Shown here piece by piece: positions 1 to 64,000 of a stretch of 64,000 nucleotides of DNA (position 1 is the first letter of the stretch; each line of letters starts with the position of its first letter). The stretch comes from Callorhinchus milii (lineage: Eukaryota), in NCBI RefSeq assembly GCF_018977255.1, contig NW_024704771.1:3348001-3412000 (forward strand). The letters run 5' to 3'. Both the position numbers and the translations under genes were made by a program. Under the pieces are notes generated by a model. It saw only the letters and a program-made list of their open reading frames with translations, was not told where the DNA came from and made no database searches.

Positions 1-289
1 TGAAGTGCTTTGAGACATCGCAACAAAGTGATAAGGCGTTATATGAAAATGCAAGGTTTATTATTATTATTATTATTATCAGTTGAGGATAAATGAACAT
101 AACTAAAGAACATGATGCAGTGCAAAAAGGACAAGTAATACAGCTAATTGCAGGAGGGCAAAAGCAAAATAAAAAACACAACAACAAGGATCAATAGGAA
201 AATAAACAGGAGATAAAAGAAGCAAAGCAAGATTTATAAAGTTTGTATGTTCATCTCTGCAAAAGTTTTCCCTCCTGCCCTCACACAGT

Positions 290-1270
290 CACCTGTGGCT
301 CCATCCTTGGCCTCCTTCTTTTCCTCATTTACATGCTCCCTCACAGCGATGTGGGGTAGACTTCCACATGTTTGCAGATGACACCCAAATCTACTCCTCA
401 TCCGGCTGTGACTCGAGGTCTCCGGATGTCCTATCAGCTTGTTTGCTGGACATTAAGTCCGAGATGAGTACAAACTTCCTGCAGCTGAACATCGACAAGA
501 TGGAAGCCATATCCCTTTGGCTCCCGTGAACATCTTCTCTCCTGCGGCTCATACCCCCTCAACCTCCATAGTCTATCCCTAACACTCACCAAATCTGTAC
601 GTAACAGTTAGGTTCGATCACTAGCTGTCCTTCCTACCCCACATCCGGTCCCTGACCAAGACCGTTTCCTCCATTGCCCAACTCTGACCCTATCTCTCTC
701 CAATGCAGCCCAAGATTCCTGCCCACTGTTTGTCACCTCCCACTGTCACCTCCCACCTCGATTATCCGAATGCCCTCCTTATTAGTCTCCCCAACTCCAC
801 TATCCACAAGATCCAACTAATTCAGTACTCCATTGCCCAGATGCTCCCCCTAACTACACCCTGTATTACACCAGTCCTCGCCAGGCTCCACTGGCTCCCT
901 GTCGCAGAACAAATCGACTTCAAGACTCACAATCCCTTCATCTTCAAATCCCTTCATGCCCTGGCAAGCTCCCTATCTCCCTGACCTGCTTACTCCCCAT
1001 TCCACCATTCGCTGCCCCGCTCAGCCAGCTCTGGCCTCCTGCTTGTCCCTTGTCCCCTCCACCATTGGCGGCCTGGTTTCAGCCACTACGTCTCCCTCCC
1101 TCAGACCTTCCACCTTGACTGCACCTCCTCCTTTTTCAGATCACGCCCTGAAGCCTTTCCAATTCAACAGTGTTTACGGTCATATCCTCCCTACCCCCAG
1201 CTTGGCGTCAGGCTCTGCCACTGCCAAGCTTTCTGAGACCCTATATCAATGCAAGTTGTTGTTGGTGGTG
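290..1270 (+). mobile_element. Degenerate L2-clade LINE, 3' portion (RT C-terminus and tail)
   Basis: Encodes FHMFADDTQIY (RT YADD-like motif near 362) and LDY.N / ITPVLARLHWLPV..QIDFK, typical of the L2 ORF2 C-terminus; ends in a (gtt)n-like tail. Boundaries approximate. Confidence 0.85.
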
Positions 1271-1495
1271 ACAAGTAATACAGCCAAGTGCAGGAGGGCA
1301 AAATAAATAAAAATATCCCAAAATCGACCAAAAAATCGACCAATAGGAAAATAAAAAGGGAGATAAGGAAGAAAAGGAGGGTTTATAAAATGTTTGATTC
1401 CCTCTCCCCCATGTAATCCCTTCCCCCACCACCTTGTATTCCCATAAACAAGAGACAGAGAATCACATGGAAATTGGGGTGAAACCACGTCACTG

Positions 1496-4204
1496 TTAAT
1501 ACAATGACCGGCAGATTGTCAGAGGCTCAGGGTTTATCCCGAAAATATTATACCCGAGACTGAAGAGAGGATAAAGTTTCTCAGTAAATGTTTGGGTGAA
1601 AGTGTGGAGATGAGACATGTTGTCAGCGTTGTAAAATGACACCTGTCCCCCCTCATAGTCCAGGTACACCCCGATCTTCCCGGGTCTCACTGTCAGGGGC
1701 AGGGGGGTGGGAGGGGAGGACAGAGCATGATAGTCCCCCCCCCCCAACCGCAGACCCCAGACCCCACCCTCTGGTGACCAAGTGATTGGTTGTTTCCTGT
1801 TGACGGACTCTCTGGCCACCCCGACATCCCACTCAGTCTTGTTGCCCACCTGCACCTCCCAGTAATGTCTCCCTGATGTGAAGCCCTCAGATCCCAGGAC
1901 GATGGGATAGTAACTAAACCTCTTCGGGATGTCAGGGAGCGGCTGCTGTTTGTCTCCGTCTCTCACGCTGGTCCGGTCCTCAGACAGGATGAGCCAGGGA
2001 TGGGCTGTGTCAGGATCCAGAGTCAGAGCGGCCGGAGCTAAGAGAGAGAGAGAGAGAGAGAGAAGTAACATAAAGTGAAGTGATGGGGTCACGGAGCAGG
2101 GGGGCTGCAGGAGGGAGGGTGGGCACTAGGGTGACAGATCCACATCAGAGGGTTAGATGGTGAATACAGGATAAACAGCACTAATCGTGTGCCGCCGGCA
2201 GAGTGCGCCGGTGAGTGACTGGAGCCGCTCAGGTTCCAGGTGAGTGTCAGATATTCACACACCTTCAGTCTGAGAATGGGAGACATGTACCGGGGCTGAT
2301 GCTGTGTATTATCTCTCTCCAGACTGCGTACTGTATAGGCCCTTTGTATATCCCCACCGGCAGATCACCCTCAGACACTGACAGCTCAGAACCCTCCTCG
2401 CTGATCCTGAAATAAGAAATAAGAAATATAAAGTGAAACTACACGTTGTGTTTGGTTTGCGCATTAAATTCTGGGATTAAATTTTCTAAAGATCGTTTCA
2501 ACAACAACAACTTGGATTTATATAGTGCCCTCCGCGCTGGACGGCGTCTCAGAGCGCTTCACAGTAACGGATCCCAGGGCCGGGATTTCATACCTTCTCG
2601 TCCGAGCGCTTTCCTCCTAAAGAAATAAAACACAGACAAATCTGAGCTCACACTGAGGCACAACATTGTCAACTTAGATGCAGTGAATAGAATTGTACAG
2701 CACAGTTTATTGGGATCAAAACAATAATAACAATCCTTGCATTTGGTTTAGCGACTTAGCATTTCAAGACGTCTCAGTGTCTTTCATGGGATAGTCTGTA
2801 AAGTGGAGTGAATGTGTTTTGTGGACTTTACAGGAATGTTTAGTCACTCAATGTCTCCAAAGACAAGAAAGTGATGTTCAGGTATTTAGGTGTGGTTGCG
2901 GACAGGGACACACAATGAGACTCGCTTACAGACACACTCTCACACCCAGAAACTTACAGATACTCACCTGAAAATAGAGTAAATAGAACAGGATTACACT
3001 GTCATTAGAAGATAAATGATAACATTCTCACGCACGGATAAATAAATGTTAATCCCAGGATAACCACAGCTGAGGTGTCCCTGGATGTCGGCTTTGCAGG
3101 GACACTGCAGACCCTGAGAGTGACTGATGTGGGTTTAGTTCTGTACCGAGTGACAGCAGCAGAGTCGCTATCAGAATATATCAAATAATCAATAAAATCA
3201 CTGGGCTTTTTAACAGTCAGACATTGATTTTCTGCTCCAGACTGTGTGTAACTTTTACTGAACTCAATTATAATTTAATCTCTTTACCTGCAGAAAGGTG
3301 AGTGTGTCTTTTTCCAACTGTCTCTGTAACTCTGAGAGATTTTTTTGGACAGAATCTAAATTTCTTCGAATCTCTTGCAGATTATTCTCCATTCGGTGTA
3401 AAACCTCCTCCTCTCGCTTTCTGAGCTCTGTCATCATACGCTGCTCTTTGTCAAAAAGACTCTGGTGCATTTTAGCAAACTCAAGTGCCATGTAGTTCTG
3501 TAGACTGTCCGCCTGTTTCTGCAAAATTAAGCGTCGGACATCACACTGCGCACAGTAAAGAGAGAAACATGACTGAGAGCCCAGACATCAGCCCCGACAC
3601 GACTTACCTTAACTTGCGAAACCTTTTGTTTCTGTTTAAGTTCAGCTTCTAGAGCAGCGGCCTTCCTCTGTGTGAGAGAGTCTAAGGATGCTTTCATTTT
3701 ATCCTGGAATTAAACATAAGCAGTGAGAAACCTCTTGTTTAAACAAACACAGAATGAGGTACGACTGAGCACAATTGATGAGCTGGTGATTACCTTATAA
3801 ATCTGAACAGCCTCCTGTATTGGCTTGAAGTTGTGATTTCTGTGTCTATGAGCATCTCTACAAATCAGACAGATCAATTTCTTGTCAGTTTCACAAAACA
3901 GCTTCAGTTCCTCCTGATGTTCCTCACAGCGACGCTCACTTTGTCTCAGTGTCGGAGTCAGGCTAAGACATCGAGCTCTCTCCACCAGACTCATCAGGGC
4001 CCGATTAACCCTCAGTTTACTTTTACCAACAACCTGTCGACATTCAGGACAGGAGTTCTTCTTCTGTGTTTCCCAGCTCCGCATGATACAAGATCGACAG
4101 TAGTTATGGCCACACTCCAGAATAACGGGATCGGTAAAGAGATTTAGACAAACGGGACAGTTTAGCTCCTCAGTCCAGCTCTGATCCTGGTGTCTGGACG
4201 CCAT
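1496..4204 (-). CDS. Intact class IV TRIM E3 ligase (RING-B-box2-coiled coil-PRY/SPRY B30.2), about 472 aa; TRIM35/39/nuclear factor 7-like
   Basis: Six GT-AG exons: 4204-3794 (RING CPVC..CGHNYC..C..CPEC, B-box CEEHQE..C..C..C..H..H), 3703-3608 (96 bp), 3518-3288 (231 bp), 2616-2594 (23 bp), 2406-2291 (116 bp), 2037-1496 ([25 protein letters not shown]). The 96/231/23/116 exon sizes are typical of this class; 1419 bp in one frame. Confidence 0.93.
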
Positions 4205-4559
4205 GTTCACCTTCAGTTCTCTCTGGTTCTAACTCTACTAACAATCTTGGGGTGTCTGTGGTGTGTGTGACCCGCCCTGCATTAGAGTTCACTTCACTCG
4301 CTATTCGATGTATCTTCAACGTTGTAGCTGGGATTGTGACTAAAGTCCAGGATTGAACTGAAGAGATTAATGGGTAAACAGGACAAAGTTCATTCCAGTG
4401 TGGGCGAGGAGACAGGGCGAGAAGATAACAAACCCAGAGAGTGTGGAACGAGGAAAAGAAACTGGCTCCAACAATCCTGATCTCTCTACTCTCCACATGG
4501 ACACTTCCCTATTGGGGACTAGTTATACTTCTTATAAAACGATTTAGTCAATCGTCAGA

Positions 4560-5510
4560 ACAGCAGCAGCAACTTGCACCCGCTACGCAGGGTATTGTCT
4601 CAGAGTGGCAGAGCCTGACTCCGAGCCGGGGGGGGGAGGTGGCCATAAGCACGTTCGAAGAGGAAACTTGAAAGAGGGGAGGGAAGGGGCCTGGTGGAGG
4701 GATTGTGGGAGAGTGTTCCAGAGTTTGGGGGCTGAAAACACGACCTCCGATGGTGGGGCAGAGGGTGTGAGGGACGAGCAGGAAGCTGGTGCCAGTCGAG
4801 TGGAGGAGCTGGATGGTGGATTGGGGAGTGAGGAGGTCGGAGAGGTAGGGATGCGCCAGGTCGTGAACAGATTTGAACACAATAGTGAGGAGCTTGAAGT
4901 CGATCCATTCGGTGATGGGGGAAGCCAGTGGAGCCTGACCAGAACTGGTGAGATGTGGGTACAGAGTTTGGTCTGTGTCAGCAAGCTTGTGAACGGTGGA
5001 GCTGGGGAGACAGGCGAGGAATGTGTTTGAGTAATCCAAGCAGAAGGTGGCAAACGCATACACGAGGGTTTCAGCTGCATTTGGGATAAGGTACGGTCGG
5101 AGGTGGGCAATGTGGCGGAGGTGGAAGAAAGCGATCCTTGTCAGGGACTGGATGTGTGGGTGGAAGGACAAACACCTAAGTTGTGCACTGGTTCGGTGAG
5201 TCTGAGGGAGAACCCAGGGAGGTTGAGGAGTTCAGATCCACAGGAGTGAAGACGTTGATGGGAGCCAAGGAGTATGGCTTCCGTCTTGTCCACATTCAGC
5301 TGCAGGAAGTTTACATTCATCGAGGCCCCTGATGTTTGCCAGACTAGTTGACAGAACATCGGCAGACCTGGAGTTGGTACTGGAGGAGGCAAAGTAGATT
5401 TGTGTGTCATCCGCAAACATGTGGAAGTTTACACTGTGTCTGTGGATGACATCACCCAGAGGGAGATATAGATAATGAAAAGAAGAGGGCCATGGATGGA
5501 GCACAATTGG
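4560..5510 (-). mobile_element. Degenerate L2 LINE 3' fragment
   Basis: Minus-strand FHMFADDTQIY, NFLQLNVDKTE, LDYSN and LHWLP motifs in shifting frames. Confidence 0.85.
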
Positions 5511-6389
5511 ATGCCATGTTTTGTTCACACAATGTATAGTTGATTCACTTTACAGTATATTCTGTGAGGCGCTTTGAGATGTCTCAAAGATGTGATAAGG
5601 TGCTATATCAAAAGCAAGGATTATTATTATAAACACTATGGTCACTACAGCCCCCACAGAGACACACCCTCACTCTCTCTTATATCATTTTGACAACATT
5701 TTTCTTTTTTTTTAAAACCACTCCTTAAACTTCAGCAAAATCTTCAAATTATATTATATTCGGTTGAATTCTGCTGCTTAAACATGTTGCACCATCTCTC
5801 TATCTGTTCGCTGATCAACAATATTTCCTTTTATAACTCAAACCCAAATAAACTTCAAGTACTATTGACCCGACATCCGGTCGTCACCACAGATAACCGG
5901 CGCCATCTCCTCCTCCTCCTCGTGTTAAGCTCTTCCTGCGGGAGGTAAGACAGCAGCTGCCGGGACTCGCTCCTCGAGCACTGTCCGCCCTTCCCGCACT
6001 TGTGTGATGCGTGAAGTGACTCCCACGATGTATGTGGTGGCCACTGTCTCCCTTCACACACTACCCGCCTGTGGCTGCCTCCCGTTCCCGCTGTGTCTGT
6101 GAGTCTGTGTGAGGGGAGGTGACGGCTCCCAGAACCAAGTGTTTGACACACACACCTCCTGGCACTCTCTGCCTTTTGACAGCCCATAGTATTAGATGGT
6201 GGCCCCCAGGACAGACCCTCTCAATGGTCACCATTTCACTGTCTTTGCTTCCCGCCTACACTAAGCAGGGAGTTCTGTTCGCAGGGGGGATGTCAATGTT
6301 TTACACAAAGTCTTCTCTTCCGGTGCTGAAGTTCACCTTATTTATAATTGTAAATGCGTCTGACATCAATGGTCTGATTCTCACTCTAG

Positions 6390-6490
6390 TTACAATCACT
6401 CTGGATCCTGACAGAGCCAATCCCAGGCTCATCCTGTCTGAGGGTCTTTGTGACTCCGTAGAGATCCTGGAATGACCGGAGATGGACACA
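6390..6490 (+). pseudogene. Relic PRY-domain exon start of a plus-strand TRIM/B30.2 gene
   Basis: ctctag acceptor followed by VTITLDPDRANPRLILSEG (compare [17 protein letters not shown] in the intact gene); homology is lost after about 30 codons. Confidence 0.7.
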
Positions 6491-6821
6491 TGAAGAGTGA
6501 TGGAGCAGTCACGTCACCACAGACCAACTGCTAACAGTACGTGGGCTTTGCACTGAGCGTGGGGAGAGTTTATGTCGGTCTATATACATGCATGGCTCCC
6601 TGTTGAGATCAGATTTTTATTGTTTCTTATCTGGATTGTACCTAAACTTTGCTCCAAGGTATCGGATACCAACATTAATCCAGAAAATCTTTCCTCCAGT
6701 TTCACTCTGGCTGCTGATACAATAGAAACCGATGAGCAGAGAGAAGACACTGAAACTCAGACCAACAGCAGGTGGGTTTTACGTCACTTTTGATCCAGAT
6801 CATGTCATTCAGTCACCAGTG

Positions 6822-7190
6822 AAGTCCGGTAGTGTAGAGGTTAGAGCACTTGCCTCACAAGCGAGAGAACCCGGGTTCGATTCCTGGGCAAGGCAAAACC
6901 TTAGGCAGCTTTCCTTATCTCATATGCCTCTGTTTAACCGAGCAGTAAGCAGGAAGCTGATTACAAGTTGATTGACAGATCGCTTTCTTGGGGTAATAAT
7001 CCTTACAAAAAAAAAGTTCACTGAATCCATGACTGTTTGTGGGACACTGCTGTGTGCAATTAGCTGCCGCGTTCCACTGACAGAATACACAATGAATCCG
7101 TTTCACAATGTGTTCTGTGAAATGCTTTTTATACGTCTAAACAACGTAATAAGGTGCTGTATCAAATGCAAGGATTATTCTTATTGTTAT
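6822..7190 (+). mobile_element. tRNA-derived Deu-domain SINE (older copy)
   Basis: tRNA-like head with B-box ggttcgattcc, central ctgtttgtgggacactgctgtgtgcaatt motif, 3' end atcaaatgcaaggattatt. Confidence 0.8.
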
Positions 7191-7289
7191 TACATTGTAC
7201 TAGTTACACTAGTTACCAGTTATAGAGGATCATTGGAAAGTACCCCAGAGAGACGTGAGGCTCAGAGGATGACGTTACTTAACCTTAAG

Positions 7290-7820
7290 TAACCCCTCAC
7301 CGCAGTCCACCACCGTCTCCATCCGTACCTCATGACCATAGCAGCCGAAACCCTTGTCCAAACCTTCGTCACTTCCCAGCTGGACTATTCAATGCCCTCC
7401 TCGCTCATCTCACCAGCTCCACCAAGCACAAAATTCAACTAATTCAAAGCTCCGCTGCCTGATACTCACCTGCATCAAACCGTACCCACATCATACCAGC
7501 CCTTGGCAGGCTCAATTGGCTGCCAACTACCGAATGGATTGACTTCAAGATCCTCTCACTCGTTTTCATATCCCTTCATGCACTCGCACATCGCTTACAT
7601 CCCCACTCCACCACCCGCTGCCTCCGCTCAGTTGGCTCCAGCCTCCTGTTTGTCCCTCGAGCCCTCCATTCCACCATTGGTAGCCGTGCCTTAAGCCACA
7701 ACACCCCAAAACTCTCTCCCTCAATCTCTCCACCTTGCTCCCTCCCTCCCCACCTGTCTAAAGACCTTTCTCTTTGATCATGCTTATGGTCACCCCCACC
7801 TCCACCACCCCCTTACTTTG
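7290..7820 (+). mobile_element. Degenerate L2 LINE 3' fragment
   Basis: Similar to the other L2 tails here (cagccgaaaccctt, ctggactatt, gattgacttcaagatcctc). Confidence 0.7.
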
Positions 7821-7927
7821 GAGGAAAGATCTTCTGGATTGATGTTTGTAGCAGATAGTTTATTTTGAGCAAAGCTTACACACTGGGTACAATCCACACA
7901 CAAACCAATGGAAAGCTGATGTCAACA

Positions 7928-8750
7928 GTGTTGGGAAAAAGGAAGCCCGGGTTCGGTCAAAAGACTCGGCAAATACCAAATATGGCGTGACACACCTTTG
8001 AATGCTTTATTTTGATACCCAACAGGTAATATCAATCATACAATACAAAGAAAGTTAAATGATCCAATAAGCAATACTAGAATACAATGATTATATCAAA
8101 GCAGAATGATTATACTTGATTATATTATATAAAAAAAACATTGTTTACATGCAGTTAAGAAATACTCATACTACCAGTTCACAGGAGTCAACAGCAGCCG
8201 TTCTTCATGTTCTCTCTCTTGAGCCCGAGCAGCTTAGTGATATACTCCCAAACTTATTATGGTGACCCTCTGATCTCTGCTCCCGGGCTGACTATCTCCC
8301 TCTTGAGTCGTCCTGCTCTTCTAACCATTCTCAACTAGAGGTGGACTAGTCATACTCTTTCTCCAAGTATTCTTTTCCTACGGCCGCTCTACTCATTTCT
8401 GATACTGTCACATACTCAGGTTACTCAACCTGGCTTGGAGCCACCCTGACTTGAGTCTCCACGAGGTCTTCCCTCGTGGGGAAGCCAAAATGATTGATTG
8501 GTTTAGGGCCGTTTCTGGTGATCATTATTTTGTTATGTGGGATCGTTAGTTCATTTCTTTTAAGTGAACGGTCATTTCTTATCAGTATCCCGGGATGGTA
8601 CCAAAGTCCTTCAGCTTAAACAACTTGCTCGTTAGTTCGCTATTCTTGAGGGTTGCCTTCGGTTGTTTTGCCCTGTCAGAATCCAGAGACTTATTGCTAA
8701 GCCGAGATGCTGTGTCGACCGACCGGTACCTTGGACCGTTATCTCTGTGG
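7928..8750 (-). mobile_element. Probable LTR fragment at the breakpoint that truncates TRIM copy 2
   Basis: On the minus strand it ends ...tttcccaaca like the LTR end at 28198 and has an AATAAA about 80 nt upstream of that end. Homology to TRIM intron 5 resumes abruptly at about 8752. Confidence 0.45.
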
Positions 8751-8950
8751 CTTGGAGGGAGGGAGGGCGGGGCACTAAGGGGCGGTGTGTGAGCTGGTGA
8801 AAGACCCACATCAGAGGGTTAGTTGGCGAATACAGGATAAACAGCACTGATCGTGTACCGCCGCCGGCAAAGGGCGCTGGTGAGTGACTGGAGCCACTCA
8901 GGTTCCAGGTGAGTGTCAGATATTCACACACCTTCAGTCTGAGAATGGGA

Positions 8951-10975
8951 GACATGTACCTGGGCTGATGCTGTGTCTCATGTCTCTCCAGACTGCGTAC
9001 TGTACAGGCCCTTTGTATATCCCCACCGGCAGATCACCCTCAGACACTGACAGCTCAGAACCCTCCTCGCTGATCCTGAAATAAGAGACGTTCACATTAT
9101 AAAGTGAGACTACCCGTTGCGTTTGGTTTGCGCAAATTAAATTCTGGGAATATTTTGCAACAGACTTTTCATACCTTCTGTCCTCAGCAGCTTCCCCCCT
9201 AATTAAATAAAACAGATAAACGCGAGCTCACACCGAGACACAACATTGTAAGCTCAGATACAGAGAATAGAATTCTACAGCACGCAGTTTTACTGTAATT
9301 ATTGCAGAAATGTTAGTCACTCAATGTTGTCTCCAAAGTCCAGAAAGTTCAGATGTAAAGTGCATTTGTGAGTTTATAGACAGGGACTCTGAGACCCCCT
9401 TACAGACATACACCCCCCCCATACACATCCTCACACCCAGTAACTTACAGACACACATCCTCACACCCAGTAACTTACAGACACACACCCTCACACTCAG
9501 AAACTTACAGATATTCACCTGTAGATAAGGTAAGTAGAACATTAACAGGATTACACTGGTAATTAGAAGGTAAATGATAACGTTCTCGCACTGATAAATA
9601 AATGTTAATCCCAGCTGACGTGTCCCTGGATGTCGGCTTTGCAGGGACACCGCAGGCCCTGGGAGTGACTGATGTGGGTTCAGTTCTGTACTGAGTGACA
9701 GCAGCAGAAGTCGCTATCAGAATATATCAAATAATCAATAAAATCACAGGGCTGTTTAACAGTCAGATTTTGACTTTCTGCTCCCAAACTGTTTATAAAT
9801 TTTACTGAACTAATTTTAAATTAATCTCTTTACCTGCAGAAAGGTGAAGGCGTCTTTTTCCATCTGACTCTAACTCTGAGAGTTTTTGTTGAACAGAATC
9901 CAACTTGCCCTGAATCTTTCACAGATTCTTCTCCATTCTGTGTAAAATCTCCTCCTCTCGCTCTCTGAGCTCTCGGATCACACGCTGCTCTCTGTCAGTG
10001 AGGCTATGGCGCATTTTAGCAAACTCTGCCGTGACGTGGTTCTCCAGACTGTCCGCCTGTTCCTGCAAAATGAACCGTCAGCCATCACACTGCGCACAGT
10101 AAAGAGAGAAACACGACTGAGAGCCCAGACATCAGCCCCGACACAACTTACCTTCACTTGTGACATCTTTTCTTTCTGTTTCCCTTCAGTTTTTAGAGCA
10201 GCGGCCTTCCTCTGTGTGAGAGAAGCTAAGGAGGAGTTCACTTTATCCTGGAGATAAACAACAAGAAGTTATATTTATATGGGGCCTCATGTCGGTGAGA
10301 GGTCCCTACGGGCTGGACTCAAGCTGGGGTTTGGAATCAAGAGAAGTGGAGGGCGGCCAAAGGCACGGTCAAAGAGGAAGGGCTTCAGGGTGGCACGGGA
10401 GGGTCGAGATGGGGAAAGTTAGAAACGGCCATGATACGGATGTGAGGTTTAAAGGATAGTTGAGGGTCAAACACGTTCCGTACTGGTTCTGTGAGGCGGA
10501 GAGTGGATTTGTGAATACGGATGCTAAGGTGAGGAGGAGCTGACGGGAGCCAAGCAGGAGGGCTTCCGTCTTGTCAGTGTTCAACCGGAAACACGACGGC
10601 ATAAAATGATTTAAACTTGAAAATGTAAAGTGGAGTAGAACGAATCCCGTGTGAGGATCCTTTTACCTTGTAGATTTCAACAGCTTCGTCAATGGGCAGG
10701 AAGCTGTGATCTCTGTGTTTGTTCCCGGGAATCTCTGCAAACTGAACACATCGATTTCTTGTCAGTTTCTCAGAACGTCTTCAGTGCTTCCTGGTGTTTC
10801 TCACAGCGACGTTGAATTCCTGTCGGGGCAAGTCTTAATTCCTGAGCTTTCTGGGCCAGATTGGCCAGAACCCAATTGGTCCTGAGGTTCCTTTTCGGCA
10901 AAGTCTTCTTACATACAGGACAGAAGCTCGCCTCCGGCTTTTCCCAGCGCCACGTGATGCAGGAGCGGCAACTCT
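8951..10975 (-). pseudogene. TRIM pseudogene (copy 2), tandem paralog of 1496-4204
   Basis: Exon 1 remnant about 10975-10667 (second half of RING CRSCI..CPVC; B-box with in-frame TGA); exon 2 10247-10152 (96 bp); exon 3 10062-9834 (229 bp, TGA at 9919-9921); exon 4 9198-9175 (24 bp instead of 23); exon 5 nearly identical to copy 1; PRY/SPRY exon and start of RING missing. Confidence 0.88.
9400..9515. repeat. About 30-bp tandem repeat (acacacatcctcacacccagtaacttacag), 3-4 units
   Basis: Directly visible; a single unit occurs at the paralogous position near 2925-2960. Confidence 0.8.
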
Positions 10976-10996
10976 CCAGTTGTGCAGTCCCTGTAG

Positions 10997-11358
10997 TGTC
11001 CTGTAGTGGTGGTCAGGGTGCTCGCCTCGCAAGCGAGAGGACCCGTGTTCGGTTCCTGGGCAGGGCCAAAAGCTGGGCACGTAGCAGTAAGTAGGAACCC
11101 GGTTGTTAGTCGAGTGGCGGATCCCTTTTCCGGGGGGGGGTAATCCTTGAAAAAAAAATTGGGGTCGCTGAATCCACAACCGTTTGTGGGACGCTGCTGT
11201 TGCGCCATTGGTTGCCGTGTTTTGCCCACAAAATACACAGCCAACGCACTTTGCGGTATACTCTGTGAAGCGCTTTGAAACGCCTCGAAGACGTGAGCCG
11301 TTGCTGTCTCAAATGCAAGGATTATTATTAATTATTATAATTATTATCATTATTATTA
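10997..11358 (+). mobile_element. tRNA-derived Deu-domain SINE
   Basis: Head gtcctgtagtggtggtcaggg, Deu-like core, (att)n tail; sits where the 5' half of TRIM copy 2 exon 1 is lost. Confidence 0.8.
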
Positions 11359-11482
11359 CACACACAGCTTGTGAGATCACAATCCTCCCCTGACCTGACA
11401 TTCTGTGACACCCTCTCTCTCTCTCTCTCCCTCTCTCTCTGTCTCGCTGTCCCATTCTGCCTCTCCCTACCTCCTCCCCTCT

Positions 11483-11523
<41 letters not shown>

Positions 11524-11573
11524 CTCTCTGGCTCCGCTTCTCCTCTGTTTCTGCCCGCCGCCTGGGCCAGACA

Positions 11574-13200
11574 ATGGCAAATACAGTTGTGTGGTTGCTG
11601 CTGAAAGCCGCCGGCTTCCTCTTCCTCAGTCTGCTCCTCATCTGGGTCGGGACTATTGAGATGAAAGCCAGCGTTCACCTGAGAAACCGTCAGCAACAGA
11701 CAACAGGTACAGCGCAGCGCTGTCTCTCCACCCTCTTTCCCCCCTCTCTCTCGAGGGCATTATCCCTCCTCTCCACCCTCTTAACTCTCTATCCAAACCT
11801 TCATCCCTCCCCTCCGCATTCTCTCAGTCACTCTCCATGGCTTAATCTCTCCCATCCGCGCGCACTCGCTTCAGCCTCATCCCTTCCCCTCTGCGCTCTC
11901 TCTCCACACCTCCTTCCCTCCTCTCCCATCGCTCTGTTTCTCTACACTTTTATCCCTCCCCTCCGCACTGTCTCACTCATTATCCTTACACACCTCTATA
12001 CCTCTGCTCTGCAATCCCTTACACTCTCTCCACATCTCTGTACCTCACCTCCTCATTCTCTTACTCCTTCTACACTTCCATTCCTCCCCTCTGCACTCAC
12101 TCACTTCCTTTAGCTCATTCCCTGTCTCTCTCTCTCTCTCTCATTGTCTCTGTGTATCTCTGTCTCTCAGCCTGTGTCTCTTTTTCTGTACTCTTGTCTC
12201 TATTTCTGTTGGTCTCTATCTGTCAGTCTCTATCTGTGTGTGTGTGTCTCTCTCTCTGTCTCTCAGTCTCTCAATCACACTTTTTTTCTGTCTATCACTT
12301 TCTGACTCACTCTATCTCTCTCTCACTCAGTCTCACTATCTCACTCTATCACTCACTCTCACACTCTGTATCTGTCTCTCTGTCTCACTCTCATGTCTCT
12401 CACTCTCAGTCTATCTCACGCTCATTCTCTCAATCTCTCGCTGTCTCAATCTCGCTCTGGCACTCGTCTCTATCACTCTCTCTGTCTCTGATTCTCTCTG
12501 TCTCTCACGTTCTGCTTAGTCTCTCAGTCTCACGCTTTCTCTGTCTCTCTGTTCCACACTGTCTCACTTTCAGTTTCACTATCTCACTGTGTCACTCATA
12601 CTCTGTCTCTGTCTCTCACTCTATCCTGCCTCCCTCTGTCACTCTCACTCTGTCTCTCTTTCTCTCTCAGTCTCTCTGTCTGACTCTCACTCTTGTCACT
12701 TTGTCTCTATCACGCTCTGTCTCACTCTCTGTCCTCTCACTCTGTCTCTCTCGGTCACTCTCACTTTCTTTCTATCTCTATTTCTCTATCGCCCACTCTC
12801 TCTGTCTCACTTTGTTTCTCACTCTGACATTCACTCTCCCTCAGTTTCCTTGTCTCTATCACTCTTTCTGCCTCTCTCTCTCTGTCCCTCTCTCTCTCTC
12901 TCTCTCTCTGTCTCCCATTCTATCTCTCAGTCTGTCACTCTCTGTCTCTCAGGACGTGCGCAGTATGGGCTGCTGTCGGGGTCTGTGTTGGGGCCGGGCT
13001 GGGAGCTAATACTGCAGTGGTTGGGGCTTCGGCCCACGGATGTCTCTCTGGGATTTTTCCCACTCTTCGATCCCGCCATCGTCTCCAAGTTCCTGGATCT
13101 CTTCATCTTCCTGCAGCGCAGCGAGGCGGCTGAGCTCCTGTGGCTGTGGCTGGGCGACGAGGACGTAACGAACCTGGCCCTGCACTCCATCACCTGCTAG
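11574..13200 (+). CDS. Uncharacterised small membrane protein, two coding exons, 126 aa
   Basis: Exon 11574-11706 (acaATGg; MANTVVWLLLKAAGFLFLSLLLIWVG hydrophobic helix; GT at 11707) joins in phase 1 to exon 12953-13200 (after ctctcag; GRAQYGLLSG...HSITC*). Both are complex-sequence islands within CT microsatellite; AATAAA at 13674-13679. Confidence 0.65.
11720..12950. repeat. Degenerate (CT)n / polypyrimidine low-complexity tract (intron)
   Basis: Directly visible CT/CA-rich simple sequence. Confidence 0.9.
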
Positions 13201-14349
13201 TCTCCATCTCATCACCTCTCTCACACTCCCTCTCTCTCCATCACCTCCTAGTCTCCATCTCCATCACCTCCTCTCTCTCACACTCTCTCCATCACCTCCT
13301 CCCTCTCCCTATCTCACACTCTCTCCATCCCTCACCTGCTCGTCTCCATCTTCATCACCTGCCCCCTCTCTCTTACTGTCTTACACTCTTTCCATCACCT
13401 CCTCCATCTCTCACACTCTCTCCATCACCTCCTCACTCTCCACCTCTCCCAATCTCTCCTTCCATTACTCGCTCGTGTCCTCTCTCCCTCTCTCTCCATT
13501 CATCAGATGCTAATCTCCACTATCTCCTTACACTCTCTCCATCCAACAGCTGCTAATCTCCATCACCTCCTCCCACTCTCCCCTTCTCACAATCTCTCCA
13601 TCCATCAGTTGCTGTTTCCATCTTGATCACCTCCTCCATCTAACCCTCTCTCCCTCTCACACACTCACCTCATAATAAAGAGCTCTCAACCAAACTGAAC
13701 TACATTGCTCTCTCTCTGTCTCTCTCCCTAAGTTTCTCTCTCTCTCACTGCTTCTCTCACACACTCTCTCTTTCTCCCTCTCTCACCTTGACTCAAGTCT
13801 GTATCCATCTTCCTCTCACATCTCAAACCATCTCCAAACTGCCCAAATCTCTATCCATGTCCCTCACACCTCAATCCATCCCCTGGCTGTATCAAATGCA
13901 AGGATAATTATTATTCGGACTATATTCATCTTCCTCTCACACTTCAATCCATGTCCTGACTCCCAAAGTTTCTATCCTCTGTCTCACGCCTCAATCCATA
14001 CCAATTGGGAATGGAGAGAGATTTCGGAGAGTCAGGGATGGATTGAGGTGTAAGAGATGGATAGAGATTTGGATAAGTTAGGAGATGGGTTGAGGTGTGA
14101 AGGAAATAATAAAAGATTTGCGGAGTCGGGATGAATCACATGCAGGAGGAAGGCAAGCGCTCTGAGATGTGCAATTGGTGCGAGCAGCGCTGTGTGTGTG
14201 AGTGCAAGTCACTGTCTCAGTGTGAGTTCCTGATGTGAAAGGCACTATACAAATGTAAGTTGTTGTTGCGTGGGTGTGTGGTGAACACATCAGACAGAGA
14301 GCATCAGTCAGGCTGAGCGAAACTTTATTTATTGCTGGCATTTACAATC

Positions 14350-15375
14350 AGATCCTCCTGCAATTAGTTCCTCCTATGATAAGCTCCGCTTGTTATTGGT
14401 TCTTATCCTATAATTAGTTCTTATCCTATAAATTAGTTCTTATCCTACAACTGGAATGCACTGCCTCAAAAGAGTGATGGAAGTTGCTTTGAAAAGGGAA
14501 TTTGATATGTACTTTGCCCGGACGTTGCGCCATTGTCAAGCGTTCTGGGAAGATACCCTGCATGAGGTTCACTACATAAATGCAAGTTGTTGTTGTTGAA
14601 AAGGAAAAAAAATTGTAGGGCTACTGAGTAAGAGCGGGGGAGTGGGACCAGTTGGTAGCTCTTTCAAAGAGCTGGCAGAGGCACGATGGGCCATATGGCC
14701 TCCTCTGTGCTCTATGATTCTATGCCTCTAGTTCCTCCTCCAACAATTAATTCCCCCGACATTGAGTTCCTCCTACAGTTCCTGCCTTATAAATCGTCTT
14801 GATCCTATGATTAGTTCCTTCTGCGATTAGTTCTTATCCTACCACCAGTCCCTCCTACAATTAGTTCCTGCCCCATGATTAGATCCTGCTATGATTAGTT
14901 CCTCCTACCATTCTCTCTTCCCATACGATAACTTCCTCCCCCAGTAAATTCATCCCCCCCCCCACCTGCAGAATTCGTTCCTCCAATTATTCCGCTCCAC
15001 CCTCTGCATTTAATTCATCCCCAACAAGAAGTTCCTCCTACAATTAGATCCTCCCCACAATTAATTTGTCCAATGATTTGATCCTCCCTCACAATTAATT
15101 CCTCCCATTAGATAACTTCCTCCCCACAATTAATTCAGCCCCCACTCCTCCCATAAATAGATTATCCCTACAATTAGTTCCTCCCAATTTAATAATTAAT
15201 TAACTCCCACAATTCATCCCTAATTGATTCCCACTAGTTCCTCCTTGCAATTGGTTCCTCTCCTATAATGAATTCCTCCTACAATTAGTTCCTCCCATAA
15301 TTAGCTCCTCCCTACAATTATTTTATTCTGCGCAAACTGTTCCCCCCGCCCCCAAGAATGAATTCCCGCCAACTA
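14350..15375. repeat. Degenerate about 20-bp minisatellite (caattagttcctcctac-like), interrupted by a CR1 3' tail near 14450-14725
   Basis: Dozens of variants of attagttcct/aattaattc; the CR1 tail ends ctatgattctatg. Confidence 0.7.
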
Positions 15376-15638
15376 ATTGTTTTGTCCTCTTCGGTTAACT
15401 CTCTTATTCATACTTTTACGTTGTTCCCTACGACTCCCACCTCCAAATATACACCCACGGTCCCCTCTTCCACCTCTAAATAAACTCCCACGGCCCCCTC
15501 TTCCACCTCTAAATATACCCCCATGGCCCCCTTTCTTACGACCCACTTTACTGTGATGTCTGGTCCAGCGACCTCTTACCCTCATGACGATGTCTTCTCC
15601 CTGATCCCTCATTTTACACATAAGTCTCCTAAGATGCT

Positions 15639-17640
15639 TCATTTCTTGACCACAACTGGAAAGTCCGGATTTTGCGGGGGGGATGGCTAGTGCCTGAGAA
15701 ATTTCTTGTAGCGGGGGAGTGCTTACAGAGTCCGCAACTTGCAGGCAGTACTCTGGAGCCTGGCACTGCTAGCACTGCCCCCCCACCCCCCCCCCCCCCC
15801 CCCCCCCCCCCGCCCCCCCAGAGAGCACATCTTGACCAGGATGGAGCCAGGGGGCTCGGAGAGCTTCTGCATGGCCGGGCTGAGGTCAGGGGGATGGCAG
15901 GAAGGGGGAAGCTGTGCAAAGCCAAACACGAGGTACTTGTGGATGTTCTTGTCAGATCCCCAGTTGCTGAAGGGTTCAGCGAGGAACTTGTCAGCTGCGA
16001 CTGGCTCCTGTCCCAGTGTCTGGCATGCAGCCACGCAGCGTGGGCTGGAACTATACACCACAACACAGCCCCCACCACCAACGCTGTCCCCAAACAGCTG
16101 AGCCCCTGTGATCTGGTCAACCAGAGTCCTGTGGCTCAGTGGTTAGAGCACTCGCTTTGCAAGCGAGAGACCTGAGTTCAATTCCAGGCAGAGGGCCAAA
16201 CCTCGAGCAAGTTTCCTTACTCCACACAGAGCCTAATAATAATCCCTCCAAAACCAAAAACAATAATAAATTGGTCATTTTCAATCCATGACTGTTTGTG
16301 GGACATTGCTGTGCGCAATTGGCCGCCGCGTTTCGCCCACAAATATACAGTCAATTCACTTTACAGTGTGTTCTGTGAAGCGCTTTGGGACGTCCTCCCG
16401 ACGTGAAATGGGCTATATCAAATGCAAGGATTATTATTATTATTATTATTATAACCAGGACGTTAAAGATTTTAGACTCTGCACAACTCTGGCCAGCGTC
16501 CATATGGACCATCAGGTGGTTCAGAGGTCTGTGCTCTGCCGCTGTTCACTGCTGCTGAGCTGGGTCGAGGAGAGAGGGCGAGGGCTGCTCTGTGCCCTTC
16601 CACATATCTGTCTCTGGGCTGGCGCATTGCTCTGGGGTCAGGGCTACCAGCCCCACGATCTGCCCTTCACCCCCACTGGAGGCTTGGAGAAAGCTGCGGG
16701 GTGGGGGGCACAACGGAGAGAGGGAGGGGGGCTCAGGAAGGTGACGTAATGGGGGTAAGAGAGAGAGGGAGAGCAGTAGAGTGAGCGATACAAAGCGAAA
16801 GTGAAATAGGGGGATCAGAAGGGTGATGTAACGGGGGTGAGAGAGGGAGAGATACAGAGAGTGTGAGAGAGAGAATCAGATACACAGAGATACTGAGAGG
16901 CAGAAACGCATCACAACGCTAAAGAGCCTCCAAACCCAACTGAGAATTCCATGCATCCCACCTACACATGGAAATCCCAGAGATGGACTGAGAGTGAGAG
17001 AGACTGAGAAGGAGGAAACAGCAGGAGAGAAAGTGACAAAGAGAGAGAGAGACTGCGAGATTGTGAGATAGAAAGTGAGATACAGTCAACTCTGAATAAT
17101 TGGCCTCCGGCTTAACTTGTCAAGTTACCAATATCACAGCCATTTCCCATCAAAATGTTAATAAAGGACTTTCACCCACAAAATACATAGTCACTACACT
17201 TTACAGTATATTCTGTGACTGAGAGAAAGGGACAGTGGGAAAGAGAGATGGACATCCAAAGAGAGAGAGAGAGAGGGAGAGAGAGAATAAGGCACACAGA
17301 GAAGGAGAGAAAGACTCAGAGAGTCAGACAGAGATACTTAGATATTCCAAAAGACAGAGAGACCAAAGGAGAGAGAGAGAGAGAGAGAGAGATACTGAAA
17401 CAGCCAGAGAGGAGGAGAGGGAGTGAAAGAGAGAGAGAGTGATACTGACAGAGAAAGAGAAACTGACAGAGAAAGACAAACGGAGAGATGGAGAGAGTGA
17501 GAGAGCCCACACGTTGGTCCAGGAATAATCTTCACTTACTTGTGTATAACCTTCTCCAGAACATTGTTGTCGATTTGCGTTGCGTGTGAGGTCACAGCGA
17601 GGATCAAAGCAACCAGGAGACAGGAAACTCTGTCCATCAT
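15639..17640 (-). pseudogene. SNAD1-like secreted AID/APOBEC-type deaminase gene, disrupted
   Basis: Exon 1 17640-17540 encodes a signal peptide, MMDRVSCLLVALILAVTSHA-TQIDNNVLEKVIH (phase 2, GTAAGT). Exon 2 starts at 16693: NFLQ..QIVGLVALTPEQC..[TGA]..SCAESKIF..[SINE]..GCVVVYSSSPRCVAAC..PFSNW..KYLVF..VKMC..[polyG]..C[TAG]QC....CL. The motif order matches the SNAD1 family as I recall it. Confidence 0.72.
16125..16452 (+). mobile_element. Young tRNA(Ala-like)-headed Deu-domain SINE with a 6-bp target-site duplication
   Basis: Flanked by aaccag at 16119-16124 and 16453-16458; near-identical copies start at 57095, 59051 and 63670; the 3' end is shared with the L2 tail (gggacgtcctcccgacgtgaaa). 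Confidence 0.92.
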
Positions 17641-17664
17641 GTCCCCCTTCGCTGTGAGAGACAC

Positions 17665-18030
17665 AACAACAACAACAACTTCCATTGATACATCGCCCCT
17701 CACGCGGGGTAGCGACACGGAGTGCTTGCCAGTGGCGGAGTCTGACCCCGAGGCAGGGGGAGAGGGATGGGGGAGGTCACCGTCTAAAAGGAAGGTCTTC
17801 AGGCGGGATTTGAAGGGAAGGGTCAAGGCGAAGGGATTGAGGGAGAGAGTTCCAGAGTTTTGGGGCGTAGTGGCCACCAATGGTGGAGCGGGGTTGGGGG
17901 GGTGGGGGGGGCACAAGGGACAAGCAGGAGGCCTGAGCCGGCCGAGTGGAGGCAGCAGGTGGTGGAGGGGTTGGTTGAGAGGGTAAGCAGGTCGGAGGTG
18001 CAAGGGGATGAAGGGCTTGGAAAACAAGTG
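17665..18030 (-). mobile_element. L2 LINE 3' fragment
   Basis: Encodes TIGGH.APKLWNSLPQSLRL; (aac)n tail near 17665-17680. Confidence 0.75.
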
Positions 18031-18369
18031 AGAAACGGAGACACAGTGACGACATTCCCTCCGCACCACTTAACACTGTCGGTGTCTCAGTCTCTCAAAG
18101 CGCTTCAGTGAATCGACCGTATATTTTGTTGGCAAAACGCGCAGCAGCCCATAGCGCGCAGCAGCGTCCCACACAAACAGCCGAGGATTGAAGCGACTAT
18201 TCTTATTTTTTTGGGAATAAATTGTTACCCCTGGAGCTCAGAGTCCAGGCTGGGATATTGCACAATCTGACGGTTGCTCACAATCCCAACTCCAATGGTC
18301 AATCAGAAGTGAACTGTGTAAACCCTGTGACTGACAGCAGTTTGGACCAGGAGAGAAGTGAAGGCGAGA

Positions 18370-18776
18370 ATGGTGTCCGCACACTCCAGTCTGACAGAGG
18401 ATTTAACCTGTCCTATTTGTCCAGATCTCTTCGCTGATCCCGTTATCCTGGAATGCGGCCACAACTTCTGCCACTCCTGCGTCGCACGGAGCTGGGAATC
18501 GCAGGAGGCAAACTCCTGTCCGGAACGCCGGCAAGTCGTTCCTGAAAGTAAACCCGAAGGTTCGTCCGGCCCTGGCGAGTCTGGCAGAGAAAGCTCGGCG
18601 TCTTAAGCCGGACTCCGTCCGAGGCGGAGAGCAAACTTTACTGTGAAAAACGCCGGGAGGAAATTAAGCCGTTTTGTGAAACAGACAAGAAATTGACATG
18701 TTTGATTTGCGGAGGTTCGCGGCAACGCAGAAATCACAGCTTCCTGTCGCTAGCGAACGCATTTAAATTCTACAAG
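18370..18776 (+). pseudogene. Orphan TRIM exon 1 pseudogene (RING + B-box)
   Basis: [34 protein letters not shown]; last RING Cys changed to Arg (CPERR), frameshift, B-box His changed to Arg; donor TACAAG|GT at 18776; no downstream exons found. Confidence 0.85.
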
Positions 18777-19719
18777 GTTAAAAACAAACCCTGACGCCAA
18801 GATTAATCTGCTGCCACTTTAACCATAAATCATAAGGGATCCATTGTTAAGTGTGTTTTGTTTCCTCATTTTATCAATAAGAGGAAAGCTGCGGTGATTT
18901 TATCGTAATTCCTCGTGCATCGAGATGCGGCTGAACAAATCAGACCAGACAGTTGTTATAATAATTGTCTCTCCAGTTGATACAGCGCTTTTCACGTCCT
19001 CTGGACAACTCAAAGCGCTTCACAGAATAGACTGTAAGGTGAATTGACTGTATATTTGTGAGGAATAAGTGGAGTCCTGGCAGTGAACTCGTAATAGTGA
19101 CAGTGCACAATTGAAACGAAATGATTTTCATGCACAGCCGTCAGTTCTATCTCTGCTGTACGAACAGCAACTTGCATTTATATAGCGCCTTATAGCGCGG
19201 TAGTGTCCCGCAGCCCTTAAATTTATTTCTTATCAAAAGATTGAATGTTGCTTTGTCTTAATAATAGTTTGAGTCAGTCAAACCCCCACGAGGCTCCTTG
19301 AGGGGTTACATAAGTGCATGGCGTTGGGGAGTGGAGCAAATAGGAAGTTGAATGAGTCATATCAGGGCTGACGCAAGATCGCTGCAATTGGGTCGGGCGA
19401 GTGGCGTGAGGGGTGTAAGGTTATTTTTACAACTTGCAGACACTTTGCCAAAGAGTTTCCAACATAAAGTCTGAGCGAAACTTGCTGCAGAATCTCATCG
19501 GTATTTCCAGTGAGATTCCACCACACTAAGTTGAGAGAAAAGTTCACGGCTGAGGAATGGCTGATCCCAACTGCTTTCTTAACTTAGCTTTATTCTGTGG
19601 GCTTTGCCTTCTGCGAGGTAAGTCACATTAAATCCATCGATAAGTCCCGACCGCGTGTTTTATTTCCTCATATACATAATTTTAACAACGAGGGGAGACT
19701 GCAGCGATTTTATCGGGAG

Positions 19720-19880
19720 GATGTCACAGTGGGTGGGGAGGATGTCGCAGTGTGTGGGGTGGGGGATGTCACAGTGGGTGGGTGGGGGGATGTCACAGTG
19801 GGTGGGGGGGATGTCAGTGTGTGGGGGGGGGGGATGTCACAGTGGGGAATGTCCCAGTGGTGGGTGGATGTCACAGTGAC
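19720..19880. repeat. About 21-bp G-rich tandem repeat (ggggatgtcacagtgggt)
   Basis: About 7 degenerate units directly visible. Confidence 0.8.
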
Positions 19881-20344
19881 AAAGGGTAGGAGAGTGACCG
19901 AAGACATGGTCGAAGAGGAGGATCTTGAGATGTGCCTTGAACGAGGAAGAGAAGGGGCGATGGGAAGAGACTGTGAGATGGAGTTCCAAAGTTTGGGGGC
20001 AGAGGGTGAAGGCCTGACCATTGATGGTGGGGTGGGCCATGGGGGGGAGGGGGGGGGGGGCATGGAGCAGCCCATTGAGCAGAGGGAGCGGACAGGTCTA
20101 CATGGGATTAACAGATCACAGTGATGGGAAGGAGCAAGGATGGTGGAGGGCTTTGAAGGCGAGGAGCAGGATTTTGAACTCCATCCTCTGAGGGATGGGG
20201 AGTCAGTGGCAAAGATGGAGTCACAGAGCCTAGTGTAAGGAGAGGACATGAGCTGCAGAGTTCTGGATGATCTGCAGCTTGTGGAGAGAAGAGTTGGGAA
20301 GGCCGACAAGCAGGGAGTTGGCGTGTTATACTCATTCATGATGC

Positions 20345-20795
20345 ACTCATGTGTCAGCCTGGCTCAGTTGGTCACACTCGCAACTCCAAGTCAGAAGGTT
20401 GTGGGGAAAAAGCCCCACGTCAGGACTTGGAATCACACAGTCTAAGCTGACACTCCAATGCCCGCTGGGGGTATGTTGTTTATTGTTGGAGTCGCCATCT
20501 TTTGACTGAGCTGTAAAAACTGAGATCCCGACTGCCTTTTCAGAGAGACGGTAAAGGTTCCATGGCCCTATTCGAAAGAGAAGGGAGTTTCTCTCTCCCG
20601 GTGTTCTGGCCAACAATCCCCCCGAATAAAATTGGTCCCTCACTCCATGGCTGTTTGTGGCACATTGCTATGCGCAAACTGGCCGCCGCGTTTCACCCAT
20701 AAGATAAAAGCCTTGCAGTATATCCTGCGAAGCACTTTGAGATGTCTCAATGAGGTGATCAGGTGCAACACCAAACCCACAAGGATTATTATTTT
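20345..20795 (+). mobile_element. Older long-form Deu-domain SINE
   Basis: tRNA-like head ctggctcagttgg, extended core (gccatctttt..ccatggccctattcgaa..ctggccaaca), ctgtttgtggcacattgctatgcgcaaactggccgcc, caaggattatt tail. Confidence 0.65.
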
Positions 20796-23286
20796 GTGAC
20801 ACACTTTCAACCTCTATGCCTCGAAACTCTGGAACAGTCTCCCTCAATCCCTCTGCCTTTCCCATCTTCAGGTTGCACCCGAAGACCTTCCTCTTTGACC
20901 GTTCCTACAGTCGCTGCCCCACCCCACCAGGTTGGCGTCATGTTCCGCCACTGCCAAGCATTCCTGCGTGAGTAAGTGCTGTGTAAGTGCAAGTTGTAAT
21001 GGAGGTTATTGTCTGTTTCCAGTGTTTGCACAGGAAGAAGTCGACACGCACCCGGTGCAGGATGTGTTTGTTGCAGAGGGGAATGATGTGCAGTTCCCTG
21101 CTCTGGGACCCTTGGACGGGCCCGAAGTGAACGTGGTGCTGTGCGATGTGCACCATGGAGCTACAAACACCATGTTGTTAAATTACTACCGAGGGAGTCC
21201 AGTGGAGCTGACCTCAAGGTTTGTGAATCGCTCTGGGCTCTCCTGGCGGACGGAGTCTTTCGCCTACACGAGGTCCGCCTCAGTGACCAAGCCATCTACA
21301 GTTTTCGAATCAACCTGGGAGCAAGGAAGTTCTACAGGCTGCACGTGCTCAGTAAGTCGCCGTGTGTCCTTCAGCAAGACTCTGACGCCAGTCGTCGTTC
21401 ATCACCGTTGCCTGTTTGCGGAATTCCCAACCGATACCCTGAATGCTTAACCCTCTCCTCCAGCCGTTTGTAGACTCCTGTAGTGTAGTGGTTAGAGCAC
21501 TCGCCTCACAGAAGTGTAGTGATTAGAGCGCTCGCCCCCCCCCCCCCCCACCCCCGGGTGGGGGCAAAGCCCGAGGCAAGTTTCCTTACTCTCCACGCTA
21601 CTGTTTACCTAGCAGGAAGTAGGAGCCCGGTTGTTAGTCGTTTGGCAGATTGCTTTTCTGGGGGTAATAATCCCTTCAAAAAACGTATAATATTTTGTCA
21701 GTCTACCACTGTTGGTGGGACACCGCTGTGCACAATTGGAGGCCGCGTTTCGCCCACAAACTACTCAATCGCCACACTTTACCGTATATTCTGTGAAGCT
21801 CTTTGAGACATCTGAACAATCTGAATTATTATTATTATTATTACTGGCTAAAACCCTGTCTTGGGGTGGGGCTGCACTATGAGGGGCGGGGCTGTGTGGG
21901 GAGATGGGGCGGGGCTGTGTAGGTAGGGAGGTGGGGCGGCAGGGCTGTGACTTAGAAGAACTTTTCCTTCTCCTTCCCACCAGCTCCAGTCTCTGCACCC
22001 AACATACAGAGAAACGCCTCAGTCTTTCTGCCGGACGTGCAGTTGGTTTGTGCTGCCTCAGGGTCTAACCTGACACGCAGGTGGATGAAGGAAGCTTTGC
22101 CGCTGCCCCCTGATTGCCACTTATCCAGCGACAACACCACCCTGCTCATCAGGAATGCCACTGCGACTCACAACGGGAACTTTTCCTGCTCCGTGGAAAA
22201 CCGTGTCAGCTCCCGGCAAACCCATTTCAACCTGATCATTGGTGGTGAGTTCAGGCCATTGGCGGTGAAAGGTGACTCAAAAAAAGAACCAGCGGGGCGT
22301 TGAGGAGACAATTTTTTTCCCCAGAGAGTTATTACCCTCTGGAATGCTTATTGCCTTTCAAAGGGGAATTGGATACGCAGTTGAAAAGGAAAATTTGGCA
22401 GAGCTATACGGCAATAGAGAGAGGAATAGTCTGTTCAATCCATGACTGTTTATGGGACCCTCTCGGCATTTCGCCCACAAAATTCACAGTCAATTCACTT
22501 TACAGTATAATCGGTGAAGCGCTTTGAGAAGTCTCGAATACACGATAAGGCGCTATATCAAATACAATATCATTATTATGTGTCCTGCGAGTTCTCGGTG
22601 CGGTTGGTGACTGGTGACCTGTGTTGTAGATGGGGGTCAGAACTTTGTACACACATGGATTTACATTGTCACCTCTCTCCTGGTTTGGCTGTGTTCTTAG
22701 CTGTGCTGCTGTCTGGAAACTAGGTAAGTAATACATAATCCATTTTTATTTATTAATGTATCTGCAAAATGTATTTTCTCTCTCTTTAATACTCTCCCCC
22801 TCTCCCCTTCCTCCTCTCTTTCCTTGTGTGTGTGTGTGTGTCTCTCGTTCTCTCTCTTTCTTTCGCTTGAGTTCTCTCTTTGCTCTTCTCTCTATGATTT
22901 CATCTCCCTTAACTCCTCCATCCTCTTCCCTATCACTCAACTCTCTTCGATTGCCTAGAAACAAAAAACTACCCCCACTCCTCTCGCCATCACCCTAGAG
23001 ACATCTGAACTCATGACCCTCTGGTCTTCCTCCTGTAACGACCTTATCTCCTCAGTCACTCTTCTCCACAACTCCCTCTCTGTCATCCTTGACACTGTTG
23101 CCCACATCACCTCCCATCAACGCCTCCTACTCTTGCATGTCCCCCCCTAATACACCAGTCACCTCCACTCCCTCAAGTCTCAGGTGTGTGTCACTAAACA
23201 CACCTGGCACAAATCCTACCTAATAGATTAATTGCCAGAACTCGCTGGACCAATTCATAACCAACCACGATGCTCTTACTTCACAT

Positions 23287-23720
23287 ACAACAACAACAAG
23301 ATTCCATTTATTAAGCGCCTTTCACGTCGGGAGGACGTCCCAAGGCGCTGTACAGTTGGGTCAGGACCGGAGCAGGGGGAAAATGGTCAGGATGAGGGGA
23401 GGGAAGGGAGGGAGCGAGAGAGGAGGGGGTAGAGAGTCGAGAGGGGAGCTGAAGGCACGGACAAATAGAAAGGTCTTGAGACCGGCCTTGAAGGAGGAAA
23501 GGGAGGAAGCAAGGCGAAGGCACTGGGGGATAGAGTTCCAGAGCCTCGGGGCTGAGGGCTGAAGGCCACCGATGGTAGGGCGGTTGGGGCGGGGGATGTG
23601 GAGTAGACCGGAGCCAGAGGAACGGAGGGTACGGGCAGGTAGGTAGGGGGATAGTAGGTCGGAGAGGTAGGAGGGAGCGAGGCCGTGAATGGCCTTGTAG
23701 GTGAGGTGAGGATCTTGAAT
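23287..23720 (-). mobile_element. Young L2 3' end nested in an older plus-strand L2 fragment (about 23000-24680)
   Basis: (aac)n tail at 23287-23300; near identity to the copies at 32492, 33380, 52897 and 60978. Confidence 0.85.
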
Positions 23721-25469
23721 AAATATAAATAAACATAAATCCTCCTTCTACTCCAAGATCATCCCGTTGGCCAAGGTCAACCCCAGGCTCTTCTTTTCCA
23801 CCACGAACCAGCTCCTTTGTCCACCTTCCCATGCCTTGCCCATCCTCTCCTCCAAGTGTAAGGAGATGATAGAACTTCCTTGAGTCCAAACTTGAGCCAA
23901 TCCCCTCTGCTTCCTCTGCCCTTTCCATTGCCGCCCCCCCCTCCAGTCCCCACCCATCTCTCCCCCATACCTTTGACCCTGTTTCTCCTTCTTCTCTTCA
24001 CCATTTCCCAAATGAATCCCACCACCTGCTCCCTTGACCTGACTTGGGCAAGTTTCCTTACGCCACATGCCTGAGAATAAACCCTCAAGAAAAAAAAACA
24101 ATAATAAATTGGTTACTTCAATCCATGACTGTTGTGGGACACTGCTGTGTGCAATTGGCTGCCGCATTTCGCCCACAAATATACAATCTGTGAAGACGTG
24201 AAAAGCACTATATCAAATGCAAGGATTATTATTATTATTGACCCCATCTCTATCCCTCTCCTTACGTCCCAGCTCCACTTCCTTGTCCCACTACAAATAG
24301 ACATTGTCAACCTTTCTCTGTCCACTGGCACCTTATTCATTCTCTTAAAAACCGCTGCCATCAAGCCCACCTTCATAAACCCCGAGCCATCTCTGTAATC
24401 CAACTACCTCCCTATCTCCTGCCTTTCTTTTCTCTTCAAGGTCCTGAAATGAGTCATTGTTTCCCAGTTTTGCTCTTTCCTCTCCCGACACTCCCTGTAT
24501 GAAACCCTCCAACCTGGAAACAGCCTTGGTCAAAGTTATAAATGACGTTCTATCCATCTGTAACCAGGGATCTCTCTCCATCTCCTTGTTCTTCTCGATC
24601 TCTCTGCTGCCTTCAATACTATCGACAACTCTATTCTTCTCCACTACCTGTCCTCTCAGGTCTTCAGGTGCAACTTGAATATGGGAAAGGATGAAAATGC
24701 CTCTCTCTCTCTGTGCTCTCTCTCTCTCTCTCTCTCTCTCTGTGCCTCTCTTCCTCCTTGCGCCTTTCTCTCTTTTCCTCTGTCTCTTTGTGTGCATCTC
24801 TCTCTGTGCCTCTCTCTGTGCGCCCCCCTCTCGCTCTCTCTCTCACTCACTCTGTGCCTCTCTTTCTCTCTCTCTGCATTTCAATACAGATTGCTCAGTC
24901 CGTGTTCTGCTGCCTCAATCATCACTCTCTTACCTGTGTTTATGATCATCAGAAACCCTGAAGATGCACTGAACTACAACAATCTTCCAGAGACTTCTTG
25001 CAGTGAGGGAGACCTTCTCTACAATTCAGTAATTCCAACAGATTGATCCTTCCTTTCAGTGCAGTAGAACTGCTACACTTTATGCAATACCTATATAGAT
25101 ATCCTTTGGTACTTCCGCAGTGCAATTTAGTGTTATTTGTTTACTTATTTATTCCAATTTGTCCAACTCAGCTCATTGTTATGCTTCCAAAACCTCAATA
25201 ACCATAAATTGAACTACTCTACTGAATGTAAACCATTTCACATACCTTGGCAGCTACCCATCAAAGAATGTGAACATCAATTATTTAATCGAGCATTAAT
25301 TTCTTAATTTCATTATATTTAAGTATTTGCCCACAAAGTGTAGAGACACTAGACTTTACTTGGGACCCTTCACTGAATTTACATTAACCAGCCTTGGAGA
25401 AGCTACACAGTGCCACACATGAGACATAAATTGTGGGAACCTAAGTGCCAATAAGGAGCCAATAGGGAA

Positions 25470-26145
25470 ACTCGTCGTCCTGTTTGACCCTCAACTGTCC
25501 TTCATCCCTCACATAAATGCCATGACCTACTCCGCCTTTCCCCACCTCTGCAACTGGCTCTCACCCCAGGCCGCCGAGACCCTCATTCATGCGTTCATCA
25601 CGTTCAGGCTCAACTATGCAAACTCCGTGCTTCTCATCCTTTTCACAGGCTGCAGATCGTCCGGATCTCTGCAGCCCGTGCCCTCTCCTACACGAGGCTC
25701 CACAACCCCATTACCCCAATCCTTGGCCGACTCCACTGGCTTCACATCATTCAGAGGATACAGTTCAAGATCCTGGTCATCGCCTTCAAAGCCCTACACG
25801 GCCTCACTTTTGCCTATCTCTTAACCCCCTACAACCTGTCCACGCCCTCCGTACACCGAGCTCCGACCTGCTTCACTCCATTATTGATTGGTGGGCTTTC
25901 AGCTTCTCTGCCCCCACCCTCTGAAATGCTATCCCACAGTTCTTCCACCTCGCCCCCCCCCCCTCCCTTGCCTCCTTCAAAATCCGTCTCAAGACCCTCC
26001 TCTTTGACCACACCTTTGGTCACCCTCATACTCCTACCCTCCCCACCCTCCAACCCTCCTGATCCCAAACACCAGCTCGGATCCCTTGCACCTTGGGACA
26101 TCCTCCTGACTTGAAAGGTGCTGGATAAGGGAAGGTTGTTGTTGC
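25470..26145 (+). mobile_element. L2 LINE 3' fragment
   Basis: Encodes PQAAETLIHAFITFRLNYAN; (gtt)n tail. Confidence 0.8.
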
Positions 26146-26859
26146 CAACCTGTCACTACATGCAAATTTACCTGTTGCAATGCCGAAAAATCGCATGTGC
26201 CGCACGGAACAGTGAACAAGTACGAAAGACAAAGTTTTGATGATCAGGCAATGCAGATCGCCCAACTAAATGCAAATTAGTCCCAATGTCTTTCAGGAGA
26301 AGTACCAGAGGCTCCAATTCTGTGAAATGATAAAGTGGCATTGCCTCCAAATTTAATTTGAAGCCACAGACTTGGAATGGGGGAGGTCAGACAGAGCGAA
26401 TTGAGGTGTTTACGTTTACTTGATTGATATTACGGTTAAAAGGGCAATAAAATGATTTGAGGTGTTTACATCTGACCTAACGTTTACTTGAAATGTGATT
26501 GATAATACGGTTACAGCATTAATAATGGAGCTTATATTTTATTAAAACAGATCTATTTTGACATCTGTTTGTTATACTGTTCATTGTATAGTACATGTTT
26601 TCTGCGTATAAAGTATACTACTGTGCAATAAAAAAAATAATTTGGTCACTCAATCCATGACAGCCAATTGCACACAGCAGAGGCCCACAAACAGTCGTGG
26701 ATTGGGTGACCCTATTATTATTATTATTTTTTATATATCCAAGTGCTGGGAGCAGGGATGGATTGCCCTTGATGGGGTTCCAGGGCTATCGTAGGTTTGG
26801 CAGCCCCTCTAAGGGAAAGCAAAAGAAACCAATAAAATTGTGGGGAATTGGCAGAGTGC

Positions 26860-27165
26860 TCAGGGTGCTGTTGGGCCACCTCTTGGAAGCCTCAGAGCTG
26901 ATCTGGGGGCCAGGCTGGGAGCTGGGCTCGGGTCTGGGCTGGGGCCCATGGGTGCCATGCTATAGGATGATATCAGTGATATTCTTTCCGCATCTTGTGG
27001 CTCCATTCCCCGATTGCTGTCTGTGTCTTTTCTCCCAGTTTGTCCTGTCGCTGTGTTTCCATTCTCTGTTCCTCCGACTGTGGCTTCACTTTCAGTCTCA
27101 GTCACTTTGCAGGTAAAAATGAAACAAATTCCCAAGGTCACAATAAGCAGGAGTCCTCCACAGAG
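26860..27165 (-). pseudogene. Orphan CALHM-like exon 2 (TM4 plus low-complexity tail); its exon 1 appears destroyed
   Basis: ttcgcag acceptor then LCGGLLLIVTLGICFIFTCK.. open for 102 codons, near-identical to 44701-44363. The upstream intron is cut by an ERV at 27576; only an exon-1 stub survives at 32483. Confidence 0.72.
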
Positions 27166-27575
27166 CTGCGAAATGTGGGAGAAAAGACAAAGAAATTGTT
27201 TCTGGTCTTCTCACATTTTGAAATCCCATCATCAAGAATATCCAAACCAAACTACTTAGATTTTCACATAATAAAACCATAATCCTTGCATTTGATATAG
27301 CGCCTAATCACATCATTGAGACGTCCCAAAGCACTTCACAGGCTGTATTGCAAATTGGTTTGATTGTATTTTGTGGGTCAAATGCGGCAGCCAATTTGTG
27401 GACAGCAGTGTCGCCCAAATAGCCATGAAACGAATAACTGATTTTGTTCCTCAGATTATAAAGACAAGCCGAGAAGGGGTGGCGGGGAAAGAAAGACAAA
27501 GGAGACATTTAGGTCGAGGACAAGAGATGATGAGATCAGAGGTGTTGATGCTGCAGGACATAATCTGCTCCCTTC

Positions 27576-30500
27576 TGTTAGAAAAGGTTGATTTCAATAT
27601 AATTTGTAAACAATATGGGAATTAATACCCATATATGCAAGACGGTACAGGGATAGGAGAGAAAGAAACTGTTAGTCCTAATTAGAAACTGTTAACATTT
27701 TAAGAATTTGCAGAATGAGCCATCCTGGTTCTAAAAGGTCAACGGTCAGTCAGTTGTGATGGAGAGGGAAGACATAAAACAGACAGAGACCGGCCCCAGC
27801 CTTGGAAGGAAAAAAGTAAGTTATCCTGTGTTGAAGAATAATGTGTAAGCTGCTTTGTGTCAAAAGGGGCTGCTTATCTAGAAGCTATGGCTACAAGGAT
27901 GTGCGAGGGTCGAGTATGTTGGTTACGCGCTAAGATGCTTGATTGGAGAAGTGGGGAAGTAAGACAGCAGATCCAGCCAGACATAGAGCGCAGCCGAACC
28001 ATCGGAGAGATGGTGCTGAAACCATCGCAACTGACTGACTGACTGACTGCTCGAAAACTGGAAGTGTAAGTTCTGTTACTTGCAGTGGAAGTATTATTTT
28101 ACTTCTTTTGTGTGTGTTACTTTGGTTAATAAATCTCGATTACACCTTAATTGGATTGTCGGGTCATTATTTGCACCTCGGGATCGGAAATCCCAACACA
28201 TTGGTGACCACGAAGGGACCCGACAAGTGATAGAGATTATCGTCATCAGTAACTGAGAGAGGCCGGAGAGCCATAAGAATAAACTCGGGCGTTTAAGTTG
28301 AGCATAGACCAAGGAAGGTCTACCTGATCGGACTCAGGGAGTCATAAGCATTGACTCGGAGTCACAAGAAGAAAAACTCGGCTAAGTTTTGTGTTATTCA
28401 ATAAGACTCGGGGAGTCTTGGCTGAAGTATTGGTTCGGGCAAGACTTGTGCAAAAACGCAGAACAGAAGGCCGATCATTTAGAAATACAACATCCAGGGG
28501 TCACCAAAACCCTTTGAACAGGGAATGACGTGGATAGAGGAGGGAGAAATAAACACAGGAGGAAAGAGTTGCAGATCTTTAGTCAAGTACGCCATGTGGA
28601 GAGGATGTTTGGGGACCCAGAGGAGAATTAAAGAAATTAGAAAAAGCATCAGGGGAAAAAGAGGATGAATTAAAGGGAGAGAGCGAGAAGACGTGCAATG
28701 GAGAAAACTCTGTTTGAAGTAAAGGAGAATGAATTAAAGGGAGAAAGAGAAAGACGTGAAGTAGAAATGATCCAATTAAGACAGACATCAGAGGAAAAGA
28801 AAACGAATTAAAAGAAAGAAGCGAAATAGAAAAATCTTTCTTGGAAGGAAAGGAGCGTGAAGTGGCTCAATTGAAGCGAGCCTTGGAGGAGAAAGAGCGA
28901 ATAAGATAGAATTGTACGCGGAAAGGGAGAAATACGGGCCAGAAAGGGCTCAATGGAGGGAAGTGGAAGGAAATTATCAATATAAAATAAGAGAAATGGG
29001 GATCTTAATGGACAGCCAGCAGGGAGCGCTGAACTTAGCTAATGCCGAACAGTGAAGCAATGAAGAGAATACATGGCTGGTGAAGCAACTTATGGACAAA
29101 AATAAGGAGTTAAAAGAAAAGTTAGAAGATGCGAGGGGAGCAATCCGGGAATTTATAGAACAGACTAAAGGAAAGGAATGTGACCATCGACAATGTCAAA
29201 TAGAAATACAAGGATTGAAACAAAAGCTTAGGGGAAGACAGGTTATGGTAGAGGCTGTAACAGGAGGAAGAGATAGTTTAGAAGATAAAACCTCCCGATG
29301 CCAGGTTGACGAGGGATATGATCCCCCTCAGGTCTCCCTAATGACACGCATGTTGGAGTATGATGGCGACAGAGACGCTATAGCCAGACGCCGAAATCAC
29401 AGTAGGGCATTGAATAGCGGAGAATGTGCAGACTATGCTCGAGAGTTGGGACCGATCAACGGTAAATCCAAACCAACTGAGGTGAATATCCGATGGACGC
29501 TGTTAAAGGATTGTCATCCTGAATTGGAGGATGCAGACCTCAGGCGTATTCTGTTGGCTTCTCTCAGTACTGAGTTAAAGAATAAAATACCCTGTGTAAA
29601 TTTCGCCACGACCGTGCCATCCGCTGACTTTATGATTGCCGTCAAACAGGCACTGGGTGTAGGTACCTCCTGGGAACGTGTACACTGAATTGGGGAAAAC
29701 ATCACAGGTCAAGCATGAAAGTCCACGGGCATTCCATGAGCGTCTGGTGGAACTTTATTGTCCAACTCAGGGGAATAATCCAGATCAGACCGCAATCACA
29801 GACATGGAGGGATATAAAAACCAATTTCTCCTAAAATTGTTACTATCTATTAAAATGGCCCTAGGAGTATTGGTTAATCCGCGCACTGGTTGGAAGAAGT
29901 TATGGAGAGGACTGAGCAAGCCAGGATCACAACAGCCCCACTGGCATGTTGGAGGTTAAAAGAGAACTACAATCGGTCCATGAGGTAGAAGGACAGAGTC
30001 CCATGAATAACCCCGGAAAAGGGAGAAATTAGTGAGGACAGAATAGATCATATGGACGTAACAATCGCGGCGGAGGCCAAGGTTATTAGGGGCCAAGAAC
30101 GTGGACGCGGTCAAGGTGTCGGGTATAACTCAGGGGGGCATCCACAACCTGAAGCAGGTCAATGTTTTGCTTGAGGTCAGAACGGGCATTGGGCAAAAGA
30201 ATGGCCGAGTCAGACACAGGGCGGTAACCAATCGACAGAACAGTTACAGGCTCAGACAGATCAACTTCAGGATGTTGTGCAGAAAATGGGGGCACCAGAC
30301 AAATTACTGGGGGCCGCTCGATTGGCCAAGTGGCTGAAGTAAATTCCCCCGCCCCGTGTCCGCTATTATTAACCCTCCAGGAGGCGACTGGAGGTGGTCC
30401 TCAAATCAGTAAAACCTCCCGTTCCTCACCCTTAAAAGCTACTGTAAAACCACAGGCAGCTTTGGTCGGGGAATCTAGACAGGATCCTGTGTCACATACA

Positions 30501-31330
30501 CAGCGTCACAGAAAGGTGCTGCAGTTGGAGGAACAACTGAAATGTGAAAGAGAGATGTTGGGAGAAACTAAACAGGGATCTGAGAAGTTTAACTCAGAAC
30601 CAGATGAAGCAAGAAAAGAAATGTATAATAATAATAATAATCGTTGCACTTGATATAGCGCTTTTCACATGGGGAGGACGTCCCAAAGCGCTTCACAGAA
30701 CACACTGTAAAGTGAATTGACTGCAGTATATTTGTGGGCGAAACGCGGCAGCCAATTGCGCACAGCAATGTCCCACAGACAGTCGTGGATTGAAATGACC
30801 AATTCATGATTGATTTTTGTTTAGGGATTATTATCAGGCTTTTTGATAGTGTTCAACGAGAGACAATAAAAGCAAATGAATAATAATTAATAAAAATAAT
30901 AATATAACCTGGGCGTCAAATTTGGAAGAAAGATTGGGACAAATGGTTACTTCTGAATTTGAAAGATTACAGAAGGAGTTGAAAGCAATGAGACAACTGA
31001 TGGTGCAACATATAGATCCTTGTGTCTCACCGATATGCCTCCAGACCAAACAGGGAGATGACTTTTTGGCTAATCTGGAAGCCCTCAAACAGTTTAGTTT
31101 CCTTGATACTCGTGAGGAGTCCGGACGGGTCAAAATGCTGTTCTCTCAAATAAAGAGATTAACGAGAGTTGAGGGAGAGAGTAGGGTGGGTTCGTTGAAA
31201 AAAACACAAGAGAAAAGAAATTGATGCAGCGCAGCAACTTTAAACATCGCAGACTGCAGCCACCGACTCCGAGCAGTTTGAATTCACTGCCCGCTCGCGC
31301 TCTGGTTTGTGTAAACACTCACTGACCCAA
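27576..31330 (+). mobile_element. Defective ERV/LTR retroelement: 5' LTR, tRNA-Arg PBS, decayed gag, extra coiled-coil ORF; no pol or 3' LTR seen
   Basis: LTR 27576-28198 (tgtt...aaca, AATAAA 28128-28133); PBS tggtgaccacgaagggac at 28202-28219 (one mismatch to the tRNA-Arg PBS TGGCGACCACGAAGGGAC); capsid MHR-like QVKHESPRAFHERL near 29705; degenerate zinc knuckle CFA*GQNGHWAKEW near 30163. Confidence 0.82.
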
Positions 31331-31559
31331 CTCGGGACGTCCTCCCGACGTGAAAGGCGCTCTATAAATGGAATCTTGTTGTTGTTGTTGTTGTTGCTTC
31401 GAGCTGACCAGCACCGGCTGCTCAGAGAGGGTCAATAAACCCTTTGGTTTCCACGTGAAGCGGCTCTATTTTTGCAGCTAATGATCATGTTCGAGCTACA
31501 ATTGATTCCCTGGTAAACCTGTTAGTGCAAGTACCTTGAGGCAGTAGCACACATAGATC

Positions 31560-31850
31560 AAACTTCTACTCCACAAATATACAGTCTGTCCATGTCCTGT
31601 TGCAGTCTGCTACAGCCCTCCTCGCCATTTATTACTGTTCTAAGCTCTGTACCATTTGCAAACTTGGAAATTGTACTCCCTATACCCAAGTCCAGGTCAT
31701 TTATATAGACCAAAAAAGCGGTGGTCCTAATACTGTCCTTGGGGAACACAACTCAATACTTACTTCCAATCTGAGAAACAACCGTTCACCACCACTATCT
31801 GCTTTTTGTCTCCCACCCAGTTCGGTATCCATGCTGCGACTGACCCTTCA
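31560..31850 (-). mobile_element. CR1 LINE RT fragment
   Basis: FLVYINDLDLGIGSTISKFANGTEL...LQQDMDRL resembles the CR1 'INDLD..ISKFADDTKL' RT signature. Confidence 0.8.
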
Positions 31851-32424
31851 ATACTGTGGGCGTCAAGATTTCAATTTCCTCGCACTTGTAATTCAAATCC
31901 CTTCATGCCCTGACACCTCCCTACCTCTCCGACCTCTGCGGAACCCCAATCCCCAACCCACTGCCTTCACTCAACTGGTTCCGCCTTCTGCACATCCACG
32001 ATGCCCTCCATTCCACCATCGGTGGCCACGCTTTCAGCCACTTCACCCCGAAACTCTGTAACACTCTTCCTCTCTCCCTCCGCCTTGCCCCCTCCTTCCC
32101 CAACTTCAGGTCCCACCTGAAGACCTTCTCTTCGACCATGCCTACAGGTATCTCCCCCATCCCCCCAGCTCAGTGTTGAGCTCCGCCACTGTCAAGTACT
32201 CTGTGACGCTACCCTGCAAGACGGGTACTGAGGAAATGCAAGTTGTTGTGGGTGGGGTCAAACCCACACGAGCCTCCTTGAAGGGTTACATAAATGCACG
32301 GCGGTTGGGGAGTGCTGCAAATAGGAAGTTGAATGAGTCGCATAACTGACTGATGCAATCTTACGGCAAGATACGAGTGATAGCTGTAATTGGGTCGGGC
32401 GAGTGGGGGGGGAGCGGAGGAAGT

Positions 32425-32483
32425 GCAGCAGTTATTAAAATCTTTTGCGCGACTTTTCCTCGCAAACCTTCCAGAACTTCCAT
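32425..32483 (-). pseudogene. CALHM-like exon 1 stub (MEVLEGLRGKVAQKILITAA)
   Basis: Aligns with MEFLNGVGGKVTEKILITTG at 38594; its upstream sequence resumes at 33241 after an L2 insertion. Confidence 0.7.
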
Positions 32484-32491
32484 TGTGCTGC

Positions 32492-33240
32492 TGCAGGTCA
32501 TTCAGAACTCTGCAGCTCGTGTACTGTCCCGCACCAGGCTTCAGGACCACATCACTCCCACCCTCGCTCGCCTCCACTGGCTCCCCATCCCCCAGAGGAT
32601 TAATTTCAAGATCCTCATCCTCACCTATAGGGCCATCCACGGCCTCGCTCCCTCCTACCTCTCTGACCTACTATCCCCCTACCTACCTGCCCGTACCCTC
32701 CGTTCCTCCGGCTCCGGTCTGCTCCACGTCCCCCGCCCCAATCGCCCTACCATCGGTGGTCGGGCCTTCAGTCTCTCAGCCCCCAGGCTCTGGAACTCCA
32801 TCCCCCAGTGCCTTCGCCTTGCTTCCTCCCTCTCCTCCTTCAAGGCCGGTCTCAAAACCTTTCTCTTTGACCGAGCCTTCAGCTCCCCTCTCGACTCTCT
32901 ACCCTCTCCTCGCTCCCTCCCTTCCCTCCCCTCACCCTGACCATTTTCCCCCCTCCTCGCTCCCTCCCTTCCCTCCCCTCACCCTGACCATTTTCCCCCC
33001 TCCTCGCTCGCTCCCTCCCTTCCCTCCCCTCACCCTGACCATTTTCCCCCCTCCTCACTCCCTCCCTTCCCTCCCCTCACCCTGACCATTTCCCCCCTCC
33101 TCGCTCCCTCCCTTCCCTCCCCTCACCCTGACCATTTCCCCCCCTGCTCGGGTCCTGACCCAACTGTGCAGTGCCTTGGGACGTCCTCCTGACGTGAAAG
33201 GCGCTTTATAAATGGAATCTTGTTGTTGTTGTTGTTGTTG
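32492..33240 (+). mobile_element. Young 5'-truncated L2 LINE with an expanded about 40-bp 3' repeat
   Basis: Open ORF2 C-terminus LQVIQNSAARVLSRTRLQDHITPTLARLHWLP..; about 6 tandem units tcctcgctccctcccttccctcccctcaccctgaccatttccccc; (ttg)n tail. Confidence 0.9.
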
Positions 33241-33379
33241 CGCGCTTAGCATCACCATACACCAACCAGTGTTGACAAATTTACTTGACACCACATCAAA
33301 TACCATCGCTTTGAACAGACAAATCAGCTACGCTGTATCCCTTATACACCGGGCAGCGGACAGAATCACGATCATGTTT

Positions 33380-33970
33380 ACAACAACAACAAGATTCAAT
33401 TTATAGAGCGCCTTTCACGTCGGGAGGACGTCCCAAGGCGCTGGACAGTTGGGTCAGGACCCGAGCAGTGGGGGAAATGGTCAGGGTGAGGGGAGGGAAG
33501 GGAGGGGGCGAGGAGGGGGTAGAGAGTCGAGAGCGGAGCTGAAGGCTGAAGGTCAAAGAGAAAGGTCTTGAGACCGGCCTTGAAGGAGGAAAGGGAGGAA
33601 ACGGCGAAGGCACTGGGGGATAGAGTTCCAGAGCCTCGGGGCTGAGAGGCTGAAGGCCCGACCACCGATGGTAGGGCGGTTGGGGCGGGGGATGTGGAGC
33701 AGACCGGAGCCGGAGGAACGGAGGGTACGGGCAGGTAGGTAGGGGGACAGTAGGTCGGAGAGGTAGGAGGGAGCGAGGCCGTGAATGGCCTTGTAGGTGA
33801 GGATGAGGATCTTGAATTCGACCCTCTGGGGGATGGGGAGCCAGTGGAGGCGAGCGAGGGTGGGAGTGATGTGGTCGCGAAGCCTGGTGCGGGACAGTAC
33901 ACGTGCTGCAGAGTTCTGAATGACCTGCAGCTTGTGGAGGGAGGTGCCGGGAAGGCCGGCGAGGAGAGAG
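33380..33970 (-). mobile_element. Young 5'-truncated L2 LINE, inverted relative to 32492-33240
   Basis: Same ORF2 C-terminus and tail on the minus strand. Confidence 0.9.
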
Positions 33971-34329
33971 AGGTCCCATAGTTTACTCACTACTCCTCTT
34001 TCAGATTTAATGGTCACTTTCTTACTGGAGGTAAATTCCCTCGCCCTGGTACATGTAAAGTAGATTCAATAGTGATTATACCGGGAAGAGCACTGACAAC
34101 TCCCAACTATCTCAAAGTTACATCTTTCTTTTACATGTTTCTAACTCCGCTTCCCTTCGTCGCAGAGATAGCCCCCACCCTTCACAGGCTGCTTTGCACA
34201 GAGGGAGAGATATGGACAATTTCTGGGCAGCCTTCCACAGCCTGCTTGCTTTTCAGCCTTAAGTTAGGCGGGTGTTGAGGCTGCAGCCGTTTAATCAGAA
34301 GCTGACGTCAACCCGTCCAGCAAAGCTAC

Positions 34330-35185
34330 TGGATGAGGGCAAATTTCCTACAGCTAAATGTGAACAAGACTGAGGTCCTCCCGATCGGCTCACGCCAGCG
34401 CCTCAGCACCTCAGGCTCTGGCAGCGTCAACCTTCATGGTTGCACACTACAACTCACCAGCCATCAGGAACCCGGGTGTCTTGTTCGACCCTCAACTGTC
34501 TTTTCTCCCACACATTCAAGCCATGACCCGTCTGCCTTCCCTCACCTCCGTAACATCGCCCGACTCCGCCACTACCTCACCCCTCAGGCCACTGAAACTC
34601 TCGTTCATGCCCTCATCACCTCCAGGCTCGACTATGCAAACTCCCCGCTTGTCGGCCTTCCCAACTCCTCCCTCCACAGTCTGCAGATAATCCAGAACTC
34701 TGCCGCCCGTGTCCTCTCCCGCACCAAACTCCGTGACCCCATCTCCCCCACTCTCGCCCGTCTCAATTGGCTCCCTATCCTTCAGAGGATCCAATTCAAA
34801 AATCCTGGTCCTCACCCACAAAGCCCTCCATGGCCTCGCCCCACCCTACCTCTGCGACCTCCTAACCCCCAATAAATCCGCCCGCTCCCTCCGCTCAGCC
34901 GACTTCAGCTTGCTTCATGTCCCCCGACCCACCCGTCCCACGATTGGCAGGAGAGACTTCAGCCAATCTGCCCCCAACCTCTGGAACTCCGTCCACCAAT
35001 CACTCTGACCCGCCCCCTCCTTAGCCTCCTTTAAGTCCCGCCTCAAGACCCTCTTCTTCGACCATGCCATCAGTCACCCCCTTTCCCACCCCTCCCTCCT
35101 CCCCTTGACCCCAGCTCGGATCTGAAATGCTGTACACTGTCCAACGCCTCCCGTTAAAGGTGCTATACAAACGTAATCTTGTTGT
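34330..35185 (+). mobile_element. L2 LINE 3' fragment
   Basis: Encodes [34 protein letters not shown]. Confidence 0.85.
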
Positions 35186-35376
35186 TTGTGGGACACTGCT
35201 GTACCCAATTGGCTGCCACATTTCGCCCAAAATATACAATCAATTCACTTTACAGTATATTCTGTGAAGCGCTTTGAGGCGTCTCAAAGGCGTGAAAAGC
35301 GTTACGTCAAATGCAAGGATTATTATTATTATTGTGACTCCGTTTTCTGATTGCCTTCTGTGTCTTCACTCCCAGT

Positions 35377-38300
35377 TTATCCTTCCTCGGTGTTTCCAAT
35401 CTCTGTTCTTCCACTTGTGGCTTCAGTTTCTGTCTCAGTCATATTGATGCAACAACATTTTGAAGTAACCAACCAAGTGCATAAGGTTAGAATGAGCAGG
35501 AGTCCTCCAATGAGCTGCGAGGTGTGGGAGAAAAGACAAACAAATGTGATCATATCACAATGGTTTCCGGTCTTGTCACATTCGAAATTCCATCATCAAC
35601 AATATCCAAACCACTAAGATTTCCATGTAACAAAACTCTAATCCTTGCTCTTGTTGTAGCGCCTTATCACGTCATTGGGACGTCTCAAAGCACTTCACAG
35701 GCTATATTGCAAAGTGGGTTGACTGTGTATTTTGTGGGCCAAATGCGGCAGCCAATTTGTAGACAGCAGTGTCCCCCAAACAATCATGGAGTGCGTAACT
35801 GATTTTGATCCTCAGATTATAAAGACAAGCCGAGAAGGGTTGGTGGGGAAAGAAAGACAAAGGAGACATTTAGGTTGAGGACAAGAGAGGTGTACAACAG
35901 AGGTGTTGATGCTGCAGGACATAATCTGCTCTCTTCCGAGTTCTGACCACTAGTTCTGACAAAAGATCATCGACCATGTAATGTTATCTCACGTTCTTCT
36001 CTCTGTAGGTGCTGTCTGACCTGCTTAGTGTTCCCAACGACGTCTGTTCTTATTTCAGATTTCCAGCATCTGCAGGATTTTGCCTTTTATGAACTTTGAT
36101 ATTGTCTTCACAGTGAAATGTACAGGTAGTAACAGGTGAGCGGAGTGGGCAGATTGTCGATAGTGACAAAAAATATGAGGAGGCTGCCGGCAGGCAGTGA
36201 CATGTTGGCCGACTGCACTTACGATCATCTTTCCCTTCTGCACCCCATCCTTCCATGCCTCTACCACCCACCCCTGCCAAGCCAGGATTGTTCAGTACTT
36301 TGGGACGAATGTCCTCCCAAAGTGAAAGGCGCTGTAGAAAAGTAAATTTGTGGAATCCTTTAGTGTAGACACTGTAGACAACATTATAATGGCCAATCGT
36401 ATGGACGTATAAATGCTGCCTCCAAAAATTCTTTGACTAAAGCGAGAGCAACAGTTTATTAAAATCTTTTGTGACACTTTTCTGCACAAATCTTCCAGAA
36501 CTTCGATTGTGCTGCTGTGCACTTAGCATCAACATATACCAGTGCCTTAGCAACTGGAGATAAGATCATAATAGCCTACGAGCTGGTAAAATCAACTAAA
36601 AATGTCAAAATTTAGACAAATTTACAAAACAATCCACAAACCAATTGGAGCAAAACAAAATCTCTGGTTGAATGTCATCAAGACAGACAGAGGCTCTTCC
36701 AATTGTTTCCTATCTGTACCTTCTCACCTGAAGTTTCCAGGGTAATAATCCCTTAAAAAAATCATATAATCAATCCCCCGCTGTGTGTGGGACACTGCTG
36801 TGCACAATAGGCTGCTGCAGTCAATCCACTGTATGCTATAATCTGTGAAGCGATTTGAGATGTCTCAAGGACAAGATAAGGTGCTTTATCAATTGCAAGG
36901 ATTACAATAATTACTTGCAAGAGTCACTAAGACACGAACCTGAGGTCCCATCTGCCTGAGCAGGTGGACATTAAAGATTCCAGGTCGCTAGTGGAAAAGA
37001 GAAGGGAATGTCTCTCTTCTGGTATCCTGGCAAACAATGCCCCAAATAAAATTGGTCATAAAATTCACTTGAAGGCTCTGTGGGACATTGGCGGGTGCAA
37101 GTTGCCTGCCACGTTTTGACCACTTTACAGTTTAATCCTGTGATGCACTTCGAGGTGTCTCAATGACATAATAAGGCACTGTATCAAATTCAAGATCCTC
37201 ATCCTCACCTACAAGTCCATTCACGGCCTCGCTCCCTCCTACCTCTCTGACCTACTATCCCCCTACCTGCCTGCCCGTACCCTCCGTTCCTCTGGCTCCG
37301 GTCTGCTCCACATCCCCCGCTCCAACCGCCCTACCATCGGTGGCCGGGTCCTCAGCCTCTCAGCCCCTAGGCCCTCATTCAAGGCCGGTCTCAAGACCTC
37401 TCTCTTTGACCGTGACTTCAGCTCCTCTCTCGACTCTCTACCCCCTCCTCGCTCCCTCCCTTCCCTCCCCTCACCCTGACCATTTCCCCCACTGCTCGGG
37501 TCCTGACCCAACTGTACAGCACCTTGGTACATCCTCCCGACGTGAAAGGCACTCTATAAATGGAATCTTGTTGTTGTTGTTGTTGAAAGGATAATCATTA
37601 TAATTACTAGGAAATCCAGAGCACTAATATCTTCCACAACAGGCATCCAAATAACAAAATGATTACATTGGGGGAAACTAGTCCATAATAATAATCCTTG
37701 CATTTGATATAGCACCTTATCACATCTTGGAGATGTATCAAAGCACTTCACAGAATATACTACAAAGTGAATTGACCGTATATTTTGTGGGTGAATCTCA
37801 ACAGTCCATATCTCGAGGGCTGATCCTGTGATGTACAGTCAAATGAATTTGTATCATTTTTGCAAAACATTTTAATCTTACTCTCTAGAATTGCTTTCAT
37901 CTACACATCTAGAATTTTGCGGCAGATTACTTTGTGCTCAGAGTAACATACGACAACTTGCACTCATGCAACTCAAAATATTGAACCGTTCTGTCAGGGA
38001 GCAAGAAAGGAAAACTGATTTAGCACGAACAGATTTCAAGAGTGACTGGAGATAAGAATGGATTTTTGCCTCAGGAACGGCCAATATTTGGTGGTGCGTC
38101 AACTCATTCCTTCACAAAAGAACTGAATGAGCATCTGGTTAGGAAGATGAGTAAACAAAATTACTCACTTGCGATCCCAGCAGAACATTGACGGCTCGTC
38201 GGTCCGCAGTTTCTATCGTTTGATTAACCGACGGTTTGCATGGATTTCGACCATTGTTTTTGAGAAGCTGGTCAGTCCTGATATTCCCGGTGGAAAACAT

Positions 38301-38594
38301 GCAGATCGCATAATCACCGTCTACCAAAAGTAATGTCGCCCATATCGATGCAAGAAGAAGTGCTGTTGAAATGTGTTTCTTCGGATTATCTGAGCAGACT
38401 TTCTGTGATATCAAGTAAAAAAGGATCAGTGAAATCACAGGCACGAAAAAGAACATGAGACTGTAGAAACAATTATAATGCCCATCACACGGACATATAA
38501 ATGCTGCCTCCAAAAATTCTTTGAATAAAGTGAGACCAGTCGTTATTAAAATCTTTTCTGTGACTTTTCCTCCCACACCATTCAAAAATTCCAT
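35377..38594 (-). CDS. CALHM-like (FAM26) channel subunit, short form, about 187 aa if exon 38594-38169 splices to exon 35514-35377
   Basis: Exon 1 has FICPC, N..Y...FF..P, W..LLL.DGDY.IC, NPC and GSQ|GTGAGT (phase 0). Exon 2 follows ctcgcag: LIGGLLLILTLCTWLVTSKCCC..EEG*. The pairing is inferred; the intron contains another exon-1 relic. Confidence 0.7.
36375..36507 (-). pseudogene. CALHM-like exon 1 relic (start ATG changed to ATC, frameshift, 3' deletion)
   Basis: Nucleotide match to 38594-38465 (ataaatgctgcctccaaaaattctttga, ttataatg); truncated near 36370. Confidence 0.75.
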
Positions 38595-38669
38595 CGTGCC
38601 GCTGTGCATTTGGCATCAACACATATCAGTGCTTTAGCAACTGGGCATAAGACCACAATAGCACACGCT

Positions 38670-39433
38670 AAACTCCAACTGAATGGCAACAAGACCGAGG
38701 CCCTCCTGATAGGTTCGCGCCAGCGCCTCCGCAACTCAACCTCACTCAGCCAGTCAGGAACCCGGGCGTCTTGTTTGAGGCTTTCTCCACCACATCCGCG
38801 CCGTGACTGGCACTGCCTACCACCACCTCCGCAACATTGACAGACTCCGCCACTGCCTCGCCCCTCAGGCTGCCCAAACCCCCCGTGTACTCGTGCACAC
38901 GGGGGGTTTGGGCAGCCTGCTCGTGTACTCTCGCGCACCGGGCTCCGTGACCCCATCACTCGCACCCTCGCCCGACTCCACTGGCTCCCCATCCCCCAGA
39001 GGATCGAGTTCAAGATCCTCGTCCTCACCTTTAAGGCCATCCGTGGCCTCGCCCCCTCCTCCCTCTCTGACCTGCTGACTCCCTACGAGCCTGCCCGCTC
39101 CCTCCGTTCATCAGGCTCCGGTCTGCTCCATATCTCCTGCCCGACCCGCCCTACCATCGGTCACCGGGCTTTCAGCCTCTCTGCCCCCACACTCTGCAAC
39201 TCCATTCCACAGTCCCTTTGCCTCGCTTCCTCCTTTGCCTCCTTCAAGGCCGGTCTCAAGATACTCCTCTTCGATCGTGCCTTTGGTCTGCTTCCTACCT
39301 CTCTGCCTTCCCTCACCCTACACCACCCCTTCCCCCCAATGCTCGGGTCCTGACCCCTGACTGTCCAGCGCCTTGGGACGTCCTCCCGACATGAAAGGCG
39401 CTCTATAAATGCAAAATTGTTGTTGTTGTTGTT
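38670..39433 (+). mobile_element. L2 LINE 3' fragment inserted just upstream of CALHM-like exon 1
   Basis: Encodes LQLNGNKTEALLIGSRQRL and LHWLP-region motifs; (ttg)n tail; the paralogous site near 36570 is uninterrupted. Confidence 0.85.
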
Positions 39434-39518
39434 GCCTACAAGCTGATAAAATCAACCAAAAATGTCAAAACTTAGAAGGCAAATTTAAAAAAAAACAATA
39501 CGCAAACCAATTGGAGCA

Positions 39519-42030
39519 TGGTCGGATTTCCAATCCTGCATTCGTGTCGAATGACCAGACAATATTAAGTTTGTGGCTCACTTAGTTTATTCAAAAGATT
39601 CAGTACATAATAGAGAAAATACATAAAACGTATACTACCGTTGCCGGAGCAGTCAATGTGCTTTGGCCCTAAATCTTTATGTGCCTGGTTCCCTGGCAAG
39701 TCTACCGCCCTTTCAACTTTATACCTTTCTTATCTTATCCGTGACATGTTTCAAACCTCTTTGGTCATCCAATCAATGATCGGGTACGTAGACCACATAG
39801 GCCTTTTGTAAATAGGGGCCAAGGCTTGAGCAGCTTTCGTCAGGAACTGTGCGGTATTATCTATAAAAACAACTCGTACATCCTGTATATCCTGTTATCA
39901 GTGTGAGACAACAGGTACTTTTCACTCACACAAGGCCAGCGGTTAAACTCACTTCAGCACTTTATTTTTAACCACATCCTCGTATCTGAGAAAAACAACT
40001 TAAATCTGTAACAGATGATTCTTGATTGTGTAAGCCAGCTCAACAATTTAACAGATCTGCCTTGAAATCTTTCACTACGCATATCATATTCTAACAGCCC
40101 CACATTGAGAGTGAGAAAATAAGATTTTCGATACTCTCATTTTACATATGATTTATTGACTAGTCAGATTGCACCCGTGTGGCCCTCAATAGGAGCACAC
40201 ATGACGTAAAGGCACAATCATTGTAAATAAAATCATGGCGTCAACACGAACAACTCGGAGCAGTGAGCGTCCATTTGTTCACGCAAACCAGAGCGCGAGC
40301 GGGCAGTGAATTTAAACTGCTCACAGTCAGTGGCTACAGTCTGCGATGTTTAAAGTTGCTGCGCTGCACCGATTTCTTTTCTCTTGTGTTTCTTCAATGA
40401 ACCCACCCTACTCTCTCCCTCGACTCTCGTTATAATCTCTTTATTTGAGGGAACACCTCTTCATCCTTCTCACGTTTAATTCCATCGATTTATTTTCTTG
40501 CTTCATCTGGTTCTGAGTTAAACTTCTCAGATTCCTGTCCCAACATCTCTCTTTTACATTTCAGTTGTTCCTCCAACTGCAGCACCTTTTTGTGACGCTG
40601 TGTATGTGACACAGGATCATACGGCCAGAGCTGCCTGTGGTTTTACAGTCGATTTTAAGGGTAAGGAACGGGAGGTTTTACTGATTTGAGGACCACCTCC
40701 AGTCGCCTCCTGGAGGGTTAATAATGCAATCAATTATCCAATTTTTGATCCGTGGGTGACATAGAGTGAATATGGGGCAATTTGCAATTTGTTGAGCCCC
40801 TGGTTGCGGTCTCTCTGCTGGAGGAGCGGTTGGAGTTTACTTTGGCCGCTTGTCAGGTGGACCCTCCCCCGGTAACCTGTTTTGCGGTCAGTAAGGCTAC
40901 TAACTTTTCTAGTGTATCTTGCATTAGCTCGGGGGGTGGGGGGTGGGGGTTGGGGCCTGGCTGGGTTTGATCAGGGCGTTCCGGAGCCCAACGGCCATCT
41001 CTGCCAGAGTGGGATCAGGACATGTCGTTGGTATCCCGTCCGGCTCCTCCGTGTCGGAACCCAATCCCGTTCCCACGACCGCTTCCGCGGCCTCGGCCGG
41101 ATCCTCCCTGACCTCGTCGCCAATTTGGGTACAAGTTATGGGGACCTTCGACCTCACAAACCTCCTTCTTTATCTTTTGTTCACTTATCTTAACCTGTTT
41201 ATCGGCCTGGCAGAACTTTATTCATCAACTCTGCCCGAGGGGTGGAGGTGGAGACCGACAGGTCCAAAGCCGTGTTTTAGTTTTCTCGCTCAATTTATCC
41301 AGAAAGGTGCTGGGAAGCCCTGCGATGGTTCACGCCCTGAGCTGCATTGGGTTGTGATCAATCGGTAGAGGCTTGACTCAAACATCCCAATGGGTTCACC
41401 TTTATTCGGGCACACAGATAAACCTGGTCCATTACGTTCAGGTTATTCAGCCCCAGGATGTCATTAAACATTGCGTCCTTTGTGGCATTCGGTTGTTTAG
41501 ACGCTGCCTGTAGCTGCCACTTTACATTCAGGTTAATAAAACCCTCTTAAAATCATCATCAGATCACTCCGTATGAGAAGTTACGTAGTTATCCCAAGTA
41601 TTGTGCAATTCTAATGGACTGCAGCCGTCAGTAATCATAGCCATCTCTTGTACCAACACCTGACCCTCCCCATGATGAATGGGCTGCTCCTCTGTGTGTT
41701 CGCTAGTTATAGCGTCCGCTGGATTTCGCCATAGTTTTGGGTTACTACCTCCACTTGTTGTGGTGCATATCCCATGGCGGACTCCCAGTCCCCATCCAGC
41801 GAGTCCTCTTGAAAATGAGCAGCCTCGTCAATCGGATCATCCCCATTCACATCATCACCATCATCATCATCATCATCATTATTAGCGCCCGTGATATGTT
41901 TCATGGTCCTGGTCAACTTAAACAAAAAGCTGAATACGAAACTAACTTTATTCAATCTAAACGATACAGTTAAATGTCTTAAAAGTTTGATACTAAATTG
42001 ATTACATGTAAAAACCTATATTTTCTAACA
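39519..42030 (-). mobile_element. Defective LTR/ERV-like element
   Basis: The empty site ttggagcaaaacaaaa at 36645-36660 is split here (ttggagca | gcaaaacaaaa). A 3' LTR at 40096-39519 reads tgttaga...ggaaatccgacca on the minus strand, with AATAAA and a short G-rich tract before it. The other end also starts tgttaga at 42030. Internal 40275-40725 is homologous to 30365-31320. Confidence 0.7.
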
Positions 42031-42859
42031 GCAAAACAAAATCTCCCGTTGAAAATCATCAAGACAGAGGCTCCTCCACTTGCCTCCCATCAGCATTTCT
42101 GGCGTAATAATCCCTTCAAAAAATTATTTAATAATTTGGTCACTCAATACACCACTGTTTGTGGACACCGCTGAGCACAATTGGCTGCCGTGTTTCGCCC
42201 ACAAAATACAGTCAATCCCCTGTACGATATATTCTGTGAAGCACTTTGAGATGTTTCTAAGAAAAGATAAGGCGTGATATCAATTGCAAGGATTTTGAAT
42301 TTTTTGATTGATACTGTAACTACTCTTGTTTTGCCCACAAAATATACAGTCATTTCACTTTACATTATATCTGTGAAGCGCTTTGAGATGTCTCAACGAC
42401 GTGATAAGGTGCTTTATCAATTGCAAGGATTACAATAGTTACTTGCAAGAGTAACTAAGACATGAACCTGAGGTCCCATCTGCCTGATCAGGTGGACATT
42501 AAAGAGTCCAGGTCGCTAGTGGAAAAGAGAAGGGAATTTTTCTCTTCTGGTGTCCTGGCAAACAATGTCAAATAAAATTGGTCTTAAAATTCACTTGATG
42601 GCTCTGTGGGACATTGGCGGGTGCAAGTTGCCTGCCACGTTTTGACCACTTTACAGTTTAATCCTGTGATGCACTTCGAGGTGTCTCAATGACATGATAA
42701 GCACTGTATCAAATGAAAGGATAATTATTATTATTACAAGGAAATCCAGAGCACTAATATCTTCCACAACAGGCATCCAAATAACAAAAGGTTTACATTG
42801 GGGGAAACTAGTCCATTATAACAATCCTTGCATTTGATATAGCACCTCATCAAAATCGA

Positions 42860-43895
42860 GGGGATACGTTCAGCCACCTCTACACTGTCCACAGTCACCC
42901 CCACATCACCTCTCCCTCATAACACCCCCCACCCCCACACCACCCAATCCCCCCCTGTACTCCTTCGACCCTATCTCTCCCTCCTCCCTCTCTGCAGCTG
43001 TTCGCAAACTCAAACCCACCACCTGCTCCCTCGATCCCATCCCCACCTCTCTCCTCATCTCCCAGCTCCACCTTCTCCACCTGCCCTTGTCTGGTTCGAT
43101 TCCTGTCTCTCTCACCATCTCCACTTTGTTGCCTCTAATGGTTTCTCCTCCAGCCCCCGCACTGTCACATTTGGCGTCCCCCAGGGCTCTGTCCTTGGCC
43201 CTCTCCTCTTTAATATCTACATGCTCCCCCTCGGTGACATCATCCGCAGACATGGGGTCAACTTCCACATGTATGCGGATGACACCCAACTCTATCTTTC
43301 TGCCTCCACCCTCAACTCCAGGACCACTGCTGTCCTGACAGACTGCGGTCGGACATCAAGTCCTGGATGAGGGCAAATTTCCTACAGTTGAATGTGAACA
43401 AGACTGAGGCCCTCCTGATCGGCTCACGCCAGCGCCTCAGCACCTCAGGCTCTGGCAGCATCACCCTCCATGGTTGCTCACCACAACTCACCAGCCATCA
43501 GGAAACCGGGTGTCTTGTTCGACCCTCAACTGTCTTTTCTTCCCCACATTCAAGCCATGACCCACTCTGCCTTCCCTCACCTCCGTAACATCGCCCGACT
43601 CCGCCACTACCTCACCCCTCAGGCCGCTGAAACTCTTGTTCGTGCCTTCATCACCTCCAGGCTCGACTATGCAAGTCCATTCCCCAATCACTCCGCCTCA
43701 CCCCCTCCTTAGCCTCCTTTAATTATCCCCTCAAAACCCTCCTCTTCAACCATGCCATCGGTCACCCCGCTTCCCCTCCCCTCCCTTCTCCCACCTGACC
43801 CCAACTCGGGTCTGAATGCTGTACACTGTCCGGCGCCTTGGGACGTTCTCCCGACATGAAAGGCGCTATGCAAATGTAATCTTGTCGTTGCTGTT
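42860..43895 (+). mobile_element. L2 LINE fragment with internal deletions
   Basis: Encodes [29 protein letters not shown] and NFLQLNVNKTE. Confidence 0.88.
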
Positions 43896-44362
43896 ATCAC
43901 ATCTTCGAGATGACTCAAAGCGCTTCACAGAATATACTGCAAAGTGATTTAACTGTATGTTTTGTCAGTGAATCTGATTTCAACCCATCCAGCAAAGCTA
44001 CTGTTAACTACGATAGTCATCAAATCAAACAAACCTGATTAAAGGTAGGTTACATTCCAAACATATATAAAGATTAATTAAAACCTTACCTCAAATATAA
44101 TCTAACACCAGTGCTTTAGCAACTGGAGATAAGCAAAAGGAACCAATACAATTGTGGGGAATTGGCACAGTGCTCAGGGTGCTGCTGGGCCACAGCTTGG
44201 AGGCCTGAGAGCGAGTCTGTCACCCACCCTGAGGAGAAGCTCAGCCACACGACCTCACCCTGTGCACCAGAGCCCACACACCCCACCCACCACCCCCCAC
44301 CCCCCGAGCCCACACACCCCCCCCCACCACCACCCCACCCTGACACTGTGCCCCCAGCAGCT

Positions 44363-46501
44363 TTATTCCTCTTCTCCTTCATCACTCATTCGCTCAGCTA
44401 GGGGCCGGGTGGGGGCCGGGCTGGGGGCTGGGCTCGGGTCTGGGCTGGGGCCCATGGGTGCCACGCTTTGGGATGACTGATAACTAGGTTGTGCGTTCGA
44501 AAATAGTAACAGTGGCATTTTTTCCGCATCTTGTGGCTCCATTTCCCGATTGCTGCCAGTGTCTTCTCTCCCAGTTTGCACTGTCGCGGTGTTTCCATTC
44601 TCTGTTCCTCCGACTGTGGTTTCACTTTCAGTCTCAGTCACTTTGTAAATAAAAATGAAACAAATTCCCAAGGTCACAATAAGCAGGAGTCCTCCACAGA
44701 GCTGCGAAATGTGGGAGAAAAGACAAAGAAATTATTTCTGGTCTTGTCACATTTGAAATCCCATCATCAAGAATATCCAAACCAAACTACTTAGATTTTC
44801 ACATAATAAAACCATAATCCTTGCATTTGATATAGCGCCTAATCACATCATTGAGACGTCTTTTCACAGGCTATATTGCAAAGTGGGTTGACTGTGTATT
44901 TTGTGGGCCAAATGCGGCAGCCAATTTGTAGACAGCAGTGTCCCCCAAACAATCATGGAGTGCGTAACTGATTTTGATCCTCAGATTATAAAGACAAGCC
45001 GAGAAGGGTTGGTGGGGAAAGAAAGACAAAGGAGACATTTAGGTTGAGGACAAGAGATGTTGATGCTGCAGGACATAATCTGCTCTCTTCCAACATCCAC
45101 TAGTTCTGACAAAAGATCATCGACCATGTAATGTTATCTCACGTTCTTCTCTCTATAGATGCTGCCTGACCTGCTCAGTGTTCCCAACGATGTCTGTTCT
45201 TATTTCAGATTTCCAGCATCTGCAGGATTTTGCCTTTTATGAACTTTGATATTGTCTTCACAGGGAAATGTACAGGTAGTAACAGGTGAGCGGAGTGGGC
45301 AGATTGTCAATAGTGACAAAAAAAATGAGGAGGCTGCCGGCAGGCAGTGACATGTTGGCCGACTGCACTTACGATCATCTTTCCCTTCTGCACCCCATCC
45401 TTCCATGCCTCAACCACCCCCAGGTTGGTGCCAAGCCAGGATTGTTCAGTGCTTTGGGACGAATGTCCTCCCAAAGTGAAAGGCACTGTAGAAAAGCAAA
45501 TTTGTGGAGTCCTTTAGTGTAACGCTTAGCGCACTTGCTTTGATTCCTGGGATCTGGGTTCTATTCCTAGACAGGGTGAAATGCTAGACAAGTTTCCTTA
45601 CTCTATACATGTGTGTTTGCCTAGCAGCAAATAGGAATCCGGTTGTTAGTCGATTGGCAGATCACTTTTCCGGGGATAATAGTCCCTTAAAAAAATTCTT
45701 TAAAAAAATGAAGAAATGGGGTCATTAAATCCACGGATGTTTGTGGGACGCTGCTGTGTGCAATTGGCTAACAATTGTGGAATTGTGGGCATTTTGCCCA
45801 CAAAATATACAGTCATTTCACTTTACAGTATATCCTGCGAAGCACTTTGAGACCGGCACTCATACAGCTCAAAGTATAACAGTTGTGTCAGGGAGTAAGA
45901 AAGGAAAACTGATTTAACGTGAACAGATTTCAAGAGTGACTGGAGATAAGAATAAAATTTTCCTTAAGGAACGGGCAATACTTGCTGGTGTGTCAACTCA
46001 TTCCTTCGCTAAAACTACTGGCTGAGTATCTGGTTAGGTAATGTAAAGAACATTACTCACTTGCGATCCCAGCAGGGCATTGACGGCTCGTCGGTCTGTC
46101 GTTTCTATAGTTTGATTAGCCGGTGGTTTGCACGGATTTCGACCGTCGTTTTTGAGAGGCTGGTCAGTCCTGATCGTCCCGGTGGAAAACATACAAATCA
46201 CATAATCACCGTCTAGCAAAAGTAAAGTTGTCCATGTCAATACAAGGAGAGCTGTGGTGAAAATCTTTTTCTTGGAATATTCTTTTGGTGATGGGAGAAA
46301 AGAGATGATGATCAGTGAAATGGCAGGAAAGACAAAGAACGAGACACCGTAGGCAACATTAAATTGCTGATCACATGGACATATAAATCCTGTTTCTAGT
46401 ATTGCTTTCAATAAAGTTAGAGCTAAGGTTATGAAAACACTTTTTAGAATTTTCTTGTTCTGATGTGTTACGGTACCAAGAATTATATCCTTAATTTCCA
46501 T
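44363..46501 (-). CDS. CALHM-like (FAM26) channel subunit, 259 aa, intact two-exon ORF
   Basis: Exon 1 46501-46061 (MEIKD..FICPCDQQFNVAYGVSFFVFP..WTTLLLLDGDYVICM..NPCK..GSQ|GTGAGT); exon 2 44701-44363 (LCGGLLLIVTLGICFIFIYK plus an acidic/Pro-rich tail). The two-exon layout with the junction after SQ and four extracellular Cys are CALHM hallmarks. Confidence 0.82.
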
Positions 46502-48831
46502 GTGCTGCTGTGCACTTCGTTCAACATGAACCAGTGTTGATAGCAACTGGGGGTAAGATCATAATAACACTCACAAACTCCTCCCAACAAGCTGATAAAA
46601 TCAACCAAGAGATTTAGAAATATTTATAAAGAATGTACGGCACCAGTCTCAACCTATTCCTCCCTCCCTCCCATACCTGTAGTGCAGTGGTTAGAACAAG
46701 CGAGAGGACCGATTCCTGGGTATGGCAAAACCTTGGCCAACCTTCCTGACTCCACACATCTCTGTTTACCAAGCAGCAACAGCAACACTTTGCATTTATA
46801 CAGTGTATTCATTTAAATTTATATTTAACGTGTTATTGAGACATCTCAAATCACTTCTCAGTTGTGGATTGAGTGACCAATTTATTATATTGGTTAGTTA
46901 TTTTGATCCTGTTTGCGTCCGTTCAGATGGACACTAAAGAGCCCTCAACTCCATGGTTGGATGACTGTGTCCAGTTCCGAGCTTCCCCATTACAGGAAGG
47001 GTGTAGAAGCGCCGGAAAAAGTGCAGCGGGGATTGACTGGGTTGTTGCGGAGGGGAGAGGGGGTCTCGGATGTGAAGAAAAGACTCGAGAAGTTGTGGCT
47101 TGTTCTCCCTGAGCAGCCTGACAGATGATCATAGTTAACGTCTCCTCCGGAAGCGGAAAGATAAATACATTTTTAAGCTCTCCCGAAATTTGACTGTGAA
47201 CAACTTCTCGAAAGCAACACCTAAAGTTGCGAGCCGGCAGGGTAACAGGTGGAGAAGGTGATCAGGCGAACTGTGTGTGGGTTGACCCAGTTGACATCTC
47301 TTGAGGTGGAAGGTTGTGCGTTCAAGCGCAACCCCCCCCCCCCCCCCAAGACGCTTGAACTGACACAGGCTGATTACTCCAATACAGTGATGGAGATGTG
47401 TTACCTTCTCAGAGTTGCGAGCCTTCCGATGAGATGCTCAACCGAGATCCCGCCTGTGCACAACGACGACAGCAAGATTACATTTGTAAAGCACGTTTAC
47501 ATGTGCTTTGCAAATGTCGGGAGGACATCCCAAGGCGCTGGACAGCGTACAGCATTTCAGCCCCTATAATAGCCCTGGAACCCCATCAAATCCTTGAGAG
47601 GCTGAAGGCCCGGCCACCGATGGTAGGGCGGTTGGGGCGGGGGATGTGGAGCAGACCGGAGCCAGAGGAATGCAGGGTACGGGCAGGTAAGTAGGGGGAT
47701 AGTAGGTCGGAGAGGTAGGAGGGAGCGAGGCCGTGAATGGCCTTGTAGGTGAGGATGAGGATCTTGAAATCGATCCTCTGGGGGATGGGGAGCACGTTGA
47801 GCTGAAGAAAGTTGTCTCTCGTCCAGGACTCGAGATCCCGCCTGTGTACAACGACGACAGCAAGATTACATTGGTAAAGCAGCTCTCACGTCGGGAGGAC
47901 GTCCCAAGGCGCTGGACAGTGTACAGCATTTCAGACCCGAGCCCGGGTCAGGAGAGGGGAGGGATTTGATAAATTTAATATGTTTAATGTGTATATTCAG
48001 GACATTAAAGATCCCTCAGTGTATCCGCACCTCAATTGGAGTGACCTGGTCCTCGCCTTCAAAGCCCTCCACCACAACACCACCACCACCAATAATAACT
48101 TGCACTTATATAGCGCCCTCCACACAGGGTACCATCTCCAAGTGCTTGATAGTGGCGAAGCCTGACTCCGAGCCGGGGGTGGACTGGGGTCAGGGAGAGG
48201 TGGCCGTCAGCACGATCGAACAGGAAGGTTTTCGGGCAGGACGTGAAAAATGGGGGAGATGGGACAAGGCCGGATCGAGTGAGAGTGGTCCGGAGTTTCA
48301 GGGCATAGTGGCCGAAAGCGCGACCTTCAAGTGTGGGGCGGAGGGTGCGATGGGGCGAGCAAGAGGCCGGTCGGTGCCAGTCGAGCGGAGATGGCGGGTG
48401 GAGGATTGGGGAGTGAGGAGGTCTGAGGGTAGGGTGGTGCCAAAGAGTGAAAGGATTTGGGCACGGACTTGCTCCTCCCTACATCTGCGCTGTCCAAACC
48501 CGTTACCAACCTGTCCACTCCCTCTGCTCAGCGCGCTCCAGCCTGCTTCACGTCCCCCACCTTGCCCACCCCACCATTGGCAGGAGGGCGTTCAACCTCT
48601 CTGCCCCACCCTGTGGAACTCCAGCCCACAGTCCCTCCACCTCACCCTCTCTTGCCTCCTTCAAGTCCCGTCTCAAGACCCTCCTCTTCGACTGTGCCTT
48701 CGGTCACCCTCCTACCCCCATTCTCCCTGCCCTCAATCCTCCCTGATCCCAACCACCAGCTCGGGTGCAGATCCCTGACTGTTCAGGGCCTTGTGACGTC
48801 CTCCTGACCTGAATGGCGCCGTGTAAATGTC

Positions 48832-48952
48832 ATTTGTAGTTGTCGTTGACATTACAGAGTCCTGTAGCTCAGTGGTTAGAGCACTCGCTTTGCAAGTGAG
48901 AGCTCTAACCACTGAGCTACAGGACTCTGTAATGTCAACGACAACTACAAAT
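48832..48952. repeat. Perfect 51-bp inverted repeat with a 19-nt spacer, built from a SINE head and its flank
   Basis: 48832-48882 is the exact reverse complement of 48902-48952. Confidence 0.92.
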
Positions 48953-50337
48953 ATATACTACAAATATTCGCCCACAAATATACGGTCAATTCACTTTACA
49001 GTCTATTCTGCGAAGCGCTCTGAGACGTCGAGAAGACGTGAAAAGCGCTATATCAAATGCAAGGATTATTATTAACATATTATTACATCATTAATGCTTA
49101 GGAACTTCAGGACCAACAACAGCAGTTTATTTTTTTCAGCTTTTATTTCATTCACATTCTGGATATATGCTTCTAGGTTTTTGCTCAGACTATTGAGCAT
49201 TTCCCACACATGTGTGGCCTCGGTTTGTCCTGTGTGGAGCGTACACTCTCACCCACCAGAGATTATTAGGTGCAAATTGGCAAGAGCCAAGGCTTGCTTG
49301 AACCCCCCCCCCCCCCCCGCCCGCCCCCAAGAGTGGGTATTTGGGGGTGGGGGGGGGGTTAACTGCTGCAGTTTAACCAGTTACACCACACTGGTATGCT
49401 TCCCGCAGGTGGTCGGTCATGGATACAATCCTAGAGTACTGTACAGCAGCCTGGATCAGAACCAGACTACCAAGCCCACATAGAGGGTTGCTGCAACTCA
49501 ACTCTTCCTTTGCCAGTTGTATCACCATGAGCCAGTTCAGGTGTGAGGAGACTTCCCACTGCCCCCAACTCCTGCTTACCTCCCCTGCGGAGACAAGCAC
49601 AATGCACAACAACAACTTGCACTTATACGGTGCCCTCCACACAGGGTAGCGTCTCAGAGCATACATCAGTAACATGCATCAGCAGCAATATAAGCTTACT
49701 CCATCGTTAGATGACGGTGTTCAGTTCTGAGCTTCCCCATTACAGGAAGGATATAGAAACAACGGAAAAAGTGCAGCGGGGATTGACTGGGTTGTTGCGG
49801 AGGAGGGAGGGGGGGGTTCGGATCTGAAAAAGGACTCGAGAAGTTATGGCTTGTTCTCCCTGAGCGGCCTGAGAAGTGGTCCTGGTTCATATCTCCTCGT
49901 GAATTTGCTGCTCAGTGAAAATGGCGTCTCTGAGAACAATCTAGTATCGCTTGTTATTATCTGTCAAGTCCATCAACCCCATCTCTCATCCATAACTCCC
50001 TCTCTTTCATATTCATCAACTCTTTCTCACATCGAAAACTCCTTCTCTCTTTCGTATCCATCAATTTTCTCTCCCTCTCTCACATCAACTCTCTCTCTCT
50101 CTCTCTCATTCATCAAACCCCCAACCCCCCTCTCTCTCTCTCTCGCTCTCACATCAATCATAACTCAAGTCTCATATCTCTATCTCACACATGCACACAC
50201 ACACACAGACCTCAATCTCTGTGAGAAAAGGAGCTACAACCCTCCCCCTCCCACCGACACTCTGGGGCAACAGAAGCTGAGTCCCAGGCCTGACCATTCT
50301 CTCTCTGTTCCTCTCTTGCCATTCACCCTCCCCTTCC

Positions 50338-53300
50338 TCACTCCAGTCTGAGCCAGGCTTTGCTCTCCTCCACCTCCTGCTTGACGACCAGAAGCAGCTC
50401 ACACACATCCTCAGCGATCTGTCCCTCCAGGAAGACCCTGTGACAGAGAAACACAAATATCTCTTTATACCTAACGCAAGTTTCCTTACTCCCCACGCGT
50501 GTAAGTAGGAAGTAGGAACCCGGTAGTTAGTCGACTGGCGGTTTGGCTTTCCGGGGGTAATAATCGCTCCACTCAGAAAATGTGTTCACTCAATCCACAG
50601 CTGTTTGTGGGACAGACGCTGCTGTGCACAATTGGATGCTGTGTTTCCTTCCAAAATATACAATCAATTCACTTTACAGTGAGCGCTTTGAGACGTCCAG
50701 ATGACGTGAAACCTGGGTTTGATTCCTGGCGGGGCGAAACGTTGTGCAAGTTTCCTTACTCCACACACCTCTGTTCACCCAGCAGTAAGTAGTAGCCCAG
50801 TTCTTAATCGATTGGCGGATCATTTTTCTGGGGGGAATAATCGCTTCAAATAAATAAATTGTTTGTGACAGTTTGTGAGACACAGCTGTGTGAAATTGGC
50901 TGCCATGTTTCACCCACAAGACATACAGTCAATTCACTTCTATATTCTGTGAAGCGAAGATATGATAAGGCGCTATATCAAATGCAAGGATTATTATTTT
51001 TATTGTAATAATGCACTATGTAAAATGCATGATTATTCTTATTACCCTTTAGCTCAGACAGATGTCTGACCCAAATGGAAACCCATCACTTGGACCACAC
51101 TTGAATGTGTACTCTCTAACCCCGGACAGAGGGATGTGCCCTGCCCGTCTTATCCAGGAAAGTATAGGGCGCAGGTTGGTGAGAGCCCAAGTTTGGGGCA
51201 AAACAAAAATGCGTGTCGGGAGTTTAACCAGCTAAAAGCATGCAGCATTCCCAGTGGTTACAATGGTGCCTGACCCAAGAGCGCTGGTCGGAGTGTAGAG
51301 GGAGCTTTACTCTGTCTCTAACCCTTATCTGGGAGTGTGGACGCACAGTGTAGAGGCAGCTTTGGTCCGTCTCTAACGCTGACCTGAGAGTGTGGATGGA
51401 TAGTGCAGTGGCAGCTTTACGCTATCTCTCACCTCAGCTCCTCACTGCCTCCGATCCGTGCTGGGGATTTGAGCTTTGAGTCCAGGTTATAGTAGTGACC
51501 GTTCACCTCCCTGACTGCAATCCAGTGTCTCCTGCGTATGGGCAGGGTCACGAAGGCCAGAGTCACATTGGATGGGATGTTCAGAATGAATCCATACACC
51601 TGGGAGAGCACCAGAGCATCCAGAGACCTGCGGCGGGAGACAGAGAGACTTAATCAGAGACTTTCGCTCAGGACAGACATCTTGGAGAGCTTCACAATGA
51701 TTCGTGTTTAAGAGATTGCAACAGCTTCAACAACAACAACATCAAATTACATTTGGACAAAATCTTTCATGTCTGGAGGACGTCCCAAAACTTCAGAGAC
51801 GATGGGGAAAGAAGGGAAATTTGGTGGTGGTGATGATAAAGGCATTCCTGCAGACAGAAGTTTGTCTTAAATGAGATTTAAAGGTGGAGAGAGACCACGG
51901 GTCAATGGGTCCTCGACAGAGAATTTCAGAGAACGGGGTGTTCAGTGGCCGGAATATTGTCAATTGATGACGGACAGAGGGAGAAAAGGGACAACCAGGA
52001 GACTGGAAAAGCGATTGACAGGGCAGAGGGTGATAGAGAGGCGAGGCAGAGCCTGGGAAAGGAAGAAAGAGAACAGGGAGGGATTTCATAGAACCATGAA
52101 ATTATACAGCACAGAAGGAGGCCATTCGGCCCATTGTATCTGTGCCGGCTTTTTTAGAAGAGCTACGCCAATCAATCCCACTCCCCCTGCTCTCTCTCTC
52201 TCCCCAAATAATTATCTACTTCTCGACTAAAAGTTGTTATTGAATCGGCTTCCACCACTTCCATCAGGCAATACATTCCAGATCCAAACAACTCGCTGTG
52301 TGAAAAACAATTCTCCTCACCTCCTGTTTCTTTTAACAAACTTTTTAAATCAATGCCCTTGGGTCCACCCGCCAGGGGAAACAGTTTCTCCTTGTTCACC
52401 CTATCGAATCTCCTCATAATTTGGAAAACTTTGATTAAGTCTCCTCTTAATCTTCTCTGCCCCAAGGAGAATAATCCCAGCTTCTCCAGCCTCTCCTCAT
52501 AAGTGAACGAAGTCAATGATCGTGAAGGGAACGTGTTTGTGGGGTGGCGGAGAGAATCGGAGCTGGGGGTGGGTAGCTGGGAGACAAGGTGAGGATGGGG
52601 GAGGGGGCTGATTAAAGGCAAGGAAGTGACAGACCTGCGTTTGTCCCACCAAATGGGAGCGAGCCCCTGAGATACGAGGGCGGCCATGAGAATGTTGACA
52701 TCGTAGTTGCCAGTCCCGAGGAGACTGCGGTGAGGGTTCAGCACGGTGCCAGGCGACAAACTGTGGAGACAAGGGTAAGAGATGGATTCATTTATTGGGT
52801 GGGGAGTCTGGCCCACAAGGAAACCTGCGAGAATCCCCCACAGGTTTCACCGATACGGTGGGCTCACTCACTCTTTCTCCCCAGAGGGACACACCCTGCT
52901 CCTACCTACCTGCCCGTACCCTCCGCTCCTCCGGCTCCGGTCTGCTCCACGTCCCCCGCCCCAATCGCCCTACCATTGGTGGTCGGGCCTTCAGCCTCTC
53001 AGCCCCGAGGCTCTGGAACTCTATCCCCCAGTGCCTTCGCCGCTTCCTCCCTTTCCTCCTTCAAGGCCGGTCTCAAAACCTTTCTCTTTGACCGTGCCTT
53101 CAGCTCCCCTCTCGACTCTCTTCCCCCTTCTCGCTCCCTCCCATCCCTCCCCTCACCCTGACCATTTCCCCCCTCCTCGCTCCCTCCCCTCCCCTCACCC
53201 TGACCATATCCCCCCTGCTCGGGTCATGACCCAACTGTGCAGCGCCTTGGGACGTCCTCCTGATGTGAAAGGCGCTTTATAAATGGAATCTTGTTGTTGT

Positions 53301-54256
53301 TTTTCTTGCTCCACTAAACCACCCGGACGATCTCCTCTTGCGTACGCACAGCCAGACTCCCCTGCACTCCCCTGTGTGTTATAATCAGGACAACAACAGT
53401 AATTAACAATCCTTGCATCTGATACGGCGCCTTATCACATCATCGGGGACGTCTCAAAGAGCTTCACGGGGTACACTGGAGAGTACAGTGACCGTGTACG
53501 TTGTGGAAGAAACACGGCAGCAAATTCTGCTCTCAGCAGTGCCCCACAAGTGAGTGAGTGAGCAATTTGATCTGGGGGAGTGTTGGCCAGGACACTGAGA
53601 GAGAGAAACTCCCTTCTCTTTCCCAATAGCGGCCTGGGACGTCCACCTCGGTGTAACATCTCATCTGAAAGATAGCACCTCCGACAATGCAACACCGACC
53701 CCCACCCTCCACCACCCCACTCACCCCCCACCCCACCCAGCGTCAGCTTAGATGACGTGATTCCAAGGCCCGAAGAGGGGTCACACACCCCAAAACCTTC
53801 ACCGCCTCCTGACCCAGAGGCAAGAGCGTTACCTCTGGGCAGTGCTGACACATGTCAGGACGTGTCAGCATCCCCCACCCCCTCTCGCCTCTCTACCCTC
53901 TCCTCGCTCCCTCCCTCCCTTCCCTCCCCTCACCCTGACCATTTCCCCCCCACTGCTCGGGTCCCGACCCAACTGTCCAGCGCCTCCCGACATGAAAGGC
54001 ACTCTATAAATGAAATCTTGTTGTTGTTGTTGTACCGACTCCCCTGGCCAGTGCCCCCCCCCCCCCCCCCACCCCCCAGGCCTGGGTGGTGCACACGCGC
54101 TCAGACTGGGCCTGGCTCCACACACCGGCCGCATATCTCGTCCAGATCTTCTTTGCCGAACGCCCGGCACTGCAGTAGGTTGTTCAGGGCGTGGACGGCA
54201 CACAGCTCCAGCCGCTGCTTCTCATGGTACAGGCCCTGCCCGTCCGGCTCACACAT
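50338..54256 (-). CDS. JOSD2: Josephin-domain deubiquitinase (Josephin-2), 183 aa
   Basis: Exons 54256-54126 ([21 protein letters not shown]), 52760-52635 ([21 protein letters not shown]), 51627-51433 ([21 protein letters not shown]), 50437-50338; all GT-AG, 552 bp, catalytic Cys/His/Asp intact. JOSD2 is preferred over JOSD1 because of linkage to TMEM143 (both on human 19q13.3). Confidence 0.9.
52088..52505 (-). mobile_element. CR1 LINE 3' end in a JOSD2 intron
   Basis: Encodes [29 protein letters not shown]; CR1-type tail ending ttctatg. Confidence 0.85.
52897..53300 (+). mobile_element. Young L2 3' end
   Basis: Near-identical to 32675-33240. Confidence 0.88.
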
Positions 54257-54390
54257 GGTCCTATTGCCACTCGCGCGCACAACGCTTGACGTCCTGTCCC
54301 GGGTTTGGCCGCAATTCCCTGTGTCCGGCTCCGGCAGTGAGTCTGGTCACCAGGGCAACAAGCCCGGTCTGTGGTCCCAACACAAGTACT

Positions 54391-55400
54391 CCAGGCCTCG
54401 ACTTCCTGTAGCCAGGCCTCGACTTCCTGTAGCCAGGCCTCGACTTCCTGTAGCCACGCCTCGACTTCCTGTAGCCAAGCCTCGACTTCCTGTAGCCAGG
54501 CCTCGACTTCCTGTAGCCAGGCCTCGACTTCCTGTAGCCACGCCTCGACTTCCTGCAGCCAAGCCTCGACTTCCTGTAGCCAGGCCTCGACTTCCTGTAG
54601 CCAAGCCTCGACTTCCTGTAGCCAAGCCTAGACTTCCTGTAGCCACGCCTCGACTTCCTGCAGCCAGGCCTCGACTTCCTGTAGCCAAGCCTCGACTTCC
54701 TGTAGCCAGGCCTCGACTTCCTGTAGCCAGGCCTCGACTTCCTGCAGCCAGGCCTCGACTTCCTGTAGCCACGCCTCGACTTCCTGTAGCCAAGCCTCGA
54801 CTTCCTGTAGCCAGGCCTCGACTTCCTGTAGCCAGGCCTCGACTTCCTGTAGCCACGCCTCGACTTCCTGCAGCCAAGCCTCGACTTCCTGTAGCCAGGC
54901 CTCGACTTCCTGTAGCCACGCCTCGACTTCCTGCAGCCAAGCCTCGACTTCCTGTAGCCAAGCCTAGACTTCCTGTAGCCACGCCTCGACTTCCTGCAGC
55001 CAGACCTCGACTTCCTGTAGCCAAGCCTCGACTTCCTGTAGCCAGGCCTCGACTTCCTGTAGCCAGGCCTCGACTTCCTGTAGCCAAGCCTCGACTTCCT
55101 GTAGTCAAGCCTAGACTTCCTGTAGCCAAGCCTCGACTTCCTGCAGCCAAGCCTCGACTTCCTGTAGCCAGGCCTCGACTTCCTGTAGCCAAGCCTCGAC
55201 TTCCTGTAGTCAAGCCTAGACTTCCTGTAGCCAAGCCTCGACTTCCTGTAGCCAAGCCTCAACTTCCTGTAGCCAGGCTTCGACTTCCTGTAGCCAAGCC
55301 TCGACTTCCTGCAGCCAGGCCTCGACTTCCTGTAGCCACGCCTCGACTTCCTGTAGCCACGCCTCGACTTCCTGTAGCCACGCCTCGACTTCCTGTAGCC
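54391..55400. repeat. 21-bp minisatellite (ccaggcctcgacttcctgtag), about 48 copies
   Basis: Highly homogeneous tandem units with a few recurring variants (cca[g/c/a]g, ctg[t/c]ag). Confidence 0.97.
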
Positions 55401-55404
55401 AGTA

Positions 55405-55725
55405 CAAGGACACACATCCGGCCTCGGGCCTGACTTCCGGTAAAACCCTTCAAGGCCTGACTTCCGCCGTGGCGGGTCACAATGTCGGGGTCACGGGCGG
55501 CCTGTGGGGGGCGGGGCCCGCGGGGCGTTCATTATTTTTCTACAATTTTGTTTCATTTCCGCTCCCGGCGGCGGCGGCGGCGGCGGCTCCTTCTCCGTGA
55601 GTTTCTGCTTCCGGATGTTACGTCAGCGCGTCGCCTCCGCCGCGTCACCCACGCGCCGCGTCTCTCCCTCCGCCCCCCCGACGCAACGCGCTGACGTCAC
55701 AATCATTTAAAGGGGCAGAGCCTGA
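55405..55725. promoter_or_regulatory. CpG-rich candidate bidirectional promoter for JOSD2 and TMEM143
   Basis: CpG-dense; ETS/GABP-type cttccgg sites (near 55434 and 55608), GC box ggggcgggg (near 55508), CRE tgacgtca at 55692-55699 and ttacgtca near 55618; lies between divergent genes. Confidence 0.7.
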
Positions 55726-55729
55726 GCAG

Positions 55730-56680
55730 CAGCAACAACAACAACAATCAGTAACAACAACAACAACAACAATCAGTAACAACAACAATCAGTAACAACA
55801 ACAACAATCAGTAACAACAACAACAACGACAATATCAGTAACAACAACAACAACGACAATATCAGTAACAACAACAACAATCAGTAACAACAACAACAAT
55901 CAGTAACAACAACAACAACAATCAGTAACAACAACAATCAGTAACAACAACAACAATCAGTAACAACAACAACAACAACAATCAGTAACAACAACAATCA
56001 GTAACAACAACAACAATCAGTAACAACAACAACAACAATCAGTAACAACAACAACAATCAGTAACAACAACAACCAGTAACAACAACAACAACAATCAGT
56101 AACAACAACAACAATCAGTAACAACAACTACAACAATCAGTAACAACAACAACAACAATCAGTAACAACAACAACAATCAGTAACAACAACAACAATCAG
56201 TAACAACAACAACAACAATCAGTAACAACAACAACAACAACAATCAGTAACAACAATCAGTAACAACAACAACAACAATCAGTANNNNNNNNNNNNNNNN
56301 NNNNNNNNNNNNNNNNNNNNNNNNNNNNNNNNNNNNNNNNNNNNNNNNNNNNNNNNNNNNNNNNNNNNNNNNNNNNNNNNNNNNNNNNNNNNNNNNNNNN
56401 NNNNNNNNNNNNNNNNNNNNNNNNNNNNNNNNNNNNNNNNAACAATCAGTAACAACAACAACAATCAGTAACAACAACAACAACAACAATCAGTAACAAC
56501 AACAACAACAACAATCAGTAACAACAACAACAACAACAATCAGTAACAACAACAATCAGTAACAACAACAATCAGTAACAACAACAACAACAATCAGTAA
56601 CAACAACAACAATCAGTAACAACAACAACAATCAGTAACAACAACAACAATCAGTAACAACAACAACAACAACAACAATC
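55730..56680. repeat. Compound (AAC)n-AATCAGT satellite containing a 156-N assembly gap (56285-56440)
   Basis: Directly visible. Confidence 0.95.
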
Positions 56681-57094
56681 AGCGCCACCATCGCCATTTT
56701 GTCCCTCCCTCTCCGGCGTTCCACTCGTGCGCTCGCCTCGCAAGTGAGAGGATCCGGGTTCACTTCCCGGGCAGGGAGACACCGTGGAGAAGTGTCGTTG
56801 CTCCCCACGCGCCTCCGTTTACCCGGCAGTAACCAGGAACCCGGTTGTTAGCCGACTGTTGTTGTTGTTGTTGTTGTTGACTGGCGGATCCCACTTTCCA
56901 GGGGTAATAATCCCTCCAAAAAAGTAATAATTTGGTTCACTCAATCCCCGACGCTGATGTGCGCCATCGGCTGCTGCGTTTCGCCCACAAAATGTACAGT
57001 CAATTCACTTTGCAGTCTATTCTGTGAAGCGCTTTGGGACGTTTCAAAGAAGTGATGAGGATTATTATTATTATTTTATAACAAGGAGTTTAAG

Positions 57095-57429
57095 GAGTCC
57101 TGTGGCTCAGTGGTTAGAGCACTCGCTTTGCGAGCGAGAGACCTGAGTTCAATTCCAGGCAGAGGGCCAAACCTCGGGCAAGTTTCCTTACTCCACACAG
57201 AGCCTAATAATAATCCCTCCAAAACCAAAAACAATAATAAATTGGTCATTTTCAATCTACGGCTGTTTGTGGGACATTGCTGTGCGCCATCGGCTGTCGC
57301 GTTCGCCCACAAATATACAGTCAATTCACTTTACAGTGTGTTCTGTGAAGCGCTTTGGGACGTCTTCCCGACGTGAAAAGCGCTATATCAAATGCAAGGA
57401 TTATTATGATTATTATAAGTATTATTATT
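57095..57429 (+). mobile_element. Young Deu-domain SINE
   Basis: Near-identical to 16125-16452. Confidence 0.9.
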
Positions 57430-57536
57430 CTCTCCCTCTCCTGTTGTCTCTCTCTATGCCTGTGTCTCTCTTGCGTTGCCTCTCTCTCTCTCTCTCTATC
57501 TATCTCTGTCTCTTTCTGTCTCCCCACTGTTGCAGG

Positions 57537-58833
57537 ATGCTTCAGGCCGCTCTCGGCAGGAGGGAGCTCCGGGCTCTGGGTGCTCTGAGCAGGAAGGTTC
57601 AGAGCTCCAGGTCCAGGAAAGCGGAGAAAGAGCGGGGACGTGGAGAGAGACAGAGCGAGGGACAGGGAGAGAGACAGAGCGAGGGACAGGGAGAGAGACA
57701 GAGCGAGGGACGGGGACCAGCACAGAGCAAGGGACAAGGACAGAGTGATCACCAGACACAGAGCGAGGGACATGGACAGAGTGAAGATCACAGCTTTAAG
57801 ACATGGGTCAAGGAATACAAGGAATGCTTCATCCCTTTCTCTCGACTGAGGCTCCTGTCAATGGTGCTGCAGGTAACCCCACACTCACACACCAGCTCAA
57901 ACTCCCTCTCCGTGCTCTCTCGCACACACTTGTGCATTCACGCGATCGTAACGCTTGCACGCTCTCACTGCCCGCACGCGCAACTCCCAAACTCGGGCTT
58001 ACAGTCAGTCGCTTGCACGCCCACCCACGCCCACGCTCCCTCGCACTAAGTCCTGTGGCATAATGGTGAATGCACTCGGCTGGCAAGCGAGAGGACCCGG
58101 GTTCGATTCCCGGGCAGGGCAAAACCTCAGGCAAGTTTGTTCATCCCACCCACCTCTGTTTACGCCGACAACAAGATTACATTTGTGGAGCACCTTTCAC
58201 GTTGGGAGGACGTCCCAAGGCGCTGGACGGTGTGTAGCATTTCAGACCCGGGCTGGGGTCAGGGCGGAGAAGGGAGGGGAAGGGGGTGGGGGGCGACTGA
58301 TGGATGGTCGAAGAGGAAGGTTTTGAGGCGGGACTTGAAGGAGGGCTAAGGAAGGGGGGGGCGAGGCGGAGTGATTGGGGGATGGAGTTCCAGAGGTTGG
58401 GGGCAGAGTGGCTGAAGGCCAATGGTTTACGCAGCAGTAACTAGTAAACAGAGACCCAGCTGCCAGTCGATTGGGGCATCACTTTCTGGGGTGATAATCC
58501 CTTCCAGAGAGAAAAAACGATGTGGTGGCTTTTCACCCCTCCAAAATAAAAAAAAAAGAAATAATAATAATTTGGTCACCCAACTGTTGGGGGGAAACCG
58601 CTGTGTGCAATTGGCCGCCGTGTTTGGCTCACAATACGTACACAGTCAATCCGCTTTCCAGTATATCCTGTGAAGCGCTTCGAGGCATCTCAACGACGTG
58701 AAAGGCGCTATATCAAATGCAAGAAATGTTATTATTGTGGCTCACACACAGACCCTCACATTTGTGATCACCTCACACTTACTCTCCGACTCTCCCACTC
58801 TCTTTGACTCTCGTCCTTTCCTCTCCAACTCTC

Positions 58834-58876
<43 letters not shown>

Positions 58877-60196
58877 CATTCTATCTGTCGTTCCATCTCA
58901 GTCACTCCCTCCATGGTGTCTCTCTCTCTAAATCCCTCTCGCTGTCTGTCAGTCGCTCTCTTTCTCTCTGTCACTCTCTCGCTCTGTCTCTCTCTGTCAC
59001 AATCTCGCTGAGTTACTCGCTCTCTGTCAGCCATTCTGTCTCCATCTCTCAGTCCTGTAGCTCAGTGGTTAGAGCACTCGCTTTGCAAGTGAGAGGCCTG
59101 AGTTCAATTCCAGGCAGAGGGCCAAACCTCGGGCAAGTTTCCTTACTCCACACAGAGCCTAATAATAAACCCTCCAAAACCAAAAACAATAATAAATTGG
59201 TCATTTTCAATCCACGACTGTCTGTGGGACATTGCTGTGCGCCATTGGCTGCCGCGTTCGCCCACAAATATACAGTCAATTCACTTTACAGTGTGTTCTG
59301 TGAAGCGCTTTGGGACGTCCTCTCCCGACGTGAAAAGCGCTATATCAAATGCAAGGATTATTATTATTATGATTATTATATTCTCTCTGTCACACTCTCA
59401 ATCACTCTCTGTCAGTCACTCTCCCAGTCACTGTCTCTGTCACTCTATCTCTCACGCAGTCACTCTCTCTGTCTCACACATGCACGCACTCTCTCTCCGA
59501 GTCACTCTCTCTCTCTCTCTCTGTCTCTCTGGCTCAGGACATGCCGTTGAATCCGCACTGGGATCGGAACCAACTCCTGAACTTCGTGAAGGAGACGGAA
59601 CCTCTGCTTCTGAAGCAATATCACAGCGAACTGGACGATCTGAAGGTACAGAGAAGGTGTGCGCGAGAGTGCGCGTGTGGGCGTGCGTTTGTCGGGCGGT
59701 GCGTACGGGTGTGGGTGAGAGACACGACGTGCGTGAGGGAGAGTACGTGCGTGAGGGTCAGAGAGAGTCGGAGAGAGAACGTGTGAGGGTCAGAGAGAAA
59801 GGGAGAGTGAAAAACAGGAGTGAGAGAATCGCAGAGAGAGAGAGAGAGAGAGAGTCGGTATGTAACAGACAGAGAGCATGAGAGTTAGAATGTGTGTGTG
59901 GCAGAGAACAAGGGATTGTAGAGTGTGAGCCTCAGTGTAGTGACTGTGAACACGTCTCGATTCGGTGAAGAATAAAAAAAAAAGGTCGATCTCAAGACCC
60001 TTCCCTTCGACCGTGCCTTCGGTCGCCCTCCTACCTCTAACCTTTCTCTCTCCAGTACCTTCAGACGTTCTCCCGACGCGAAAGGTGTGACGAAAATGTA
60101 ATTTGTTGTTGTTGTGGACCCTGACTGACCCTTCTCTCCCAGTCACTCTGTCTCGCTCTCTCTTTCATTCTCAGTCACTCTCTCTTTCTCTCTCTC

Positions 60197-60230
<34 letters not shown>

Positions 60231-63200
60231 ACTCTTTCTCTCTCAGCCGCTGTCTCAGTCACTCTCTCATTGTCCTTCACTCTCTCCGTCACTCTTCTGT
60301 CACTCTTTCTCTCACTTTGCCGTTCACTGGTCACTCTTTCCCAGTCACTCCCTCAGTCTGCCTCTCTCTCTCTCTCTCTCTCTCTGTCTTTCTCAGTCAC
60401 TCTTTCTCTCTGTCGCTCTTTCTCTCTCAATCTCTATCTCAGTCACACTCTCTCTGTCACTCTTTCTCTCTCAGCCTCTAGGTCAGTCACTCTCTCTCTC
60501 TCTCTCTCTCACTCTTTCTCTCAACCTCTATGTCAGTCACTCTCTCTCATTGTCCTTCACTCTCTCGCAGTTACCGTTTCTCTCTCGGTCACTCCTCTGT
60601 CACTCTTCCTCTGTTTCTCTCTCTCTCTCTCTCTCTCTCTGGTCATGGTTTACAGACGGTTTACGAGCCCATTAACCCGGACAAAGACTCGTTCCCGGAG
60701 GAGACAGTGAGTGAGGGGGATCGTCAGGACCGGGAGTGGAGATTGCTTCAGACGCTGAGTAACATGTTGGAGCAGGGAAACTTCACTCTGCTTCCCCAGG
60801 AGACAGTCGCCAGCATCCTGTCCCAGCCGAAGAACACCCAGGTAGTCAAGCGCTTTGAGACATCTGTTCCTGCGTGAAAAGCAGCCACTACTCCCCGAAA
60901 CTCTGGAACACTCTCCCTCTTCCTTGCGTTGCCTCCTCCCCTCCTTCCTCATCTTCAGGTTGCGCCTGAAGACCGTCTTGAGTTCAAGGTCCTCATCCTC
61001 ACCTACAAGGCCATTCACGGCCTCGCTCCCTCCTACCTCTCCGACCTACTATCCCCCTACCTACCTGCCCGTACCCTCCGTTCCTCTGGCTCCGGTCTGC
61101 TCCACATCCCCCGCCCCAACCGCCCTACCATCGGTGGCCGAGCCTTCAGCCTCTCAGCCCCGAGGCTCTGGAACTCCATCCCCAGTGCCTTCACCGCTTC
61201 CTCCCTTTCCTCCTTCAAGGCCGGTCTCAGGACCTTTCTCTTTGACCTTCAGCCTTCAGCTCCGCTCTCGACTCTCTACCCCCTCCTCGCTCCCTCCCTT
61301 CCCTCCCCTCCCCTCACCCTGACTATTTCCCCCCAAGGCTCGGGTCCTGACCCAACCGTACAGCGCCTTGGGACGTCCTCCCGACGTGAAAGGCGCTCTC
61401 TAAATGGAATCTTCTTGTTGTTGTTGTTGTCCTCTTCGATCTTGCCTTCGGTCACCTCCCTCCCACCATCCCCCCCCCCCCCCCCACCCGGCTCCCCCAC
61501 TGTCAACCTCTCTACACAAGGGACGCAGTTGTTGTTCTATAAATAGCTTGTGCATTTACATATATATTTATAGAGTTTATGTGTTTATAGTTATTATGGT
61601 TGTTAGTCAATTGGAGGATCACTTTCCAGTAATAATCCCTTACAAACAACATAAATAAAATAATAATTTGGCCACTCAATCCACGCGTGCCTTCAGCTCC
61701 CCTCTCGACTCTCTACCCCCTCCTCGCTCCCTTCCTCCCTGACCATTTCCCCCACTGCTCAGGTCCCGACCCAACTGTCCAGCGCCTTGAGACGTCCTCC
61801 CGACCTGAAAGGCACTCTATAAATGCAATCATGTTGTTGTTGTTGTTGACTGTTTGTGGGACGCTGCCGTACCCAATGGGCTGCCGCGTTTTGCCCACAA
61901 AATACAGCCACTACCCTTTACGGTATACTCCGTGAAGCGCGTTGAGACTCTCAACGATGCGATAAGGTGCTATATCAAATTCAAGGTTTATTATTATTAT
62001 TATTATTATACACCTGAGTTGCGGTGAAGTGCATTGCGAGGTCCATCTGGTGTGAAGGTCGCTGTCTAATTTTAGCGCGTGTTGCTGTTTTTGTCTCAGG
62101 TCAAGGTAGACCTGAAGCACTATGAATACGTCCGGTTTTGGGTCCTGGGAAAGCGCTTCGATATTCTTCCTTTGCTCCTGACTCCTGAGACCACCGAATT
62201 CTTTTTCAGGAGAAAAGAGGCTGAACGCAAGTGGTAAGACGTTGCTCGAGTCGGTGTACAGATACGTGTGTGTGTGTGTGTGTGTGTGTGAGTTGAGGCC
62301 AAGATAATGGGAAGCCTTAATTTTCAGGTCGTCTCTCCCTGTTGGTTATGGACCCCGGTAATTCAGTGGTTAGAGCACTCGCCTCGCAAGCAATGCGACC
62401 CGGTTCAATTCCCGGGCGGGCAAAGCCGTTGGCAAGTCTCCTTACTCCACAAGCCTCTCGTTTCCCTGGCGTTAAGCAGGAACCCAATCGTTAGCAGACT
62501 GCGGACCACTTTCTGAGTCACTCAATCCACGACTGCGTGTGGAAAACTCTGGGCACATTTGTCTGCTGTGTTCCGTCACGCAAAATACAGTCACTGCACC
62601 TTAAGGCATATCGTGTGAAGCACTTTTGAGATATCTTGACAACTGTGAAGCGCTTTGGGACGTCCTCCCGACGTGAAAAGCGCTATATCAAATGCAAGGA
62701 TTATTATTATTATTATTGCGATGAGGCACTACTATCGATCGCAAGGATTCCGTTGATCCTAACAACCTTTGGATTTGATACGACGACACCAACAACTTGG
62801 ATTTACGCAGCGCCCTCTCTACGCCGGACGGCGTCTCAAAGAGCGCGTTACAGTTTAGGATCCCGGGCCCGAGCCGGGGGAGGGGTGGGGATCATTGAGA
62901 CATCTCAAAGCGCTTCACGGAACATACTGCAAAGCAATTGTGTATTTTGTGGACAAAAATGATGACTATATTTCTAGCTTGGCGTGTTTTGATCCCCCCT
63001 CTCACTCTCTCTCTCTCTCTCTCTGTCTCTCAGGCTGTATTTCAAGCGTGTGGTGATGATCGCACGTCTGAAGGAGAGCCACATGGTCCTCAAGTGCTTC
63101 AAGGAGTTGCCTCTGGAGGCCTTGGAGCAGACTCTGCCCAGCGTCAGACCCCGATTCTCCATGGTGGACGCGACGCTCCTGAACCTCATGCTGGTGGGAG

Positions 63201-63500
63201 GTGGAATCATGCTCTTCATCAACGTGGGGACTGTGCTCCTCATGGACTTCAAACTCGAGCTCCCCCACATCCTCCTCCTCCTCCTGGTGGTCATGGGTTT
63301 CCGCTGGTGGAAGGCCTTCACTGAGAAGCGGGCTGGCTTGACCCTGCAGCTCACCCACATCCTCTACTACAAGAGCACCTCCAACAACCGGGACCTACTG
63401 GTGGCCCTGAGTGACCGAGCCTGCGAGGAGCAATTCAAGGAGCTCATCTTGGCCCAGACCTTCCTCCGTAAGCCCCTCCGCCAGGGGGAGAAGAGCCCAG
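57537..63500 (+). CDS. TMEM143: Transmembrane protein 143 (partial; final exon probably beyond the window)
   Basis: Exons 57537-57872 (..EYKECFIPFSR..LLSMVLQ), 59538-59645 (..QYHSELDDLK), 60656-60841 (YEPINPDKD..LEQGNF), 62100-62233 (VKVDLKHYEYVRFWVLG), 63034-about 63500 (YFKRVV..HMVLKCFKELPLEALEQ..LYYKSTSNN..FKELILA); phases consistent; motifs match TMEM143. The last donor is uncertain (63467 or 63500). Confidence 0.9.
59051..59381 (+). mobile_element. Young Deu-domain SINE
   Basis: Near-identical to 16125-16452. Confidence 0.9.
60978..61430 (+). mobile_element. Young L2 3' end
   Basis: Encodes EFKVLILTYKAIHGLAPSYLSDLL..; (ttg)n tail. Confidence 0.88.
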
Positions 63501-63669
63501 GTCAGCCTCATCGCCGCTCCCTCATGCTCTCGGACCTTCTCCACACCCCCCACCCCCTCCACTACACACACACACACACACACGCTTAATATGATAACTA
63601 TAATAATCCTTGCATTTGATATCGCGCAGTATCGGAGTCCTAATGTAATCTAACATTAATATAATCGTG

Positions 63670-63993
63670 GAGTCCTGTAGCTCAGCGGTTAGAGCACTCG
63701 CTTTGCAAGTGAGAGACCTGAGTTCAATTCCAGGCAGAGGGCCAAACCTTGGGCAAGTTTCCTTACTCCACACAGAGCCTAATAATAATCCCTTCAAAAC
63801 CAAAAACAATAATAAATTGGTCATTTTCAATCCACGACTGATTGCGGGACATCGTTGTGCGCAATTGGCTGCCGCGTTCGCCCACAAATATACAGTCAAT
63901 TCACTTTACAGTCTATTCCGTGAAGCGCTTTGAGACGTCGAGAAGACGTGAAAAAGCGCTTTATCAAATGCGAGGAATATTATTATTATTATT
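63670..63993 (+). mobile_element. Young Deu-domain SINE
   Basis: Near-identical to 16125-16452. Confidence 0.9.
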
Positions 63994-64000
63994 AGGTCTC

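Follow-up and report, generated by a model that had tools for sequence, protein, structure and literature searches.

CALHM proteins assemble into rings of 7-13 subunits around a large pore for ions or ATP. What fixes the size of these rings is a matter on which the structure papers disagree: 10.1101/857698 regards the C-terminal helix as the family's signature and links the size of the ring to the helix linker, whereas PMC7439320 has stoichiometry set mainly by contacts within the membrane. In the latter paper the TM2b/TM3a protrusion packs on the C-terminal helix, and an interface quartet (TM2 Pro, TM3 Pro and Trp, TM4 Trp) is conserved in the solved CALHMs. Zebrafish CALHM1, as described in PMC9035704, was found as 7-/8-mers in which the helix was disordered and the pore kept the same size, the buried surface falling from ~950 to ~615 Å2 (about one third lost); since the helix was still in the chain of those rings, they do not demonstrate that its deletion is tolerated.

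The locus described here, in Callorhinchus milii, lies within a window of 64,000 nucleotides (the whole stretch of DNA analysed) and is a tandem array on the minus strand of two open CALHM-like genes (A and B), two broken exon-1 fragments (C and D) and one orphan exon 2. Exon 1 of gene A (46061..46501, minus strand, as are all the features below) is an open frame of 147 codons that covers the N-terminal helix, TM1-TM3, the extracellular loop and the start of TM4. It is followed by a phase 0, GT..AG intron (44702..46060) and by exon 2 (44363..44701), which encodes TM4 and then a tail of ~90 residues. The spliced product (46501-46061 + 44701-44363) is a protein of 259 aa identical to XP_007908111.2, an "uncharacterized protein" of Callorhinchus milii, and the same splice is therefore predicted by the public annotation. 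Gene B has an open exon 1 of 142 codons (38169..38594) and an exon 2 (35377..35514) that encodes TM4 and a short tail, and its 187 aa protein (38594-38169 + 35514-35377) stops ~25 residues after TM4, at a TAA that comes after 45 codons of exon 2 and is present, with no other letter at those positions, in an independent X2 contig. A T/E/G-rich and then Pro-rich tail had been described for the open copies in an earlier, sequence-only reading of this DNA; this holds for gene A, where the Pro-rich stretch is simple-repeat sequence, short and matched by repeat tracts elsewhere in the genome, but not for gene B, which ends with no Pro-rich part.

The remaining pieces of the array are damaged or incomplete. 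Fragment C (36368..36507), located within the gene B intron, starts with ATC, is frameshifted and truncated, and differs by 20% from the 5' part of B exon 1; it is fused to A-like intron sequence, 36367-35332 matching 45521-44531 at 86%. Fragment D (32421..32483) can be matched over ~21 codons only and has repeats on its flanks. The orphan exon 2 (26860..27165) has 101 open codons, is identical to gene A over 17 codons of its TM4 part and lacks an intact exon 1 to go with it. Both donors (46060 and 38168) are GT, and 44701, 35514 and 27165 are each preceded by a pyrimidine-rich AG acceptor. All seven coordinates proposed in the sequence-only reading proved to be real homologous pieces on the minus strand. 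Its four exon-1 starts were all homologous, but only those at 46501 and 38594 are open, while 36507 and 32483 begin broken copies; its three exon 2s (44701, 35514, 27165) are the sole full exon-2 matches returned by a DNA search of the genome. No further copies of the array were seen in the 20 kb to the left and 30 kb to the right of the window.

Four runs (X1-X4), all in the form of contigs and three of them presumed, as a guess, to be RNA, were aligned over 26701-46680. At the gene A donor, an X1 contig matches 46476-46061 and then continues with 176 letters unlike the intron, while an X4 contig is continuous across the same donor. At the gene B donor, X2 and X3, which come from two studies, each have a contig that ceases to match exactly at 38169, with 30 and 104 extra letters following. 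In X2, moreover, a separate contig starts exactly at 35514, the beginning of gene B exon 2, and an intronic contig ends at 35485; overlaps of 30 letters, the length that the exon-1 contig carries past 38169, are to be expected if B exon 1 and the B intron both lead into the exon at 35514. The predicted donors are thus where the probable-RNA contigs break, exactly so in both A and B, and we infer an acceptor at 35514 for gene B from the contig overlaps and one at 44701 for gene A from the public product. An X3 contig runs unspliced across the acceptor of the orphan exon 2 (27165). X3 had zero cover over gene A and X1 little over gene B, and nothing was concluded from either.

Membership of the CALHM family was borne out by exon 1 of both genes, which exceeds the curated cut-off of 25 bits for Pfam Ca_hom_mod (PF14798) at 47.2 bits (E 2e-12) in A and 32.1 bits (E 8e-8) in B, the full A protein reaching 51.1 bits. 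An AlphaFold model of gene A, made with a 60-sequence input alignment that included helix-bearing relatives, has helices at 3-38, 45-68, 77-105 and 132-177 (pTM 0.60). Residues 2-171 of the model fit residues 1-204 of CALHM5 (7d60) with Z 12.6 and rmsd 3.2 over 156 aligned positions, CALHM4 fits at Z 12.0, and the top 26 rows of the structure search were all CALHMs, the next fold having Z 6.6. As modelled, the gene A protein is an N-terminal helix and four TM helices in the CALHM arrangement.

The motifs that had been read from the letters, namely CPC, the Asp of LL.DG, the post-TM3 Cys, PC and SQ|.GG across the splice, were all found in A and B. The Asp (D97 in A) aligns to chicken CALHM1 Asp120, which corresponds to the human CALHM1 D121 position according to 10.1101/857698 and PMC10068325. 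PMC13183375 reports positions conserved across 5805 homologs, several of them required for gating, and our comparison, which covers nine of its 13 conserved positions, found CALHM2 F44, Y56, P64 and W117 represented in A by F39, Y51, P59 and W90, and at matching places in B; the equivalent of CALHM2 I61 is Phe instead of Ile in A (F56) and likewise in B. Judged from the alignment, the four extracellular Cys positions of the two CALHM disulfides are also kept (C41, C43, C103 and C124 in A; C34, C36, C98 and C119 in B).

Genes A and B have company. The same genome holds two more helix-less genes (C651 and C711), a divergent gene with a helix on C9, and helix-bearing genes on C3, C1 and C159. Word-based homolog searches yielded little (0 of 101 candidates with exon 1 as query, and three of 8000 scored candidates with a 26-sequence alignment, whose search added a sturgeon member), as the family is too divergent for word matching, but a profile search returned 384 representatives at E <=0.001 and 105 at 1e-10. 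Examination of 155 proteins left 74 complete relatives after 80 without a recognisable TM4 and one without the TM3 motif were dropped; many of the 80 resemble exon-1 read-throughs. Helix-less tails (<=2.3 bits) were found in 51 of the 74, many of them teleost and four being this genome's own or an allele. The others comprise 20 with a divergent helix (recognised by eye), two scoring 6.7 and 10.7 bits and one that is tail-less. Among the helix-less relatives the tails are low-complexity sequence of varying length, many of only 10-30 residues, and have no common motif. The top ESM Atlas matches were clusters of ~201 aa with Ca_hom_mod.

Names could be put to 26 of the 30 clusters that were looked up (of 150), and these came from chimaera, sharks, a ray, teleosts, newts, Xenopus, a turtle and a snake; no mammal or bird was among those 26. 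The named members from sharks, ray, sturgeon, amphibians and turtle have mostly retained a divergent helix, and, besides the chimaera genes, the helix-less form is seen in one snake protein and a large clade of teleosts. The earlier description of the family as lineage-expanded is thus too narrow, as the helix-less form recurs in teleosts and the snake and the group as a whole spans sharks to turtle.

A tree built with LG+G4 on 71 rows and 173 columns (six rows were dropped in parsing, CALHM1-4 left out) separated CALHM5/6 from all other rows at 100/100, and A and B, which lie outside that clade, are not CALHM5. Grouping A and B with two CALHM6 rows was rejected by the AU test (p 0.0003, with long branches present), and a CALHM6 identity was set aside. 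The four helix-less genes of this genome form a single clade (98/92). A second helix-less clade of 34 rows (100/99) has nine named members, all teleosts, and an 11-row, mostly helix-bearing clade (99/97) has five, all sharks or rays. The base of the divergent group is poorly supported and the order of clades is not fixed, union of the chimaera genes with the teleost clade (AU p 0.34) and with the sharks and rays (p 0.30) both standing unrejected. In this genome a helix-less teleost query picks up the four helix-less genes and no others (E 3e-13 to 3e-7), whereas with a ray query one of them appears, weakly, and on these sequence matches we lean, short of proof, towards one old helix loss common to the chimaera and teleost sets.

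The absence of the C-terminal helix after TM4, the central claim of the sequence-only reading, was upheld by three kinds of evidence. AlphaFold placed no helix past residue 177 of A, where pLDDT is ~50. The helix propensity of the A tail is poor, its best 28-residue window having a value of 0.59 against 0.31-0.41 in 78 canonical tails. A divergent-helix profile gave the tail -1.0 bit. That profile was built from 20 relatives chosen by eye and is partly circular, although in leave-one-out trials 19 of the 20 scored at least 3.5 bits and one -6.3, with sampled canonical helices at -0.5 to 8.2; a canonical-helix profile barely separated the divergent tails. Between them the two profiles recovered the helix exons of the C3, C1, C159 and C9 genes (4985 frames) and found nothing significant in the window or the 20 kb downstream, which leaves exon 1 with no alternative exon for a normal helix within that range.

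The helix is not all that is missing. The distance from CPC to the TM3 Trp is 49 residues in A and 51 in B, where 77 canonical CALHM5/6 proteins have a median of 74, in agreement with the very short TM2-TM3 loop reported earlier, and the segment is ~25 residues shorter than the canonical one. Among the aligned rows, which are related to one another and include one that was mis-parsed, the 39 helix-less ones have a median distance of 55, the 21 helix-bearing relatives one of 67 and the seven canonical rows one of 73. As the protrusion formed by TM2b/TM3a packs on the helix according to PMC7439320, loss of both would amount to the removal of one structural unit. From the interface quartet, A and B have the TM2 Pro and TM3 Trp but neither the Pro of TM3, which C651 and C711 retain, nor the Trp of TM4, which is absent from 64 of 64 divergent rows. 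Two features of the CALHM family, the C-terminal helix and the interface quartet, are thus ones that A and B fail, yet the acidic residue is kept in 38 of the 39 helix-less rows and the four Cys in 36.

We consider the chances slightly better than even that A and B make homo-oligomeric large-pore channels held by membrane contacts alone. What the sequences show is the gene structure, the predicted fold of A, the missing helix, the retained residues and the range of the family; the oligomer, conduction, substrate and ring size we infer. A and B would be four-TM CALHM subunits from which the entire cytoplasmic scaffold, that is, the C-terminal helix and most of the TM2b/TM3a protrusion, has been lost. 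They would most likely still form ring-shaped large pores that pass ions and possibly ATP, with no contacts other than TM2-TM4' and TM1-TM3 to hold the ring, and with gating by the hinge between N-terminal helix and TM1 together with the CALHM1-type Asp. Such rings would have lower stability and a less fixed size. The locus itself would be a cluster under birth-and-death turnover, its genes belonging to a divergent and fast-evolving CALHM group of jawed vertebrates. Counting against the large-pore reading are the absence of two interface residues, the little constraint between A and B, and the guessed RNA status of the contigs.

As helix-less subunits would be unable to join a helix-helix lattice, A and B might instead be non- or weakly conducting subunits that join full-length CALHMs (those of C3, C1, C9 or C159) and alter ring size or silence the ring. 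With the helix and two of the four interface residues gone, full-length partners encoded in the same genome, and CALHM1/3 and CALHM2/4 heteromers known, the idea has some support. The pore-gating residues and Asp are conserved across the helix-less rows, however, and ~17-25% identity to the solved CALHMs makes a shared interface doubtful, and overall we judge a modulator role to be unlikely.

A little less likely again is that the family is real and this cluster is decaying, B being a transcribed pseudogene in the making and A a gene under relaxed selection. Turnover of the birth-and-death kind, as had been proposed, is plain enough in two open genes, two broken exon-1 fragments and one orphan exon within 20 kb, and in a mosaic pattern of divergence. 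The broken pieces, the stop in the B tail and the loss from A and B of the TM3 Pro that C651 and C711 keep would all suit decay. The sequence-only reading had named a dN/dS near 1, together with no expression, as counting against itself. No such value appeared when the genes of the A/B cluster were compared with C651 and C711 (0.26-0.45, at dS >1), but between A and B values approach it in TM1-TM3 (0.82) and exon 2 (0.7-1.3), exon 1 as a whole giving 0.65 (p 0.07), so that the sequences offer little sign of constraint within the cluster. Against decay, the extracellular loop has a dN/dS of 0.26 between A and B (p 0.004), both frames are open through TM4 despite a dS of 0.45 and in-frame indels, the stop in B sits behind TM4 in the last exon, and three of the four B exon-1 variants, among those listed, are synonymous.

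The divergence between A and B is unevenly spread. Of the sites compared, 40 of 165 differ in exon 2 and 18 of 345 in the preceding intron, and the 5' part of exon 1 is 30% different while its 3' part together with the start of the intron is 13% different. In the divergent exon parts, synonymous sites have diverged as much as replacement sites, and since they share in the excess, the sequences point to conversion or recombination sparing the parts coding for TM1, TM2 and TM4, and positive selection is not proven. We make no claim of positive selection between A and B, the synonymous divergence fitting conversion of the introns. That exon 2 and the 5' part of exon 1 are so much more divergent than the adjoining introns could also favour a non-channel membrane role, with the CALHM fold as a scaffold for an adaptor or a surface ligand of cell contact bearing a free, disordered tail, and the low-complexity tails of varying length in the helix-less relatives are of a kind with this. 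Such a role is nevertheless improbable, given that the channel-specific residues are retained and that the tails share no motif and are in many relatives so short.

Least probable is that the helix is present after all, encoded by a different exon or in a different frame: all three exon-2 copies have a +1 frame behind TM4 that is open for at least 40 codons, one that scores 8.0 bits on the divergent-helix profile in the orphan copy (shuffle p 0.011) and has a pN/pS against B of 0.38-0.46 compared with 1.4-2.0 for the annotated frame (Fisher p 0.02-0.05), but the test was post hoc and concerned one of nine frames, the same frame gives 0.1 bits in A (p 0.71) and 2.5 bits in B (p 0.21), an in-frame TGA lies ahead of it with no usable acceptor found, the contigs put the B acceptor elsewhere, at 35514, and the profiles that recover the four known helix exons drew a blank here. 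At most, the +1 frame may be a relic of a frameshifting loss of the helix.

An immune character had also been suggested for these genes; it is unsupported, its sole basis being analogy with CALHM6. PMC10068325 describes CALHM6 as interferon-inducible with STAT1/ISRE promoter sites; within 1.5 kb ahead of the A and B start codons, no ISRE, GAS, EICE or NF-kB consensus was found. Among 52 neighbouring ORFs, Pfam recognised a tubulin, one Ig V-set exon, a reticulon, an RT RNase H and nothing else, and there is no clear immune cluster around the locus beyond a TRIM gene 23 kb away. The turnover of the array and that TRIM gene would fit an immune role loosely.

A divergent helix-less CALHM group is apparently undescribed. 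No literature on it, or on natural helix-less CALHMs, was among the matches listed, with subscription journals thinly covered; the tree in PMC13183375 covers CALHM1-6, and its set of 5805 homologs may include these proteins. Proteins of the group are already in the databases under automatic names such as "uncharacterized", "FAM26D-like", "CALHM2/5/6-like", "CALHM6-like" and "si:dkeyp-122a9.2". The group looks to be a channel family of considerable size that has gone unrecognised in fishes, farmed species included, hidden under names of the "uncharacterized" or "CALHM6-like" sort. A bolder proposal, which we put forward tentatively and think rather unlikely to hold in full, is of an ancient seventh CALHM subfamily that was present in the jawed-vertebrate ancestor and is absent from mammals, its helix-less branch in chimaeras, expanded in teleosts, serving as a cytoplasmic-domain-free, large-pore and fast-evolving effector of ATP release in immunity or epithelia. 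In the dispute between the structure papers, natural and apparently spliced helix-less subunits with helix-bearing sisters are test cases for ring assembly, subunit number and the passage of ATP.

Compared with the systems already known, A and B share with CALHM4/5/6 (FAM26D/E/F) the Ca_hom_mod domain, the four-TM fold, the F39/Y51/P59/W residues and the four Cys, and the canonical gene on C3, like A and B, has an exon 1 that ends at SQ in phase 0. They differ from CALHM4/5/6 in lacking the helix, ~25 residues of the TM2-TM3 segment and the TM4 Trp, and this genome has a separate canonical gene on C3; A and B lie outside the CALHM5/6 clade. CALHM1 shares with them the Asp at the D121 position, which is missing from the seven CALHM5/6 rows of the tree, and the folds of CALHM1 and CALHM3 match the A model at Z 10-11.6, but identity to these is 15-20%, the helix is absent in A and B, and the tree was made without CALHM1-3. 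By profile search and tree, the nearest relatives are divergent CALHM-like proteins, as yet unnamed, from fishes, amphibians and reptiles, among which the shark, ray, sturgeon, amphibian and turtle members mostly have a divergent helix, whereas the teleost clade, like the chimaera genes, does without one.

Behind TM4, the +1 frame stays open for at least 40 codons in all three exon-2 copies of the minus-strand CALHM-like array (27101-26976 in the orphan copy, with counterparts in 44363-44701 and 35332-35514), and in one of the three it weakly matches the lost C-terminal helix. It is possible that this frame is a relic of a frameshift by which the helix was lost. Elsewhere in the genome, the helix is kept in the divergent CALHM-like gene on contig C9 (stretches L012 and L031), which has a long, very Cys-rich TM2-TM3 segment and a tail formed by a Gly/Ala repeat. 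A helix exon is also present in the CALHM-like gene on C159 (L034), the frame of which is broken in the assembly by a shift inside exon 1. The frame of a further CALHM-like gene, on C1405 (L033), is broken in the assembly by an in-frame TGA.

Among public proteins, a profile search gave two to four tandem CALHM matches in each of P0007, P0009-P0012 and P0021. These entries may be true concatenated subunits, but they are probably gene models in which adjacent genes of tandem arrays have been fused.

Two retroelement-like insertions lie between the CALHM-like copies, at about 28200-31320 and about 40276-41150, and have 258 and 181 bases in common at 88-91% identity. The first, partly covered by contigs of sequencing runs X2 and X3, holds a 210-codon coiled-coil ORF (29056-29688) for which a Pfam scan returned nothing over the cut-off; the second is partly covered by X1 contigs. 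Repeats are also found elsewhere in the window: since four of its six tRNA-Ala/Val calls (6824, 16126, 57097, 58050, 59052 and 63672) head a 330-base repeat of 91-95% identity, the calls are probably SINEs, and a long array of a 21-base unit at 54184-55490 has open frames on both strands.

On the left, a Pfam scan of neighbouring ORFs placed a tubulin gene directly beside the window (L036:6880-7986); on the right, the same scan found an exon for an Ig V-set domain (L039:6356-6850) about 27 kb away. Within the window, a Pfam scan identified a minus-strand TRIM-type gene (1496-4228), with RING and B-box on one exon and PRY-SPRY on another, and a plus-strand DUF3754 exon (62993-63589), which we take to be TMEM143. 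The minus-strand exon at 52172-52846 gave no match in Pfam scans and is presumably Josephin-like, by its likeness to the Josephin-domain gene JOSD2. We know of no CALHM gene on human 19q13, where JOSD2 and TMEM143 both reside.
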